From Ktedonobacterales bacterium (GTDB lineage Bacteria; Chloroflexota; Ktedonobacteria; Ktedonobacterales; JADMIN01), in contig DATGEP010000201.1 of NCBI GenBank assembly GCA_035310125.1, forward strand, positions 15,684 to 79,683: a stretch of 64,000 bases of DNA, read 5' to 3'. The position numbers and the translations under genes were made by a program. Shown piece by piece: positions 1-64,000 of the stretch; positions within the stretch are counted from its first letter, which is position 1; each line of letters opens with the position of its first letter. The notes beneath the pieces were generated by a model. It saw only the letters and a program-made list of their open reading frames with translations, was not told the origin of the DNA and ran no database searches.

Positions 1-667
1 TAGCATCCAAGTAAGGCCGCAGCGGCGCTGGGTCGAAGAACTGCGCGACTATCTCGCGCCACGGAGACTGGTATGACCAGCTCACGTCGCTGACGGCACA
101 GCGCGACTTCTTGCGACGCACGAGGTCGGCCAACGCCGTGAAGCTGCGGGGTACGTCGCTCATCTCGGACGTATCCACGATGAACCGGTCGCTTCCGTCT
201 ACCAGTGCTTCCAGCAGATCAGTACCCCACGGCGGCTCATCTGTCCAGCGGAGGAATGCGGGCAGGCCGGAGACAATCATCGGCAGCACGACCCCTGGGA
301 GGTGCCGGATAGCGTTGGTCTGCGCGACAACGAGGATATCTTCGCCGTAGCTCGCGGCATCCGCGCCGACGTATGTCCCGATAGACGAGGTAATGGAATC
401 GCCGCTGTCAGATGGATCAGCCGCTATGACTATCGCGCGCGAGGGATGGGTGGTCGTCATGGAATGCACAAGGTTTATCACCTGATGCGCCCGCTGAATG
501 GACGGTGTGAACGCCACGAGCGTCAACACGCTGTTGCGAGAGTAGGCCTGACCGCCAGCCATTGCGGTCCTGGCGTTCGCCTCGCGCCACATATTATCCA
601 ACTCGCTCTCGACAGATTCCAGGTTGACTGGTCTCAGTGAGGGGAAAGAGCTCTGCGTGTCACTCAT
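1..667 (-). CDS. opcA: OpcA-like glucose-6-phosphate dehydrogenase assembly protein (C-terminal part lies beyond the left edge)
   Basis: Absent from the ORF track because it runs off the window. My minus-strand translation from ATG 667..665 gives MSDTQSSFPSLRPVNLESVESELDNMWREANARTAMAGGQAYSRNSVLTLVAFTPS..., which is OpcA-like. The start overlaps the zwf stop in ATGA (664-667), and the position downstream of zwf is the classical one. Confidence 0.7.
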   Translation of the reverse strand, partial: MSDTQSSFPSLRPVNLESVESELDNMWREANARTAMAGGQAYSRNSVLTLVAFTPSIQRAHQVINLVHSMTTTHPSRAIVIAADPSDSGDSITSSIGTYVGADAASYGEDILVVAQTNAIRHLPGVVLPMIVSGLPAFLRWTDEPPWGTDLLEALVDGSDRFIVDTSEMSDVPRSFTALADLVRRKKSRCAVSDVSWSYQSPWREIVAQFFDPAPLRPYLDA

Positions 668-2220
668 AGCCGCCTCCACGTCCGGCCATCGCGCTCAATG
701 AGCGCGTCGGCTTCTTTCGGACCCCATGTGCCTGGCTCATACTGCGGGAGCTTGGCTAAACTTTGGCGCGCCCAGCCGCGCTCGACCGCATCCACAAATT
801 GCCAGGCAAGCTCGGTTTCATCAATACGGGTGAATAACGTGGAGTCGCCAAGCATAGAGTCAAGCAGTAGGCGCTCGTACGCTTCAGGCGGCTCGACGCC
901 AAAGGAGCTGCCATACAGGAAGTCCATATTGACGGTCCGGATCTGCATTTCCTGGCCCGGCACTTTCGCACTGAAAAGGAGCGAAATGCCCTCGTTCGGC
1001 TGAATGCGCAGCGAGAGCACATTGGGCTGCATTTGATCGGCCCCCGTTCCGCGAAAGAGCAGGTATGGCGGGCGTTTGAACTGAATGGCCACTTCGGTGA
1101 TGCGCTTGGAGAGACGCTTGCCCGTGCGCAGATAGAACGGCACACCAGCCCATCGCCAATTTTCGATGAGGAGCTTGAGCGCTACAAATGTCTCCGTCCT
1201 CGAAGTAGGACTGACGCGCATTTCCTGTTTGTAGCCTTGCACCAGCTCGCCGCCCAGCATGCCGGGACCATACTGCCCGCGCACGGTATCATACGCCAGC
1301 TCGATGTCGCTCAACGGCGGCACAGCGCGTAGCACCTTCACTTTCTCGTCGCGCACGGAGTCCGCGCCGAAGGTGACAGGCGGCTCCATGGCGACGAGCG
1401 TGAGGAGCTGCATCATATGGTTTTGCATCATATCCCGCAGCGCACCAGCTTCCTCGTAATAGTCGCCACGGTTCTCCACGCCGATATTTTCCGCGACGGT
1501 GATCTGGACGTTGTCCACATACCGGCGATTCCAAATGGGCTCAAAGATACCGTTCCCGAAGCGCAGGACCATGATGTTCTGGACAGTCTCCTTGCCCAGA
1601 TAGTGATCAATGCGATAAATCTGACTCTCGGTAAACGCTTTGTTCAGCTCGTGATTCAACACCAGGGCGGACTGGATATCATGGCCGAAAGGTTTTTCGA
1701 CGATGATACGCGACCATCCCTCTTTCGCTTCCTCTCCGTTGCGCTGTGCCAGGCCAGCGGCGCTCAGGTTGTCCGCGATGGTGGAATAGTAGCTGGGCGG
1801 GGTGGCGAGATAGAAGATATGGTTGCCACAGGTGCCACGCTCGCGATCAAGCTGTTCGAGCAATTGCGCGAGGCGCTGATATCCCTGTGGGTCATCGAAC
1901 TGTGACTGATGATAGAACAGCCCTTTCGCGAAGGGATCCCACACGGATGGATTGACCGGCCTCCGTCGCGAGAACGTGTTAATGGACTCTAACGCTTGCT
2001 GGCGGAACTGCTCGTTGGTAATAGGGCGGCGCGCTACCCCGACCACCGTAAATTGTGGCGGCAGCGGGTGCTCCATCTTCAGGTTGTAGAGAGCGGGCAA
2101 TAACTTGCGATGGGTGAGGTCACCGGTGGCGCCAAAGATGACGACGATGCAAGGCTCAACACTGCGCGATTGACGCATGCCCGCACGCAGTGGATTAGCG
2201 GGAATGGAAGGAAAGTCCAT
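664..2220 (-). CDS. zwf: glucose-6-phosphate 1-dehydrogenase
   Basis: 518-aa ORF with the NADP-binding motif IFGATGDLTHRKL and the active-site region RIDHYLGKE, both typical of G6PD. Confidence 0.95.
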   Translation of the reverse strand: MDFPSIPANPLRAGMRQSRSVEPCIVVIFGATGDLTHRKLLPALYNLKMEHPLPPQFTVVGVARRPITNEQFRQQALESINTFSRRRPVNPSVWDPFAKGLFYHQSQFDDPQGYQRLAQLLEQLDRERGTCGNHIFYLATPPSYYSTIADNLSAAGLAQRNGEEAKEGWSRIIVEKPFGHDIQSALVLNHELNKAFTESQIYRIDHYLGKETVQNIMVLRFGNGIFEPIWNRRYVDNVQITVAENIGVENRGDYYEEAGALRDMMQNHMMQLLTLVAMEPPVTFGADSVRDEKVKVLRAVPPLSDIELAYDTVRGQYGPGMLGGELVQGYKQEMRVSPTSRTETFVALKLLIENWRWAGVPFYLRTGKRLSKRITEVAIQFKRPPYLLFRGTGADQMQPNVLSLRIQPNEGISLLFSAKVPGQEMQIRTVNMDFLYGSSFGVEPPEAYERLLLDSMLGDSTLFTRIDETELAWQFVDAVERGWARQSLAKLPQYEPGTWGPKEADALIERDGRTWRRL

Positions 2221-2332
2221 AAGAAGGGTCCCTTCGTCTCACTATGGGACGCGGAAGTGAACCGGGAGCTTCGCCACCGATGTGCATCCCTCCCCATGTC
2301 GCGGGGAGGGATGGATACGCGGGCGACGCGTA

Positions 2333-3265
2333 TTATGCCTGGTGTCGCTCGCCGCCGCGCTCACCGGATTCGAATGTCACCGCATGGCCGCCAAATTCGT
2401 TGCGCAACGCGGCTATCACCTTCGCGGAGAACGATTCTTGCTGGCGCGACGCGAAACGCGCGAGCAGTGACAGCGTGATGACCGGCGCTGGCACATCCTC
2501 GTCTATCGCGGCTTGCACCGTCCACCGACCTTCACCAGAGTCCTCGACAAAGCCGCGAATGCTCGCCAGGTCGCCCTCTTTCTGGAACGCAAGCTCCGCG
2601 AGATCGAGCAGCCACGAGCGGACCACGCTGCCGTGCTGCCAGACCTGCGTTACTTTGAGTAGATCCAGCTTGAACTGCGACTTCTCCAGTATCTCATAGC
2701 CTTCACCGTACGCCTGCAGCATGCCGTACTCGATGCCGTTGTGGACCATCTTCACGAAGTGACCAGCTCCATTTGTGCCCATGTAGCCGTAACCATCTAC
2801 AGGGGCCAGCGTCTTGAAGATCGGCTCGCAGTGATCGAAGATATCTTTCTCGCCGCCGACCATCAGGCTGTAGCCAACCTTGAGACCCCATATGCCGCCA
2901 CTGGTGCCGCAGTCCATAAAATGCATGCCCGCGGCTGAGACCTCGCCCGCACGGCGGATGGTGTCGTGGAAGTTCGAGTTGCCGCCGTCAATGATGATAT
3001 CACCGGGTTTGAGCAACGACATGGCGTGGTGCAGAGTGTCGTCCGTCACCTGGCCGGACGGCACCATCAGCCAGACGATCTTTGGGCTGGCATCGAGCTT
3101 CTGTACCATCTCCTCAAGCGTGTAGGCTGGAATGGCCCCGGCGCTGGCCGCCTGATCCACCGGACCCGAGCTGCGATTCGACGCCACGACGCGGTGGCCG
3201 CCCTGCACAAGCCGGACAGCCATATTGCCGCCCATGCGGCCAAGGCCGAAGATTCCAAGTTCCAT
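2333..3265 (-). CDS. gnd: 6-phosphogluconate dehydrogenase, short (about 300 aa) decarboxylating type
   Basis: 310-aa ORF. The N-terminal Rossmann motif is MELGIFGLGRMGGNMAVRL. The core matches the Gnd/YqeC-like family and the gene lies in the pentose-phosphate operon. Confidence 0.9.
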   Translation of the reverse strand: MELGIFGLGRMGGNMAVRLVQGGHRVVASNRSSGPVDQAASAGAIPAYTLEEMVQKLDASPKIVWLMVPSGQVTDDTLHHAMSLLKPGDIIIDGGNSNFHDTIRRAGEVSAAGMHFMDCGTSGGIWGLKVGYSLMVGGEKDIFDHCEPIFKTLAPVDGYGYMGTNGAGHFVKMVHNGIEYGMLQAYGEGYEILEKSQFKLDLLKVTQVWQHGSVVRSWLLDLAELAFQKEGDLASIRGFVEDSGEGRWTVQAAIDEDVPAPVITLSLLARFASRQQESFSAKVIAALRNEFGGHAVTFESGERGGERHQA

Positions 3266-3393
3266 TGCTGTTCTCCATGTACTGTTGCGGTGAGTACCGC
3301 GCCTGACCTGTCACCTGCCCCTCTCGCCGTGAGAGAATGGGAACGAAAGCCACCTGACCCGTCGGTGCGGGGAGGATACCCCACAGGCGGGAG

Positions 3394-6303
3394 CTACGCG
3401 AGTGTGGCGGCGTCTATCGCTCGGCTCACCTCCTCAAGTCCCGCGCTGACATCTGATCCCAGATCAATGCGTAATACCCGGCGGTTGTGCGCCTGAAGCG
3501 ATTGGAAGTCGCCGAGCGCCTGTGCTGCTTTCAGGACACCAAAGGTGTACGGCTCGCCAGGAATCGGCACGTCTCGCGCGTCGTGCGCGACGAGCTGCAG
3601 GAAGATGCCGCGATTTGCGCCGCCCTTGTGAAGCTGTCCAGTTGAATGCTGGAAGCGCGGCCCGTAGCCGAGCGTCGTTGCCACTCGCAGGAGATCGCGC
3701 AAGCGCAGCCGGATATGCTGGAGTATCTTCTGAGTCTCGTTCGTGCGCTCGATGTACGCCATCAGCGCGATATAATCGCCCTGGCCGGCTTCACGGATAT
3801 ATGTCTCGAATGCCGCCTGAAGCGAGATAGCATCTACCAAATGCGCCGCTATGTCGTCGTCCGCGACGAGCGCGAGATGCGCGGTGCGCAGGGACGCCTG
3901 CTGCTGAGGCAGCTCGTGCGCCACACGGTAGTGCTCCAGCAGCGCGCTGGTCCGTTCTTTCGCCTCCCGCACGTTTGGCTGATCGAAGGCGTTGATACCG
4001 AGATACGCGCCCGCGATAGCCGTCGCGAACTCCCACCGGAAGAACTCCTGGCCGAGGTCATACGCATCGGTCAACGAAAGCGTCACGACGGGCTGCCCGG
4101 CGGTCTGAAGCGCGACGACGCGCCGGTCCTGATCTGGATCGAAGCCCTCATCGGTGCGCAGGTAGACAAATAGGCGGTCATCGCCGTAGCTCTGAGGATC
4201 GCCCAAAGCTTCGTCTTCCACAGGGACAATGCTCTTGCCCTCTTTGCCAGTGCTTTCGGCAAGAAGCTGCTCGATCCAGTCGCCGAACGTACTGATAGGC
4301 GGTGACATCACCAATGTCACTTTGTCGCGACCGCTGAGCGCACTCGCGCTGAGAATTGCGCCCAGCCAGAGGCCGGGATTCTCGCGGGCTGGGACGTTGC
4401 CGTGGCACGCATGGCGCATCGTCTCGGCACGGCCTAGTAACTGCTCGATGTCTACCCCAAGAATTGCCGCGGGAACCAAACCAAAGAATGAGAGCGCCGA
4501 GTAGCGCCCACCGATGTCGGCGGGATTGCGAAAGATCGCACGGAACTTGCGCTCGCGTGCGATCTGGTCTAGCGGTGTGCCGGTATCGGTGATAGCGAGA
4601 AACTGCGCGCCCGCACCGTCACCCTCGACGGCGCGCACCTGTTCCCAGAAGTACGCAAGCTGGGAAAGCGTCTCGATGGTACCGCCGGACTTGGAAGCTA
4701 CGATGAAGAGCGTCGAATGGAGGTTTATCCGCCGCTCCACGTCGAGAATGGTAGCGGGATCGGTCGAGTCGAGCACCAGTAATTCGGGCTGGCCACTCGC
4801 GGCACCCAGCGTGCGCATGAGCACTTCTGGCGCGAGGCTGCTACCGCCCATGCCCAGCAGCACCGCATGGGTAAAGCCCGCTTTGCGCACGCCGTCACGC
4901 AGCTCGGTTAGTCGTGGCACCGCATCGGTCATCATTTCGGGAACGGTCAGCCAGCCCAATCGGTCGGTGATTTCGGCCTGGTCGGCGGGGTCCGGTTTCC
5001 ACAGCGTCGGGTCCTTTTCCCACAGGCGTTGCGCGAAATGCTCGTGGACGGCGCGCTCGAGCGCGCCGTCCACCGCGTTCTGGAGCGCGCCCAGCTGCGC
5101 CTGTTGGCGCGCGGCGAGGTTGGGCGCGGCGACGTCGTGGTCATCTACCGGAATAGCGCCTTCAGCCTGCTGGCGCAGTTTTTCAGCCTTGGCTGCCGTG
5201 CTTTCCAGCAATTTGTTGTACGAATCGGCGAAGGACTTGACGCCCTCCAGCTCGAGTTGGTGCGTCACGGCATCCATGTCAACACCAGCATCGGCGAGCC
5301 GCGACATCGTAACATGCATTTCCGCCAGATCATCGCTGAGCGTATCCCTGGCGCTGCCGTGCTCCTGAAACGCCACGATGGTCTGGGGCGGCATCGTATC
5401 TACAGTTTCGGGGCCGATCAGCTCCTCGACGTACACGACATCGCGGTAAGCGGGATTCTTGGCGCTCGTGCTGGCCCACAGGCAACGCTGCGGGCGGGCA
5501 CCCGCGTCGCGTAGCTTCGCAAAGCGCGAGCCGTGGAAGATGTCGCGATACTTCTCGTAGGCAAGGCGGGCGTTGGCGATTGCGGCCTTGCCTTGCAGCG
5601 CTCGCAGCGCTTCCTTCTCAGAGTCATCGTGAGTCGCGGCGATTTTCTCGTCGAGCAGCTTGTCCACAAGCGTATCCACGCGACTGACGAAGAAACTGGC
5701 GACGGAGGCGATACCTGTGACGCGCTGACCGTCGCGGCGCCGGTGGTCCAAACCGCGAATGTAGGCTTCGGCGACTCGCTCGTAGCGATCGAGCGAAAAA
5801 ATCAGCGTCACATTGATGTTGACGCCCTCGTAAATCATTTGCTCGATGGCTGGCAGCCCCTCTTCCGTCGCGGGAATCTTGATCATTACATTCGGACGGC
5901 TTACGCGGTGGAAAAGGTGACGCGCTTCCGCGATCGTCTTCTGCGTATCGTTGGCTGCGACTGGAGAGACTTCCAGACTGATATATCCGTCCAGCCCATC
6001 GGTGCGCTCGTAAATTGGGCGCAATACATCAGCCGCCATCTGGATATCTTCGACGGCGATCGCTTCAAATACCTGCTTCGGGTCGGTGATTCCCTGACTT
6101 ACGACGTGCTTAATCGCATCGTCATAGTCGGTGCTGCCGTCAATGGCTTTCTCGAAGATGGTGGGATTCGACGTGACGCCCACTACGGCATCGTCATCAA
6201 TCAGTTTTTGCAGATCGCCGGACGTGATGAGCCCACGTCGGATGTTGTCGTACCAGATGCTTTGGCCGAGCGCGTAGACGGCCGACAGGCGATTATCTGC
6301 CAT
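3394..6303 (-). CDS. bifunctional transaldolase / glucose-6-phosphate isomerase
   Basis: 969-aa ORF. The N-terminal third is transaldolase-like (SIWYDNIRRGLI, GVTSNPTIFEKAI). The C-terminal part is a PGI/SIS domain (LLGMGGSSLAPEV, FIVASKSGGTIET). Confidence 0.9.
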   Translation of the reverse strand: MADNRLSAVYALGQSIWYDNIRRGLITSGDLQKLIDDDAVVGVTSNPTIFEKAIDGSTDYDDAIKHVVSQGITDPKQVFEAIAVEDIQMAADVLRPIYERTDGLDGYISLEVSPVAANDTQKTIAEARHLFHRVSRPNVMIKIPATEEGLPAIEQMIYEGVNINVTLIFSLDRYERVAEAYIRGLDHRRRDGQRVTGIASVASFFVSRVDTLVDKLLDEKIAATHDDSEKEALRALQGKAAIANARLAYEKYRDIFHGSRFAKLRDAGARPQRCLWASTSAKNPAYRDVVYVEELIGPETVDTMPPQTIVAFQEHGSARDTLSDDLAEMHVTMSRLADAGVDMDAVTHQLELEGVKSFADSYNKLLESTAAKAEKLRQQAEGAIPVDDHDVAAPNLAARQQAQLGALQNAVDGALERAVHEHFAQRLWEKDPTLWKPDPADQAEITDRLGWLTVPEMMTDAVPRLTELRDGVRKAGFTHAVLLGMGGSSLAPEVLMRTLGAASGQPELLVLDSTDPATILDVERRINLHSTLFIVASKSGGTIETLSQLAYFWEQVRAVEGDGAGAQFLAITDTGTPLDQIARERKFRAIFRNPADIGGRYSALSFFGLVPAAILGVDIEQLLGRAETMRHACHGNVPARENPGLWLGAILSASALSGRDKVTLVMSPPISTFGDWIEQLLAESTGKEGKSIVPVEDEALGDPQSYGDDRLFVYLRTDEGFDPDQDRRVVALQTAGQPVVTLSLTDAYDLGQEFFRWEFATAIAGAYLGINAFDQPNVREAKERTSALLEHYRVAHELPQQQASLRTAHLALVADDDIAAHLVDAISLQAAFETYIREAGQGDYIALMAYIERTNETQKILQHIRLRLRDLLRVATTLGYGPRFQHSTGQLHKGGANRGIFLQLVAHDARDVPIPGEPYTFGVLKAAQALGDFQSLQAHNRRVLRIDLGSDVSAGLEEVSRAIDAATLA

Positions 6304-6745
6304 TGCGTTTGCCTCTTTATATCTGTATGTGGAGCAAATCGCCCGAGTGGCTCGCCATCATCGGCGGACACCCTTGCGCGCGCTCGCCCTCCATATAGTA
6401 GACCACATCTGCCGTGCGACCGCGCGCAAGGTGCATGCCGCGCTCCCCCGTGCGTGATCTCGCATAGGTCAGGCTACATGCCAGCAGCGCCGCTAGTGGG
6501 TATTGAGGCCACGTACAAGGCAGCGCGCCCACGGGTACTCTGCGCGAGGCGATACTGCTTACGGCTTCACGAGCTGTTCATAGTCCATGCCGCCTTTTGC
6601 AGGCCCGAATAGGGAATGTACCAGCGGGCGGCAGGCGGCGCAAGCTCAACAATGAGAGGGATACCTATGCAAGCTCGCGCAGACCTGGTACACTGGCGGC
6701 CAGTTAGACTGACAACGCAAACTCGTTCGGCGGAGCAGCTGATAT

Positions 6746-7417
6746 ATGTCGTTCTCGATTCTGCGCCTGCTGGCACAGCTACTGGTCGCGTCCCAGATGC
6801 GGGTGTCGGCGGAAGGTCGCGAGCGGGTTCCCGCGAATGGCCCGGTGTTACTTGTCTGCAATCATCTCGGTTACGTGGATCCTCTGGTGGTCGGCATAAA
6901 TCTCTGCCGCCAGGTGCGCATTCTGAGCAAGGTGGAAGTATTTCAGTGGCCGCTGGTCGGCTGGTTAGCGCGGCTAGCGGGCACGATACCTATCCATCGC
7001 GGCGAATCCGACCGGATGGCGCTACGCAAGCTGGCGGCGCTACTTAGCGCGGGCGAATGCGTGCTGGTCTTTCCTGAAGGCACATTCGTTGATCCGCCCG
7101 CGCCCGCCGTTATGCTCCCCGTGAAGACGGGCGCGGCCTGGCTGGCGCTGCGAACGGATGCGACCATTGTGCCGGTCGGTTTGTGGGGTACGCACCGCGT
7201 TTGGTCGGTTCAACGTGGATGGCGCCCCTGGCGCCATCCACATGTCCATGTCGTGTTCGGTGAGCCATACCGACCTACCTGTGGACTGAGCCGCCCCACC
7301 AAAGCGGCGGTGAGCGCCGTCGCGGATGAGATGGCGGGCCGCATTGCGACGCTGCTGCCCGAAGAGTATCGCGGTTATTACGCGACGCTGGATATTGAAG
7401 AAGTCACGGTGCTATAG
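6746..7417 (+). CDS. 1-acyl-sn-glycerol-3-phosphate acyltransferase family protein
   Basis: 223-aa ORF with the acyltransferase HX4D motif (NHLGYVDP) and the FPEGT block. Confidence 0.8.
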   Translation: MSFSILRLLAQLLVASQMRVSAEGRERVPANGPVLLVCNHLGYVDPLVVGINLCRQVRILSKVEVFQWPLVGWLARLAGTIPIHRGESDRMALRKLAALLSAGECVLVFPEGTFVDPPAPAVMLPVKTGAAWLALRTDATIVPVGLWGTHRVWSVQRGWRPWRHPHVHVVFGEPYRPTCGLSRPTKAAVSAVADEMAGRIATLLPEEYRGYYATLDIEEVTVL

Positions 7418-7471
7418 TGACTCGACGTGTCTACCCTTGCACATTGCCGCACGGGCCGCATTTCAGCGCTG

Positions 7472-8944
7472 CTATGAAGCGGGAGTTGCCGCGGCAGGTT
7501 GAGTCTGGGACGCCAGCGACTCAGTAATGGGATACGGGCCAGTCAGCACAGGCTGGAGCGAGGGGACCGGCTGATACGCCCACGGCGCCCGCGGACCCGG
7601 CGTACGCGTGAGCGCATCCAACTCCGCGAGACGTGGCGGCACACTACCGAGCGCGCGCCCGCCGAGCGCCGGAGTACCCTGGCATAGCGTATCCATCGTC
7701 GCCAGCATCGTCATGGCGGCCCAGGGATCGCCCGTCAACTCGACGGCACGGCGGTCACATTCGCTGAAAATTCGCCGCGCGCGCCGGTTAATGATCCGCG
7801 CCATGATCGAGAATAGGACAAGAATCCCGATCACGAGCAGAATGGACAGAAGAGTCTCGAGCGCGCTCTGCGAAACGTCAATGGTGCTGTTCGTGAACAG
7901 AAGTAAATTGGCCACCAATATCCCGCCCAACGCCAGCGGAACTCCTACACGTATCGTGATGATCCGCATTGTCTGACGCATGAGCGGCGCGCGGGCGACA
8001 ATGAGCCAGCAAAGCAGCGCGTCTTGCTGGCGCCACTCACTGTTTGCCAGAAATTCGTCGGAAAGGTACAGTGTGCCTGGGGAGCCGCCTAACGCCGCGC
8101 TGTTGCCAAATCCGTCCACAGGTCCAGAGCGCACGTAGACACGCGGAGCTGGCTGACCGGCAGCGCGCGCCCAGGCTTCCACTCGCGACGCCAGGGCGGA
8201 CCATTGGCTTTGTTCCAGCGGCAAACATGGGTAGTACCAACGTTGCAGACGTGATAGTGTCCAGATTGCCACTATTTGCGTCGCGGCATACCCGATACCC
8301 AAAAGCGCTACGCAAATTTCCCAGGACATGCCGAAACCGTAGAGCAGCGCGCAGAGACCCAAAACCAGTAAGAGCGGCAGTCTGGCTGGCACAAACATCT
8401 TCAACCGCCGCGTGATTAGCTCGCGAGCTTGCAGCGTGCCGCCGCGCAGAAGCCGGTAGGCGGGTGCGTCAGCCGTTATCGCGGTGATCCCTATTGACAT
8501 GATGAGCGCGATACTTGACCCCAAGACGTAGGAGAGCACCAGTACAACCAGATTTGGACGCACAAGCAGCGCCTCGAAGAACGCGTTGTTGTCTTGTGTG
8601 GACTGCGGCAGAAAGGAAAATACAACTATCGCCAACAGGAGCACTGCAAGAAACCGAGCGACGTACCCCTGGCGATTGACTGGATTACGATAGCGCATGT
8701 AGCCCTGCCACGCGGGATATTTCCCAGCCCGTACCGCCGCTAGCTCTCGCCGAAACGTGGCGCGGCGCCCCAACGAGACCAACATGTTCAGAACAATTAT
8801 CGCCGCCGCTAGACTCAGTCCTACCACCACTACAATCCCGTCTCCCACCGTACCTATCCCTTCTCCGCGTGTCTCGCTCCAGCTCGGAACATATCTATAC
8901 AACCATGCGTCGTCTATGATACATGAGCCGGTGTTTCGGCGCAA
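7472..8944 (-). CDS. polytopic membrane protein, degenerate M48 (HtpX/Ste24)-like, no HExxH
   Basis: 490-aa ORF with several hydrophobic helices. The block PRVYVRSGPVDGFGNSAALGG..TLYLSDEFL resembles the M48 segment that precedes the zinc site, and SECDRRAVELTGDP resembles the distal E/AD block. The protein contains no histidine at all. The start codon is uncertain. Confidence 0.6.
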   Translation of the reverse strand: MRRNTGSCIIDDAWLYRYVPSWSETRGEGIGTVGDGIVVVVGLSLAAAIIVLNMLVSLGRRATFRRELAAVRAGKYPAWQGYMRYRNPVNRQGYVARFLAVLLLAIVVFSFLPQSTQDNNAFFEALLVRPNLVVLVLSYVLGSSIALIMSIGITAITADAPAYRLLRGGTLQARELITRRLKMFVPARLPLLLVLGLCALLYGFGMSWEICVALLGIGYAATQIVAIWTLSRLQRWYYPCLPLEQSQWSALASRVEAWARAAGQPAPRVYVRSGPVDGFGNSAALGGSPGTLYLSDEFLANSEWRQQDALLCWLIVARAPLMRQTMRIITIRVGVPLALGGILVANLLLFTNSTIDVSQSALETLLSILLVIGILVLFSIMARIINRRARRIFSECDRRAVELTGDPWAAMTMLATMDTLCQGTPALGGRALGSVPPRLAELDALTRTPGPRAPWAYQPVPSLQPVLTGPYPITESLASQTQPAAATPAS

Positions 8945-9090
8945 CTGCCATCAGCAGTCATGTCCCACCATTGGCTATAATAAACAAGACCGCTATCAAC
9001 GACGATGAGGACCACACCATACCATTCAGCCGCACCGCGCCTATCCGCGCTTCACGATATGAAACGCTGCGGGATGCGGCCCCGGTTTAG

Positions 9091-11940
<2,850 letters not shown>

Positions 11941-11957
11941 CGGCTCATAGCTGTCTA

Positions 11958-11992
11958 GAGAAGCCCGGAGCCACCATGACTCCGGGCTTCTC
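11958..11992 (+). terminator. hairpin downstream of ppdK
   Basis: The arms are gagaagcccggag and tccgggcttctc around a 10-nt loop, starting 18 nt after the ppdK stop. The T-tract is weak. Confidence 0.5.
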
Positions 11993-12224
11993 TACTCGTA
12001 CAGCCCAAGCTCCCGGCTCATCTGAGCCAATTGCTGGCGCAGACCGCCGGTATTCCTCCGACCAGCATTCACCCATTGCCTACACCATAAGCGGGGTGCC
12101 CGCGACATAGAAGGCTGTGCGTTTTCCCGCGTGTAGTGTGGACGGCGATGCCGCAGTCACGAACAACGAACTATCAGTTGCGAGAAAATCTGCTGGAGCG
12201 GCAGCTATGGCGCAGGCTGGATAA

Positions 12225-12356
12225 ATCTATCCAGGGGTAGTGGTAGACCCCGCAATTGTCCACGGCAAGCCGGTTTTGGCTGGTACACGTATTCCGGCGG
12301 CATTGGTGCTGGTGCAACTCACGGGGGGAGTTAGCGGCGCCTGGATACATAGCTGA
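12225..12356 (+). pseudogene. DUF433-like (antitoxin-type) gene fragment
   Basis: My translation gives VVVDPAIVHGKPVLAGTRIPAALVLVQLTGGVS, which matches the DUF433 core (dP.i.gGkPvi.GTRipv..vl..l..G). There is no proper start and the C-terminal half is lost. Confidence 0.4.
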
Positions 12357-12374
12357 GCCTGTTTATGACCGTAG

Positions 12375-12650
12375 CATGGGCGGCGCGAAGGACCCGCAGT
12401 CGTTACGTATGCTCACGCTCAGAAGCCGACCATCTCCGGTGACAAGGACTTCAACAATGTTCGCGCATACGCACCACCTCATGCCGGCAGTATCGTCGTG
12501 GAAGTACCAGATACATCGCCACCGGATGCACGAAAACGCATTATCATTGAGCATTTAAAGACCCTTGCCAGCCAATCGCTCGCGAACACGCTCGTCATCA
12601 TCGAGCGACACGGGTTCGTGTTCGGCGTTGATAGCGTTCCCCGTCTCCAC
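12375..12650 (+). pseudogene. DUF5615-like (PIN-like toxin-type) gene fragment
   Basis: The frame opening after the TAG at 12372 reads ...PAVVTYAHAQKATISGDKDFNNVRAYAPPHAGSIVVEVP...ANTLVIIERHGFVF. This is the C-terminal two-thirds of a DUF5615-type protein. The N-terminus is missing and the expected stop is absent. Confidence 0.35.
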
Positions 12651-12771
12651 GAACGGGCAAGGCAGGCCACGATCGGTCTGCAGACGGATGCCGAATCGGC
12701 GTGCAGACCGATGACACTCGTCGCGGCGTTAGGCACACTAGCAGCGCCGCCAGATACGAGAGGCCGGCGAC

Positions 12772-13539
12772 GTGAAGATAATGGAAGACTGGAAGGGAAC
12801 TTATCTCATGGACTCGCACGTGACAACGACAAAAGCGCCCACCTCGCGGAGCGCCGCGCAAGGCGGCGACCGGCTAACGCGGTGGCTGCTTATGGGCGGG
12901 GTGGTCGGGCCGGCGTTGTTCGTCGTCGTATTACTTGTCGAGGGCGCGACGCGGCCGGGCTACAGCGCGTGGCACCAGTTCGGCAGCGAGCTGAGTTTGA
13001 GCAGTCAGGGATGGGAGCAGGTCGCCAACTTCCTCATGTGTGGGCTGCTCTGCCTCGGCTTTGCCGCGGGACTGCGGCGGGCGCTGGGCAGGGGCAAGGG
13101 GGCGGTCGCGGGGCCGATGGCGCTGGCGGTCTTCGGTGCGGCCCTGATCGCCGCCGGGATCTTCAAGACCGATCCAGGGCTGGGCTACCCGCCGGGTGTG
13201 CCCGCTCTGACCAGCCCGACGCCTCACGGCGCGGTACATGCTCTGGCGGGCCTGTTCGCCTTCGTCTCACTAGGGGTCGCGTGCTTCGCGCTGGCGCGGC
13301 GGTTCGCGGGAGACGCACGCTGGCGCGGCTGGACGGCATACTCCATCCTGACCGGCGTGGTCGTCGTGCTGTCGCTCGTCTTCAGCAACGTTCCGTCGCT
13401 GTCCGATTTTGCCGGTTTGATCCAGCGCATCGGCATCATCACCGGTTGGACGTGGATCGTCCTGCTCGCTCGTGGGTATCTGCTGCGCCAGACCCACCCA
13501 TCGGCCACTGCGGCGCATTCCTTAGCGGGCCAGGACTGA
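12772..13539 (+). CDS. DUF998-like integral membrane protein
   Basis: 255-aa ORF with about 6 hydrophobic helices. The N-terminal region (LLVEGATRPGYSAWHQFGSELS) is typical of DUF998. The start may be the ATG at 12808. Confidence 0.7.
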   Translation: MKIMEDWKGTYLMDSHVTTTKAPTSRSAAQGGDRLTRWLLMGGVVGPALFVVVLLVEGATRPGYSAWHQFGSELSLSSQGWEQVANFLMCGLLCLGFAAGLRRALGRGKGAVAGPMALAVFGAALIAAGIFKTDPGLGYPPGVPALTSPTPHGAVHALAGLFAFVSLGVACFALARRFAGDARWRGWTAYSILTGVVVVLSLVFSNVPSLSDFAGLIQRIGIITGWTWIVLLARGYLLRQTHPSATAAHSLAGQD

Positions 13540-13589
13540 TGGGCCGCCCATCATCGCTGCTGCCTTCCCAATAGCAGCGTACATCAAAG

Positions 13590-13626
13590 CACATCCCCTC
13601 TCCGATCTAGCCCGGGAGGGGATGTG
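13590..13626. terminator. hairpin between the convergent DUF998 gene and pyrG
   Basis: The arms are cacatcccctc and gaggggatgtg, 11 bp, with additional inner ccg/cgg pairing. It lies between two convergent stop codons. Confidence 0.5.
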
Positions 13627-13637
13627 AATACACATGA

Positions 13638-15341
13638 CTACTCCGCGAGGCTACCCGCCACCGCCGTCTCGGCCTGGGCATCGTGACCGTTGGCGACATG
13701 GCGCGCTGGCTCTTCGACGGGCCGCGCCCCTTCACGCGAGCGGCGCAGCGCCGCCGCCACGAACTCGCGGAACAGCGGATGCGGGCGCGTAGGGCGGCTC
13801 TTGAACTCCGGGTGAAACTGCGTGCCCACGAACCATGGATGGTCTTTCAGCTCAATGATCTCAATCAGGCGACCATCCGCCGAGCGTCCGCATAGAACCA
13901 TGCCCTCTTTCTCCATGCGCTTACGATACGCATTGTTGAACTCGTAGCGGTGGCGGTGGCGCTCGAAAATGATTGGCTGGCCGTACGCCTGCTCCACCTT
14001 GCTGCCAGGCGCCAAACAGCACACCCACTGGCCCAGCCGCATCGTGCCGCCCTTATCAGCCACATTGCGCTGATTCACCATCAAATCAATCACCGAATTG
14101 TGGCCGTTCGCGTCGAACTCGGAGCTGTTCGCGTCCTTCAGGCCCAGCACATCGCGGGCGAACTCGATGACGGCGACCTGCATACCGAGGCACAAGCCCA
14201 GGTATGGGATGCTTTCCTGGCGGGCCAGCCGCGCCGCCATGATCTTGCCCTCGATACCGCGGTTCCCAAAGCCGCCCGGCACGATTATGCCGTCAGCAGC
14301 CCGTAGCAGCGGCTCGTAGTCCGCCCAGGCCGTCTCAATCGTCTCGGAGTTGACCCACTCGATTTCGATATCCACGCCATTTGCCCAACCCGCGTGGTGC
14401 AGCGCCTCCACCACCGAGAGGTACGCGTCGTGCAGGGCGACATACTTGCCCACCAGCGCGATGCGTACCGTCGGCTTCGTCGCCTCGATGCTCGCCACGA
14501 GCTGGCGCCACTCGTCCAGCTCGGCGGCATGCTCTGGATGCAGGCGCAGCGTTTCCACGAGATAGTCGCCAAGCCCCGCGCTCTCCAACATCAGCGGCAC
14601 TTCGTAGATGCTGCTGGCCGTCACCAGGGGAATCACCGCGCGTTGCTGGATATTACAAAAGAGGGCGATCTTCTCGCGGATATCGTCACTGACGGGGTAA
14701 TCCGAGCGGCAGAGAATAACGTCCGGTTGGATGCCAGCCCGCAATAACTCTTTGACGCTGTGCTGCGTCGGCTTCGTCTTCAGCTCTCTCGTAGCGCCGA
14801 TGTAGGGCAGCAGCGTCACATGGATGTAGAGCACATCGTCGCGCCCGACTTCACTGCGCATCTGACGGATGGCCTCCAGGAACGGCTCACCCTCGATGTC
14901 ACCGACGGTGCCGCCGACCTCGCAGATCACCACATCGGCGCCAGTGGTAGCGGCCTGTTCTTTGATGCGCGCTTTGATCTCATTGGTAATGTGGGGAATG
15001 ACCTGTATCGTGCCACCAAGATATTCGCCGCGCCGCTCCTTGGCGATGACATTGGCATAGACCTGACCTGTCGTCACATTGCTTGCCTGGCTGGCGGCCT
15101 CATCGGTAAAGCGCTCGTAATGCCCCAGGTCAAGGTCAGTTTCGGCGCCATCGTCGGTGACAAAGACCTCACCATGCTGATAGGGAGACATTGTGCCTGG
15201 GTCTACATTGATGTACGGGTCCAGCTTCATAATCGCGACGGACAATCCGCGGCTCTTCAGCAACCGCCCGATGGACGCGACAGCGATCCCTTTACCGACG
15301 GAAGACGCTACGCCGCCCGTAACAAACAAGAACTTCGGCAT
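13638..15341 (-). CDS. pyrG: CTP synthase
   Basis: The canonical N-terminus [18 protein letters not shown] begins at the internal ATG 15341, preceded by GGGGG 8 nt upstream. The C-terminal glutamine amidotransferase carries GLCLGMQ. The 83 extra codons in the ORF track look non-coding. Confidence 0.95.
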
Positions 15342-15593
15342 GACAGTGCCCCCTACTGCACCTGGCCCGGCAGACATTTCCGGTTCGACATCACCCATTC
15401 GTATGCTGTGCCGGTTCCTCCAGCGCGCGACCAGCACCCGTGTGCCAGCCACGTCATACGTCCCATTAGCTTTCGTATTCGCTTTGGCGTTTGTTCTCGC
15501 CCCTTGGCTCACTAAAGCCGGAGCACTTGCGCGAGCTTCAATCCCGTCCCGCCTACGCACCGTCAGTGTATAGTCGAGACATCCCTCCAAAGA

Positions 15594-15632
15594 GGAGGGG
15601 CTAGGAACCCGTCATTCGGGTCTAGCCCCTCC
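15594..15632 (-). terminator. hairpin after the MBL hydrolase gene, at the 5' end of the pyrG leader
   Basis: The arms are ggaggggctag and ctagcccctcc, 11 bp, plus inner accc/gggt pairing. It sits 12 nt after the stop at 15644 and is followed on the minus strand by TCTTTGG. Confidence 0.5.
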
Positions 15633-15643
15633 ATTCTGCTTGC

Positions 15644-16291
15644 TCACCCGCGAAAGGTGAGGAGTATCACCTGCGGTTCGGTTGGCAGACTCGCCTTCGT
15701 AATCGCCACTTTCGGCAGCGGTTCCGGAGCTTCGACGCTCATCTCCCGCAGAAACTTATCTACCGGATCGAGCTGCGAGCCATTGGGCTTAAACGCTGGC
15801 GTGGCGTAATGCATCGGCACGATGATGCGCGGCTCGATCTGCGCGACCACCTCGACCGCGCTCGCGGCATCAAGCGCGGCGCCACCGCCTACCGGGATGA
15901 GCAGCACATCGGCGCCGCTCAGCGCCTCCTGGGCAGCATCGTCCAGTGGACCACCCAGGTCGCCCAGATGACAAATCTGCACCTCATCCATCGTAATGAG
16001 ATATGCCGTGTTGCGCCCCAGCACACGCCCCCGCTCGCGGTCGTGATAGGTCTGCACGCCCGAGATCAAAATCTGCTTGACCTCGTATTCGCCTGGCCCA
16101 TCCAGCACCTTCGGCTCGCCATTGATCGCTTTGACATAGTCATGCCCGGGATGGTGGTGACTGATGGTGAGGATGTCGGCGGAGGGACGACCGAGCGAGT
16201 ACCCGGTTGCCGGTGCGGGAGGATCGGTGATGAGAGTGGCATCTCTGCCACGAAGGCGGAAGCACGAATGCCCCAGCCAGGATAATTCCAT
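15644..16291 (-). CDS. metallo-beta-lactamase fold hydrolase (UPF0173-like)
   Basis: 215-aa ORF reading MELSWLGHSCFRL...ITDP with an HHHPGHD metal motif. Confidence 0.85.
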   Translation of the reverse strand: MELSWLGHSCFRLRGRDATLITDPPAPATGYSLGRPSADILTISHHHPGHDYVKAINGEPKVLDGPGEYEVKQILISGVQTYHDRERGRVLGRNTAYLITMDEVQICHLGDLGGPLDDAAQEALSGADVLLIPVGGGAALDAASAVEVVAQIEPRIIVPMHYATPAFKPNGSQLDPVDKFLREMSVEAPEPLPKVAITKASLPTEPQVILLTFRG

Positions 16292-16435
16292 GCGTTCTGG
16301 TCCCCTGATGGCCCCAACGACGTAGGCGGGGTATCGTCAGCGCGTGCGCCTCCCGTTCCCCGCCCTAACGGATAGTCTACCACATGGCCGCTCAGTCGCA
16401 CAAGGTTTTCCGGACCGTTTATGGAGTACTTTCGA

Positions 16436-16741
16436 TCAGGATTGCTGCTCCGATTTCCAGGTGCGGAAGAGCCGCAGGAGCTCCTGTGTGGCGGGTTCCT
16501 GTTCCACTACCGCCATCCGCTCGTCGAGCCTACCGAGGGCGTGCACTATCACATCTACCTGCTCCACATAGGTCACACAGGGAGGGCACGTCGCTAAATG
16601 CGCCTCGAACCGCGCTCGGTCGTGTTCTGGAAGCAGCCCTTCCTGGTAGGCAGTCACCAGCTCCACTAGCTCTTTGCAGGTCAACTCTTCGCCGTCGCTC
16701 GCCGCCTGCTCGGCATGTGCCCCTTGTGCATCCATAGTCAT
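16436..16741 (-). CDS. cytoplasmic zinc-binding anti-sigma factor (ZAS)
   Basis: 101 aa with no transmembrane segment. It carries the HX3CX2C motif (HLATCPPC) plus an upstream Cys22. Its ATG overlaps the sigma-gene stop in ATGA (16738-16741). Confidence 0.8.
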   Translation of the reverse strand: MTMDAQGAHAEQAASDGEELTCKELVELVTAYQEGLLPEHDRARFEAHLATCPPCVTYVEQVDVIVHALGRLDERMAVVEQEPATQELLRLFRTWKSEQQS

Positions 16742-17469
16742 CGCTCCTGCTCGAAGTAGTGCTCCAGCGCTCGGCGGACCCGTGAACGCGCACGATGCAA
16801 CAGCACTCGTTGATTCGTCTCGGTAAGTTGCAGGAGATTACACACTTCTGTGGACGACAATCCCTCGATATCGCGCAGCGTAATGACTTCGCGCTGGCTA
16901 TCCGGCAGCGCGGCAACCGCTCGTTCGAGGTAGGCGCGCGTTTCCCCGGCCAGTGCGGCGTCCTCCGGCGAGACGCTCCACGCCCTGGGTGGCGATATCC
17001 ACCAGCCGCGCTGACTGTCACCCTCCAACGACTGAAAACGATCAGGATCTACCGCAGGCTCGTCGTCATCAGCGGCGTTCCATACGTCTGAGAAAGGGAT
17101 CAGCCGCCCTTCGCGCTCTGCGCTCGTTTTGGCGCGATTGATCAGTATGCGGAAGATCCACGTCTTGAGCGAGGCGCGTGCCTCAAACTTATCAATGCCT
17201 TTGAGAACGCCTAGCCAGGTATCCTGCACCACTTCCTGCGCAACCGCCGCATCATGCACATACGTCAGCGCGAGGCGATGAAGCGATGGCTGGTAGCGAC
17301 CAACCAATGTCGCAAACGCCGCCTCGTCACCGCCACGGAGCGCTTCCAGAAGCATCTGATCCTCGGCTTGACGTGATGCCGGGGTAGCTGCCGCACCGGA
17401 GGCAGCCAATGTCCCTTGGGTCAAACGTCTGCCATCGGGCGGAGAGAAGGAGACAGCGTCAGAGTCCAT
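16738..17469 (-). CDS. ECF-type RNA polymerase sigma-70 factor
   Basis: The sigma-2 region reads YQPSLHRLALTYV..DAAVAQEVVQDTWLGV and the sigma-4 HTH reads REVITLRDIEGLSSTEVCNLL. I prefer the internal ATG at 17469 to the ORF-track start at 17586. Confidence 0.85.
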   Translation of the reverse strand: MDSDAVSFSPPDGRRLTQGTLAASGAAATPASRQAEDQMLLEALRGGDEAAFATLVGRYQPSLHRLALTYVHDAAVAQEVVQDTWLGVLKGIDKFEARASLKTWIFRILINRAKTSAEREGRLIPFSDVWNAADDDEPAVDPDRFQSLEGDSQRGWWISPPRAWSVSPEDAALAGETRAYLERAVAALPDSQREVITLRDIEGLSSTEVCNLLQLTETNQRVLLHRARSRVRRALEHYFEQER

Positions 17470-17824
17470 AGACAAGTCTCTCCCTTCTCTGTTCAGACAT
17501 CGCGCTCTACCTCGCCAACGTTCGGGAGAGGTGGTCGCACTCGCGACTTCAGTATACCTTACGTGGCACCCTCGCCGAGTGTACATCGTCGCCGTTGAAG
17601 GGGCCGAGTCCGACCCGCTATTTCGCCGTAGCCTGATGTGGCGGCGGGTATATTGTCACCGTTGCTACCGTCGCTATTGCCCCGTTCGCTGAGACGATGG
17701 GCTGGCGGCGGTCGGCGTGTAAAGCCGCTTCCCTATCATGATGCCCTGGCAGAAAGACGCTGAAGCAGGTATACTTGCCCTCGTGCGCAAGAAGCAAAAG
17801 CCCAGGGGCAGGGGGCAGAAGAGC

Positions 17825-18862
17825 GTGCATCCGGATGACCTTGGCGAATTCGAGCTGATTTCCCGCCTCACACACGGACTCGTGACACGACCCGATGTGC
17901 TGCTGGGAGTGGGAGATGACGCCGCTCTTCTTGATCCAGGGCCAGGCGCGCTGATCGTCGCAACCTGTGATTCCCAGGTGGAGGGGCGTCACTTTCTGCG
18001 CCACCTTGCCACGCCACATGAGATTGGGCACAAGGCGCTCGCCGTAAACCTGAGCGACATCGCTGCGATGGGTGCGGAACCGCTTTGGGCGCTCGTCTCA
18101 CTGCTCTTGCCGCCCGCTCTAGATGTTGCTATGCTCGACGGCATCTACGCGGGTATGAACGCGCTCGCCCAGCGTTTCGATGTTGCCATCGTAGGCGGCA
18201 ACGTCTCCGGCACCGACGGTCCGCTGGTGCTCGATGTCACGCTGCTGGGCAGAGTTCGACGTGGAGGCGAGCTGCGACGCTCTGGCGCTCGTCCTGGCGA
18301 CCGGCTACTCGTGACTGGTGTGCTAGGCGCGGCGGCGGCGGGTGTACTGGCGCTCATCACCGTGCCCGCGGGCCCACAAGTCCCCCAGACGGCGCTAGAT
18401 GGGGCACGAGCAGCCATGACCGCACCGGAGCCTCGTGTGGCCGAAGGGCGAGCGCTGGCACGAACAGGAGTTGTAACGGCGATGCTGGATATCAGCGATG
18501 GGTTCGCCGCCGACCTGGGACACCTCTGCATGGCCAGTGGCGTCGGCGCGGTAATCGAAGCCAGCGCGATCCCGGTGGCAAACGAGGCACGGCAAATCGC
18601 CGTAGCGTACGGGCGCGATCCAGTGTCGCTGGCGCTGGCCGGTGGCGAAGACTATCAACTGCTCTTCGCGGTGCAGCCCGGCGATGTGGAGCTTGCCAGG
18701 GTTGCGGTAGCGGCGGCGGGCGGGATTGCGCATGACGTCGGCACCGTGACCGAGGCCGACCTCGGTTTGCGCTTGCAACTGCCGGACGGCGTTCAGCAGC
18801 CTCTGGAGCCGCGCGGCTGGGATCATATGCGCGACAGTGGGGACAGGCCGCTTGGCAAGTAA
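17825..18862 (+). CDS. thiL: thiamine-monophosphate kinase
   Basis: The N-terminus LGEFELISRL...GVGDDAALLD...ATCDSQVEGRHF is typical of ThiL. GTG 17825 follows a G-rich Shine-Dalgarno sequence. The ORF-track start at 17738 remains possible. Confidence 0.85.
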   Translation: MHPDDLGEFELISRLTHGLVTRPDVLLGVGDDAALLDPGPGALIVATCDSQVEGRHFLRHLATPHEIGHKALAVNLSDIAAMGAEPLWALVSLLLPPALDVAMLDGIYAGMNALAQRFDVAIVGGNVSGTDGPLVLDVTLLGRVRRGGELRRSGARPGDRLLVTGVLGAAAAGVLALITVPAGPQVPQTALDGARAAMTAPEPRVAEGRALARTGVVTAMLDISDGFAADLGHLCMASGVGAVIEASAIPVANEARQIAVAYGRDPVSLALAGGEDYQLLFAVQPGDVELARVAVAAAGGIAHDVGTVTEADLGLRLQLPDGVQQPLEPRGWDHMRDSGDRPLGK

Positions 18863-18920
18863 ATTGCTAGGGATTAGGGACGTACGAGTTGGATGTCGTT
18901 GGGTGTGATGGAGGCACGGA

Positions 18921-19610
18921 ATGGCCGGAACAATTGAGTTTGTAGAGCGGAGCGGAAGTATCGAAGACGAGATCGCAGGCCTAACCGAAGAGACTACCGA
19001 GCTGGCAATTTTGGCCGAAGACGCATTCAAGAACGCTGCTGCCGCCCTCTATGGGCAGGAGCAAGAAGCTGCTTTCATCGCGATAGAGCATGAGCGGACC
19101 TGCGCACAGATGGCCCGCACGATCCACACGCGCGCACTAACCTTGCTCGCTCGCCACCTGCCTGCCGGCGAGGAGATGAGGCGAATTCTTGAGCTACAAC
19201 AATTCGCCGCCGAGTTTGCCCGCATTGCGGAAGATGCGACCACCATCGCCGAGCAGGCGTTGCAGCTTCGTGGCATGGCGGAGATGCACCTCTTGCGCGC
19301 CGCTGGCGATGCTCCCTTGCTCCTGCTTCAGCTCGTGCGCCAGGCATACTTTGAGGTGCGCGGCAGCATCATCGCCACCACCGCGCGCGACATGGCCATT
19401 GCGCGCCGGCTCGTCTCCGAAGATGGCGAGCTCGACCAGCTCTTCCTCGCCTTCAAGCGTGTCGTGAAGGCGACTATTCGTACCGACGTGACGGTGTCTG
19501 GCCCTCTCCAGCGACTGCTGGTGGTTGGAGTGCGGCTGGAAGATATTGGGAACCGCGTCGTTGCCATCTGTCACACACTGCTCTACACGCCACCCCCGAC
19601 GGCGAACTAG
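18921..19610 (+). CDS. PhoU-domain protein
   Basis: 229-aa all-helical ORF with two PhoU-like repeats (E..D....A..A and the FAAEFARIAEDATTIAE pattern). Confidence 0.7.
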   Translation: MAGTIEFVERSGSIEDEIAGLTEETTELAILAEDAFKNAAAALYGQEQEAAFIAIEHERTCAQMARTIHTRALTLLARHLPAGEEMRRILELQQFAAEFARIAEDATTIAEQALQLRGMAEMHLLRAAGDAPLLLLQLVRQAYFEVRGSIIATTARDMAIARRLVSEDGELDQLFLAFKRVVKATIRTDVTVSGPLQRLLVVGVRLEDIGNRVVAICHTLLYTPPPTAN

Positions 19611-19620
19611 CTCGTCTTTC

Positions 19621-20091
19621 TCAAGGCAGTCCTGTAAATGGTTCCGCTCGCGTTTGAACACACTCGATAAGCTCCGCAAGCGCATTTTGCGCGGACAAGC
19701 GCGTCTGGATGTCCAGCGTGGCATCGGCGGCGAACTCGTCTTCGTCCAGCACCTGCGTTTGGCCCTCTGGCGAGACCCACAAGTCCAGCAGCAGATCGCG
19801 GCAGGTGACAGAGTCCGCTGTGATGGTGGCTGGCTCCGCAACATTGCAGTACCAGCCTTTCAGTGTGCTATCCGCCGCGTGAATCTGGAAAATGTTGTAC
19901 CAGCGGTTGCTGTAGAACCACTCGGTGAAGTGGTCGCCTGTCTCGAAGGTCGTATAGCCCAGCGCCAGTGGTCCGCGCGTCCATGTTGCGTGGAGACGCA
20001 CGCCATCAGGCAGGCGTTCCGCCAACTCGGCGTCGTACGAGACGACTTCTACGCCCACGGTATTTAGCTTGCGCACAATGTAGCGAGACAT
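19621..20091 (-). CDS. DUF402 domain protein
   Basis: 156 aa. The block GWYCNVAEPATI...RDLLLDLWVSPEG is typical of DUF402. Confidence 0.75.
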   Translation of the reverse strand: MSRYIVRKLNTVGVEVVSYDAELAERLPDGVRLHATWTRGPLALGYTTFETGDHFTEWFYSNRWYNIFQIHAADSTLKGWYCNVAEPATITADSVTCRDLLLDLWVSPEGQTQVLDEDEFAADATLDIQTRLSAQNALAELIECVQTRAEPFTGLP

Positions 20092-20109
20092 GCGAAAGGA
20101 TTCCTCACA

Positions 20110-21372
20110 TCAAGCGCCAGCCAGCCGCGCGGGATCAAAAAGATCGGCATCTGGATGCGCTCGCCCCTGGAGCAGATCAGCGACGACCCGCGACGCATGC
20201 AGCGCGTAGGCGTTGCCATGGCCTGTGTACCCCGCGGCGATATACACGCGAGGCGTGCCAGGTAGACGACCAATGAGCGGCAAGCCATCCGTCGAGAAGG
20301 CCATGATGCCCGCCCAACGGCGCTCGATGGGCGTATCGGATAATCCCAATGTCTCGTGAACGAAGCCGTCCAGGTGCCGCTGAACGGAATCGGCGGGCGT
20401 CTCGTCCAGAGAAGTCTCAGTCTCAAAGGACTGATTACGCCAGCCACCGACCGCCAGCCGCCCGTCGGCGAGCTGCCGCCAGTATTGATAGCCTTCGTCG
20501 GCGTAGTAGGGGCACTCGAACACACGCTCGGTAACAGGCGCCGTTACAAGCATCTGGCCGCGCGTCGGCGTGATGGTGCGCCCTAGCCAGTCCGCGCCAA
20601 CCCGCCCGGCAAACTCTGGCGTCCAGGCATTCGTGGCAAGCAGCAGCGCCCCCGCTGTGATGCTTCCAGCCGCCGTGCGTACGGTGACGAGTTCCTGGCT
20701 GGCCTCGATGACCGTAGCCGGCGACTCTTCGTAAATGATGGCGCCCGCGCGCTCTGCCAGCCGCGCCAGTCCGGCGACGAACCGCGCCGGCTGTATTTCG
20801 CCATCGAGGGGGTAGTAAGCACCGCCGAAATATGCCGCTTGAATGCGCTGTGCCAGCATCGTGCGGTCCACCGGTTCCGCTCGCCATCCATCTTCGCGCA
20901 TGAGCGGGATGCCGGCCAGAATCTCCGCCAGCTCGCCCTCGCTCGAGGCAATACGCAGACTGCCGTTCTGCCGAAAGCCACAGTCCCAACCGCTTTCCGC
21001 CAGCTCACCAATGCATGACCGTGCCAGCTCTGCGTTCGCGACGCTATACCCCCAAATGCGCCGAGTTCGTTCGCGTCCGTAGTGGGCCACGGCGGTGCCA
21101 TAACTTTCGGACGTCCCGCTGAGGAGGAAGCCGCCGTTACGTCCACTGGCGCCCGCCGCAACGTACCGCGCTTCGAGCACTGCGACACGTGTGCCGGCTC
21201 GCGCGAGCCAGAGCGCGGCTGACGTCCCTGTGATGCCCGCGCCGAGTATCACGACATCGGCGGTGGTATCGCCCGCGAGCGGCCCACGCGCGCTCCTCGA
21301 ATTATCAATATCCGCGAATTCGGCCTGCCAGTGTGACGTGCTACTCAACTCGTCCTCCCTCGTGCGGTACAT
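20110..21372 (-). CDS. FAD-dependent oxidoreductase (DAO family)
   Basis: 420 aa with the dinucleotide-binding motif DVVILGAGITGTSAALWLARAG. Confidence 0.85.
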   Translation of the reverse strand: MYRTREDELSSTSHWQAEFADIDNSRSARGPLAGDTTADVVILGAGITGTSAALWLARAGTRVAVLEARYVAAGASGRNGGFLLSGTSESYGTAVAHYGRERTRRIWGYSVANAELARSCIGELAESGWDCGFRQNGSLRIASSEGELAEILAGIPLMREDGWRAEPVDRTMLAQRIQAAYFGGAYYPLDGEIQPARFVAGLARLAERAGAIIYEESPATVIEASQELVTVRTAAGSITAGALLLATNAWTPEFAGRVGADWLGRTITPTRGQMLVTAPVTERVFECPYYADEGYQYWRQLADGRLAVGGWRNQSFETETSLDETPADSVQRHLDGFVHETLGLSDTPIERRWAGIMAFSTDGLPLIGRLPGTPRVYIAAGYTGHGNAYALHASRVVADLLQGRAHPDADLFDPARLAGA

Positions 21373-21494
21373 TCAAGCGCGGAGCCTCCGCGTCTGTTCT
21401 ATTCTACCCGCTACGCAAAGTGGCTATAATGTGATGGCGCTCAGTCGCGGGCGGCGTGAAATGGAGACGGAATCCGGCGAACGAGGAGAACAGC

Positions 21495-21845
21495 ATGGCT
21501 GGCCAACAATCCGGCGGGAAGAATGTGCCCGAGATATCAGTGAGCGAAGCCTGGAAGCGATTGAGCGAAGGCGGCCAGGATACGGTTCCCGCGCTCATTG
21601 ACGTACGCGAAACGTGGGAATATCGCAACGGTCATGCTCAGGGCGCCGTCAACATTCCAATGAGCGTATTTCAGACGCGAATCGCTGAAGTACCGACCGA
21701 CCGCGACGTACTGTTCATCTGTCAGGTGGGCGCGCGAAGCATGCAAGTTGCCATGTTCATGCGCGGGCGCGGACTTGAGCGCGCCATAAATGTGGATGGT
21801 GGCACCGACGCATGGCAGGCGCGCGGGCTGCCGATGGAGCGATAA
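21495..21845 (+). CDS. single-domain rhodanese sulfurtransferase
   Basis: It reads LIDVRETWEYRNGHAQGAVNIP with the active-site loop CQVGARS. The ATG at 21495 is preceded by GAGGAG. Confidence 0.85.
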   Translation: MAGQQSGGKNVPEISVSEAWKRLSEGGQDTVPALIDVRETWEYRNGHAQGAVNIPMSVFQTRIAEVPTDRDVLFICQVGARSMQVAMFMRGRGLERAINVDGGTDAWQARGLPMER

Positions 21846-21848
21846 GTC

Positions 21849-23294
21849 CTACGGGCGCTCTTGCAGCTCGGAAACGATAGCATCCATCCCAACGCCGAGC
21901 GACCCTTTCACCAATACCAGATCGCCTTTCGCAATGTTGTCGCGCACTGTTGCCGTCGCGGCGCCACGCGCCCGCGCCAGCTCATTGGTGTTTGCAAGGC
22001 TGGCGCAGAAGAGATGCACCCGACCAGCCGGCATGCCCGCCTGAAGTGCGGCGTCCGCAGTGGCCGTTACCTCAGTGCCGACCAGCACGAGCTCGTCTAC
22101 CGCCGCCGCTGCCGCGCGTCCAATCGCCGCGTGCTCCTCATGCGAGTACGTGCCTAGCTCCAGCATATCGCCAAAGACAAACCAGCGCCGGTTGCCCGCG
22201 CCGATCTTCGCGCCGTGCAGCAGCTCGAGCGCCGCCTTGGCGGACTGACGATTGGCATTATAGCTATCGTCTACCAGTGTCGCGCCATTGATCGCCTTCT
22301 TGATCTCGCCGCGTCGCTTCGCCGGGCGGATATCGCTCAGACCAGCCGCCGCGTCGGGAACGCTCATGCCGCAATTCAGCGCGACGGATGCGGCGGCCAG
22401 CGCCGTAGTGACGGCATGCTGGCCAGGTAGGCTCAGCCGGACGCGAGCATGCTGGCCAGCGTACGAGAGCGTGAAGCGCAGGCCAGTAAGCGGATCGCCC
22501 AGCACCCGCAGCGCCCGCACCATTGCCACGGGCCGGTGCCCATAGGTGACGACGCTGGCGTTCGTGCGTTTCGACATCGCGCGCACCACTTTATCGTCGT
22601 CGTTGAGGATGGCGACACCATCCGGCGACAGCGCCGCGACCGCTTCGCTCTCTGCCTCGGCGACGTTCGCCAGGCTGCCGAAGAACTCGAGATGCTCGGG
22701 GCCGACGACACTCACTACCGCGACATCCGGCGGCGCGACACGACACAGTCTGGCGATTTCACCGACCCACTGCGCGCCCATCTCCAGGACCGCGAATTTG
22801 TGCCGCGGATCGAGCCGCAGTAAGCTGAGCGGCAGGCCCGTCTCCGTATTGAGGTTGCCCAGCGTCTTGAGGGTCGGTGCGAGTTTTTCCAAAAGCGAAG
22901 CCGTCGCCTCCTTGACGCTAGTCTTGCCGTTGCTGCCAGTCACCGCGATGACGCGCGTGTATGGCTGACGGTGCAGGTGTTGTCGTGCCAGCCGGTGCAA
23001 TACATCCAGCGGATCGTTGACGATGAGTTGTGGTACGCCGCGTGCTGTCGCTTCCTCGCTCGGCGTGGCGCAGAGCACCGCCGCCGCGCCCGCCCGCACC
23101 GCCGCGCCGATGAAACGATGCCCGTCCGTCTGCGTGCCGCGTAGCGCGACGAACAGCTCGCCTGTCCGCACGTTCCGGCTATCCACCGCGCCACCCGCAA
23201 ATCGCAATGGCAGCAACCCGCCCACCGGCATGATTCCCGCTGCCGCGATCAGCTCATCTCGCGTAAACACCGACTGCGTCCTCCCCGCACTCAC
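21849..23294 (-). CDS. murF: UDP-N-acetylmuramoyl-tripeptide--D-alanyl-D-alanine ligase
   Basis: 481 aa with the Mur ligase P-loop VTGSNGKTS, the central domain and the C-terminal domain. Confidence 0.9.
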   Translation of the reverse strand: MSAGRTQSVFTRDELIAAAGIMPVGGLLPLRFAGGAVDSRNVRTGELFVALRGTQTDGHRFIGAAVRAGAAAVLCATPSEEATARGVPQLIVNDPLDVLHRLARQHLHRQPYTRVIAVTGSNGKTSVKEATASLLEKLAPTLKTLGNLNTETGLPLSLLRLDPRHKFAVLEMGAQWVGEIARLCRVAPPDVAVVSVVGPEHLEFFGSLANVAEAESEAVAALSPDGVAILNDDDKVVRAMSKRTNASVVTYGHRPVAMVRALRVLGDPLTGLRFTLSYAGQHARVRLSLPGQHAVTTALAAASVALNCGMSVPDAAAGLSDIRPAKRRGEIKKAINGATLVDDSYNANRQSAKAALELLHGAKIGAGNRRWFVFGDMLELGTYSHEEHAAIGRAAAAAVDELVLVGTEVTATADAALQAGMPAGRVHLFCASLANTNELARARGAATATVRDNIAKGDLVLVKGSLGVGMDAIVSELQERP

Positions 23295-23550
23295 TTCGTC
23301 CGCGAAACCATACGATCATTGTGCAGCCCAGCCCAAAAGCCCGCGCGCGATGAGGCCGGACCGATGCCAATCTTCCGTGTGGTGTCATCTCCTTCGACGT
23401 TCCAACAGCGGCAAAGTTGCACGAAGTGGAAAAGCGACCAGTAGGCATGCAGTCTCGCGACACGCTCTGTGGGGGTGGGATACCGCCCATGACCTCGACG
23501 CACTGGTAGGTGGCCGTCGCGGATAGAATGCGTGCAAACCCTTATATTGT

Positions 23551-24432
23551 CTATATCGTCGCCAGCCGCTCCATCACAAGCTGCCCCTCCGGCGTGGTGC
23601 CAGCCACCGCCGCTACAACATCCGTGGCGTCAATCGCGGCGCACCAGTCGAGATCACCGCTTAGGCCTACACGTACCGTAGCCCGCGCCGCGTCGGAAAT
23701 CGCCAGCGCGCCGCGCGCGTCCCCAGTCGCCACCACTTCGCTCGCGCTCGCCAGCGCGATGCGGGCGCCCTCATCCAATTCGAGCGCCGTTCCTCGCGCC
23801 GCCGCCTGCTGAAGTAGCTCCTGTGTAAGATAGCCCGCGCAGATCGTATCGTCGAACGCGGGGCGGTCGCCACGTCCAGAGCAAACGATGATGATATCAG
23901 GCTCGCGCTCCGCTAGCGCCGCTTCGGATGCGCTACCTGTCTCGCCCGCTTGCCAGCGAGATTCCAACAGCGCAGGCTGGGAGGCATTGTGGAGTGCGGC
24001 TGCGCAGACCGCGCGGGCGTTTCGCAGCGCGGCGGCATAGACGGCACGGCCTCCGACACAGGCCCGCAGGGCGTGCGTGCCGTTGGTCGTCGCGAATACG
24101 ATCTCTCTGTCAGTCACCTGTGCGTGTTCGAATTCCGCTGGTGAGTTCCCAAAGTCGAAGCCCACTGGAGCCACGCCGTCGGACTCGCCCGCGAGCAGCG
24201 CATCGTTCTCATTGGCATCTCGGTATGCCCGCGCCTCAGCGATGCTCGGTGCGATCAATACCCGCCGGACCCCACGCTCGAACATCACCGAGAGCGTCGT
24301 CGTCGCGCGAATGACATCCACGACGAGAAACGTCGTGCGGCGCCGTGCCTGGAGAGAAGACGCGACAAAAACTGGCGCCAGGCAGACGCCCAGAACCAGT
24401 GGCCTTCGTGATGCGGGCAGCGCGTTGTTCAC
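23551..24432 (-). CDS. comB: 2-phosphosulfolactate phosphatase family protein
   Basis: 293 aa with the ComB family signature VVDVIRATTT. The GTG start is preceded by GAAGGAGGAAG. Confidence 0.8.
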   Translation of the reverse strand: MNNALPASRRPLVLGVCLAPVFVASSLQARRRTTFLVVDVIRATTTLSVMFERGVRRVLIAPSIAEARAYRDANENDALLAGESDGVAPVGFDFGNSPAEFEHAQVTDREIVFATTNGTHALRACVGGRAVYAAALRNARAVCAAALHNASQPALLESRWQAGETGSASEAALAEREPDIIIVCSGRGDRPAFDDTICAGYLTQELLQQAAARGTALELDEGARIALASASEVVATGDARGALAISDAARATVRVGLSGDLDWCAAIDATDVVAAVAGTTPEGQLVMERLATI

Positions 24433-24821
24433 AGTGGCTTCCTCCTTCTAACTACGATTAATTGTAAACGGTGCCGCGGCGTTCTCACCTTCGGTGCTAC
24501 TTCCATAGGTGCCGGCCCGTATACATGAGTGCGCGATGTACGCGATTGGGCGCCGCTTCTGGTTCCGTCGCGTGACTGGCAGGCATGTAGTGGGCGTGGT
24601 AGCATGTTCAAGTGCGGCCAAAACAGAAATGCACGCCCGGTATGGCGCTTTCTGCGAGTAAAGACTGGAATGGGTAAGGAGAGGAAGTACGCTTCGTCGC
24701 GGTGGCGCGCCACGTGCCGCCAGACGGTAGGGGGCGGTGTTCACGCCCGGTGGCGGGCCGGTTCGTTCCGGCTCGCTTGCTGGCTCGTGCGATGCCGCCC
24801 TGGAACCGAGGGGAAGCAGCT

Positions 24822-25301
24822 ATGATGCATCGAGGTCATACCCCAGCCTCACGGTTGGGTTCGGCTGAGAGTGAGAGACGAGTGCGGGCGACGCTGTTCT
24901 TGCCCCGATTGACGGTGGATGACGGCGCCTGGCTCGCATGTACCCTACCCGCGCTGCAACACCACGCGCGACCGGAGCCGCTGGCTGTTCGCGTGGAGGA
25001 CATCTCGCTGCGCTACCGCTCGGGTCGCCTGGGCATTGCTGACGCACTCGACGCGACCGCGTCGCTGCTTCAAGCTTTCGTCGCCGCGGGTGCCTCGCTT
25101 GAACGGCGTGGTGAGTGGTACATCGCCGACGATGACGAGGATGACGACGACGAGCTATTCGATCCAGACCGGCCCGCCGGCCTGCGGCATGCCCCTGAGC
25201 ACGACCTGCTGGTCAGTGCGCGCGTGATGGTGGACGCCGCTGGCGACGACGCGGGCGCCGCCGCGCTCTATTGGGCGGTGTTGGCGCTGGCGAGCGCATG
25301 A
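24822..25301 (+). CDS. hypothetical protein with an acidic tract (DDDEDDDDE)
   Basis: The ATG at 24822 is preceded by GAGGGGA. There is no recognisable domain, and the coding call rests only on ORF length and the Shine-Dalgarno sequence. Confidence 0.4.
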   Translation: MMHRGHTPASRLGSAESERRVRATLFLPRLTVDDGAWLACTLPALQHHARPEPLAVRVEDISLRYRSGRLGIADALDATASLLQAFVAAGASLERRGEWYIADDDEDDDDELFDPDRPAGLRHAPEHDLLVSARVMVDAAGDDAGAAALYWAVLALASA

Positions 25302-25405
25302 GCTAGTGGCTAAGTGTCCCACTTCGAGGAAATATCGCGGGCGCTCTGGTGGATACGCCAGCAGCGCCCGCGATATCGCTACGCTACAGCGGGAGGAATC
25401 TTATT

Positions 25406-26221
25406 GTGCGTGTAGTCATCTGGGTAGACATGGAAGGTATCGCGGGCATTGAAACCTGGGAGCAGGTGACAGGCGGCAATCCGCAATACGAGGAAGGGCG
25501 GCGCCTGATGACCGGCGAGGTGAACGCAGCCGTGCGCGGCGCGAAGGCTGCTGGCGCCGACGACATCATTGTGATTGATTGCCACGGCGCGGGCGGCTCC
25601 TACAATTTCAAGAGCCTCATCCCCGATCGCCTGGAGCGCGGCGCATCGTACGTCCTGGGCCACGCCTGGTGCCGCTACATCGAGCCGCTCAAGCAGGGTT
25701 GCGATGCGTCTCTGCTCGTCGGTGCGCACGCGATGGCCGGTACCCCCGACGGCGTGATGTGCCACACAGTGAGTAGTGAAGCGTGGTACAACGCTCGCAT
25801 CAACGACCAGCTTGTCGGCGAGAGCGGCATCGAAGCGGCCATCTGCGGCACCTTCGGCGTCCCTATCGTCTTCGTCGCGGGCGATGAGTCCACCTGCCGC
25901 GAGGTGACGGAGCTGCTTGGCTCCAGGGTCGTAACCGCGCCCGTGAAGGAAGGCCTGGGGCGCTACTCTGCGCGGACGCTCAGCCATGCCGGCGCCTGCG
26001 ACCTCATCGAGGAACGGGTGCGCCAGGCGCTCAGCACACGTGATTGGCCCGCGCCCTTCGTGCCCGCCAGTCCGATGACATTCACCGTGGAGCTAGCGGC
26101 GCCAGATCACGCGCTCGCCTACCAGGGCCGTCCCGGCGTGGAAATCGTTGATCCGCGCAAGGTGGTGGCACGCGGTGATACCTTCTGGGAGCTGTGGGAT
26201 CGCTTCTGGTATCGCGTTTAG
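25406..26221 (+). CDS. M55 family D-aminopeptidase (DppA-like)
   Basis: The N-terminus VRVVIWVDMEGIAGI is typical of peptidase M55. GTG 25406 lies 7 nt after GGGAGGAA. Confidence 0.85.
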   Translation: MRVVIWVDMEGIAGIETWEQVTGGNPQYEEGRRLMTGEVNAAVRGAKAAGADDIIVIDCHGAGGSYNFKSLIPDRLERGASYVLGHAWCRYIEPLKQGCDASLLVGAHAMAGTPDGVMCHTVSSEAWYNARINDQLVGESGIEAAICGTFGVPIVFVAGDESTCREVTELLGSRVVTAPVKEGLGRYSARTLSHAGACDLIEERVRQALSTRDWPAPFVPASPMTFTVELAAPDHALAYQGRPGVEIVDPRKVVARGDTFWELWDRFWYRV

Positions 26222-26225
26222 GACC

Positions 26226-26996
26226 TCACTCCATCACTTTCAGTAATCCCGCCGCGAGCAAGTGATGGACATCATTCAACGCCAGGAGCATAAAACGAGC
26301 GCTCTTGACGCGCACAATGGAGACGGACGTGTTGGCGGCAGGAAAGAAGTAATCGTTCGTGAGGCCCAGCATCGCCGCGATGTACGCATTGATCGCCCCC
26401 GCGTGGCTGACGACCGCGATACGCTCGCCCGGATGCCGCCGCGCGAGGCCGTCAATCGCCGCCGTGACGCGGGCACGCAGCCGGGCCGACGGCTCAGAGC
26501 CGGGAATGCTGCTCCAGCTTCCCGTCGTCACGGCAATTGCCGCGATTTCCCCAAGTCGCTGCCGCAACATCTTCGATAGCTCTGCTTGCGAGATGCCGCT
26601 GTTCAGGTCTGGGCCGATGGGGCCAAGCTCCACTTCGCGTAGCTCGTGCTCTATGCGTACCTCCAGACCATGACCAGTGGCCACCGCTGCCGCGGTTTCG
26701 CGCGCACGGCCAATGGGGCTGCTGTACACCGCCGCAACTGGCACTCCACGCATGCGCGCGCCCAGCGCCTCCGCCTGCCGCCTTCCCACCTCACTCAGCG
26801 CTTGCTCGTCGTAGCCGCCATCGGCCACTTCCTCCGCGCCGGGCAACGCGTCGGCGTGCCGGATGAGATAGATCTCGGTGCCGCCACGCTTCAAGCTCAG
26901 AAATGGATCGGCAGTGGCTCGCTCAGGCGTGGCTTCCGCCGGTTCCGCCTCGGGATGCTGAATTTCATCCGACATGGATTGTCTATATCTCTCCAT
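26226..26996 (-). CDS. histidine phosphatase family protein (phosphoglycerate mutase-like)
   Basis: It carries the RHG-type motif EIYLIRHADA and a distal H (VVSHAG). Confidence 0.8.
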   Translation of the reverse strand: MERYRQSMSDEIQHPEAEPAEATPERATADPFLSLKRGGTEIYLIRHADALPGAEEVADGGYDEQALSEVGRRQAEALGARMRGVPVAAVYSSPIGRARETAAAVATGHGLEVRIEHELREVELGPIGPDLNSGISQAELSKMLRQRLGEIAAIAVTTGSWSSIPGSEPSARLRARVTAAIDGLARRHPGERIAVVSHAGAINAYIAAMLGLTNDYFFPAANTSVSIVRVKSARFMLLALNDVHHLLAAGLLKVME

Positions 26997-27127
26997 TGTT
27001 CACGGCTCTCAGGAGCCGAAATGCGCATCGAGAGTCTCGTCTCCCTTGTTCGCTGTCGCGCCAGCGGGACAACCACATACCGCCCCAGAGCGCCGGCAGC
27101 TGCTCGCCGCGAGCATCTCACCCCGCG

Positions 27128-28180
27128 TCACAAGGTGAAGGTAATCTCTCCGTCGCAGACCGCCAGCGCCCGGCGCGCCAGCGCTGGTATGCCTTCGTCG
27201 AGCGTAGCGAAGAACGGATCATCCGTTGTCCCCGCCAGGTGGCGCTTGTAGCTGCCCTCCAGCAGGATCGCCAGCTTCCAAATCGCCAGCGCCACGTAGA
27301 AGGAAACCGCATCCATCCGTCGCCCCGTGCGCTCGGCGTAGCGCGCCACAAGCGCCGCACGGGTGGGAAACCCCGGCGCCTCCGTGACGCGCCACGCGGC
27401 ATCCATCATAGCAAAGTGCGGGTCGCCCGGCTCGCGCCAGAACGAGAGCAGGTAGCCCAGGTCCGCGAGCGGATCGCCCAGTGTAGCCATCTCCCAATCG
27501 AAGATAGCCGCGATGCGCACGGGCAGATCCCGCGCATACATCACATTGTCGAGCCGGTAGTCACCATGCACGATAGTGGCAGGGCCGGATTCCGGAACGT
27601 GTGCCTGGAGCCACGCCGTTACGCAGTCGAGATCGGGCAACGGGCGATTACGCGAGGCGTCAAGCTGGCCGGTCCAGCGGCGTATCTGTCGCTCCAGGTA
27701 ACCGCTGGGTTTGCCGAAATCTTCCAACCCGACTGCCTGCCAGTCCACCGCGTGTAGATCGGCTAGTCGGTCCACCAGCGCGCGGCCAAGCGCCGCCCGC
27801 GCCTCCGCGTCTTCCACGGCGAAAGGCGGCAGCTCGGTGCGAATCACGTACCCGTGGACCCGCTCCATAAGGTAGAACGGCGCACCCAAAACGCCGATGT
27901 CCTCACAAAAGAGGAGCGGACGCGGCACGGGCACGCTCGTCTGCGAGAGCGCCGCCAGTACGCGATATTCCCGCCCCACATCGTGCGCCGTCGGTAACAG
28001 CGGGCCGCGCGGTGGGCGGCGCAGCACCCACTGCTGGACGCCGCGCGTCACGAAAAACGTCTCGTTCGAGTGGCCGCCGCGAATACGCTCAATCTGTAAC
28101 GGCTCGCCACCGCCTGGAATCTGCACGGCGAGATACGCGGCGAGCGCATCGGGATCTACCAGCGGAGGCAATATGCTCAT
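27128..28180 (-). CDS. APH/ChoK-like phosphotransferase of the type fused to ACAD10/11
   Basis: From the internal ATG at 28180 it reads MSILPPLVDPDALAAYL...IRGGHSNETFFV...VLRRPPRGPLLPTAHDVGREYRVL...IVHGDYRLDNV. Its ATG overlaps the upstream acyl-CoA dehydrogenase stop (ATGA 28177-28180). Confidence 0.85.
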   Translation of the reverse strand: MSILPPLVDPDALAAYLAVQIPGGGEPLQIERIRGGHSNETFFVTRGVQQWVLRRPPRGPLLPTAHDVGREYRVLAALSQTSVPVPRPLLFCEDIGVLGAPFYLMERVHGYVIRTELPPFAVEDAEARAALGRALVDRLADLHAVDWQAVGLEDFGKPSGYLERQIRRWTGQLDASRNRPLPDLDCVTAWLQAHVPESGPATIVHGDYRLDNVMYARDLPVRIAAIFDWEMATLGDPLADLGYLLSFWREPGDPHFAMMDAAWRVTEAPGFPTRAALVARYAERTGRRMDAVSFYVALAIWKLAILLEGSYKRHLAGTTDDPFFATLDEGIPALARRALAVCDGEITFTL

Positions 28181-29400
28181 TCCTCGCCTCCGTGAGTATG
28201 CGCCGGTTTCTCTGTGTGTGCCGCTTTGAGCACGTGCCGGGCAATGACCATACGATGCACCTCCGACGGGCCATCGTAGATGCGGAAAGGGCGGGCATTG
28301 CGATAGAACGCCGCCAGTGGCAGATCCGTCGAGACGCCATGCGATCCACAGATTTGCAGGGCGCGGTCCACCACACGGTTGACCATCTCGGCAACGTAGG
28401 TCTTCGCCATCGAAGTCTCGTGTCGCGCCTGCCCGCCGCTGTCCAGCACCCACGCCGCATGCCAGTTCATGAGCCGCGCCGCGTGAATTTCCATCGCCGA
28501 GTCCGCGAGCATCGCTTGCACCATCTGATGCTCGCCCAGGCGCTTGCCGAAGCTCGTTCGCTCATTGGCGTACTCTGCGGCGACCTCTAACGCTCGCTGT
28601 GCGACGCCGAGCCACCGCATGCAGTGCGTCAACCGTGCTGGCGCGAGCCGCACCTGTGCATACTTGAAGCCCTCGCCAGCCTTACCTAGCACGGCATCGT
28701 CGCGTACGACGCAATCGCGAAAGGCGACTTCGCAGTGACCACCGACGAAACCGGCATCGAGCGAGGGTATCTGGCGCACGATGCGCATGCCAGGATTATC
28801 GGCATCCACCAGAAACATCGTTGCCCGCGCCTGTCCAGTCACACCATCACCCACTCCGGGGGTCAGCGCCATGCAGATTGCGAAGGCCGCGCCATCCGCG
28901 CCACTGATGTACCACTTGTCGCCATTGATGACCCACGTGTCTTCGCGCCGCTCAGCGGAGGTGCGCAGCATCGCTGGATCGGCGCCCGCGCCGGGGTGCG
29001 GCTCCGTCATGGCGAAGCACGAGCGGATGCTGCCGTCCACAAGTGGGCGCAGATACTGCTCCTTCTGTCGCTCGCTCGCCACGACCTCCAGCAGGTGCAT
29101 ATTGCCTTCGTCCGGTGCGGAGCAATTCATCGCTAGTGGCCCTAGCATACTGCGCCCGGCCTCCTCGAAAACGACGCACATATCGCGCATATTCAAGCCG
29201 AGCCCGCCCCACTCCTCGGGCATGTGTGGGGCGTAGATGCCAGCCTCACGCGCCTTCGTCCGCAGCGCATTCAAACGCTCCGGAGGCAGACCATCGTGAT
29301 CGTTGACATGAGGCTCCTCAGGGATGACCTCATCGCGGACGAAGGCGGCGACGCGACGGCGCAGATCTTCAAGCTCCGGCGAGATGGTGAAATCAAACAT
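28177..29400 (-). CDS. acyl-CoA dehydrogenase, FadE2/ACAD10-11-like
   Basis: From ATG 29400 (GGGAGG upstream) it reads MFDFTISPELEDLRRRV...CFAMTEP...RIYDGPSEVH, the typical ACAD fold. Confidence 0.9.
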   Translation of the reverse strand: MFDFTISPELEDLRRRVAAFVRDEVIPEEPHVNDHDGLPPERLNALRTKAREAGIYAPHMPEEWGGLGLNMRDMCVVFEEAGRSMLGPLAMNCSAPDEGNMHLLEVVASERQKEQYLRPLVDGSIRSCFAMTEPHPGAGADPAMLRTSAERREDTWVINGDKWYISGADGAAFAICMALTPGVGDGVTGQARATMFLVDADNPGMRIVRQIPSLDAGFVGGHCEVAFRDCVVRDDAVLGKAGEGFKYAQVRLAPARLTHCMRWLGVAQRALEVAAEYANERTSFGKRLGEHQMVQAMLADSAMEIHAARLMNWHAAWVLDSGGQARHETSMAKTYVAEMVNRVVDRALQICGSHGVSTDLPLAAFYRNARPFRIYDGPSEVHRMVIARHVLKAAHTEKPAHTHGGEE

Positions 29401-29659
29401 GCGGCCTCCCATTCTCCCTTTCGGTCCAGTGCGGCGGCGTAAGTACGAACAGTATACGCCCGATGAGGAGAGATGAGAGGTGAAAGCGATCTTTCGGTCA
29501 AGCGCGTTCCGGTACACACCCGCGCGACAGCTCGACACCACGCACACGCAGAATCGCGTCCATGCGACTTCGCCCTGCCATTTGAATCGAAGCAGCCCCG
29601 CGCTCGCGTGACGAGCGCCTGGGAGTCGTCAGCTCACGGCCCCAGGCGCTACCCCAACG

Positions 29660-30037
29660 CTACGGCTGCTTCCTGCGCACCTTCGGAACCGCCGTGACAG
29701 TTGGCTGAGCATGTTCCGCTGGCAGCGTATCCACATATGCTTCCAGCGCGGCGCGATCCTCAGGTGAAAGGGTCAAGTCGAACTCGCGCTCCAGCCGGCC
29801 CTTCTTCAACGCCGGCTCCCAACAGGAGCGCCGGGCGCAAATATAGGCGCCGCGTCCAGACTTCTTGCCCGTGGGGTCCAACACAACATGACCGTCCGGC
29901 GTGCGGACCACCCGAATCAGCTCGCGCTTGGGCCTCACCTCTTTACAGGCGATGCACGTGCGCTCCGGCACGTGGCGTACCTTCGGCTGCGGCTTGCGTT
30001 TTCGCGCGGCGTTCTGTGGAGCAATTCCCTCCGGCAT
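29660..30037 (-). CDS. ylxR: YlxR/DUF448 family RNA-binding protein
   Basis: It reads ERTCIACKEVRPKRELIRVV...GRGAYIC and lies immediately downstream of nusA. Confidence 0.85.
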   Translation of the reverse strand: MPEGIAPQNAARKRKPQPKVRHVPERTCIACKEVRPKRELIRVVRTPDGHVVLDPTGKKSGRGAYICARRSCWEPALKKGRLEREFDLTLSPEDRAALEAYVDTLPAEHAQPTVTAVPKVRRKQP

Positions 30038-30040
30038 AGA

Positions 30041-31141
30041 TTATCCCTCCGCACGCGCTTGTGGCGCCTCGACGGTCGGCGCCTCAGGTATCATGGCGTC
30101 CTCCGGCCGCTCAGTGGGCCGCGCCACGTCCACCCGCCAGCCAGTAAGGCGCGCGGCCAGGCGCGCGTTCTGCCCATCCTTCCCGATGGCGAGCGAAAGC
30201 TGCCGCTCCGGCACGGTGACCACCGCCGTCTTGTCGGCCTCGCGCAGCTCGACATTCAGCGGCTTGACCGGACTCAGCGCGTTGGAGACGAACTGCGCAG
30301 GGTCCGGATTCCACTGAATGATGTCAATCTTCTCGCCGTTGAGCTCATTGACGATATTATTGATGCGCGTGCCCCGGACGCCAACGCAGGCGCCGATAGG
30401 ATCAATGCCCTCCTGCCGCGCCCAGACGGCGACCTTCGAGCGGCTGCCTGGCTCACGGGCGATGGCCTTGATCTCGACCTGCCCGCTGTAGATTTCCGGT
30501 ACCTCTAACTCAAAGAGCCGCTTGATGATGTTGCGGTGCGTTCGCGAGACAAGCGCCTGCACGCCGCGCCCACCACCCCGCTTGAGGTCGTAGACGTACA
30601 CGCGGAGCCGCTGATTCTGGTGCAGGCGTTCTCCAGGTAGCTGCTCTTTGTATTCAAGCACGCCTTCAATCTTGCCCAGGTCCACCACCCACGCATCTTT
30701 ACCGCGCTCGTCGCGGCGTACGACGGTACCCATGACAAGATCGTCGAGCTGCTCCTTATACGACTCGAAGAGATGATCCTGCTCCGCCTCGCGAATGCGC
30801 TGCAGAATAATCTGTTTCGCGGTCTGCGCCGGAATCTTATTGAAAATCTGCGGTGAGTCCACTTCCATATATTGACCGAGCGCGGCGTGCGGGTCGGCTT
30901 GCTGCGCCTCCGCGAGGGAAAATTCCTCTGCTGAGTTGCTCACCTGTGCCACCACGCGCTTCGTCGCCCACACATGGACGTCTCCGTTGCGCTCGACCTC
31001 GATGCGCACGTTCTCACCGCCGCCAATGCTCTTGCGATATGCGGCCAGGAGCGCACCGGCAACCGCCTCCATCACTTTGTCCTGTGGCAGTCCCTTCTCA
31101 TGAATCAGTTGAGCGATGGCCGACTGAAATTCTGTCAACAT
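30041..31141 (-). CDS. nusA: transcription termination/antitermination factor NusA
   Basis: From the internal ATG at 31141 it reads [19 protein letters not shown], followed by S1 and two KH domains ([35 protein letters not shown]). Confidence 0.95.
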
Positions 31142-31426
31142 GTGCGTACCCCTCCCAGCTTGCGCTGGCAAGCTCCTTCGCGCTGCAACCCCAGGAACCA
31201 GCAAAACAGATATGGCGAAGGCGTGAGATTGCCCCACGCCTCAACCGCGCAACTTCAATGATGATGGCGCCCGTGCCTTCGAACATGGCCGAGCGGAAAC
31301 GTGTGATGCTCCAACACCCCAACAACGCGAAAAGTGGGCAATGACCCACTTCTCGGCAGACGCTCTCGGTTCTGTCTCAGTATACCACCAAATGCGATTG
31401 TGTAGCAAGACGGCGACAATACATGT

Positions 31427-31456
31427 TTGACGCTCTTTCATAGCGGCACGTATAAT
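31427..31456 (+). promoter_or_regulatory. sigma-70-like promoter candidate for the acyl-CoA dehydrogenase gene
   Basis: TTGACG (31427-31432), an 18-nt spacer, then TATAAT (31451-31456). It lies 59 nt upstream of ATG 31515, which has an AAAGGAG Shine-Dalgarno sequence. Confidence 0.45.
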
Positions 31457-31514
31457 CGGGAAAGTGCCCGGTTCTCTCTCATCTCGCGCTGGGTGATCCG
31501 CAAAGGAGCGTGTT

Positions 31515-32654
31515 ATGGCAGTGCATACGACGTCCGACGAACAGATGTTGATAGATATGGTTCGCGACCTCGCGCGCGACAAAGTAGCGCCGCGTGCCGC
31601 CGCGATAGACGCGACCGGCGAGTTTCCCTGGGATATGAAAGAGCTGCTCGCCAAACAAGACATCCTGGCGATGCCTTTCCCTGAGGAGTACGGCGGCCTC
31701 GGCTCCTCCGAGCTGACCATCCTGCGCACCATCGAGGAGCTGTCCAAAGCCTGCGCTACAACCGCCCTGCTTCTTTGTGTACAGCAATTGGGCGCGCTGC
31801 CCATCCTGCTTGCCGGTACCGAGGAGCAGAAACAGCGATGGATACCGCGACTCGCAACAGGTGAATGGCTCTCGGCATATGGGCTGACTGAGCCGGGATC
31901 CGGTTCTGATGCGGGCGCGATGCGCACGCGGGCCGAGCGCCGGGGCGATACCTACGTGCTGAACGGTCTCAAACACTTCATCACCAACGCCGGCATCGCG
32001 CATGTCAATACCATCTTCGCCTCAACGGACCCCAGCAAGGGCACCCGAGGCATCAGCGCGTTCGTCGTTGAGGACGGCACGCCTGGCTTCCACCTGGGCA
32101 AGGTGGAAAACAAGATGGGCATTCGCGGCTCGCAAACGGGTGAGCTGGTCTTCGAGGATTGTGTGATCCCCGCAGCAAATCTCTTGGGCCAAGAAGGCGA
32201 AGGATTCAAAATCGGGCTGGCAACCTTGGATCGCACGCGCCCTGGCATCGCGGCGCAGGCTTTGGGCATCGCCCAGGGCGCGCTGGATTTCGCCGCCAAT
32301 TACGCGAAAGAACGTGTCCAGTTTGGCAAGCCGATTTTCGAGAATCAGGCAATTCAGTTCATGCTGGCGGATATGGATATCAAAGTGGAAGCGGCGCGGC
32401 AGCTTATCTACCACGTCGGCGAGCTGATGGACGCTGGGACACCACGCTTTACTCGCGAGTCCGCCATCGCGAAGACCTACGCTTCTGACATCGCCATCGA
32501 GGTGACAAACGACGCTATTCAGGTGCTCGGCGGCTATGGGTATATGAAAGAGTTCCCGGTCGAGCGGATGATGCGCGACGCAAAGATTTGCCAGATCTAC
32601 GAGGGCACCAACCAGATCCAGCGCATGGTGATCGCCCGCGCGCTCGCCGGCTAG
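31515..32654 (+). CDS. acyl-CoA dehydrogenase (short/medium-chain type)
   Basis: 379 aa with GLTEPGSGSDA and the C-terminal catalytic region QIYEGTNQIQRMVIAR. Confidence 0.95.
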   Translation: MAVHTTSDEQMLIDMVRDLARDKVAPRAAAIDATGEFPWDMKELLAKQDILAMPFPEEYGGLGSSELTILRTIEELSKACATTALLLCVQQLGALPILLAGTEEQKQRWIPRLATGEWLSAYGLTEPGSGSDAGAMRTRAERRGDTYVLNGLKHFITNAGIAHVNTIFASTDPSKGTRGISAFVVEDGTPGFHLGKVENKMGIRGSQTGELVFEDCVIPAANLLGQEGEGFKIGLATLDRTRPGIAAQALGIAQGALDFAANYAKERVQFGKPIFENQAIQFMLADMDIKVEAARQLIYHVGELMDAGTPRFTRESAIAKTYASDIAIEVTNDAIQVLGGYGYMKEFPVERMMRDAKICQIYEGTNQIQRMVIARALAG

Positions 32655-32680
32655 CATTCGCAACATCTACTCTTCCGTTG

Positions 32681-32714
32681 CGCGCGCCGGGCATCCGCCG
32701 GCGCGCCAGCTTTT
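32681..32714 (+). terminator. rho-independent terminator candidate
   Basis: A GC stem gcgcgccgg / ccggcgcgc with a 7-nt loop, followed by cagcTTTT. It lies 27 nt after the stop. Confidence 0.55.
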
Positions 32715-32857
32715 AGATTCCCGCGTCCGCCCCTGTCCGTTCGTGCCCGTCGCCGACCGTCGCCGCGCCGGCTCCGATGTGATACGCTCGCCCCGACGCC
32801 GGACAGCGTTCCCTGTCACATCAAGAATCACACCTGCTGTGCGAAATTGCGAAATTG

Positions 32858-32875
32858 CGGCAGAATCGGCAACCG
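32858..32875 (+). repeat. 18-nt intergenic repeat, copy 1 (cggcagaatcggcaaccg)
   Basis: Identical to 45101-45118. It is preceded by a tandem gcgaaatt x2 (32841-32856). Confidence 0.6.
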
Positions 32876-32953
32876 CCATCTCACCACCGCTGCCATCCTT
32901 GCGATGTACAATTCGGAATGAGAGCGGAGGCGAACACGAGAGGAGAAGCGGAT

Positions 32954-33625
32954 ATGGCGCTTTATGTAGATTCCGCGGACGTGGCCGAGATTGCCCAGCT
33001 TTGCGCCGCATATCCCGTGGCGGGCGTGACGACTAATCCCTCGATCCTGCTGGCGGCCATCGAGCGCGGCCAGCGCCTGCGCGACCTGGAGCTCGTGCGT
33101 GAGCTACTGACTGTCTGTGATGGTCTGGTCTTCATGCAGCCCACGGCGGAGACAGCCGAGGCGCTCATCGCGGCGGGCATGCGCTATGTAGATCAAGACA
33201 GCGCGCGGGTGGTGCTGAAACTCCCCATGACAGCGATGGGCACCCGCGCGGCGCTCACGTTGAAGCGGCAGGGCGTCCGGTTCGCCTTTACGGCGGTAGC
33301 GTCGCTGGCCCAGGCATACACCGGCTCCCTGGTAGGCGCGGATTGGGTCATTCCATACTTCTGCCGGATGCGCCGGGCCGGTATAGATGCTGCTGACCGC
33401 GTAGCGGGCATGGCGCGCCTGCTCACAAACCAAACGAAGGTATGCCATATCCTGGCCGCGAGCCTGAAGTCTCCGGCGGACGTCGTAGAGGCGACGCTTG
33501 CCGGCGCACATGATGCGACGCTGCCTCCCGAGGTGCTGCGGGCGATGGCTGAGGATCCACTCACACAGGCGGCGGTGACGCAATTCGCGGCAGACTGGCG
33601 GCGAGCCGGCGAGTTACTAGGATAG
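32954..33625 (+). CDS. Fsa/TalC-type (short) transaldolase
   Basis: From the internal ATG at 32954 it reads MALYVDSADVAEIAQL...GVTTNPSIL...LKLPMT, a class I aldolase of the fructose-6-phosphate aldolase/transaldolase subfamily. Confidence 0.85.
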   Translation: MALYVDSADVAEIAQLCAAYPVAGVTTNPSILLAAIERGQRLRDLELVRELLTVCDGLVFMQPTAETAEALIAAGMRYVDQDSARVVLKLPMTAMGTRAALTLKRQGVRFAFTAVASLAQAYTGSLVGADWVIPYFCRMRRAGIDAADRVAGMARLLTNQTKVCHILAASLKSPADVVEATLAGAHDATLPPEVLRAMAEDPLTQAAVTQFAADWRRAGELLG

Positions 33626-33633
33626 ACCGCCGC

Positions 33634-34980
33634 TTAATAGAAGCGGAACGTATCGAGCAGCGGCCCAAAGTCGGTAGAATTGATCTGACCGAAGGACGGC
33701 TGTGGCGCCGTGAGCACAATAAAATAGGCGGTGGCGCCCTGGATCACCGCGAGTATACGCATCTGTACGATCGCCGCCTTGCCGTTGACAATACCGGAGA
33801 ACGTATAGTCACTCTCCGTCCACTTCGCGCGGTTGTATGTTGGTGCCGCGCCCTGCGTGATCGCTTTAAGGGGCGCATTGGCGGCGGTGTCGGACGCGAG
33901 CTCATCCCGGTATGATTGAAGGAGATTCGCCGTACCGATGGTCGTATAGAGAGTAGCGGTTATCCCATGCTCATCCGTGAAGCTATCTTTATGGGCGGCT
34001 GTGCCATCGGAGAGCATCTGATCCGCCCCAGAATGCTTCCATCCGGAAGGATACGCGAGACTGTACAGCGCCGTCGCATAGCCGGTGAAGCCATTCGGAA
34101 CAGGCGCCGTTGGCACAGGCGTTCCACTGACTTGCGAAACCGACGTTGATTGAGCTTGTAAGCTTGCCAGGTGCGACAGGCCAATGCTGATCGGAATAGC
34201 GAGGATGACCAGTATCAAGCCGAAGAGCAAAATGTTCATCACACCGCGCGATATGTTGGCCGCGACTCGCCGGGCCTGGACGCTGCGTTGCACGGGCGCT
34301 CCATCCTGACCATAGTGCGGCATGCTCATCCACTCAGGCTCTTGCTCGACCAGATCTACCATTGGCGACCGCCCACGCCAGCCGGAGGATGAGCCAGACA
34401 GTGGGCCGGAGGGTGGGCCACTCTGTGGGAGTACGTTCCAATCGCGGTTCGCTGCTCGGTTCAGCGCCCACGGATCGCCTGCTGGTGGCGTCTCCGTAGC
34501 GGCGCCTCTGTTTTCGAGAGGACCATAAGTATCGTCCCAGGGATCGGGTGTAGTGGGCTGCCGTTGGTCACCCGGCTGATAGTTCGGTGGCTGCGATGCC
34601 CAGTCAGGCGGCTGTTGCTGGGGGGGCAAGGGTTGTCTGGGAGGACGGGGTGGCATCGGCGTGTTGGGAGGCATGCGCACGGGCTTTGGCGGCGCGGCGG
34701 CGGCGGGCCCTGCACGCCGTGTATCGCGCCAGGCGAGGAAGGTCTGCCCTCGACTGCGCGAGGGCTTCTGCGCGGGCTGCTGGCCAGTGAATGGAGTGTC
34801 TGACTTGAAGAGATCACCGAGCGTGCCGGATCGTTTCTCCTTGGCCGGCCTCTTCCCAAATGTGATGTGTCGCTTAGTAGGGCCACGCGGCGGCGCGACG
34901 CTTGTCGCGGGCACCGACGCGCCGCACCGGTCGCAAAAATCACCTGAGGTGACGTACGCCCCACAATTCGGGCACCACAT
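33634..34980 (-). CDS. zinc-ribbon / Pro-rich / single-transmembrane protein with an extracytoplasmic domain
   Basis: From ATG 34980 it reads MWCPNCGAYVTSGDFCDRCG (CxxC...CxxC), followed by a long P/Q-rich linker, one transmembrane helix (ILLFGLILVILAIPISIGL) and a globular domain of about 170 aa. Confidence 0.65.
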   Translation of the reverse strand: MWCPNCGAYVTSGDFCDRCGASVPATSVAPPRGPTKRHITFGKRPAKEKRSGTLGDLFKSDTPFTGQQPAQKPSRSRGQTFLAWRDTRRAGPAAAAPPKPVRMPPNTPMPPRPPRQPLPPQQQPPDWASQPPNYQPGDQRQPTTPDPWDDTYGPLENRGAATETPPAGDPWALNRAANRDWNVLPQSGPPSGPLSGSSSGWRGRSPMVDLVEQEPEWMSMPHYGQDGAPVQRSVQARRVAANISRGVMNILLFGLILVILAIPISIGLSHLASLQAQSTSVSQVSGTPVPTAPVPNGFTGYATALYSLAYPSGWKHSGADQMLSDGTAAHKDSFTDEHGITATLYTTIGTANLLQSYRDELASDTAANAPLKAITQGAAPTYNRAKWTESDYTFSGIVNGKAAIVQMRILAVIQGATAYFIVLTAPQPSFGQINSTDFGPLLDTFRFY

Positions 34981-35178
34981 GCGAATATCCCCTCTCGCCC
35001 CTGACCGCCACACGCATCGTGCTCGCCGTCCTGCTGTGGGCACCTCATTCTGGCCAGGTTGCCACGATTATAACGGGTGACTCCCCGAATGGCTATACTG
35101 ATAGTAGGGATGGCACAGGTGGCGCGTATTCTGCATTCCATGGGAAGCAGAGATACACCGATTGGTGGAGGATAGCTT

Positions 35179-36486
35179 TTGCGGCAGGAACATGAGCCGA
35201 CCGACGGGCAGGATACGAGATACCGCGCGGTCCCGCCAGCAGAGAATGTGGCGGCACACGGAGATATCGGAGACATCAGTATGACCGTGGCTGGTGATGC
35301 TGCCCAGGATGATGTCACAGAAACCGGCGCGGTAGTGGCGCTGACGCGGTTACTCGTCGCGCCCCTGCCGCCTCGGGGCGCATTATCGCAGGCGTTGGCG
35401 CTGGGTACGCGCCTGCTCCCGTGCATGCGGTCGCTCGCGCTCTACACCATATTTGACGGCACCCATGAATCGCTCACACTGGTGGGCAGGGTTGAGCGCC
35501 AGCACGATAGCTTGGACATTACGGCGCAAGCTCTCTGGCAACCGCGCACGACACTCGGCCATGGCAATGATCTGGACCAGCGCGTGTTGGATGAGCATAC
35601 CACCGGCCGGGCACGAGGGGTTACCGCAGTGCCACTACGGAGTGCTGAAGCGGGGTGGGTTGGGGTACTGGTGGTGGAGGAGCAGAACCAGGCGCATGCT
35701 CGCGAGCGTCACCCGATGCTTGACGTGCTCGCACACTGCCTGACCGTACTGCTGGAGCGTCATGTGCGGAACGAGACGGCAACGGAAGATGGACGTGCGC
35801 GTGACGAGTTCATTTCTCTGGCGGCGCATGAGCTACGCAATCCGCTTGCCGCTGTGACGGGGTACGCTCAGCTACTCGTCCGGCAGGCGCGGAAACATGT
35901 TTTGCCTGACGCTATGCTGCGTTCGATAGCGGCCATCGAGCAGCAAAGCCTGCGCATGTCGGAGATGATTGGCGAGCTGCTGGATGCCTCACGCATTCGG
36001 CGGGGAACGCTTGAAGTGCAGGCAGCCGACACCGACCTCATACCACTGGCTCGCAAAGTCATCGCGAAGCGCCAGGGAAACGCTCCACGGCACACCATCG
36101 CGCTACGAATCGAGACACCGTCGCTCGTGGGCTGCTGGGATGGGCTGCGGGTCGAGCAGATTCTGCGCGATCTGCTCGACAACGCGGTCCGTTTTAGTCC
36201 AGATGGCGGCCCGATCTTCGTGCGCCTGGCAACCTCGGAGGGAATGGCGCTGGTGAGTGTGCGAGACGAAGGCATCGGTATCGAGCCTGAAGATCAGCCG
36301 CATATCTTTGAGTACCTCTACCGTGCGCCTAGCGCGGAGGAACGGAATCAATCGGGCTTAGGATTAGGACTCTACATCTGCTGGCACCTGGCCGAGCGCA
36401 TGGGCGGCCGGCTCGTGCTGCACGAGACGCGCACCGAGAACACACACGGCAGCGAGCTCCATCTGTTGCTTCCGCTTCCAACGTAA
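35179..36486 (+). CDS. sensor histidine kinase with a GAF-like N-terminal domain, orphan
   Basis: It carries the HisKA H-box SLAAHELRNPL and HATPase_c N/G boxes (DNAVRFSP, DEGIGI, GLGLGLYI). The start is uncertain (TTG 35179 or ATG 35281). Confidence 0.85.
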   Translation: MRQEHEPTDGQDTRYRAVPPAENVAAHGDIGDISMTVAGDAAQDDVTETGAVVALTRLLVAPLPPRGALSQALALGTRLLPCMRSLALYTIFDGTHESLTLVGRVERQHDSLDITAQALWQPRTTLGHGNDLDQRVLDEHTTGRARGVTAVPLRSAEAGWVGVLVVEEQNQAHARERHPMLDVLAHCLTVLLERHVRNETATEDGRARDEFISLAAHELRNPLAAVTGYAQLLVRQARKHVLPDAMLRSIAAIEQQSLRMSEMIGELLDASRIRRGTLEVQAADTDLIPLARKVIAKRQGNAPRHTIALRIETPSLVGCWDGLRVEQILRDLLDNAVRFSPDGGPIFVRLATSEGMALVSVRDEGIGIEPEDQPHIFEYLYRAPSAEERNQSGLGLGLYICWHLAERMGGRLVLHETRTENTHGSELHLLLPLPT

Positions 36487-36635
36487 GGGGAGGTGGATGA
36501 GCGAGGAAGCACGAGACTAACGGTATTTCATGTTGCCCCGCGATCTTTCTCGCGGCGGAAACTGGGAATGTTGTCCCCGCCGTCTCGCACGCTTGCGGGA
36601 ATGTGAGACAATGCGCGTGACGCTCGCCGCTGGAG

Positions 36636-37454
36636 ATGGCTCGTGACACCACCGCACGTCTTGGAGCACGCGACACCTACATGCGCATTCTCACCAACCT
36701 GTCCCGCCTGGTTCTGCATTTTTACCTCGCGCACCAGTTTTCGACACTGTTTGTCCTGGTGCTGATCGAGGAAGCGGGCATTCCAATTCCTATCCCCGGC
36801 GATACTCTGGTGATGCTGGCGGGCGCTCGCCACCACAAGACGCTGGGGTACGACGTAGGGATACTGTTGCTCTCCAGCCTCGCCGTCTTCATTGGCTCGT
36901 CCGTTCTGTACTTTGTGATGCGACGCAATGGACGGCCGCTGCTGGCGAAGTACGGCAAGTACATCCACCTCAACGAGCGGCGGCTGGATATACTGGAGCG
37001 CTGGTTCGTCAAACGAGGGCGCCTCGCCATCGTCCTGGGGCGCCTTATCCCGGGCCTGCGCATCCCTACCACAATTATGGCGGGGCTTGCGGATGTGCCG
37101 TACTCGGTGTATGCGCCGACAGCGGCGCTCGCGGCAGTGATCTGGTCGCTCTTCTACTTCTGGCTTGGCGTCGCGCTCCAGCACGGCTGGCAGTTGATCT
37201 CGGCGTATGCCGCGGGGCTGTTGGATGGCCTGACAGGCTCCATCGTGTGGGCGTGGCTCTTCATACTGCTCTTCGTCAGCGGCGGCACCCTGCATGTAGG
37301 ACGGCGGATCTGGCGCGTGCGGGCGCGCCGGCGCACGACGGCAATTCATAGCGGCGCGATGACCGGACCGCTGCCAGTGGTGCCACCGCTGACGATCGAG
37401 GGGAAAAACCGCCCGCATCAGTCTGCCGCGGACGCGGGTACTACCTCAGTATAA
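36636..37454 (+). CDS. DedA family membrane protein
   Basis: It reads LIEEAGIPIPIPGDTLVMLAG with GRLIPGLRIPTTIMAG, the typical DedA/SNARE-associated pattern. Confidence 0.85.
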   Translation: MARDTTARLGARDTYMRILTNLSRLVLHFYLAHQFSTLFVLVLIEEAGIPIPIPGDTLVMLAGARHHKTLGYDVGILLLSSLAVFIGSSVLYFVMRRNGRPLLAKYGKYIHLNERRLDILERWFVKRGRLAIVLGRLIPGLRIPTTIMAGLADVPYSVYAPTAALAAVIWSLFYFWLGVALQHGWQLISAYAAGLLDGLTGSIVWAWLFILLFVSGGTLHVGRRIWRVRARRRTTAIHSGAMTGPLPVVPPLTIEGKNRPHQSAADAGTTSV

Positions 37455-37585
37455 TGTGGACTCCAGATACTCCATGGCCTGGTTGATATCCTGGCGTGCT
37501 GTCTGCGGAGGAGGTGCGCGGAGGTGAAGGCCATGCTCCATCTATCCAAATGCCCTAGCGGTTCGCAGCCGCGCCTACATTCCGC

Positions 37586-37945
37586 TCAACCCGGAGGCCA
37601 GCCAAGCCGGCGCCCGCCGAGGAGGTGCAGGTGCATATGGAACACGGTTTGCCCGGCATCGCGTCCGACATTCCACACGAGCCGGTAGCCGCTCTCCGCC
37701 ACGCCTTGCTCGCGGGCGACGGCATTCGCGGCGGAAACAATCGCCACGAGCAGCGCGCCGTCTCGCGCCTCTGGCACGTTGATGCCGGCGATGTGTGCGC
37801 GCGGAACGACCAGGGCATGCAGCGGCGCCTGAGGATTCACGTCGCGGAAGGCGATCACCTTCTCGTCCCTGTATATCTGTGTGCTGGGAATCTCGCCCGC
37901 GACAATGCGACAGAACAAGCAGGTTGGGTCATACGAAACACTCAT
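37586..37945 (-). CDS. HIT family protein
   Basis: 119 aa with the histidine triad HMHLHLLGG. Confidence 0.9.
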   Translation of the reverse strand: MSVSYDPTCLFCRIVAGEIPSTQIYRDEKVIAFRDVNPQAPLHALVVPRAHIAGINVPEARDGALLVAIVSAANAVAREQGVAESGYRLVWNVGRDAGQTVFHMHLHLLGGRRLGWPPG

Positions 37946-38009
37946 CGGCGCCCTCAGCCCTCATCTATCCCGTGTATCCGCTGTATTCCCTGCATCATCC
38001 ATGATCCTC

Positions 38010-38522
38010 TCACAGCCGCACCATCCGGAGAAATTCGGGCGGGGTTGCCTGGAAGCGTTCACGCAGATAAGCCCTTCCGTGGGGCGTGAAGAAGATGCGC
38101 GCGCCGGTCGCTAGACTCCGCTGTACGCCTGTCAACACACGCGCCTCACCCCAGAGGGGATGCCGCCGCTCACGGATGACACCTACGATGCGTGTGATGG
38201 TGAGCACGATGACGGGTATGGCGATAATCACCAATTGTGTGCGCGGCGCCTGACTCAACCCCGTGATAGGCGGTGGATGGAGCGCGAAAAGGCTGGCATA
38301 CGAGATAGCGGCCAGCGTCAGCGCGGCGACTACGAGTTGCGCCAGCACCCGGCGCGCGGGCGGCTCGCGCAGCGATACCACGGTGACGCCAAACGGGCCG
38401 ACGCTCCAACACACGAGCGCGGGGTCTCGGGGGAGCGCCACTGCCCAATACGCGATGTGGTAGACAGCAATCCAGAGCAGAACGATAGCCGCGAAATAGA
38501 CGAGATGAATTTGCATGAACAC
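38010..38522 (-). CDS. hypothetical membrane protein
   Basis: 170 aa with about 4 hydrophobic helices and no recognisable motif. Confidence 0.5.
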   Translation of the reverse strand: MFMQIHLVYFAAIVLLWIAVYHIAYWAVALPRDPALVCWSVGPFGVTVVSLREPPARRVLAQLVVAALTLAAISYASLFALHPPPITGLSQAPRTQLVIIAIPVIVLTITRIVGVIRERRHPLWGEARVLTGVQRSLATGARIFFTPHGRAYLRERFQATPPEFLRMVRL

Positions 38523-38894
38523 GGCTACCTCCTCACGAGGTTCTTAGCTGACGTCGCGGCGCCTCATATTTATTATACGCGCGAACAATGCCAGAAGTGC
38601 GGCTCTTTTCTGAGGTTTGGCTGCGAGTGTCCGTCTCAGCGCATTCTCCGCCAGCGCTGCATCGTTGCGCTAAAGTGTACCGGGTCGGTAACAGGTGGGT
38701 CAAGACGGCACGATTGGACCAGCGGCTCCATCCGTTTGACCAGCGAGTCTCTGCCCATCAGCTCCGCATCCCGTATGGTCGCTGACTATGCCGCAGAGCC
38801 GTTGACGGTGCCGGTATCCTGGTGGTATCGTTTGTACATGCTTCACAAAATATATCAACATAGTTAAGTATTGCTGTACGGAAGCGGGGTTCCC

Positions 38895-40064
38895 ATGGGT
38901 GAGGTGTCACAGCAGATGCTGCGCCGCGCGCGCGGCGAAGTGACTGAGTGGAGCGCGAGCGAAGTCGAGCGCCGCATCAAAGCGGGTGAACACTTTCCAA
39001 TTGTGGACGTGCGCGAGAAGCTCGAATGGAACGATGGGTACATCCCCGGCGCTGTCCATGTCCCGCGCGGCTACCTTGAGCTTCAGATCGAAGAAGCGCT
39101 GCCTGACAAGGACCAGCCCGTCGTATTGTATTGCGCTGGTGGCGTGCGGTCGCTGCTCGCAGCGGAGACCCTGCGCCAGATGGGCTACAAAGAACCAATC
39201 TCGATGTCGGGCGGCTACACCAGTTGGCGGAACGCTGGCCTGCCGACGGCGACGCCGCGTGTGCTGAGCGACACGCAGCGCAGGCGTTACAGCCGGCATC
39301 TGCTCGTTCCCGAAGTGGGCGAGGCGGGCCAGCTCAAGTTGGCCGACGCGAAAGTGCTGCTGCTCGGCGCGGGCGGCCTGGGCGCTCCGGCTGCGCTCTA
39401 TCTGGCGGCGGCGGGCGTCGGCACGCTCGGTCTGGTAGATATGGACGTGGTGGAGGAGAGCAACCTTCAACGGCAGATCATCCATTCCACCGCGCGGCTC
39501 GGCAAGCTCAAGACGGAGTCGGCCCGCGAGGCGATCCAGGGGTTGAATCCCGACGTAAAGGTCGTCGCGCACAATGAGTGGCTGGATAAATCCAACGTCG
39601 CCCGCATCATTGCCGATTACGATGTGATCGTGGATGGCACGGACAACTTCCCGACGCGCTACCTGCTCAACGACGCCGCTGTGATCGCCAACAAGCCTGT
39701 CGTCCACGGCAGCGTCTTCCGCTTCGAGGGGCAGGTGACGGTCTTCAAGCCATATGACGGACCGTGCTATCGTTGCCTCTTCCGCGAGCCGCCACCGCCG
39801 GAGCTGGCGCCAAGCTGCGCTGAGGCTGGCGTGCTGGGCGTGCTGCCCGGCACTATCGGCATGCTCCAGGCAACCGAGGCCATCAAGCTGATTCTAGGCA
39901 TCGGGGAGCCGCTGGTGGGCCGCCTGCTGATGTATGACGCACTGAGTGAGTCCTTCGACGAGCTGAAGCTGCGCCGCGATCCGAGCTGCCCCGCCTGCGG
40001 TGAGGATGCCCACCCCGAAGATCTCCCGACCTACGAGGAGATTTGCGGCCTTCCAAAGCGGTAA
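38895..40064 (+). CDS. rhodanese-ThiF/MoeB fusion, E1-like adenylyltransferase/sulfurtransferase
   Basis: The N-terminal rhodanese reads IVDVREKLEWNDGYIPGAVHVP with active-site CAGGVRS. It is followed by the ThiF domain LLLGAGGLGAPAALYLAAAGVG and two CxxC pairs (CYRC, CPAC). Confidence 0.9.
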   Translation: MGEVSQQMLRRARGEVTEWSASEVERRIKAGEHFPIVDVREKLEWNDGYIPGAVHVPRGYLELQIEEALPDKDQPVVLYCAGGVRSLLAAETLRQMGYKEPISMSGGYTSWRNAGLPTATPRVLSDTQRRRYSRHLLVPEVGEAGQLKLADAKVLLLGAGGLGAPAALYLAAAGVGTLGLVDMDVVEESNLQRQIIHSTARLGKLKTESAREAIQGLNPDVKVVAHNEWLDKSNVARIIADYDVIVDGTDNFPTRYLLNDAAVIANKPVVHGSVFRFEGQVTVFKPYDGPCYRCLFREPPPPELAPSCAEAGVLGVLPGTIGMLQATEAIKLILGIGEPLVGRLLMYDALSESFDELKLRRDPSCPACGEDAHPEDLPTYEEICGLPKR

Positions 40065-40224
40065 GACGTGTCGCGCGGATCTTTTCGTCACGTCGCACGC
40101 GGACGGCGCCCGCCGCCGCAGAGGCGTGAGCTACCGTTCGCGTGGTCTGCCTGCGAAGGCAGAGAGCGGGATAATGCCGAGAGCGCATGCACACATTGAG
40201 CGATATTGAGGAGTCACAGAAGCT

Positions 40225-40503
40225 ATGAGCACCGTTCGTATTCCGCCCGTCCTGCGGGCCTCAGTTGGCGGCGCGAAGCAGGTGGAGGCCGGCGGCGATA
40301 CCCTCGGCGCCGTGCTGAGCGATCTCTTTGCCCATTACCCAACCGTCCGCGAGCAGATTCTGAGTCCTGAAGGGGACCTGAGTCGCTTCGTTAACGTCTT
40401 CGTCAACGATCAGGATGTGCGCTTCCTCAATGGACTCGAGACACCCGTGGGCGGCAATGACACGATTATGCTCTTGCCCGCGATGGCCGGGGGCGCACGA
40501 TAA
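40225..40503 (+). CDS. MoaD/ThiS-family sulfur-carrier protein (CysO-like)
   Basis: 92 aa with a beta-grasp-like sequence ending ...LLPAMAGGAR, that is Gly-Gly plus two extra residues. A GAGGAG Shine-Dalgarno sequence precedes it, and it lies between the E1 and cysM. Confidence 0.8.
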   Translation: MSTVRIPPVLRASVGGAKQVEAGGDTLGAVLSDLFAHYPTVREQILSPEGDLSRFVNVFVNDQDVRFLNGLETPVGGNDTIMLLPAMAGGAR

Positions 40504-40516
40504 CGACGAGGCTGAT

Positions 40517-41455
40517 ATGGCGCTGTATCCCAATCTCATCGAAGCTATAGGACATACGCCGCTCGTGGAGCTGTCCCACCTCAGCCCTCATCCCGATGTG
40601 CGGGTGTTCGTGAAGCTGGAAGGCGCCAATCCGACCGGAAGCGTCAAAGACCGCATCGCGCGGCAGATGATTCTGGATGCTGAGCGTACTGGCAGGCTTG
40701 TTCCCGGCAGCGTCATCTTGGAGCCGACGAGCGGCAACACGGGCATCGGTCTCGCTATGATCGCTCGCGTGCGCGGCTATCGGTTCGTCGCCGTCATGCC
40801 GGACAACGTCACCCCGGAGCGGCGCCAGATGCTTGCGCTTTACGGCGCGGAGATCATCGCGTCACCCGGCGCGGAGGGCAGCAATGGCGCGGTGCGCATG
40901 GCACAGCGCATGGCAGCCGAGAATCCAGACTATGTGCTGCTCTACCAGTACGGCAATCCAGCCAACCCTCGCGCTCACTACGAGACGACCGCGCCGGAGA
41001 TCATCGCCGATCTGCCCGACCTGGATGTCTTCGTGGCCGGGCTGGGTACCGGTGGCACGCTCACCGGCTGTGGGCGGCGCCTGAAGGAGCACAACCCCGG
41101 CATCCGCATCGTCGCCGCCGAGCCGTTGCAGGGCGAGGGCGTGCAGGGATTGCGCAGCCTGGAAGACGGTTTCATCCCGCCAGTGCTGGATAGCTCAGTC
41201 CTCGACGCCAAGATACTCGTCCACGCCGAGGATTCGCTACGTACGATGCGGGCATTGCTTGACAATGAAGGCATCTTTACGGGACCCAGTGGCGGCGCGG
41301 CGGTGCATGCCGCTCTGCGCGTAGCCAGAAGCATGGAGCGCGGAAAGATCGTCGCATTGCTGGCCGACGGCGGCTGGAAGTATCTAAGCGAAGACCTCTG
41401 GACCCGCAATCTGACTACCGCAGAAGAGGAGCTGGGGGGCAAGCTGCTATGGTGA
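40517..41455 (+). CDS. cysM: PLP-dependent cysteine synthase (CysM/CysK family)
   Basis: From ATG 40517 it reads MALYPNLIEAIGHTPLVEL...KLEGANPTGSVKDR (PLP lysine motif). Confidence 0.9.
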   Translation: MALYPNLIEAIGHTPLVELSHLSPHPDVRVFVKLEGANPTGSVKDRIARQMILDAERTGRLVPGSVILEPTSGNTGIGLAMIARVRGYRFVAVMPDNVTPERRQMLALYGAEIIASPGAEGSNGAVRMAQRMAAENPDYVLLYQYGNPANPRAHYETTAPEIIADLPDLDVFVAGLGTGGTLTGCGRRLKEHNPGIRIVAAEPLQGEGVQGLRSLEDGFIPPVLDSSVLDAKILVHAEDSLRTMRALLDNEGIFTGPSGGAAVHAALRVARSMERGKIVALLADGGWKYLSEDLWTRNLTTAEEELGGKLLW

Positions 41456-41916
41456 GCCTGGATGCGTTGCGCATCAGCCCAGACGTGCGCGGCGACGGAG
41501 CTGGCGTGCTGACGCTGCCGCGCGATATCTTTGCCGCCATGCTCGCCCATCTCGCAGCCGGCTACCCCGACGAAGCCTGCGGCGCGCTGGCAGGCGACGC
41601 GCAAGGGCGCGTCACCAGGAACTACCCCACCGCGAACGCCTCCACCACGCCGCGCGACTTCTCCGAGATCGGCGCATCTGACCTGCTTGCCATCTGGAAT
41701 GAGATAGACGAGCGCGACTGGACCATGCTCGCCTACTACCACTCGCACCCTGCATCCCCCGCGTATCCATCGCCACGCGACATCCTCTGGTCGCACGGCT
41801 GGCCTGGCACTTTCTACATCATCTTCTCGTTCGCGGACCGCGCCGCCCCTGTCGCCCGTGCCTTTCTCATCACCGGCAATGATGTAGCGGAATATCGCAT
41901 CCAGACGGGCCTGTAA
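41449..41916 (+). CDS. JAMM/MPN+ metalloprotease (Mec-like)
   Basis: It carries the JAMM motif YHSHPASPAYPSPRD (HxHx7Sx2D) and an upstream EACG. Its start overlaps the cysM stop (ATGGTGA). Confidence 0.85.
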   Translation: MVSLDALRISPDVRGDGAGVLTLPRDIFAAMLAHLAAGYPDEACGALAGDAQGRVTRNYPTANASTTPRDFSEIGASDLLAIWNEIDERDWTMLAYYHSHPASPAYPSPRDILWSHGWPGTFYIIFSFADRAAPVARAFLITGNDVAEYRIQTGL

Positions 41917-42729
41917 CGAGGGCAACAGGCCGGCGCGGCCATTGATGGCCTGGGCGTAGGCAGGCAAGGCTTGCGACGCTGAAGCTATCGGTGTACCAGA
42001 TGGCGTGGATCCGGTGCGGATGGACGCGAACGGCCAGCGGAGGAGCGCACTGCAACACCAATCCAAAGCCTGTATAGCGTAGATGGCTCCTAGAGCGCCG
42101 GTAGAGTCGTCATGCCGCCTGCTGGAGACGGTGCGGGAGGCGGCGCACGCCCTGCTGCTGGTCCACGACGGCGCCGCGGCGCCGGACAAACCGGAGTGTG
42201 CGCGGCTCACCAGACAGGCTATCGTCAGCTTCGCGAACAATCTGGATAGTGGCAACCATGCTCGGCGCCTTTATGCCGTGACCTACACCTACACCGGCCC
42301 GGCGGAGATTATCAGTCAGGGAAACGGCTGCCCACCGGAGCCAACCATGCCCCCGCCACACCTGATCTGGATGACCGCGCCGTGACCGCGACGACACTCG
42401 GACGTGCGGGATCACCGCCTGGCATGGCATCTGCCATCACATGTGACCACTTTCCATACAACATCCTTTTCATCCTTGCCCGCGCCCCATATCCGTGCCA
42501 TAACTATGAGTTAGCGATAGGTGAGCAACCACACATTGCAACCGTCCATCCATTTGGAATCGCCAAGCAAATCGAGCATCCACGAGGGAGGAGACCATGT
42601 CCGAGCCAGTTGCTCCACACTGACTCGCGTTGCGGCGCGGCGCACGGCGCCCAATGCCACTTCAGCCGGTTCCGGTACACCTGATTCCGCGGTGACCGAC
42701 AGCACAATCCAGAGCGGAGGTTTGTCGTT

Positions 42730-45095
42730 ATGACTAATCAGCACATGCCAGCCGGCTTTGAGCGCTGCCGCGAGGACGAACGACACCTTACCGGCAGAGG
42801 GCAGTTCGTGGACGACCTTCGTCCCCCTCCTGGTCGGCCCGACCCGCTCTTCATGGCGGTCGTCCGCAGCCCCTATGCGCATGCGCGCATCGGCGCGATT
42901 GCCACCGAGCAAGCCGCCGCGCTCCCTGGCGTCGTTGCGGTCCATACCGGCCGTGCGCTCGCGGAGCACCTGCCGCCAATGACTACCGTTCTCGCTCCGG
43001 GAAGTAAGTCCGTTGAGCGGCGTCCGCTGGCAACCGACATTGCCCGGTATGCCGGCGATCCCGTCGCGCTCGTGCTGGCGGAGAATAGTTACGCTGCCGC
43101 CGACGCCAGCCTCCTCGTCGACGTGGAGTATGATCCCCTGCCCGCCGTCACCGATCCAGAGCAAGCGCTCACACCCGATGCCCCGGTTCTCTACGACGAG
43201 CTGGGCGCCAACGATGTCTATCGGGTGTCCATCGGCGGCGGGGACATCACGGCGGCCTTCGCCCACGCCAGCGGCACCGTCACGCTCCGCCTCGTCAACC
43301 AGCGCGTCGCCGCCAGCCCGCTGGAGCCGCGCGCGTGCCTGTTCGACTTCGACCCAGAGACCGGCCAGCTTACCGCCTGGATCTCCTCACAAAGTATCTT
43401 CCGCGCGCGCGACACGCTCGCCAGCTCACTGGGCATCCCGCCCCGCTCCATCCATGTCCTCAATGCCGATGTCGGCGGCGCCTTCGGCACCAAGTCCATC
43501 TTTCTCGGTGAGGAAATCGCCGCGGCCGCTCTCGCCGTCCGCTATGGCCGGCCGGTCAAATGGATCGAGGACCGCAGCGAGAACTTGCAAGCCCAGGTGC
43601 ATGGGCGTGGGCAGATCAACGAGGTCGAGGCGGCCTACACGGCGGATGGGCGCGTTCTGGGTATGCGCGTGCGAACGATCGCGGACCTCGGCGCGTTTCT
43701 CCTCGGACCCTATCCGACGTTCCCGATCCGAACCGCGAAGTTAGTCTGCGGACCGTATCGCATCGAAGCCGTGGCGGCGGAGATCATCGGCGTGGTGACG
43801 AACAAGGTGCCGGTCGGCGCGTATCGCGGCGCGGGCCGCCCCGAAGCCACCTACATCGTGGAGCGCGTCATGGATCGCGTCGCCCACGTGCTTCAGATCG
43901 ACCCCGTCGCGCTGCGCCGCCGCAATCTGCTCACGCCGGACGCCTTTCCCTACACCACCCCACCGGCCTCGTCTACGATAGCGGCAACTACCAGGCGGCG
44001 CTCGAGCACGCCCTGGCCCTCGCGGACTACGCCGGCTGGCGCCAGCGCCAGCGCGAGCGGCGCGACCGCCACGCGGGCAATCTGCTCGGCATCGGTGTGT
44101 CCACGTTCATTGAGTCAACCGGTGATCTCACGAGCCCGAAAGATTCGTTACAGGAAGCAGCCACCGTGCGTATCCTGCCGGATGGCACGCTGCTCGTGCT
44201 CAGCGGCGTCGCCACCACGGGCCAGGGCCACGGCACCACCTTCGCGCAGATTGCCGCGCAGGTCTTTCAGGTCCCCAGCTCGCACGTCGCAGTACAGCTG
44301 AATGACTCCGCCCTCCCCGGCTATAGCCTCGGCACGAACGCCAGCAGAGTGACTCTTGTTGCCGGCTCGGCGGTCCGGCTGGCGGCGGAAGCCGTGCGCG
44401 CGAAAGCCGTCACGCTTGCCGCCGACCGGCTCGAAGCCGCCCCCGACGATCTGGAGGTCGCGGCTGGGCGCATCGCGGTGCGTGGGTTCCCCGCCCGCAG
44501 CGTCTCGCTGGCGGACCTCGCCCGCGCCGTTGACGAGCAGCCGGCGCTGATCGCGCACGAGCCGCCCAACCCCGTCAATGGCGCCCCCATCACGGGGCTG
44601 GCGGCGTGGCGTTCCTTCGCACCCGATGGCATAGCGATAGCTTCCGGCGCACACGTTGCCGTGGTCGAGGTCGATGGCGAGACCGGCGAGGTGCAGGTTT
44701 TGCGCTACATCGCCGTGGACGACTGTGGCCGCATCGTCAATCCTGCCCTGACCGCGGCGCAGCTGCATGGCGCCCTGGCGCAGGGCATCGGGCAGGCGCT
44801 CTTCGAGGAGGTGCGCTACGACGCGGCGGGGCAGGTACTCAGCGGCACCCTGCTGGACTACGCGCTGCCCAAAGCCCGCCAGCTGCCCGCGTTTGTGCTG
44901 GGGCACGTCGAGACGCCCGCTCCCGGCAACCCCCTCGGCGCGAAAGGGGCGGGGGAGGCGGGCGCGATCGCCGCGCCGCCCACCATCGTCAACGCGGTGC
45001 TGGATGCGCTGGGCATCCCCAGCATCCCTACGCTCGATATGCCCCTGCGCCCGGAAAAGATCTGGGCGCTGCTGCACCAGGCGCACGCAACATGA
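42730..45095 (+). pseudogene. CoxL/xanthine dehydrogenase-family molybdopterin-binding subunit, frameshifted
   Basis: Two ORF-track pieces (42730..44301 and 43560..45095) are the N- and C-halves of one protein of about 789 aa (AYRGAGRPE motif). Homology switches frame at the C-run 43958-43961, from ...DAFPYTTP to TGLVYDSGNYQ.... The length of 2366 nt is one nucleotide short of a multiple of three. Confidence 0.8.
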
Positions 45096-45100
45096 ATTCC

Positions 45101-45118
45101 CGGCAGAATCGGCAACCG
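45101..45118 (+). repeat. 18-nt intergenic repeat, copy 2 (cggcagaatcggcaaccg)
   Basis: Identical to 32858-32875. It starts 6 nt after the CoxL-like stop and lies inside a possible ccggca...tgccgg hairpin. Confidence 0.6.
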
Positions 45119-45296
45119 TCTTGTGCCGGTCTGCTGGGGGATTGTCTTAACACTCCGGCTTGACCCAGATGCCGAGGTCGTGCATCAAGGCGATTGGTTT
45201 CTCCGCGACCTGCTTGCGATACTCGTCATGCTTCATGGGTGCTCGATCCAGATAGGTGGCGGATGGTCGGCGCTTCGGTGGCGGCCAAGTAGGCTG

Positions 45297-45950
45297 TCAC
45301 AGCAGCCCTGAGTTCTGGGGGAACCTGCCAGCTACGGCCTCAGGAGTGGCGCCATTTCCCACGTGCGCTGTCCACCAGCGGCGCCATCTGCCCAACAGGG
45401 TCTTCTGCTTGCGAAAGGTGCGTGCCTGGCTGGCAACATCGCGCACCTGGTCTAGATGATCAGCATCGTGCTTCAATCCACTCAGGAATCGCTCGAATGG
45501 ACCCATTGCCTGGGCACCTTCCAACGGCACATAGACGTTATCCAGATGCGGCGAGCCGGGCCACATGCCGAGGCTCGCCAGCCGCATACGGCGACTCTCT
45601 TCGAGCCGCGCATAGCACTGCACGACTGTCGTCATCGCTTGCCACGGTACTTCGCTACGAGAGCGACCGTGATACGGGATACCGCGTGCCAGCTCGGCGG
45701 CCAGCGCCGCGGACTCTTCCGAGGAGGCCGTCATGTGAACGAGAATGTGCCCCAGCGTCCATGCCACCGCGGCCTCATCTCTGGATGACGCGGCAGCGTC
45801 GTGAGCTTGGGGATCAACCGGCACAAAGACGACATCAGCATCCACGCAGCGGCGCAGCAATCGTTGCACCTCGTCAATTAGCTCAGTGGTGAGACGCCGC
45901 AAGTCGCTCACCGTCACATCACTACCTTCGGCGGGAAGCCTAAATGTCAT
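45297..45950 (-). CDS. DinB-superfamily (DinB_2-like) protein
   Basis: It carries a His triad pattern (LGHILVHMTASSEE ... LKHDADHLDQV). The last 40 or so residues are R/W-rich and may not be genuine. Confidence 0.7.
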   Translation of the reverse strand: MTFRLPAEGSDVTVSDLRRLTTELIDEVQRLLRRCVDADVVFVPVDPQAHDAAASSRDEAAVAWTLGHILVHMTASSEESAALAAELARGIPYHGRSRSEVPWQAMTTVVQCYARLEESRRMRLASLGMWPGSPHLDNVYVPLEGAQAMGPFERFLSGLKHDADHLDQVRDVASQARTFRKQKTLLGRWRRWWTAHVGNGATPEAVAGRFPQNSGLL

Positions 45951-46239
45951 ACGCCAGCCCTCCACTAATATTCCATCCTACCCTGCGTGCCAGCGCTTCT
46001 TCTCGCAACAACTCGCCAGCCGCTTGCTCACGCTGCCGCGCTCACCACGCAGAGAACGTGCGGCACGCTGGCCCTTGCCACCGTTTGATATCGGCTGTTG
46101 TCATTCGGCAGTTCCGCCGTATCGGGATGAGCCGCAGGTCTTCAACCTGTGGCACTCCGGAACGACAAGTACCCACCCGGATTCCGTATGATCGTATGGG
46201 GACGCTTGAAATGGAGGCGAGCAGCGGCAAGGGCCCGAA

Positions 46240-47796
46240 TTAGAGTTGTGGTGTGAGGGGACCCAACTGGTCCGTGGTGGGTTCCGCTCAGCAGAACCAC
46301 GCTTCCGTGAGATGCGGCACAGGGCGGCGGGCACGCCGCACTCCCCCGCGCTCGCGCGATTGTTCGCGAGCGTGTGCCGGTACGCCCAACGTCTCTTCAG
46401 CCAGCGCACGCAGCGCCGCGAAGATGTCGTCCGGCGCCTCTCCGGCGCTCGTCGCCGCCTCCACCAGTCGCGCCGCTTCGTGTTGCAGCTCGTCCATGCA
46501 TGGGTCGGGGTGCGCCCAGCGATAGGTGAAGCGTTCTTCATCCAGCGGACCGAGCCATTCCGCGACGCTCTCGTCCGCCAACAGCGCGGAGCCGGGAGGC
46601 ACGAGCAGCCGAATGGTGTACTGCACCGGGTCAATACTGCCCAGGAGATCGTACGTTTCGGCAAAGTCGAGCAGGTCCAGATAGTCGCGTGGAGTAGTCC
46701 ACGGCGTGAAAGCCACCAGCGTCGGGCGCATCGGTATGCCCGCGTCCTCAAGAATTGCCAGCGCCTCGACCACGTCCGCGCGCGTGTGGCCCTTCCGAAG
46801 ATGCCGCAGCACTTCGGGGCTGAGCGATTCGACGGCGGAAACGATAAAGGCGCACCCTTGCGTAGCCAGCTCCGAGAAAATCTGGCGCCGCTCCAGGATA
46901 TGCTCGACCTTGATCGTGGCATCGAAGGTGACATGCGGGAACTCGGCATGCAGCGCGCGCACGATGGCGAGCGAGTGGCCGGGACCGTTCAGGAAATCAG
47001 GATCGCCGAAAGTGATGTGCTCGACACCAGCACGCACCTGGGCGCGGATGTCCTCCAGCACAACGGCGCGCGGAACGATGAAGAAACGCCCGCCGTAGAT
47101 GGGCGTGATGGGGCAGTGCGCGCAGGTATGCAGGCAGCCCCGGCTCGCCTCGACATAGCCCGCTGGCACGGCGATCCCTTCACGGACGAGATGAGCATAG
47201 TGGCGCGGCGCGGGTAGCACATCACGAGCGGGGGTGGCGAAAGGCAGACGCTCCAGCACCGGCGCGGCGAAGGCTTGTCGAGTGCGCACACCGCGCACTT
47301 CCTCCGGCTCGCCGCTATCGAGCGCGCGGACGAGTCCCAGCAGAGCCTCTTCGTACTCGCCGCCAATCGTGGCATCGGCGCATTCCCGCAGCAGATAGTC
47401 CGCGTTGAGTGAGGCATAGAGTCCGTAGAAGCAGATCCGCGCGGTGGGATTGAGCGCACGCACGCGCGCTGCCACGCGCGTGCCGAGCCGCAGCGCGGTG
47501 TGCATGGGCACGGAGATAGCCACGAGCCGCGCCACTGCGATGGTCTCATCGGTCAGATCGGCCACCGAGGTGTCCACAACGGCGGGGGAGTAGCCCGCGC
47601 GGCGCAGTGTACCCAATGGTGAGGCCAGCGCCAGCGGCTGATGCCCCAGCTCATAGCACGACACGAGCAGGATCGCGCCCGGTGCTCGCATGGTTACGGA
47701 GGGTTTTCGTCCCGCGTCCGCGCGCGCTGGCTCTTGAGATGCGCGATACGTCACCGGCGAAGGCGCCGGCTCCGCAAATGTGGGATTGTTCGCCAT
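46240..47796 (-). CDS. B12-binding-domain radical SAM protein with a CUAEP tail (putative selenoprotein; UGA at 46288-46290 read as Sec)
   Basis: It has the CX3CX2C motif RGCLHTCAHCP and a Rossmann-like N-terminal domain (ILLVSCYELGHQP). The ORF track stops at TGA after ...HLTEAWFC. The same frame continues AEPTTDQLGPLTPQL to TAA 46240-46242. The start ATG at 47796 overlaps the yggX stop. Confidence 0.75.
46254..46290 (-). promoter_or_regulatory. candidate bacterial SECIS hairpin beginning at the UGA
   Basis: The minus-sense sequence is UGAGCGGAACCCA[CCACGGACCAGU]UGGGUCCCCUCA. It gives 11 base pairs with one bulged C and one A.C mismatch, and a 12-nt apical region containing GU 21-22 nt after the UGA. 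An alternative 5-bp apical helix GGACC/GGUCC with loop AGUUG is possible. Confidence 0.4.
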
Positions 47797-48131
47797 CACT
47801 TCTTGCGTGCGGGCGCTCCGCCGCCCTTGGTCGCGGGCGCCCCACCCCCTTTGCCCTGCGACTGGCCTTCCGGCATCCAGCCTTCTGGCATCTTGTTCTC
47901 TTCGCTGAACAAGAACTCTTCCATCTGCTGGCGCAGAATCTGGCGCGAGTCGGGGTCGGCAAGATTGAGTCCGTAGTGGTTGATGATGAGACGGGACTGC
48001 TCCTGCCACATATCCCATGCCTGCTGAGAGATATTGTCGTAGATGCGCTGGCCTAGCTCACCAGGAAAGGGGGGCTTCTCCAGGCCCGGTAAATCCTGTC
48101 CCAGTTTGGCGCAGTGTACAATTCGTGCCAT
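47796..48131 (-). CDS. yggX: YggX-family Fe(2+)-trafficking / oxidative-damage protection protein
   Basis: MARIVHCAKLGQDLPGLEKPPFPGELGQRIYDNISQQAWDMWQEQSRLIINHYGLNL... aligns by eye with E. coli YggX. It has an extra Gly/Lys tail with KGGGAPA x2 and an AGGAG Shine-Dalgarno sequence. Confidence 0.85.
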   Translation of the reverse strand: MARIVHCAKLGQDLPGLEKPPFPGELGQRIYDNISQQAWDMWQEQSRLIINHYGLNLADPDSRQILRQQMEEFLFSEENKMPEGWMPEGQSQGKGGGAPATKGGGAPARKK

Positions 48132-48324
48132 CGCGCGGCGCTCCTGTTCGTGTACCTGTTCTTCGTCGTGCAGTACTCACGAGTCCTTGATAGCATACCG
48201 CAAACCAGGAACAGCGGCGACACCAGCGGGAAGCGTGAGCCTGGGTCTGGCGCTTTCGTTCCGTCTTCGCTTCCCTCGCTTTATCTTCCACGTCGCCGCT
48301 GGAAGTAGATGAGAGTGTCGCGTT

Positions 48325-49461
48325 TTATATGGCAAACTCAGCGGCGTAGAGCAGCGGCCGGCGCGCCCACACTTCCAGCGCGGGCACGTCGCTGCCGCGA
48401 AGCACCTCTAACACCGCGCGGTACAGATTCATGCCTTGCTCACGCTTACCCTGGAAAAGCAGCTCATCGCCAAGCGCGGTGAATGCCTGGGCAAGCAACG
48501 CGTCGTCTTTGTCGCGGCGTGCGAGTCCAGCGACATCCTCAATGATGGTGACACGGTCTTCGTCTCTGCGGCAGAGACGGCTATAGCGAGCGAGCGTAAG
48601 CCGGACCATTCCCTTGCCGATCTCATCAACTCCCTCAGTAGCAAATTCCTGTGCGATCTGGATGTGCGGCAGCGCAAAACGGATCTGGTTTTCGCGGTCG
48701 CCTTCGGCGGCAAACGTGGCGGCAAAGTCGAGCGCTGCATCGGCGACCAGCGCCTGAACACGCGCGGCTGTCCCCAAATTCTGGCTCTCACAGAAGACGT
48801 TGGCAGCGGCGCTCGCGTGACGCAGAGCGCGCTCGGGCTGACCCCGCCACCGCTCCAGATTCGCCTGAATCCATTCAATAGTCGCTGATTGGATCGGATC
48901 GGCGAGGACGTGGGCGATCAGGCGTCGGGCGTCGCGCAGCCGCTCTTCCGCGGTTACGTATTGAGCCAGATAAAATCGCAGACCCGCGAGACGTATGAGG
49001 CCGGAAAGCGCCATCGCTCCATCGGCGGGTACATCCTCGTCGCCCTCGTCGTCGAGGATGCTCAGGGAGTATTCGATATCATTTGCGGCGTCGCGCAGAC
49101 GCAGCACAGATTGATGAATAGTCGCGCGCAACAACAGCAAATCCACCAGCGCGCCATTATCTGGAAATGTCACTGCCAAGAATAAACCAGCATCGAGCGC
49201 ATCGAGCGCCTGTTTGGTATCGCCGATAGCGGCGTAGAACTTCGCCTTGATCTTCTGGATCGCCATGCGTTGGTGGGCTGAAATCGGCATATCATCGTAG
49301 CGGGCGAGCCGTTCAAATGCATGAAAAAGGGCGCGGACGCGGTTCTCATCATCTCGTATATCAGCCCAAGTCGCAAAGAGGTCATTGCGAACATCGAAGC
49401 GATAATTCCGCTCGTCCTGCCACTCGATGAGGTCGGGAAAGCGCGTAGAATAGATGAGCAT
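48325..49461 (-). CDS. all-helical repeat (TPR-like) protein, function unknown
   Basis: 378 aa. The ATG at 49461 is preceded by AGGAGG. The sequence has a helical-repeat character with no catalytic motif. Confidence 0.6.
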   Translation of the reverse strand: MLIYSTRFPDLIEWQDERNYRFDVRNDLFATWADIRDDENRVRALFHAFERLARYDDMPISAHQRMAIQKIKAKFYAAIGDTKQALDALDAGLFLAVTFPDNGALVDLLLLRATIHQSVLRLRDAANDIEYSLSILDDEGDEDVPADGAMALSGLIRLAGLRFYLAQYVTAEERLRDARRLIAHVLADPIQSATIEWIQANLERWRGQPERALRHASAAANVFCESQNLGTAARVQALVADAALDFAATFAAEGDRENQIRFALPHIQIAQEFATEGVDEIGKGMVRLTLARYSRLCRRDEDRVTIIEDVAGLARRDKDDALLAQAFTALGDELLFQGKREQGMNLYRAVLEVLRGSDVPALEVWARRPLLYAAEFAI

Positions 49462-49580
49462 AGATCGCCTCCTAATGGTGCTCGACTGAGAACATGACTG
49501 CGGACGCCAGCTGAAAGCAAGACGATTGGGTCAGATGAGAAACGGTAGGAAAAGGATAGCACCAGCACATGATAAGAGAT

Positions 49581-49619
49581 CCCCCAGGGATGATGGCCCC
49601 GAAAACCATTCCCTGGGGG
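49581..49619 (-). terminator. hairpin downstream of the small hydrophobic ORF
   Basis: The arms are cccccaggga and tccctggggg, 10 bp, plus inner atgg/ccat pairing. On the minus strand it is followed by AUCUCUUAUC. Confidence 0.35.
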
Positions 49620-49669
49620 GAATATGGCGTGGCGCTGGTGTCATCCACCAGAATACCACGCCTGCATGG

Positions 49670-49882
49670 CTAGCAGGGCAACGATATGCCTGGACACTGC
49701 ACCTGCGGACCCATCGCGAGCTGCGCGTGCGCGCTAAGAGGTGTGACCGCGCTTGACCCGCCAGCGGCGAATGCCAGCAAGATCGCCAGGAGCACGAGTA
49801 TTCGCGCAAACGCGGCAGCCTGGCTGGCTGCCAACCAGCACACGCCGGTTGCGAGGTTGAACGGAAAGTGTACACTACGCAT
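49670..49882 (-). CDS. possible 70-aa hydrophobic or secreted small protein
   Basis: The ATG at 49882 lies 10 nt after AGGAG. The sequence is MRSVHFPFNLATGVCWLAASQAAAFARILVLLAILLAFAAGGSSAVTPLSAHAQLAMGPQVQCPGISLPC, with one transmembrane or signal-like segment. There is no homology evidence. Confidence 0.25.
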   Translation of the reverse strand: MRSVHFPFNLATGVCWLAASQAAAFARILVLLAILLAFAAGGSSAVTPLSAHAQLAMGPQVQCPGISLPC

Positions 49883-50177
49883 TGGGGGAAGTCTCCTCTG
49901 ATGTGGCCGTTCAGGCCTCTGTTGGCGGCCGGAGCATGCCAACCATGCCCGACCGCTGCTGCCCCTTACGCCCGCGAGTCTGTGGGATGCAGCCTTACTC
50001 GCTGCGTCACATCGGCTCGCGTCTTTTTGGGCGTCTCTCACGACTGATGCTTCCAGCACCTCCTTCGCTCCAGAACCGGCCTCGCCGTTCGGGCGTATGC
50101 CTTTTTACGGGTGGCCAGATGTTGGATGGATACGATCAACACCCTCAGGATAACGCCCCCAATAGGAGATATCTAGT

Positions 50178-50207
50178 TACATTTACAGTATGTATACATT
50201 TACAGTA
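50178..50207 (+). repeat. tandem direct repeat TACATTTACAGTA x2 (period 17) in an AT-rich patch
   Basis: The copies lie at 50178-50190 and 50195-50207 and are exact. The surrounding 150 nt or so is visibly AT-richer than the rest of the window. Confidence 0.7.
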
Positions 50208-51238
50208 GATTTTTGTACGCGAGGATGCGCCGTGTATTTGTGATCGGGCGCGCGGCGACGTGTCTTTCTGGCCCGATACTGAGATGTGGAGATACGCGGT
50301 GCGCTGCGAATAGCCCGCCAAAAATAGCAGGTAAAAATCGGCGGGTCTATACTGGCACTACACTTTCCTGGTGATATCGGGCACTATGTACTTCGAGCGG
50401 AGGCATGGCGCCGTGGCTCGCTCCTGAGGCTATCCCTCGTGAGATAACCCTGAAGAGTCGTGTTATGGTAGTACGGCTTCCTAGCTGCGGCAGCGACCGG
50501 GGCGAATGATTGACTGATCACCCATGCGCTGTCGCCAGGAGGAGAACAATGGGAGTCATCTGGGACCACTCAGCTCGCACACGAAGCGCACCGGCCATCG
50601 TACAGGTGTGGCTCCGCCGCGTCATGTTGTGGCATCTCGCGGGACGCGCATCCTCTCACCCGCCCAATCCCTCCCCATTCACATCAAGGCACTGGAAGGC
50701 GCCCGCTCGGTGCTGTGCCGACAACCGGTCTAGGAGAATAGATGGAATGAAGATATCAGACTGCGACGCAGACTGGATATGTGGTAGTATGGCGGACACG
50801 ATACAAGTCCATGCAGCCTTCGTGTGGCGTTTGCGTGTGCAGCGACCGAGGCTTCTCTTTTCCGCCAGCCGCATTTCACACCGGTATCTGCCGCGCCGCC
50901 ATACGTCAGCGCTCGCTGTCGGCACCCGTTTTGCCGAGGTAGATACAACTCGTAATCGAGCCAGCACCACGTGCGCGCGGCGCCGCGAAGTACGGCGAGA
51001 TGTTCACCTGCGGCTCGCTGGTGAGCTGCCATATCAAAGACGATTCGTTCGCAACCATAGGGGTAATAGCGCGTCCGCGGAGTTTCGCCCGCACCTTGTT
51101 TGTGCGGGCACATCAGTCCACCGGACAGTGAGGGCACCATGGTACGCGGCACATTGGAGTGGATACTAGCGAGCCATCTCCATGCGGCTCCGTCTTACCG
51201 CTGGGCTTCGTCCGGTGGTCGGAAAGGGGCAGTGAAGC

Positions 51239-51760
51239 ATGGCCGGGATGAATCCACAGCGCAGGGAGCAGGCCGAACGCTTTGGTAAGCTCGTGAAGAG
51301 ATTCCGAGAGTCCAAGCGCCGCTCCCCCAATTCCCATGGACATAGCATGTTCATGACGCAGGCCGACCTTGCCATCCGTCTGCATCAGATTTGGAAAGAC
51401 ACGCATGAGGAAGACTGGCCGTTCGATTCCTCATGGGTTGGCAAATTGGAGCGTGGTCATGTGCTCGTGGATGGTGCGCTCGCGAATTGTGTCACGGAAG
51501 CGCTCGGAGCGACGCGGGACGAGCGCACGCTGTTGATGGCCGCGGTCGGATTTAACACGGTACCGGAGGATGTGTTGGACGATCTGCAGATTCCGGTGCA
51601 TGACATCCCCATCAGTCTTTCCGTTCACATGGACACGGTCTTGAAAGACAAAGGCGCCTTATTAGAAGATCTGCTCCATGTCGTGCATCAGATTAAAGAC
51701 ATCGTCCGCGACGAGATTCTCCGCAAGGTGCGGGATGCCGAGTCGCTGGACGGTGAGTAA
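51239..51760 (+). CDS. XRE-family helix-turn-helix protein
   Basis: The HTH-like segment reads MTQADLAIRLHQ...SSWVGKLERG, and the gene lies directly upstream of an ImmA/IrrE-type peptidase gene. Confidence 0.65.
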   Translation: MAGMNPQRREQAERFGKLVKRFRESKRRSPNSHGHSMFMTQADLAIRLHQIWKDTHEEDWPFDSSWVGKLERGHVLVDGALANCVTEALGATRDERTLLMAAVGFNTVPEDVLDDLQIPVHDIPISLSVHMDTVLKDKGALLEDLLHVVHQIKDIVRDEILRKVRDAESLDGE

Positions 51761-51920
51761 CGCCTGATGGTGCTGGCCGGAGAGGGCAGGTGGCACATGG
51801 AAGAAGGTACCTACCCCGCCCGGCCGGTAGACGGAGACAATCGCCCAGCTTCGTGCTGGACGGTACGTGCCTCCTTTCCGTGCCATCCGGGCAACATACT
51901 ACCGAAGGGGAGCACAGGTT

Positions 51921-52505
51921 GTGACACAGATAGTGCACGAACACCCGACACTAAGTCCGCTCACCGGCACCCAGCTGGACGATCCTCCGCATATCGAGTG
52001 GACGTTGGAGCGACTCATCGAGGCATGCCGGATCAAGGGCATTCGCTTTGACGAGACGCACAACCTCACCAGTTTGCAGGGCTTCGCCGTCAGCTGCGGC
52101 CGCACGGTTCTCATCAACGTGCGCGCGAATCTGCCGCGTGAGGAAAAACTGTTCACTCTGGCTCATGAGCTTGGACACATCGCGCTTGGGCGCATGTATA
52201 CCACCACTGTCGGCGAAGTGTTGGATTGGTTGGACACGTCGCTTGCCGCCTTTCAGGACGCCGCCCAGGAAACCAGCGCCGATCTCTGGGCAGCGCACCT
52301 GCTCGTCCCACCGGAGCTGTTTGCGGCCCACTATGCGGCTGCAAAGGAGCGGATGGCTACATCCCCAGAGGAGGACATCCTGGCCAGCGCTATGCGGCAG
52401 ACCGCCCGGTCGCTCGGCGTCCTACCACATGTTGTCGAGATCTGGTATGCCCATCGGGATGAATGCCCGGTGCCCGCGCCTGCGAGCTGGCTCAACGGCG
52501 TGTAA
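51921..52505 (+). CDS. ImmA/IrrE family metallo-endopeptidase
   Basis: It carries the HEXXH motif LAHELGHIALG and a downstream ADLWAAHLLVP block typical of DUF955/ImmA. GTG 51921 lies 8 nt after AAGGGGAG. The ORF-track start at 51867 is also possible. Confidence 0.8.
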   Translation: MTQIVHEHPTLSPLTGTQLDDPPHIEWTLERLIEACRIKGIRFDETHNLTSLQGFAVSCGRTVLINVRANLPREEKLFTLAHELGHIALGRMYTTTVGEVLDWLDTSLAAFQDAAQETSADLWAAHLLVPPELFAAHYAAAKERMATSPEEDILASAMRQTARSLGVLPHVVEIWYAHRDECPVPAPASWLNGV

Positions 52506-52521
52506 TCACACCGTTTGCCCG

Positions 52522-52565
52522 CATTTGGCACGCGCACGCCATGTATGGCGTGCGCGTGCCAAATG
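52522..52565. terminator. perfect 21-bp palindrome between convergent genes (likely bidirectional terminator)
   Basis: The arms are catttggcacgcgcacgccat and atggcgtgcgcgtgccaaatg, separated by gt. It lies 17 nt after the ImmA stop and 5 nt from the stop of the convergent HTH gene. Confidence 0.55.
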
Positions 52566-52569
52566 TTCG

Positions 52570-54102
52570 TCAAGGCTCACTCACCTGCTCATTGCGTGTG
52601 GGTGAGTCTTGGTCCATGCTTCGCAGGCCGTTCGCCTGCATGCGCAGCCATTTGATGATGCGACCTCGGTGCTTCTCCTGAGCAGGAATCCGCTCCCAGA
52701 GCTCCTTCTCAAAATAGTTGTAGAAAGCCGTGACAAGGTTCGCGTCGGCGATTGAGATGTCTACCTCGACGTTGCCGTGTGCCTGGACATTGTGCAGGGT
52801 TTCCATAAGGACCACGTACCCTTGCTTCACCATCCAGAACAACCGGCGCATCTGGGGATAGAGACGCTCCACCGTGTCTTCCTCTAGCAATGCTAGCTGG
52901 TAATGATGGTGTCTTTCTTCTAGTCGCTTCGCCAGCTCTTCGAGAACCTGCGCACGCTGCGGCTCGGTCAGGACACCGCTTTTGAGCAGCCGATCCGTTG
53001 GAGAGAAGACGCCGTCGCGAACCAGACGAAGAATTGACTGCTTTGTGCAGATATCGCGGACGCGGAAGTCCCGCAGCTCGGCCTCGAATGCTTCATTCCG
53101 GCGCTCTCGGATCGTGATGAGCTGGCGCAGGCGGTTAACCTCGCCCAATTCGCCCTCGGCCGTCGCTTTCTCTTTAAGGATCGTCGCGCGTGTCTCATAG
53201 ATCGAAAACGGCACATGGGCCTCACTCAACCCGTCCATGACGAGGCAGCGGTTGCCCTCTTGATAATCGGCCTCCGCGAGCGCACTGCTGAATCCAACGG
53301 CGTTTGGTGGTGTCCGCTGTAACAATGCGTGATTCTTGCCGCACAGCGATTTGAGCATTGCGGAAAGCATCTCGTACTCGGCACCCTCGCTCATTACGTC
53401 GCAGCTCGCCGGCTCGCCACCACGTGGCAAAACCAGCTTGAACAGGCCGCACCCCGGAGCCAGGATATATTCACATGCCCGCGAGTCAACCTGATAGGTG
53501 TCAACGTATACTGGATTGTAGTTTCCGGCTGCGCTCAGCAGCCCAATGAGATTCTCGACGATCCCTTTCGAGCGCGCCGGCCCTGGCGTTCCATAGTAAA
53601 GATGCACAATATCCCATCGGGCATCCAATGCCGCGCGCAGCGCCGCTATCCAGCGCGCTCGCAGCCGCGCGGCCCGCTGGAACACGCCCTCCGGGCCGAA
53701 ACTCGTAATGACGATAGGCTCCTGGCGTTGGCCAGACTGATGCGCGGCATCCAATACGAAGCCAATTGCTTCATTCATAACGCGCTCCAGCGCGCGTGTG
53801 TCGTCGTCAATCTGCGTATCCCGTTTCGGCGTGTCTATCCCACCGTCCAGCTTGCGCTCTAGCCACTCAACCCTCGATTTGAGCATCTGGAGCTCGTGCG
53901 TGAGCGCCTCTAGCGGTCCGTTTTCGGCTGAGAGCGCCGCGAGCGGGCGCTTATGGCGGCGTGCCAGCTCGTACAGTTGGTCGGACGAAATAACCGATGC
54001 TTCCAGAATTGGCGGGGTGATCGTGGCCGTACGCAGCCACCTGTGCAACGTGGTTTTCCTCACCTGCAAGAGTCTCGCGGCTTCCTCCAGAGCGTAGTAC
54101 AT
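52570..54102 (-). CDS. HTH (excisionase/MerR-like) protein with a C-terminal region of about 430 aa of unknown function
   Basis: The N-terminus MYYALEEAARLLQVRKTTLHRWLR is a typical HTH_17-like element, followed by a coiled-coil (LTHELQMLKSRVEWLERKL) and a large uncharacterised region. A GGAGAGG Shine-Dalgarno sequence precedes it. Confidence 0.7.
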   Translation of the reverse strand: MYYALEEAARLLQVRKTTLHRWLRTATITPPILEASVISSDQLYELARRHKRPLAALSAENGPLEALTHELQMLKSRVEWLERKLDGGIDTPKRDTQIDDDTRALERVMNEAIGFVLDAAHQSGQRQEPIVITSFGPEGVFQRAARLRARWIAALRAALDARWDIVHLYYGTPGPARSKGIVENLIGLLSAAGNYNPVYVDTYQVDSRACEYILAPGCGLFKLVLPRGGEPASCDVMSEGAEYEMLSAMLKSLCGKNHALLQRTPPNAVGFSSALAEADYQEGNRCLVMDGLSEAHVPFSIYETRATILKEKATAEGELGEVNRLRQLITIRERRNEAFEAELRDFRVRDICTKQSILRLVRDGVFSPTDRLLKSGVLTEPQRAQVLEELAKRLEERHHHYQLALLEEDTVERLYPQMRRLFWMVKQGYVVLMETLHNVQAHGNVEVDISIADANLVTAFYNYFEKELWERIPAQEKHRGRIIKWLRMQANGLRSMDQDSPTRNEQVSEP

Positions 54103-54477
54103 CGTTGTCGCCTCTCCGGTGCTGGCGCGCCCGTGCGCCCTATCTCGTCACATTCCTCTCTCCGGCCAGGGTTCGTAAATCGCGTCTGCTGACCGCACGG
54201 TGTATAGTGTAAAGCGCGTTACCTTCCCTGTATAGCCCCTCACACCGAGACAGGAACACTCCAGCGCGGCTGACACAGAGAAGGACGCATTGACACAATA
54301 TGATGCACACTCTAAAGGAGCCGCTGTGTCTCGCGTGTATTACCCGTGTGCAATTCCAGGGGCGGCGTCCAGTGCTGCCACACCGGCGCAACCACCCGCC
54401 GGTGCGCTGCTGGGCGTTGATACAGCGCATCTCGCATGCTGGTTCCCGATCCGCCGCTTTCGCTGAGGCCAAATACG

Positions 54478-55422
54478 ATGTCGCCATCCGCTATCTCGTG
54501 CGTCTTCTTCGGCATGGCGGGCGCATTCTCACGCCCGCCGCTTGAGGCGCTGCTTCGAGCCGGCGTTGCCGTGCGCGCGGTGGCGCTACCGGCGCTCTCC
54601 GGTGTTTCCGTCGCCGATCCCGACGTACCATACATCGTGCCGCCGCGCCCCCCGACCGCTATCAGGCGGCGTACCCTACCGCTGCTGTCTCCGGCTCGTG
54701 ACGACGACTCGATTCTCCAGATAGCCGCCGCACGAGACATTCCTCTCCTGGAGCTTCGCCAGCTCGGTGACCCGCGTACCCTCGCGGCGCTGGCCGCATT
54801 CGCACCTGACGCGATCTGTGTAGCGTGCTTCTCGCGCCGCATACCCTCCGCGCTGCTGCGCTTACCGCGTTTGGGCTGCCTGAATGTGCATCCCTCGTTG
54901 CTGCCCGATAATCGCGGCCCCGATCCGCTCTTCTGGACGTTTCGTAATGGCGACACACAGACCGGCGCGACCGTTCATATCATGGATGAAGGGCTGGATA
55001 GCGGGCCTATCGTCGCCCAGCGCGCCATTCCCGTAGAGGAAGGCATCACGCAGGCGGAGCTGGAATGGACGTGCGCCACAATGGGCGGCGAGCTGCTCGT
55101 GGAGGCGCTGTGTGGCTTAGCCGAGGGCAGTCTCACTCCCCAGCCGCAGGATGAGCGTCTGGCGACCGTTTATCCCTGGCCCTCGGACGACGACTATCTC
55201 ATCACCCCGGACCGCCCGGCACGGTGGGCATATTCCTTTGCGCGCGGTGTCGGCGGCACGGTGCGTCCGATCTATATCGCAACATCCGGCGCGACATTCC
55301 GGCTGGCTGCTCCGGTTGGGTACGATGCCGCCGCGACGTTGGGAGCGCCATACCGCCTCGCGGGCCAGGAGCTGGCGCTCCAGTGCGCGCCCGGTGTGTT
55401 CTATGCGCGGATTGATGCGTAG
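54478..55422 (+). CDS. formyltransferase family protein (Fmt-like)
   Basis: It carries the LNVHPSLLPDNRG motif and the TGATVHIMDEGLDSGPIV block, with a C-terminal Fmt-like domain. It is not next to def, so it is probably not the housekeeping fmt. Confidence 0.75.
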   Translation: MSPSAISCVFFGMAGAFSRPPLEALLRAGVAVRAVALPALSGVSVADPDVPYIVPPRPPTAIRRRTLPLLSPARDDDSILQIAAARDIPLLELRQLGDPRTLAALAAFAPDAICVACFSRRIPSALLRLPRLGCLNVHPSLLPDNRGPDPLFWTFRNGDTQTGATVHIMDEGLDSGPIVAQRAIPVEEGITQAELEWTCATMGGELLVEALCGLAEGSLTPQPQDERLATVYPWPSDDDYLITPDRPARWAYSFARGVGGTVRPIYIATSGATFRLAAPVGYDAAATLGAPYRLAGQELALQCAPGVFYARIDA

Positions 55423-55705
55423 GGGCGCGACATCGGCACTACCGGGAGCGACCATGAGGCCGAAGTTCGGGCCGGCCCCCGGCGACTGTTTCGTCGAGTC
55501 GAGCATCGTGACGGCGACCGGCCTTCACCTACTTGACTATAACCGGCGCCGCATGCGACACCCTGCAATACGCCTTCGCGTCCGGAAGCGGGTGAACTCG
55601 AATACGCCATCCAGCGTACTATGAACATGGCATACGTTTTGCCTATGGCATCAGCGTGTCATTCAGCCAGACGTGCCGGCACATCGTACCAGGAGGGCTC
55701 CCAGC

Positions 55706-56479
55706 ATGCACTTCGCCATTCAGGATCTCGACCACCTGCTGGCGCTTTACGGCTATTGGGCGGTGCTGATCTTCGTCGCCATCGAGAGCACGGGCATCCC
55801 GTTTCCTGGCGAGACCATGCTGCTGACAGCCGCGATCTATGCCGGCAGCACGCATCACCTCAATATCTTCGTGGTTGTCGTGGCGGCGGCGGCGGGCGCG
55901 ATCCTCGGCGACAACCTCGGCTATTTCGTCGGGCGAGAGGGCGGATATCGTCTGCTTCGACGCTTCGGCAGATTCATCCATGTGCGCGAGCGCGAGCTGA
56001 AACTGGGGCAATTGCTCTTTATGCGTCATGGCGGGAAGGTGGTCTTCTTCGGGCGCTTCGTCTCAATTCTGCGAACGTATGCTGCGTTCCTCGCGGGCGT
56101 CAACCATATGCGCTATCCGGCGTTCTTTCTCGCGAACGCGGCGGGCGGCATCATCTGGGCGGCGATATATGGCTTCGGTGGGTTCATTCTCGGCAAGAAT
56201 GTAGATCGGTTCACTGGACCGACTGGCATCGTTTTCGGTATCGCGGCGATCATTATCATCGTCGTCTTCCTGTTTTTTCTCAGGCGCAATTTCAACCGGC
56301 TCGCGGACGAAGCGGAACGTGAGCTTCCCGGCTCTCTGGATCAGTATCGTCGGGGCGCCGGGTCGCGTGATACCTCCGGAAAACAGGACATCACAGCCAA
56401 CGGCGCGAATGCGTTGGACGCTCACTGGAGCGCGAATGCGGACGAGGCGGAGCAATCCACGTCGAGCACACCGACATAG
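55706..56479 (+). CDS. DedA family membrane protein
   Basis: From ATG 55706 (AGGAGGG upstream) it reads ...YGYWAVLIFVAIESTGIPFPGETMLL...FFGRFVSILRTY. Confidence 0.85.
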   Translation: MHFAIQDLDHLLALYGYWAVLIFVAIESTGIPFPGETMLLTAAIYAGSTHHLNIFVVVVAAAAGAILGDNLGYFVGREGGYRLLRRFGRFIHVRERELKLGQLLFMRHGGKVVFFGRFVSILRTYAAFLAGVNHMRYPAFFLANAAGGIIWAAIYGFGGFILGKNVDRFTGPTGIVFGIAAIIIIVVFLFFLRRNFNRLADEAERELPGSLDQYRRGAGSRDTSGKQDITANGANALDAHWSANADEAEQSTSSTPT

Positions 56480-56629
56480 GCCCGGTGATTACAAAAATCT
56501 CGCATTCGTATCAAGCTCATCGAGAGAGATGATACGGCATTCCTCAGCAGGAATAATCGCGCCGTTGATATGGCGCGACTCATCTGGGGGCCAGGAAGAG
56601 CGCGAGTGGTCTCACCCGCGCCCGAGTTG

Positions 56630-57040
56630 CTATTCCCTCAAGGGCGGGAAACGTGGTGTGCGCGCGGGCGCCGGATGTATGAAGAATCGCCCGGCGCCGT
56701 GTTCTGTCACGTTGTGACCGACCATCCGGCACCATACGAGCAACGCAACTGCCACATCCTCATTCGTCGTATGTACCTCTAGACCGGTTCCCATGGCAGC
56801 CTGGCGCAGTGCGTGGGCGATCACTTCGAGGGGGCCGTCGCCGCATTCTTTATCGCCAAGGTCAAGAACTGTCGCCATGCTGGGCGGCGGACACACTGTA
56901 CTCATCTCCGCGGGTGCGGGTGCGAGCACAAGGAGTGGAAGTGTTGGAGATTCGTCTATGTTGTCAGCATCAATGGACCTTGCTGATCCAGCCTGCCCAT
57001 ACATCGTGCTGATCGTTTCTTCCGCTTTTATCATTTTCAC
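56630..57040 (-). CDS. TusA/SirA-like domain protein
   Basis: The C-terminal 80 aa or so read VLDLGDKECGDGPLEVIAHAL...EVHTTNEDVAVALLVWCRMVGHNV, which resembles the TusA fold with its N-terminal Cys loop. The start codon is unresolved (57040, 56905 or 56878). Confidence 0.45.
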   Translation of the reverse strand: MKMIKAEETISTMYGQAGSARSIDADNIDESPTLPLLVLAPAPAEMSTVCPPPSMATVLDLGDKECGDGPLEVIAHALRQAAMGTGLEVHTTNEDVAVALLVWCRMVGHNVTEHGAGRFFIHPAPARTPRFPPLRE

Positions 57041-57148
57041 GCCATCAAAGGAGTGTCCCAGCGCACGCGACGCCGGAGGTATGGACCCACAAACACCTTA
57101 TGACTCCCACATGAGGAAGTCGCCCCATCGCAGCGGTCTGCGTATCAT

Positions 57149-57439
57149 TTATGCCTTTACGGCGACATCATAGGTTGCCAGCGAGGGCGGCGCGCTAAAG
57201 AAAGCGGCGAACTTGCTCACTTGCTCGCGGTAGACCCCATTCGCCTCATACGCCTGCCCATCGGCTTCGGACTCCCACAGACTTATAGATTGACCTGTAC
57301 CGGAGGGATCGGTGAGAAGATACATGCCCTGGAAGCCGTGCTGGGTTTTGACGAACGGCACGACGTTGTTTTGGTACAGCGCCGTCGCTTCGGCAATCTT
57401 GTCGGGCTGCAAATGAACTGTTGTGATACTCGCGTGCAT
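57149..57439 (-). CDS. ABM (antibiotic biosynthesis monooxygenase-like) domain protein
   Basis: 96 aa with a ferredoxin-like ABM pattern (GFQGMYLL..., SISLWESEADGQAY). A GGGGAG Shine-Dalgarno sequence precedes it. Confidence 0.7.
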   Translation of the reverse strand: MHASITTVHLQPDKIAEATALYQNNVVPFVKTQHGFQGMYLLTDPSGTGQSISLWESEADGQAYEANGVYREQVSKFAAFFSAPPSLATYDVAVKA

Positions 57440-57964
57440 ACCAATCTCCCCTCTGTGCTCAGACGTGGGTCATCCACCATTTGATTGCCCACGTAGCCGA
57501 TTCTCAACATCCCGGCGCCAGTGTCGCTCGCTCAAGAGGACCGGCGGCCAACCGGACGGAAATCAACGAAACTGTACCACATACTTTCGGCTGCTGTACA
57601 GATCAACGACACCTTTACGCAATTTAGCTCAGATGATTCTGGACCGCGGCTCGCTATGATCACACCTCCCACCAGATACTGACCACCAATGCTCGAAGGC
57701 AGTCTCCACGGAACGGTGAATGGCCCTCGTGGTGTACATACACGGCATGCGCCACTGACCGGAAACGATGCCAGAATTGTGAGTAGGTAACGGAGCGGCG
57801 GAATGCTGATCTAGTGGGCGCGCACGCCCATCTCTAAGAGATCCGGATCGCTGGCCCCTTTGGCGGGTACACCATCCTGGCTCTACCCTACCAGCGATGC
57901 CTCTACGGGCACATCATATTCGTTGCCGCGCATTATACACCAGTATGCAAGCCCCTGGCGCGCG

Positions 57965-59446
57965 TTAGTCCCGCCATGCAGGTAACACGATGGTAATTGC
58001 TGTTCCGGCGCCTTCCTTGCTTGCGATAGATATCGTGCCGCCTTGCGCCTCCACCAGACTCTTCGCGATTGCCAGCCCCAGGCCACTTCCACCTGGCCGG
58101 GTGCCAGCACGGGCCCTCGCGGGATCTGCGCGGTAGAAGCGGTCGAAGACATGGGGCAGCGCATCGGCGGAGATACCCGCGCCCGTATCGCGCACCTCCA
58201 CAGCCACTCCGCCGCCCGCGTCGTTCTTGGCGGGACGCGCCACCAGCTCCACATTTCCTGGTGCTGGGGTAAATTTCAGGGCGTTTTCCACTACATTCAG
58301 GAGCACCTGACGGACGCGGTCGGCATCGGCCCGTACGGGCGGCAGCCCTTCCGCCACGTCGCAGCGAATCTCCTGCCCTTTAGCCAGTTGACGCGCTTGC
58401 TCCGTCACATCCTCTAACAGCGGCCCCAGCTCGATGCGCTCCAGGCGCAGTCCAGCGCGTCCTTCGTCCAGCCGTGTGAGCGTGAGCAAATCCTCCACCA
58501 GCCGGCGCATGCGCTCCGTCTCCGCATACATGCCGCGCATCAACCGGCGCGAAGCCTCGACATCACCGCGATCCGCGCCCATCAGCAGCATCTCCAGGCC
58601 ACCGCCCAATGCCGTGAGCGGCGTGCGCAGCTCATGCGCCGCATCGGCCACGAAGCGCTTCTGCCGCGCGAATGTCTCCTCCAGCCGCGCCACCATGATA
58701 TTGAAGGATCGCGCCAGATTGCCGATTTCGTCATGTGCCGGCGGCGGCTCCAGGCGCAGCGAGAGCGCACCATCGGCGATACGCCGGCTGGCCTGCTCCA
58801 TCGTCCGGAGGGGACGCAGCGCGGTGTTCACCAGCGGAAAAATGAGCGCGGCGGCGATGGCGAGCGCGGCAAACATGCCAATGGTGAGAATCAGCCGTGT
58901 CGCCACGACCGCATGGTCAATGGGCGCGGTGGGAGTGTGCAGAATCAGCAGGGCGGTAGTCGGAGCTCCCTGGTAGCTAATGTAGACAGGAAAGAGCACG
59001 ACGAGCTGGCGCTGTCCCGTTGTGTCGCGTTCAACGAGATAGGTGTAGGTATCTGGCGCCCGGTCGTTGAGTGCGCGTTGAAGATCGCTGGAGCTGATCG
59101 TCACCTGCGCGGGAGCTTCCAGTTCTGGCGTGCTGCTGGTTGGTGTTACATTCGTTCCGTCAGGCAACAAAATCATCACGCCCGTATTCGCCCCGGCCAA
59201 ACGGTGAGCCAGCACATCCGAGTCCACGTGGACGGAGGCAGCCAGTTGCCCTTCGTTGTAGAGCGCCGCCGCCTGGTTCGCGAGCAACGCGTGCTGCTCA
59301 GTAAACGAGATGAGCCCACCCAGCGCACCCAGCAGCAAGGCCAGCAACGCGAAGGTGACAAGCGCCAGCCGCCAGCGTAATGGGAGCTGCTCGCCCCACG
59401 TGCGCACTCGCTCGACCACCCCGCGCATGCATGCTCTGCTTTTCAT
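57965..59446 (-). CDS. sensor histidine kinase (TM-sensor-TM-HAMP-HisKA-HATPase)
   Basis: It carries the H-box FVADAAHELRTPL, the N box NALKFTP and the G boxes DTGAGI and GGSGLGLAI. Confidence 0.9.
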   Translation of the reverse strand: MKSRACMRGVVERVRTWGEQLPLRWRLALVTFALLALLLGALGGLISFTEQHALLANQAAALYNEGQLAASVHVDSDVLAHRLAGANTGVMILLPDGTNVTPTSSTPELEAPAQVTISSSDLQRALNDRAPDTYTYLVERDTTGQRQLVVLFPVYISYQGAPTTALLILHTPTAPIDHAVVATRLILTIGMFAALAIAAALIFPLVNTALRPLRTMEQASRRIADGALSLRLEPPPAHDEIGNLARSFNIMVARLEETFARQKRFVADAAHELRTPLTALGGGLEMLLMGADRGDVEASRRLMRGMYAETERMRRLVEDLLTLTRLDEGRAGLRLERIELGPLLEDVTEQARQLAKGQEIRCDVAEGLPPVRADADRVRQVLLNVVENALKFTPAPGNVELVARPAKNDAGGGVAVEVRDTGAGISADALPHVFDRFYRADPARARAGTRPGGSGLGLAIAKSLVEAQGGTISIASKEGAGTAITIVLPAWRD

Positions 59447-59454
59447 GCGCCGTC

Positions 59455-60162
59455 CTACCCTCGAAGCACATAGCCGACGCCGCGCACCGTCTGAATCAGT
59501 CGCGGCGGCGTATCGCCCAGTTTCTCGCGCAAGTGGCGAACGAAGACCTCGATGACATTATCATCACCCTCGTAATCATAGCCCCAGATGCGGGCGAGGA
59601 TGGCGTCGCGGGTCAGCACCTGGCGAGGGTGCATCAGGAACAGCTCCAGCAGCTCGAATTCGCGTGGCGTCAGCTCGATCTCGGCATCTCCGCGCGTCAC
59701 GATGCGCGTCTCACGGTCCAGCGTGACATCCTGAAATGACAACGTCCGGTCCAGATTGGTGCCGCGCCGGCGCAGCACAGCCCGCACCCGCGCCATCAGC
59801 TCCTTAAAGGCGAATGGCTTGGTGACGTAATCATCCGCGCCGGTATCCAACCCGGTCACTCGGTCGTCCACTTCATCGCGTGCCGTAAGCATGAGAATCG
59901 CAGCGTTGGTGGAGGAGCGCAAGCGCTTGGCGACCTCCAAGCCGCTCATGCCAGGCAGCATCACATCCAGGATAATGACATCCGGCTGATGGGCCAGCGC
60001 CGCGCGCACCGCCTCCGTGCCGTCCATGGCGACGGTTACCTCAAAGCCTTCATAGCCGAATCCCATGCGGAGAAACTCGACGATGTGCGGCTCGTCGTCC
60101 ACGATTAAAACGGTGGGGCGGTGCTGTCCGCCGCCCGTTGCATCACCGCGTAGTGCCGTCAT
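59455..60162 (-). CDS. OmpR-family response regulator
   Basis: The receiver domain reads VLIVDDEP...DVIILDVMLPGMSG and is followed by a winged-helix output (LTPREFELLELF...IQTVRGVGYVL). Confidence 0.95.
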   Translation of the reverse strand: MTALRGDATGGGQHRPTVLIVDDEPHIVEFLRMGFGYEGFEVTVAMDGTEAVRAALAHQPDVIILDVMLPGMSGLEVAKRLRSSTNAAILMLTARDEVDDRVTGLDTGADDYVTKPFAFKELMARVRAVLRRRGTNLDRTLSFQDVTLDRETRIVTRGDAEIELTPREFELLELFLMHPRQVLTRDAILARIWGYDYEGDDNVIEVFVRHLREKLGDTPPRLIQTVRGVGYVLRG

Positions 60163-60363
60163 TCCGAGGACTCCTTGCCAGGCTGTGAACTCCGCACCCT
60201 CCGCGTATAAAGCAATCGGTGCTGTGAAGGATGCCGTCTATTCGTACAGTAGACCACAAGCGGCGCCAGATCGCGCGAGGCCCGCTTTCAGCAGCCTCGC
60301 CCGGAGCGTACGACATGCCCCTGAAGACATACCGCCAATTCGCTGAAGGAACGCTGAAATGCG

Positions 60364-61143
60364 CTACCGAATGGGCAGCCCGACTGATGCGGGAAGATCA
60401 TCCATGCCCGCGGTGTCGCCAGGCAGCGCCCGTGCCGGCGGACGCAACCGGCGCGAGCGGATGGTCAGCAGCCAGCGGATTCCTACCGCCAGCAGCGGCA
60501 CGACTACGCCAAGAATCGTCACCAGCGCTAGCACCGTACCAAATGCGCCATCTTCCGCCAGATCGCCGCCGAACACACGGCCCAACAGGAGCATAGACAG
60601 CACATAGACCAGCTCCCCAGCGAAGTCCCAGGCCAGGAATATCAGTGGCTTCAACCGCGAGGCGCCCACGAGCACGCTAATGGGGCTGGCGACGGCGGTA
60701 AAGGCGAAGCGTGTGAAGAAGATCGCAAGGCCACCCCGCCGTTCGAGGAAATGGCGCGCCCGTTCCAGGCGCCCCCCCTGTAGGCGCCGGTGGCTCGCGA
60801 GCCATGCCAGCAGCGGCGCGCCGCCGAACCTGCCGGCGCCATAGTCTATTACATCACCCGCGACCGATCCCAGCGTGCCGAAAACGACCAGCAACGTGAA
60901 GTTGGGGCCGCCGCGCGCGCCGCTGACGGCGCCCAGAGCCAGCAGGAGACTCGTGAGGGGGATGGGCGTTCCGGCTGCCGCGATAAGCGCGACGCCGAGC
61001 AGCACTGGATATCCATACTGTGTCACCATCTGCGGCAGGCCCAATAAAACTACTCCCATGTGATCTCGTCCGACATCTTTCCAGAGGGCCGCCGCGGGCG
61101 TCAAAGACGTGTCTCTATCCACATAACGGTATATACGTCGCAT
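60364..61143 (-). CDS. DedA/SNARE-associated family membrane protein
   Basis: It reads YGYPVLLGVALIAAAGTPIPL and FFTRFAFTAVASPISVLVG. The start is uncertain. Confidence 0.7.
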   Translation of the reverse strand: MRRIYRYVDRDTSLTPAAALWKDVGRDHMGVVLLGLPQMVTQYGYPVLLGVALIAAAGTPIPLTSLLLALGAVSGARGGPNFTLLVVFGTLGSVAGDVIDYGAGRFGGAPLLAWLASHRRLQGGRLERARHFLERRGGLAIFFTRFAFTAVASPISVLVGASRLKPLIFLAWDFAGELVYVLSMLLLGRVFGGDLAEDGAFGTVLALVTILGVVVPLLAVGIRWLLTIRSRRLRPPARALPGDTAGMDDLPASVGLPIR

Positions 61144-61524
61144 CCTTCACATTCTGACACAGCATACTGAAAAATTGCCTGTCATTACCTTAGAGATGCA
61201 ACCGGCACGTGCAGGCGACGGAAGGGAGCAGCGCGCTACCGGGTTCGGGCGGACGGCGTGGGCGGGAGGCGGCGGGGTCGGCGCCGGGATCGGCACCCGT
61301 TGACCCACGCGCAGGCGCAGGCGGCACCGCCTCATCCGCGAGGCCTCCGTCTCGCACACGCTTGCCGGCTGCACCACTTAGCGAGATCTGAGAGTCGGCG
61401 TGGCGCGGACTTTCCATTCATTACACACGTTTCACGAAACCATGCGGGCTCTGTCAGCGTGTAAACAGTGAGGGAATGCTGTTCAAGCGACGTACATACA
61501 TGTGAGGAAAAGGAGAATACAAGC

Positions 61525-62067
61525 GTGCGAAACAATGGGAAGTTGGTGGCGATTAGTGTGCTGGTGTTTGTCGTGCTGGGAATAGGCGTGTTGGGATACG
61601 CACGCGCGAACAGCATCGCCGCGCTAACGGATCCGAACGATGTCACTCCCGCGGTAGCGACGGACGCTTCTCTGAACGGCCTCTGGTATGGGCCGTTGAG
61701 CATCACGCGCTTCGACACATCGGGCCATCCGTACGAACATCTCTCCGAGGCGTTCTATCTGAAGCTCGACCTGCATGCGGACCGCTCGATCTCGGGGACC
61801 TATACTACCTGCTCCTACACAAACTCGGTGAAGAGGAGCGCCCTCAACTCCTACACGATGGAAACCGGTGTGCTCAGTCCGAACGGCAAGACTATCAATC
61901 TCTATCTGTTCGCGCCGATGTACGGTACCGCCAGTGGGGATTCCCTGGCGCTTCAAGGCCAGCGCTACATGCCACACGGCGACGCCGTCACGGATTCCTA
62001 CGCTTCTACACTACATAAAGTGGCCGACAGCACGTACCTTTCCGCCTGCCATATCATCGAGGGCTGA
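61525..62067 (+). CDS. membrane-anchored hypothetical protein
   Basis: GTG 61525 follows AAAGGAGAA. An N-terminal transmembrane helix (LVAISVLVFVVLGIGVLGY) is followed by a domain of about 150 aa with no recognised motif. Confidence 0.5.
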   Translation: MRNNGKLVAISVLVFVVLGIGVLGYARANSIAALTDPNDVTPAVATDASLNGLWYGPLSITRFDTSGHPYEHLSEAFYLKLDLHADRSISGTYTTCSYTNSVKRSALNSYTMETGVLSPNGKTINLYLFAPMYGTASGDSLALQGQRYMPHGDAVTDSYASTLHKVADSTYLSACHIIEG

Positions 62068-62092
62068 GCGCCCTCCTCCTCCTGAAGCGAGT

Positions 62093-62491
62093 CTACCGGG
62101 CGGGATTCGCCACTATCGCGTCAGCCTCGATCTCGATGAGCAGCTCCGGGCTGATAAGGCGGCTCACCTCAACCATGGTAGCGGCGGGCGCAATCGCGCC
62201 GAAGAACTCTCCGTGCGCCCGGCCAATCTGCTCCCAATCTTCGATGTTGACGACGAACATTCGTGTTCGCACCACATCCTGCAGGCTTGCGCCCGCCTCC
62301 TCCAGGGCCGCTCCGATCTTTCGCAGCGTCGCAACTGTCTGAGCATATGGGTCGCCGGGGCCGAGCACGTTGCCATCCGGGTCAACGGCCGTCGTGCCTG
62401 CAACAGCGATAACGTTCCCCACACGGACCGCCCGTGAGTATCCAACCGTTGTCTCCCAATGCGTGCCAGTGCTGATATTGCTGCGCTCCAT
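62093..62491 (-). CDS. ridA: RidA/YjgF family protein
   Basis: 132 aa with a YjgF/YER057c/UK114 pattern (...[13 protein letters not shown]..., ...VEIEADAIV). Confidence 0.9.
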
Positions 62492-62881
62492 AGCTCGCCT
62501 CCTCGCCGTTTCGGCGCTCCAGCCCCTCTAACCGGAGTGCGTGGATGTGTGCCATCACGTCGCGTTCTCCATCTGTAGTATACGTCCGCCTGATAGAGAA
62601 AATGAAGTGGAGAAGGGTGGCGAAATCCACGCTCCGCGTCAAGTCATCGGTTGCCAGGGCGCCCGGCCTGTGGTATCCTCATGCTCGCGCACACTGTCGT
62701 GAAACCGTCCATTTATCGCGATGGAGCGTGGGGCGATGTTGCCCTGACCGTTCCGCCGCATCTCGCGTTCCGGGCCGAGGATGGCGTCTCGGGGCGATGA
62801 CCGGGAGTACCGCACTCGATCTGTCCCCGAAAACGCGAGCGCTTCCAGCAAAAATATCCAGTGCAGTATTGAGGACCAATC

Positions 62882-64000
62882 CATGCCGCTAATGTCGCCG
62901 TCGCCCCACCACTCAGACGCCGCTGGCGCCGGAAAACCGGCGCTCGAAAGTCGTGAGCAAGGGGGCGGACTGCGCTCGTCACTGAGCGGCGAGGCCGAGA
63001 GCCTCTTCGCGCAGAGCGGCTCTATACCCGATTTCTTCGCCGCCGCGCTCGATGGCGCAATGGCTCTCGTGCGCGCCGACGGCGGCGAGATTGCCACGCT
63101 CGACGACACGCGGCACGTCTTTGTGCTGCGCGCACGGCGGACGCGCCCGCGCCTGGAGTCGCACCTGGGGCCATTCGGCGCGCCGGGCCGCGCCTCGCAG
63201 CCAGTGCTGCCGCCGCTGCCTACGCATCCCCTGGTCGGTCCCGCGCCAAGCCATTCCGGCGTTCTTGCGTCCATTCCGTCGCACCCCAGCTTTCCAAATG
63301 TGGAGGATGATGCGAACCCGTTTGACGAGATCGAGATTCAGTCCACACAGCTCCTGCCGGCTACGATGAATACCCGTACATACCGTAAGGGCGAACGGCT
63401 CATCGGGCTTACCTGGGAGCGCGGCGAGGCGATTCTCTTGAAGGGTGAGGATTGCCGGGCGCTGCCGGGTGGGTCCGCGCCGCCGGACCCCGATGCGCCT
63501 TGGCATCTGGCGGTGCCTATTCTACGCCCCAGCACACTCGCAATGACGCGCCCTGCCACCGATGTCATCGGCGTCATCGCCGTATACAACAGGGACCCGC
63601 TCTGGTCGTTCAGCCCACGCGACATGGAGCTCTTGATCCTCCATGCCGACCGCGTCGCCCGTGGAATGCTCGCCGCGGACCTCGCGCGCCAGAATGCCAG
63701 CCAGGCTGAGTTGCTGGATGTGCTGGGGTCCGACGTTGCCGGCGGTGATCCGCGAGCGCTCTATCCACGCCTGCGCGACGTGGTGCGGCGCATGATTGAC
63801 GCGCCTTCCTTCGCCGTAGCCCTCTACTTTCCCAGCAACGACGTCGTCTCGTTCGAGATTGCCGAACACGAAAACGTGAGTGTCCCGACCGGCCAGATCC
63901 TCGCCTCCCACCTGCCGCCGTGGTGGGGCGCCGTGTGGCGCGGCCAGACCGTGCGTGTCTCCACACCGGAGGAGCGAGCGCAACACCCCGAGCTATGTGT
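62882..64000 (+). CDS. GAF-domain-containing protein (continues beyond the right edge)
   Basis: Absent from the ORF track because it is open-ended. My translation from ATG 62882 is open for 373 codons to the window end: MPLMSPSPHH...FFAAALDGAMALVRADGGEIATLDD...VIGVIAVYNRDPLWSFSPRDMELLILHADRVA... These are GAF-like repeats. The long minus-strand ORFs here are shadows. Confidence 0.65.

Follow-up and report, generated by a model that had tools for sequence, protein, structure and literature searches.

Within a 64,000-nucleotide stretch of Ktedonobacterales DNA (hereafter the window), we analysed a gene at 46240..47796 on the minus strand that, with a recoded TGA and its true TAA stop included, is predicted to encode a CUAEP-tail radical SAM selenoprotein of 518 aa. 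Its frame opens with an ATG at 47796, a start that was also chosen by a gene caller, and reads GAA GCG TGG TTC TGC TGA GCG GAA CCC towards its 3' end. The in-frame TGA (46288..46290, minus strand), which is the predicted selenocysteine (Sec) codon U503, lies directly 3' of the codon for Cys502, so that residues 502 and 503 of the full product are the Cys and the UGA position, respectively. A tail of 15 codons, AEPTTDQLGPLTPQL (46243..46287, minus strand), comes after the UGA and contains the candidate SECIS hairpin described below, and the TAA that closes the extended frame (46242-46240) follows it directly. The earlier note on this DNA had described an ORF ending in ...AWFC at a TGA at 46288-46290, with an in-frame AEP tail and a TAA at 46240-46242, and the sequence reads exactly so. 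Upstream in the protein, the CxxxCxxC motif of the [4Fe-4S] cluster is found as CLHTCAHC (47113..47136, minus strand; residues 221-228, with C221, C225 and C228), and the protein matches Pfam PF04055 (Radical_SAM) with 54 bits. The preceding gene, also on the minus strand (47796..48131, 111 aa), is a yggX-type Fe(2+)-trafficking/oxidative-damage-protection gene (PF04362, 125.8 bits; NF003817, 133.7 bits, cut-off 74). Since its TGA stop overlaps the ATG of the radical SAM gene (Met1) in the sequence TGATG, the two genes probably form a co-translated operon.

The window was compared with two further assemblies that come from the same population, ENA ERZ27279678 and Logan SRR5579859. Identity was 99.7-99.9%, and between positions 46240 and 46300 the three sequences do not differ at a single base. 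The TGA is thus the same in three independent assemblies. TGA also serves as an ordinary stop in the window, where it ends 16 of the 43 large ORFs, that of the upstream yggX gene included, which argues against a general reassignment of the code. When the window was scanned for further ORFs that an in-frame TGA splits, no other convincing candidate emerged.

When compared to NCBIfam, the extended protein matched NF040546, named 'CUAEP/CCAEP-tail radical SAM (seleno)protein', with 713.1 bits (E = 1.4e-214; cut-off 500), and positions 1-467 of the 468 profile positions aligned to residues 42-512, through the UGA position. This is the CUAEP/CCAEP family that the earlier note had named for this locus. 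Orthologues that are 65-82% identical bear the NF040546 name in NCBI records, and the family is mentioned by Haft (bioRxiv 10.1101/2022.07.06.499078). The protein has the W-F-C-(U/C)-A-E-P tail, the cluster motif, the alternation of Sec with Cys and the full-length HMM match in common with NF040546, from which it differs in nothing essential. Relative to the norm of the family, this copy has a short hairpin of 5 bp and a possible N-terminal extension of 35 residues, located upstream of Met36 (47691-47689), where the family-conserved N-terminus starts. Clustered at 50% identity, the family comprises 511 clusters with E-values no worse than 1e-30, and it is spread over at least six phyla, mostly in aerobic soil and thermophilic bacteria; the three Cys residues of its radical SAM cluster motif are invariant throughout. 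We also considered an auxiliary N-terminal Fe-S cluster like that of MiaB/RimO, and rejected it: Cys12, Cys87 and Cys278 are near-invariant only among close relatives and are swapped for Thr, Ala, Val or Leu in the wider family.

The codon aligned with the TGA was then compared across 80 orthologous loci from different species, and found to be TGA in 64, TGC in 14 and TGT in two of them. An in-frame AEP follows this codon in 79 of the 80 loci, which all show the motif WFC-(TGA/TGY)-AEP, far more than chance would give and in keeping with the earlier argument that AEP directly after a Cys-UGA is unlikely to arise by chance. Past the TGA, the mean column entropy rises from 0.43 bits at the first codon position and 0.56 bits at the second to 1.15 bits at the third, and the codons for Ala, Glu and Pro vary at the third position and never at the first two. 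Such mainly third-position variation is a coding signature. All 16 orthologues with a Cys codon continue into the same AEPT..Q(L/F).PL peptide, and the CCAEP tail is also present in 39 Cys-form cluster representatives. A search for orthologues with CCAEP or CUAEP at the aligned position, as the earlier note had proposed, thus finds both forms, and the peptide downstream of ...WFC is conserved, where orthologues truly ending at that point would have shown no conserved sequence.

The databases show most of these proteins in a shortened form: ...WFC are the last residues of 103 among the closest 120 entries, so that Sec and the 15 residues of the tail are missing from them, and for Thermomicrobium roseum DSM 5159 the RefSeq entry stops there as well. 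This locus is a further case of a selenoprotein shortened by generic ORF callers. The expectation that standard annotation misses the recoding stands for such callers and fails for NCBI, which already curates and names the family; since both a family name and an HMM exist, the recoding is a family trait that is already known. Cultured carriers of the TGA form are T. roseum DSM 5159, for which the predicted Sec peptide is ...LTESWFCUAEPLEDPSGPVASQVR, Thermalbibacter longus and Thermomicrobium sp. CFH 73360; a natural Cys form is that of Thermogemmatispora aurantia A1-2 (locus L057). Since cultured organisms carry both the Sec form and a natural Cys form, the chemistry of the enzyme can be assayed.

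Downstream of the UGA, a hairpin core with the sequence GGACC-AGUUG-GGUCC (46259..46273, minus strand; 5 bp stem, loop at 46268-46264) starts 14 nt past the UGA in the window gene; many orthologues have a 7 bp stem that starts 12 nt past it. In the alignment of TGA genes, 86.4% of the hairpin cells are paired, and 58 cells have changes on both sides, which are distributed over six of the seven pairs of the hairpin. None of 500 shuffles reached such pairing, and slid controls were only 21-57% paired. In genes with a Cys codon, pairing in the same columns falls to 41.9%, the level seen in shuffles. The hairpin thus covaries in TGA genes and not in Cys genes, which argues that it is a bacterial SECIS element and, as judged from the alignment, the hairpin with its G-U-containing AGUUN loop has the geometry of one. 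Folded alone, the window sequence adopts a minimum-energy structure other than the conserved hairpin, and the stability of this fold does not reach significance (z = -1.3 to -1.5), so that only the comparative test is informative here; the element has no entry or match in Rfam. The archetype of bacterial SECIS elements is that of Escherichia coli fdhF. Like it, the hairpin described here lies within the coding sequence, 12-14 nt past the UGA, and its apical loop has a conserved G-U at positions 24-25, with counting started at the U of UGA; the bases of fdhF that correspond to it are G23 and U24. Unlike fdhF-type elements, it is much shorter (5-7 bp), lacks a conserved bulged U and sits in the final 15 codons of the gene. 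A minimal SECIS element that is defined in this way is a testable lead.

Two explanations that do without Sec have to be weighed against these observations. If the TGA was a true stop, the protein would end at ...WFC, as standard gene callers have it, and the conservation downstream would come from a non-coding terminator or a regulatory RNA. Alternatively, the UGA could be read through or misread without Sec, either by a near-cognate Cys or Trp or by a lineage-wide reassignment. Both would accommodate the lack of Sec machinery near the gene: selA, selB, selD and tRNA-Sec were found neither in the 64 kb window nor in the flanks of related loci (80 of them in the case of tRNA-Sec), the window had no tRNA gene and no Rfam match, and in an NCBIfam scan of 20 large window ORFs no Sel family reached its cut-off, the only match to SelD being a sub-threshold one of the window ThiL. 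A tblastn search of plasmid records with an E. coli SelD query (a copy that was 98.8% correct) returned 168 records, with Thermomicrobium absent among the 60 listed, and literature searches yielded no usable information on whether Thermomicrobia and Ktedonobacteria use Sec. A true stop is nevertheless extremely improbable, considering that the 16 Cys-codon orthologues read into the same peptide, that variation past the TGA falls mainly on third positions with the Ala, Glu and Pro codons fixed at the first two, that the NF040546 HMM runs 10 residues beyond the UGA site and that a scan detected no terminator-like site. Read-through without Sec is highly improbable too, given that TGA works as a stop elsewhere in the window, that the position alternates specifically with Cys codons and that a hairpin at SECIS distance covaries only where the codon is TGA. 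From this comparative evidence, we consider it very likely that the UGA is decoded as Sec and that the protein belongs to NF040546.

The neighbourhood of the gene was compared across related loci as well. yggX is directly upstream of the radical SAM gene in 41 of them, a Nfu gene adjoins it in other phyla, and one protein (P0117) is a YggX-radical SAM fusion. Promoter and terminator scans of the operon surroundings gave nothing. Among 80 radical SAM loci, 23 have a gene for an ATP-grasp L-amino-acid ligase when up to 6 kb on each side are counted. These loci represent four phyla and three gene arrangements, and the distance between the two genes is usually about 2 kb or less. Conversely, in loci centred on the ligase, the radical SAM gene was present in 32 of 80, and in one genome the two are fused (P0257), with NifU next door. 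Ligase and Nfu also occur together without a nearby radical SAM gene, which counts against the ArsL-like chemistry that we consider below. A rare fusion of the radical SAM protein to MerB (P0133) fits the handling of organometals or organometalloids. The conserved partnership with the ligase, the iron and iron-sulfur helpers and the rare MerB fusion are leads for the function of the family.

The second-best family model for the protein was NF040542 (ArsL), with 313.3 bits, which is below its cut-off of 450; the next family reached 55 bits. The match covers profile positions 1-408 of 423 and leaves the tail unmatched. A Bacillus cereus protein with an RCCLKC tail is 38% identical over 407 residues, with 10 gap positions. 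By sequence, ArsL is the only close relative among characterised enzymes, which makes it a testable lead on CUAEP chemistry; a sequence search of the PDB found no solved ArsL structure. In two preprints (bioRxiv 10.1101/2024.02.01.577332; 10.64898/2026.04.29.721666), the C-terminal Cys-Cys tail of ArsL is described as binding arsenite and holding it while the 3-amino-3-carboxypropyl group of SAM is transferred, with cleavage of SAM to methylthioadenosine (MTA). In the alignment, the Cys-Sec or Cys-Cys pair of the CUAEP/CCAEP family falls on the vicinal Cys-Cys in the tails of ArsL-type proteins. The domain layout, the CxxxCxxC motif and a C-terminal vicinal chalcogen pair are common to both, as are Gly16, Gln18, Pro19, His223, His262 and Trp390 (numbering of the family member P0016).

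Several features nevertheless set the two groups apart. The tail is WFC-U-AEP here and RCCLKC in ArsL, with only the vicinal pair in common, and its tether is about 50 residues longer in the CUAEP family. The penultimate residue of the cluster motif is a family-invariant His here, whereas it is Tyr or Phe in ArsL-type proteins, which also lack the CUAEP-family invariants Met63-His64-Thr65, His190 (in the cluster motif) and His300 (same numbering). Such invariants of its own suggest that the active site of the family differs from that of ArsL. The gene context differs too: the Bacillus gene for the RCCLKC-tail protein has an ars context, whereas the partners of CUAEP genes are yggX or Nfu and the ligase, and no ars gene (arsM, arsQ or arsenic resistance) was found among the conserved neighbours of the 80 loci or beside the window gene. 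An ATP-grasp gene is located 3 kb from the RCCLKC-tail gene on one Bacillus plasmid; its product is 23% identical to the CUAEP-partner ligase in the ATP-grasp core and has the same best NCBIfam hits, a similarity in sequence that we take as a weak hint.

Altogether, these comparisons suggest the following model. The radical SAM gene would be co-transcribed, and probably translationally coupled, with yggX. At the UGA, the hairpin would recruit SelB with Sec-tRNA(Sec), and the chain would continue as C-U-A-E-P-T-T-D-Q-L-G-P-L-T-P-Q-L up to the TAA. By analogy with ArsL, our best guess on the chemistry, which we infer only tentatively, is an ArsL-like reaction on a soft atom that is held by the Cys-Sec arm. 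SAM would be bound on the [4Fe-4S] cluster of the CLHTCAHC motif, and cleavage of its S-C(gamma) bond would yield methylthioadenosine together with a 3-amino-3-carboxypropyl group, either as a radical or bound to the cluster. This group would be joined to a soft and thiophilic atom on the flexible Cys-Sec pair that takes the place of the arsenite-binding Cys-Cys of ArsL, the candidates for the atom being metalloids, metals, selenium and sulfur. The product, an unusual alpha-amino acid, may be handed to the BacD/DdaF-like ATP-grasp ligase. The supply or the repair of the iron-sulfur cluster may fall to YggX, or to Nfu in other phyla.

Canonical chemistry prevails among radical SAM enzymes, and a genuine selenoprotein with canonical 5'-deoxyadenosyl chemistry on an organic substrate has to be considered, in which the Cys-Sec pair would be a redox-active or H-atom-donating swing arm, as are the C-terminal Cys-Sec of thioredoxin reductase and the C-terminal cysteines of ribonucleotide reductase, rather than a substrate-holding arm. 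AprD4 (6fd2), the best structural match of a model of the protein, is a diol dehydratase of the canonical type whose N-terminal domain is free of cobalamin; metalloid genes are absent around most family members, and the His residues particular to the family suggest an active site unlike that of ArsL. This alternative has to contend with a similarity to ArsL (313 bits; 38% identity) that far exceeds the similarity to canonical enzymes of any kind (at most 55 bits), with a vicinal chalcogen pair that binds the substrate in ArsL, where it is also found, and with the existence of the MerB-domain fusion, and we rate it as rather unlikely. A cobalamin-dependent radical SAM methyltransferase would be compatible with a weak Pfam match to a B12-binding domain and with the presence of TsrM, OxsB, TokK and CysS among the structural matches of the model. 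That Pfam match (PF02310) reaches only 25.1 bits, below the gathering score of 32.1, so that the 'B12 domain' given to the protein in the earlier note is only a sub-threshold match; the nearest structure is AprD4, which we take to be cobalamin-free, and no model of a B12-radical SAM family scores more than 55 bits, where the cut-offs are 360-650. ArsL, the closest homologue among characterised enzymes, was reconstituted with no mention of cobalamin in the text covered here (bioRxiv 10.1101/2024.02.01.577332). Dependence on cobalamin was thus judged to be very unlikely.

Going one step further than an ArsL-like reaction on a soft atom, the CUAEP enzymes could be a large and widespread sister group of ArsL that, by a non-canonical cleavage of SAM, adds 3-amino-3-carboxypropyl to Se, S, Sb, As or a metal on the Cys-Sec arm, with the ligase then making a dipeptide, a proposal that we regard as doubtful. 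If true, it would imply an unknown organo-chalcogen or organo-metalloid amino acid that is built into a dipeptide, which would be an antimetabolite or else a metal-binding compound, with dedicated YggX or Nfu proteins keeping a reactive Fe-S cluster supplied in aerobic soil bacteria. An enzyme that forms a carbon-selenium or carbon-metalloid bond would also lengthen the very short list of radical SAM enzymes whose cleavage of SAM is at the methionine gamma-carbon. Cys-Sec motifs have been tied to heavy-metal binding (Haft, bioRxiv 10.1101/2022.07.06.499078), and the other Cys-Sec proteins of that work (HgcA, MerT-like proteins and the MerB-like SaoL), as well as thioredoxin reductase with its GCUG tail, have a vicinal Cys-Sec near a flexible C-terminus in common with the protein described here, whereas their folds and catalytic cores are unrelated to those of the CUAEP enzyme. 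No metal-resistance context surrounds the window gene, and the link to soft metals is suggested by the one radical SAM-MerB fusion.

The surroundings of the operon also differ from those of the usual loci. In about 25 related loci, for example in CP126532.1, the divergent neighbour of yggX is an orthologue of a formyltransferase-family gene, which in the window is located at 54436..55422 on the plus strand and has 118.8 bits on TIGR00460, short of the cut-off of 201.5. Here, an insert of about 6.3 kb of unrelated DNA lies between it and yggX, and no direct repeats were found at the boundaries of the insert; the product of the formyltransferase-family gene is 47% identical to that of the corresponding neighbour at one of these loci (L068).

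The radical SAM gene lies on the minus strand, from a start at 47796 to a TAA at 46242-46240, and would encode 518 residues if an internal UGA is read through. When the frame was read directly, ...PHLTEAWFC, ending in Cys502, was followed by a TGA at 46290-46288 (position 503), by GCG GAA CCC (Ala-Glu-Pro) and TTDQLGPLTPQL, and then by the TAA, exactly as an earlier note had described this WFC-TGA-AEP frame and its coordinates. The radical SAM cluster motif CLHTCAHC occupies residues 221-228 in the same minus-strand frame. Where translation starts is uncertain: the ATG at 47796 shares bases with the stop of the upstream yggX gene (TGATG) and adds 35 non-conserved residues (47689-47796, minus strand), while the conserved family N-terminus begins at Met36 (47691), and it is this conserved Met that directly abuts the yggX stop in most relatives.

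For profile scoring, Cys was entered at the UGA position, and the protein then reached 713 bits (curated cut-off 500) against NF040546, the NCBIfam model for CUAEP/CCAEP-tail radical SAM (seleno)proteins, over profile positions 1-467 of 468 and residues 42-512. This match spans the UGA and ten residues past it, which bears out the proposed family membership. The Pfam Radical_SAM domain scored 54 bits; the label 'B12-domain' that had been attached to the protein corresponds to a Pfam B12-binding match (25.1 bits) under the threshold of 32.1 bits. Of the 120 nearest database proteins, at 64-84% identity and mainly from Ktedonobacterales, 17 run ...WFCCAEPT(S/T)xQL.PL..., thereby providing the expected CCAEP orthologues, and the other 103 stop at ...WFC, as they would if ordinary ORF calling cut them short. 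The view that standard annotation misses the recoding thus stands for these 103 entries but not as a novelty, since recoding is a curated, named property of the NF040546 family and so already known, and NCBI records of several close homologues already bear the CUAEP/CCAEP-tail name. The family is named, without being studied, in a preprint by Haft (bioRxiv 10.1101/2022.07.06.499078), the sole such paper in the literature searched. An exhaustive search of cluster representatives gave 511 clusters at E 1e-30 or better; among the full-length top representatives, the C-terminus reads CC(A/S)EP in 35 clusters, ends at W(F/Y)C (presumed Sec form) in 31 and is of the ArsL type, KRCC(L/I)(K/R)C, in 4.

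Two other explanations for an in-frame TGA were weighed. Reassignment of TGA in the genetic code is ruled out, as 16 of the window's 43 large ORFs, the adjoining yggX among them, end in TGA. A sequencing error is excluded because the same population is represented by two further public assemblies that match the window at 99.7-99.9% identity and show zero differences across 46240-46300. Decoding of the UGA as selenocysteine is favoured by its alternation with Cys codons: in the best 80 of more than 570 relatives from a one-genome-per-species scan (Ktedonobacteria, Thermomicrobia, Methylomirabilota (Rokubacteria), Nitrospirota, Acidobacteriota and Gemmatimonadota), 64 loci have TGA at the aligned codon, 14 have TGC and 2 have TGT. 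An in-frame AEP follows in 79/80 loci, usually continuing as T-x-x-Q-(L/F)-(G/D)-P-L with a stop 10-25 codons on. Positions 1 and 2 of the post-TGA Ala, Glu and Pro codons are invariant and position 3 is variable; over eleven post-TGA codons, mean entropy is 0.43, 0.56 and 1.15 bits at positions 1, 2 and 3, a bias that, at the sequence level, is a coding signature.

A SECIS-type hairpin follows the UGA. When 62 sequences with the TGA were aligned without gaps, columns 16-22 proved complementary to columns 28-34, the intervening loop having the consensus AGUUN. Standard pairs filled 86.4% of cells in TGA genes (shuffled mean 75.0%; observed value reached in 0/500 shuffles), whereas the corresponding values in Cys-codon genes were 41.9%, 43.0% and 353/500. 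Changes on both sides affected 6/7 pairs and 58 cells in TGA genes, against 3/7 pairs and 5 cells in Cys-codon genes, GGACC/GGUCC, GGAGC/GCUCC, GGAUC/GAUCC, GGGCC/GGCCC and GGGUC/GACCC being typical compensatory stem variants. When the 3' partners of TGA genes were slid by 1-3 columns, pairing fell to 21-57%. Since Cys-form genes keep the peptide yet lack pairing above shuffle level, the hairpin, by this comparison, goes with the UGA rather than with the peptide. The window copy, GGACC-AGUUG-GGUCC (46273-46259, minus strand), has a 5-bp stem starting 14 nt past the UGA; in many relatives, the stem is longer by two pairs and thus begins 12 nt past it. Both this spacing and the invariant loop G24-U25 (G23-U24 in fdhF) are similar to those of the minimal Escherichia coli fdhF SECIS. 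Single-sequence folding of the window's copy was not significant, with another fold preferred, and no Rfam family matching the hairpin was found. Altogether, the codon alternation, the conserved AEP and the TGA-linked hairpin argue that the earlier note was right, in both observation and interpretation, about a recoded UGA and a Cys-Sec tail.

We detected no tRNA gene in the 64-kb window, no tRNA-Sec in the flanks of related loci, and no SelA, SelB or SelD among 20 large window ORFs scanned with NCBIfam, the window ThiL giving only a sub-threshold SelD match. The TGA form occurs in cultured Thermomicrobium roseum DSM 5159, where the RefSeq coding sequence of megaplasmid gene TRD_RS12835 (L081 11953-13434, NC_011961.1; ...ESWFC*AEPLEDPSGP...) stops at the UGA and the frame runs on AEPLEDPSGPVASQVRMVDQPLR. 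It is also found in Thermalbibacter longus and Thermomicrobium sp. CFH 73360, and the Cys form in Thermogemmatispora species. TRD_RS12835 is neighboured by genes for an aminotransferase, an MFS transporter and a large GNAT protein, and by neither YggX nor ligase.

The Haft preprint lists the family as uncharacterised, in agreement with the claim that it has no assigned chemistry, and points out the repeated occurrence of Cys-Sec motifs in metal-handling proteins (bioRxiv 10.1101/2022.07.06.499078). The second-best family model was that of ArsL, an arsinothricin biosynthesis protein (NF040542; 313 bits, cut-off 450), the next family reaching 55 bits. A Bacillus cereus protein with an RCCLKC tail shows 38% identity across 407 residues, with gaps at just 10 positions, and in the family alignment the vicinal Cys-Cys of ArsL-type tails aligns with the Cys-Sec or Cys-Cys pair of the CUAEP family. 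ArsL, which binds arsenite through its C-terminal cysteines, splits SAM into methylthioadenosine and a 3-amino-3-carboxypropyl species; without its tail it still cleaves SAM but no longer forms the carbon-arsenic bond (bioRxiv 10.1101/2024.02.01.577332; bioRxiv 10.64898/2026.04.29.721666). The most likely mechanism, which we propose tentatively and by analogy, would be an ArsL-like transfer of a 3-amino-3-carboxypropyl-type group onto a soft atom bound to the Cys-Sec arm, with the amino-acid product passed to an ATP-grasp ligase and YggX or Nfu servicing the iron-sulfur cluster. The metal-linked Cys-Sec motifs and two fusions among the database homologues are supporting hints: P0133 joins a CCAEP-tail radical SAM protein to MerB (alkylmercury lyase), with a second MerB gene nearby, and P0267, a GNAT-methyltransferase-ArsL-type radical SAM fusion, resembles ArsN, ArsM and ArsL combined in a single polypeptide. 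Several features weigh against equating the two enzymes directly: CUAEP-tail genes lack the arsenic gene context of the ArsL-type Bacillus gene, their tail tether is ~50 residues longer, and Met63-His64-Thr65 and His300 (P0016 numbering) are invariant in the CUAEP family and absent from ArsL-type proteins; within CxxxCxxC, His190 also replaces the usual aromatic residue of the ArsL type. An AlphaFold2 model of P0016, a natural Cys form 70% identical to the window protein, had a mean pLDDT of 91.4, with a disordered linker (441-448) followed by a tail segment at moderate confidence (~77-81). Its best PDB matches were AprD4, then MgmA, TsrM and OxsB, no ArsL structure being deposited there.

The upstream gene (48131-47796, minus strand) encodes a YggX-type Fe(2+)-trafficking/oxidative-damage-protection protein (PF04362, 126 bits; NF003817, 134 bits, cut-off 74). 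It directly precedes the radical SAM gene in 41 related loci and is fused to it in database protein P0117; outside Chloroflexota, an Nfu/NifU gene adjoins the radical SAM gene in its place. An ATP-grasp gene with an L-amino-acid-ligase C-terminal domain lies up to 6 kb to either side of the radical SAM gene, usually no more than ~2 kb from it, in 23/80 loci from four phyla and in three different arrangements; none was found in the 64-kb window. The best NCBIfam matches of this ligase, including BacD and DdaF, were all sub-threshold. Using the ligase as query, the radical SAM gene was found in 32 of the best 80 loci, 29 of these 32 showing a recognisable tail motif (26 TGA, 3 TGC or TGT), and NifU in most of the 80. 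The ligase and an adjacent NifU/Nfu occur in most of loci L088-L167, even without a radical SAM gene within 6 kb, and the pairing of ligase and Nfu may be the less variable unit. In one NCBI genome, P0257 is a single 850-residue ligase-radical SAM(CCAAP) fusion with NifU next door; the three domain fusions of the wider family were seen in cluster representatives P0133, P0257 and P0267 and at L087 8001-10553. The CUAEP-tail family is large, and its ArsL kinship, ligase fusion and iron-helper partnership make its reaction testable.

A formyltransferase-family gene lies divergently beside yggX in about 25 loci, such as closed genome CP126532.1. Its window orthologue (54436-55422; 47% identical to the neighbour in related locus L068) is separated from yggX by ~6.3 kb of lower-GC DNA (about 48300-54400; GC 0.58-0.60 versus ~0.65 in the flanks). 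This stretch encodes an ImmA/IrrE-type M78 peptidase (51867-52505), a 510-residue protein with an N-terminal HTH_17 domain (52570-54102), a TPR-like protein and several ORFs without matches. It probably represents an inserted module of mobile or defence type; no direct repeats flanking it were found. The peptidase and HTH genes converge on an inverted repeat whose two perfectly matched 21-nt arms lie 2 nt apart (52522-52565); it may be a bidirectional terminator or operator.

Elsewhere in the window, a CoxL/xanthine-dehydrogenase-family molybdopterin subunit gene (42730-45095, plus strand) is split into two overlapping frames near 43957. Since sibling assembly L083 has one extra G there and an intact 788-residue CoxL-type gene, the split reflects either an assembly error or the loss of 1 nt, which would make it a strain-specific pseudogene. 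A further cluster (38871-42385, plus strand) has rhodanese-ThiF (MoeZ-like), PLP-dependent cysteine-synthase-like and JAB/Mec-like genes and, after them, a small ORF of 100 residues. It resembles the CysO sulfur-carrier system of cysteine biosynthesis and is not kept beside the radical SAM gene in other genomes. An oxidative pentose-phosphate cluster (664-6303, minus strand), with zwf, a gnd-like gene and a bifunctional transaldolase/phosphoglucose isomerase gene, is ordinary housekeeping.
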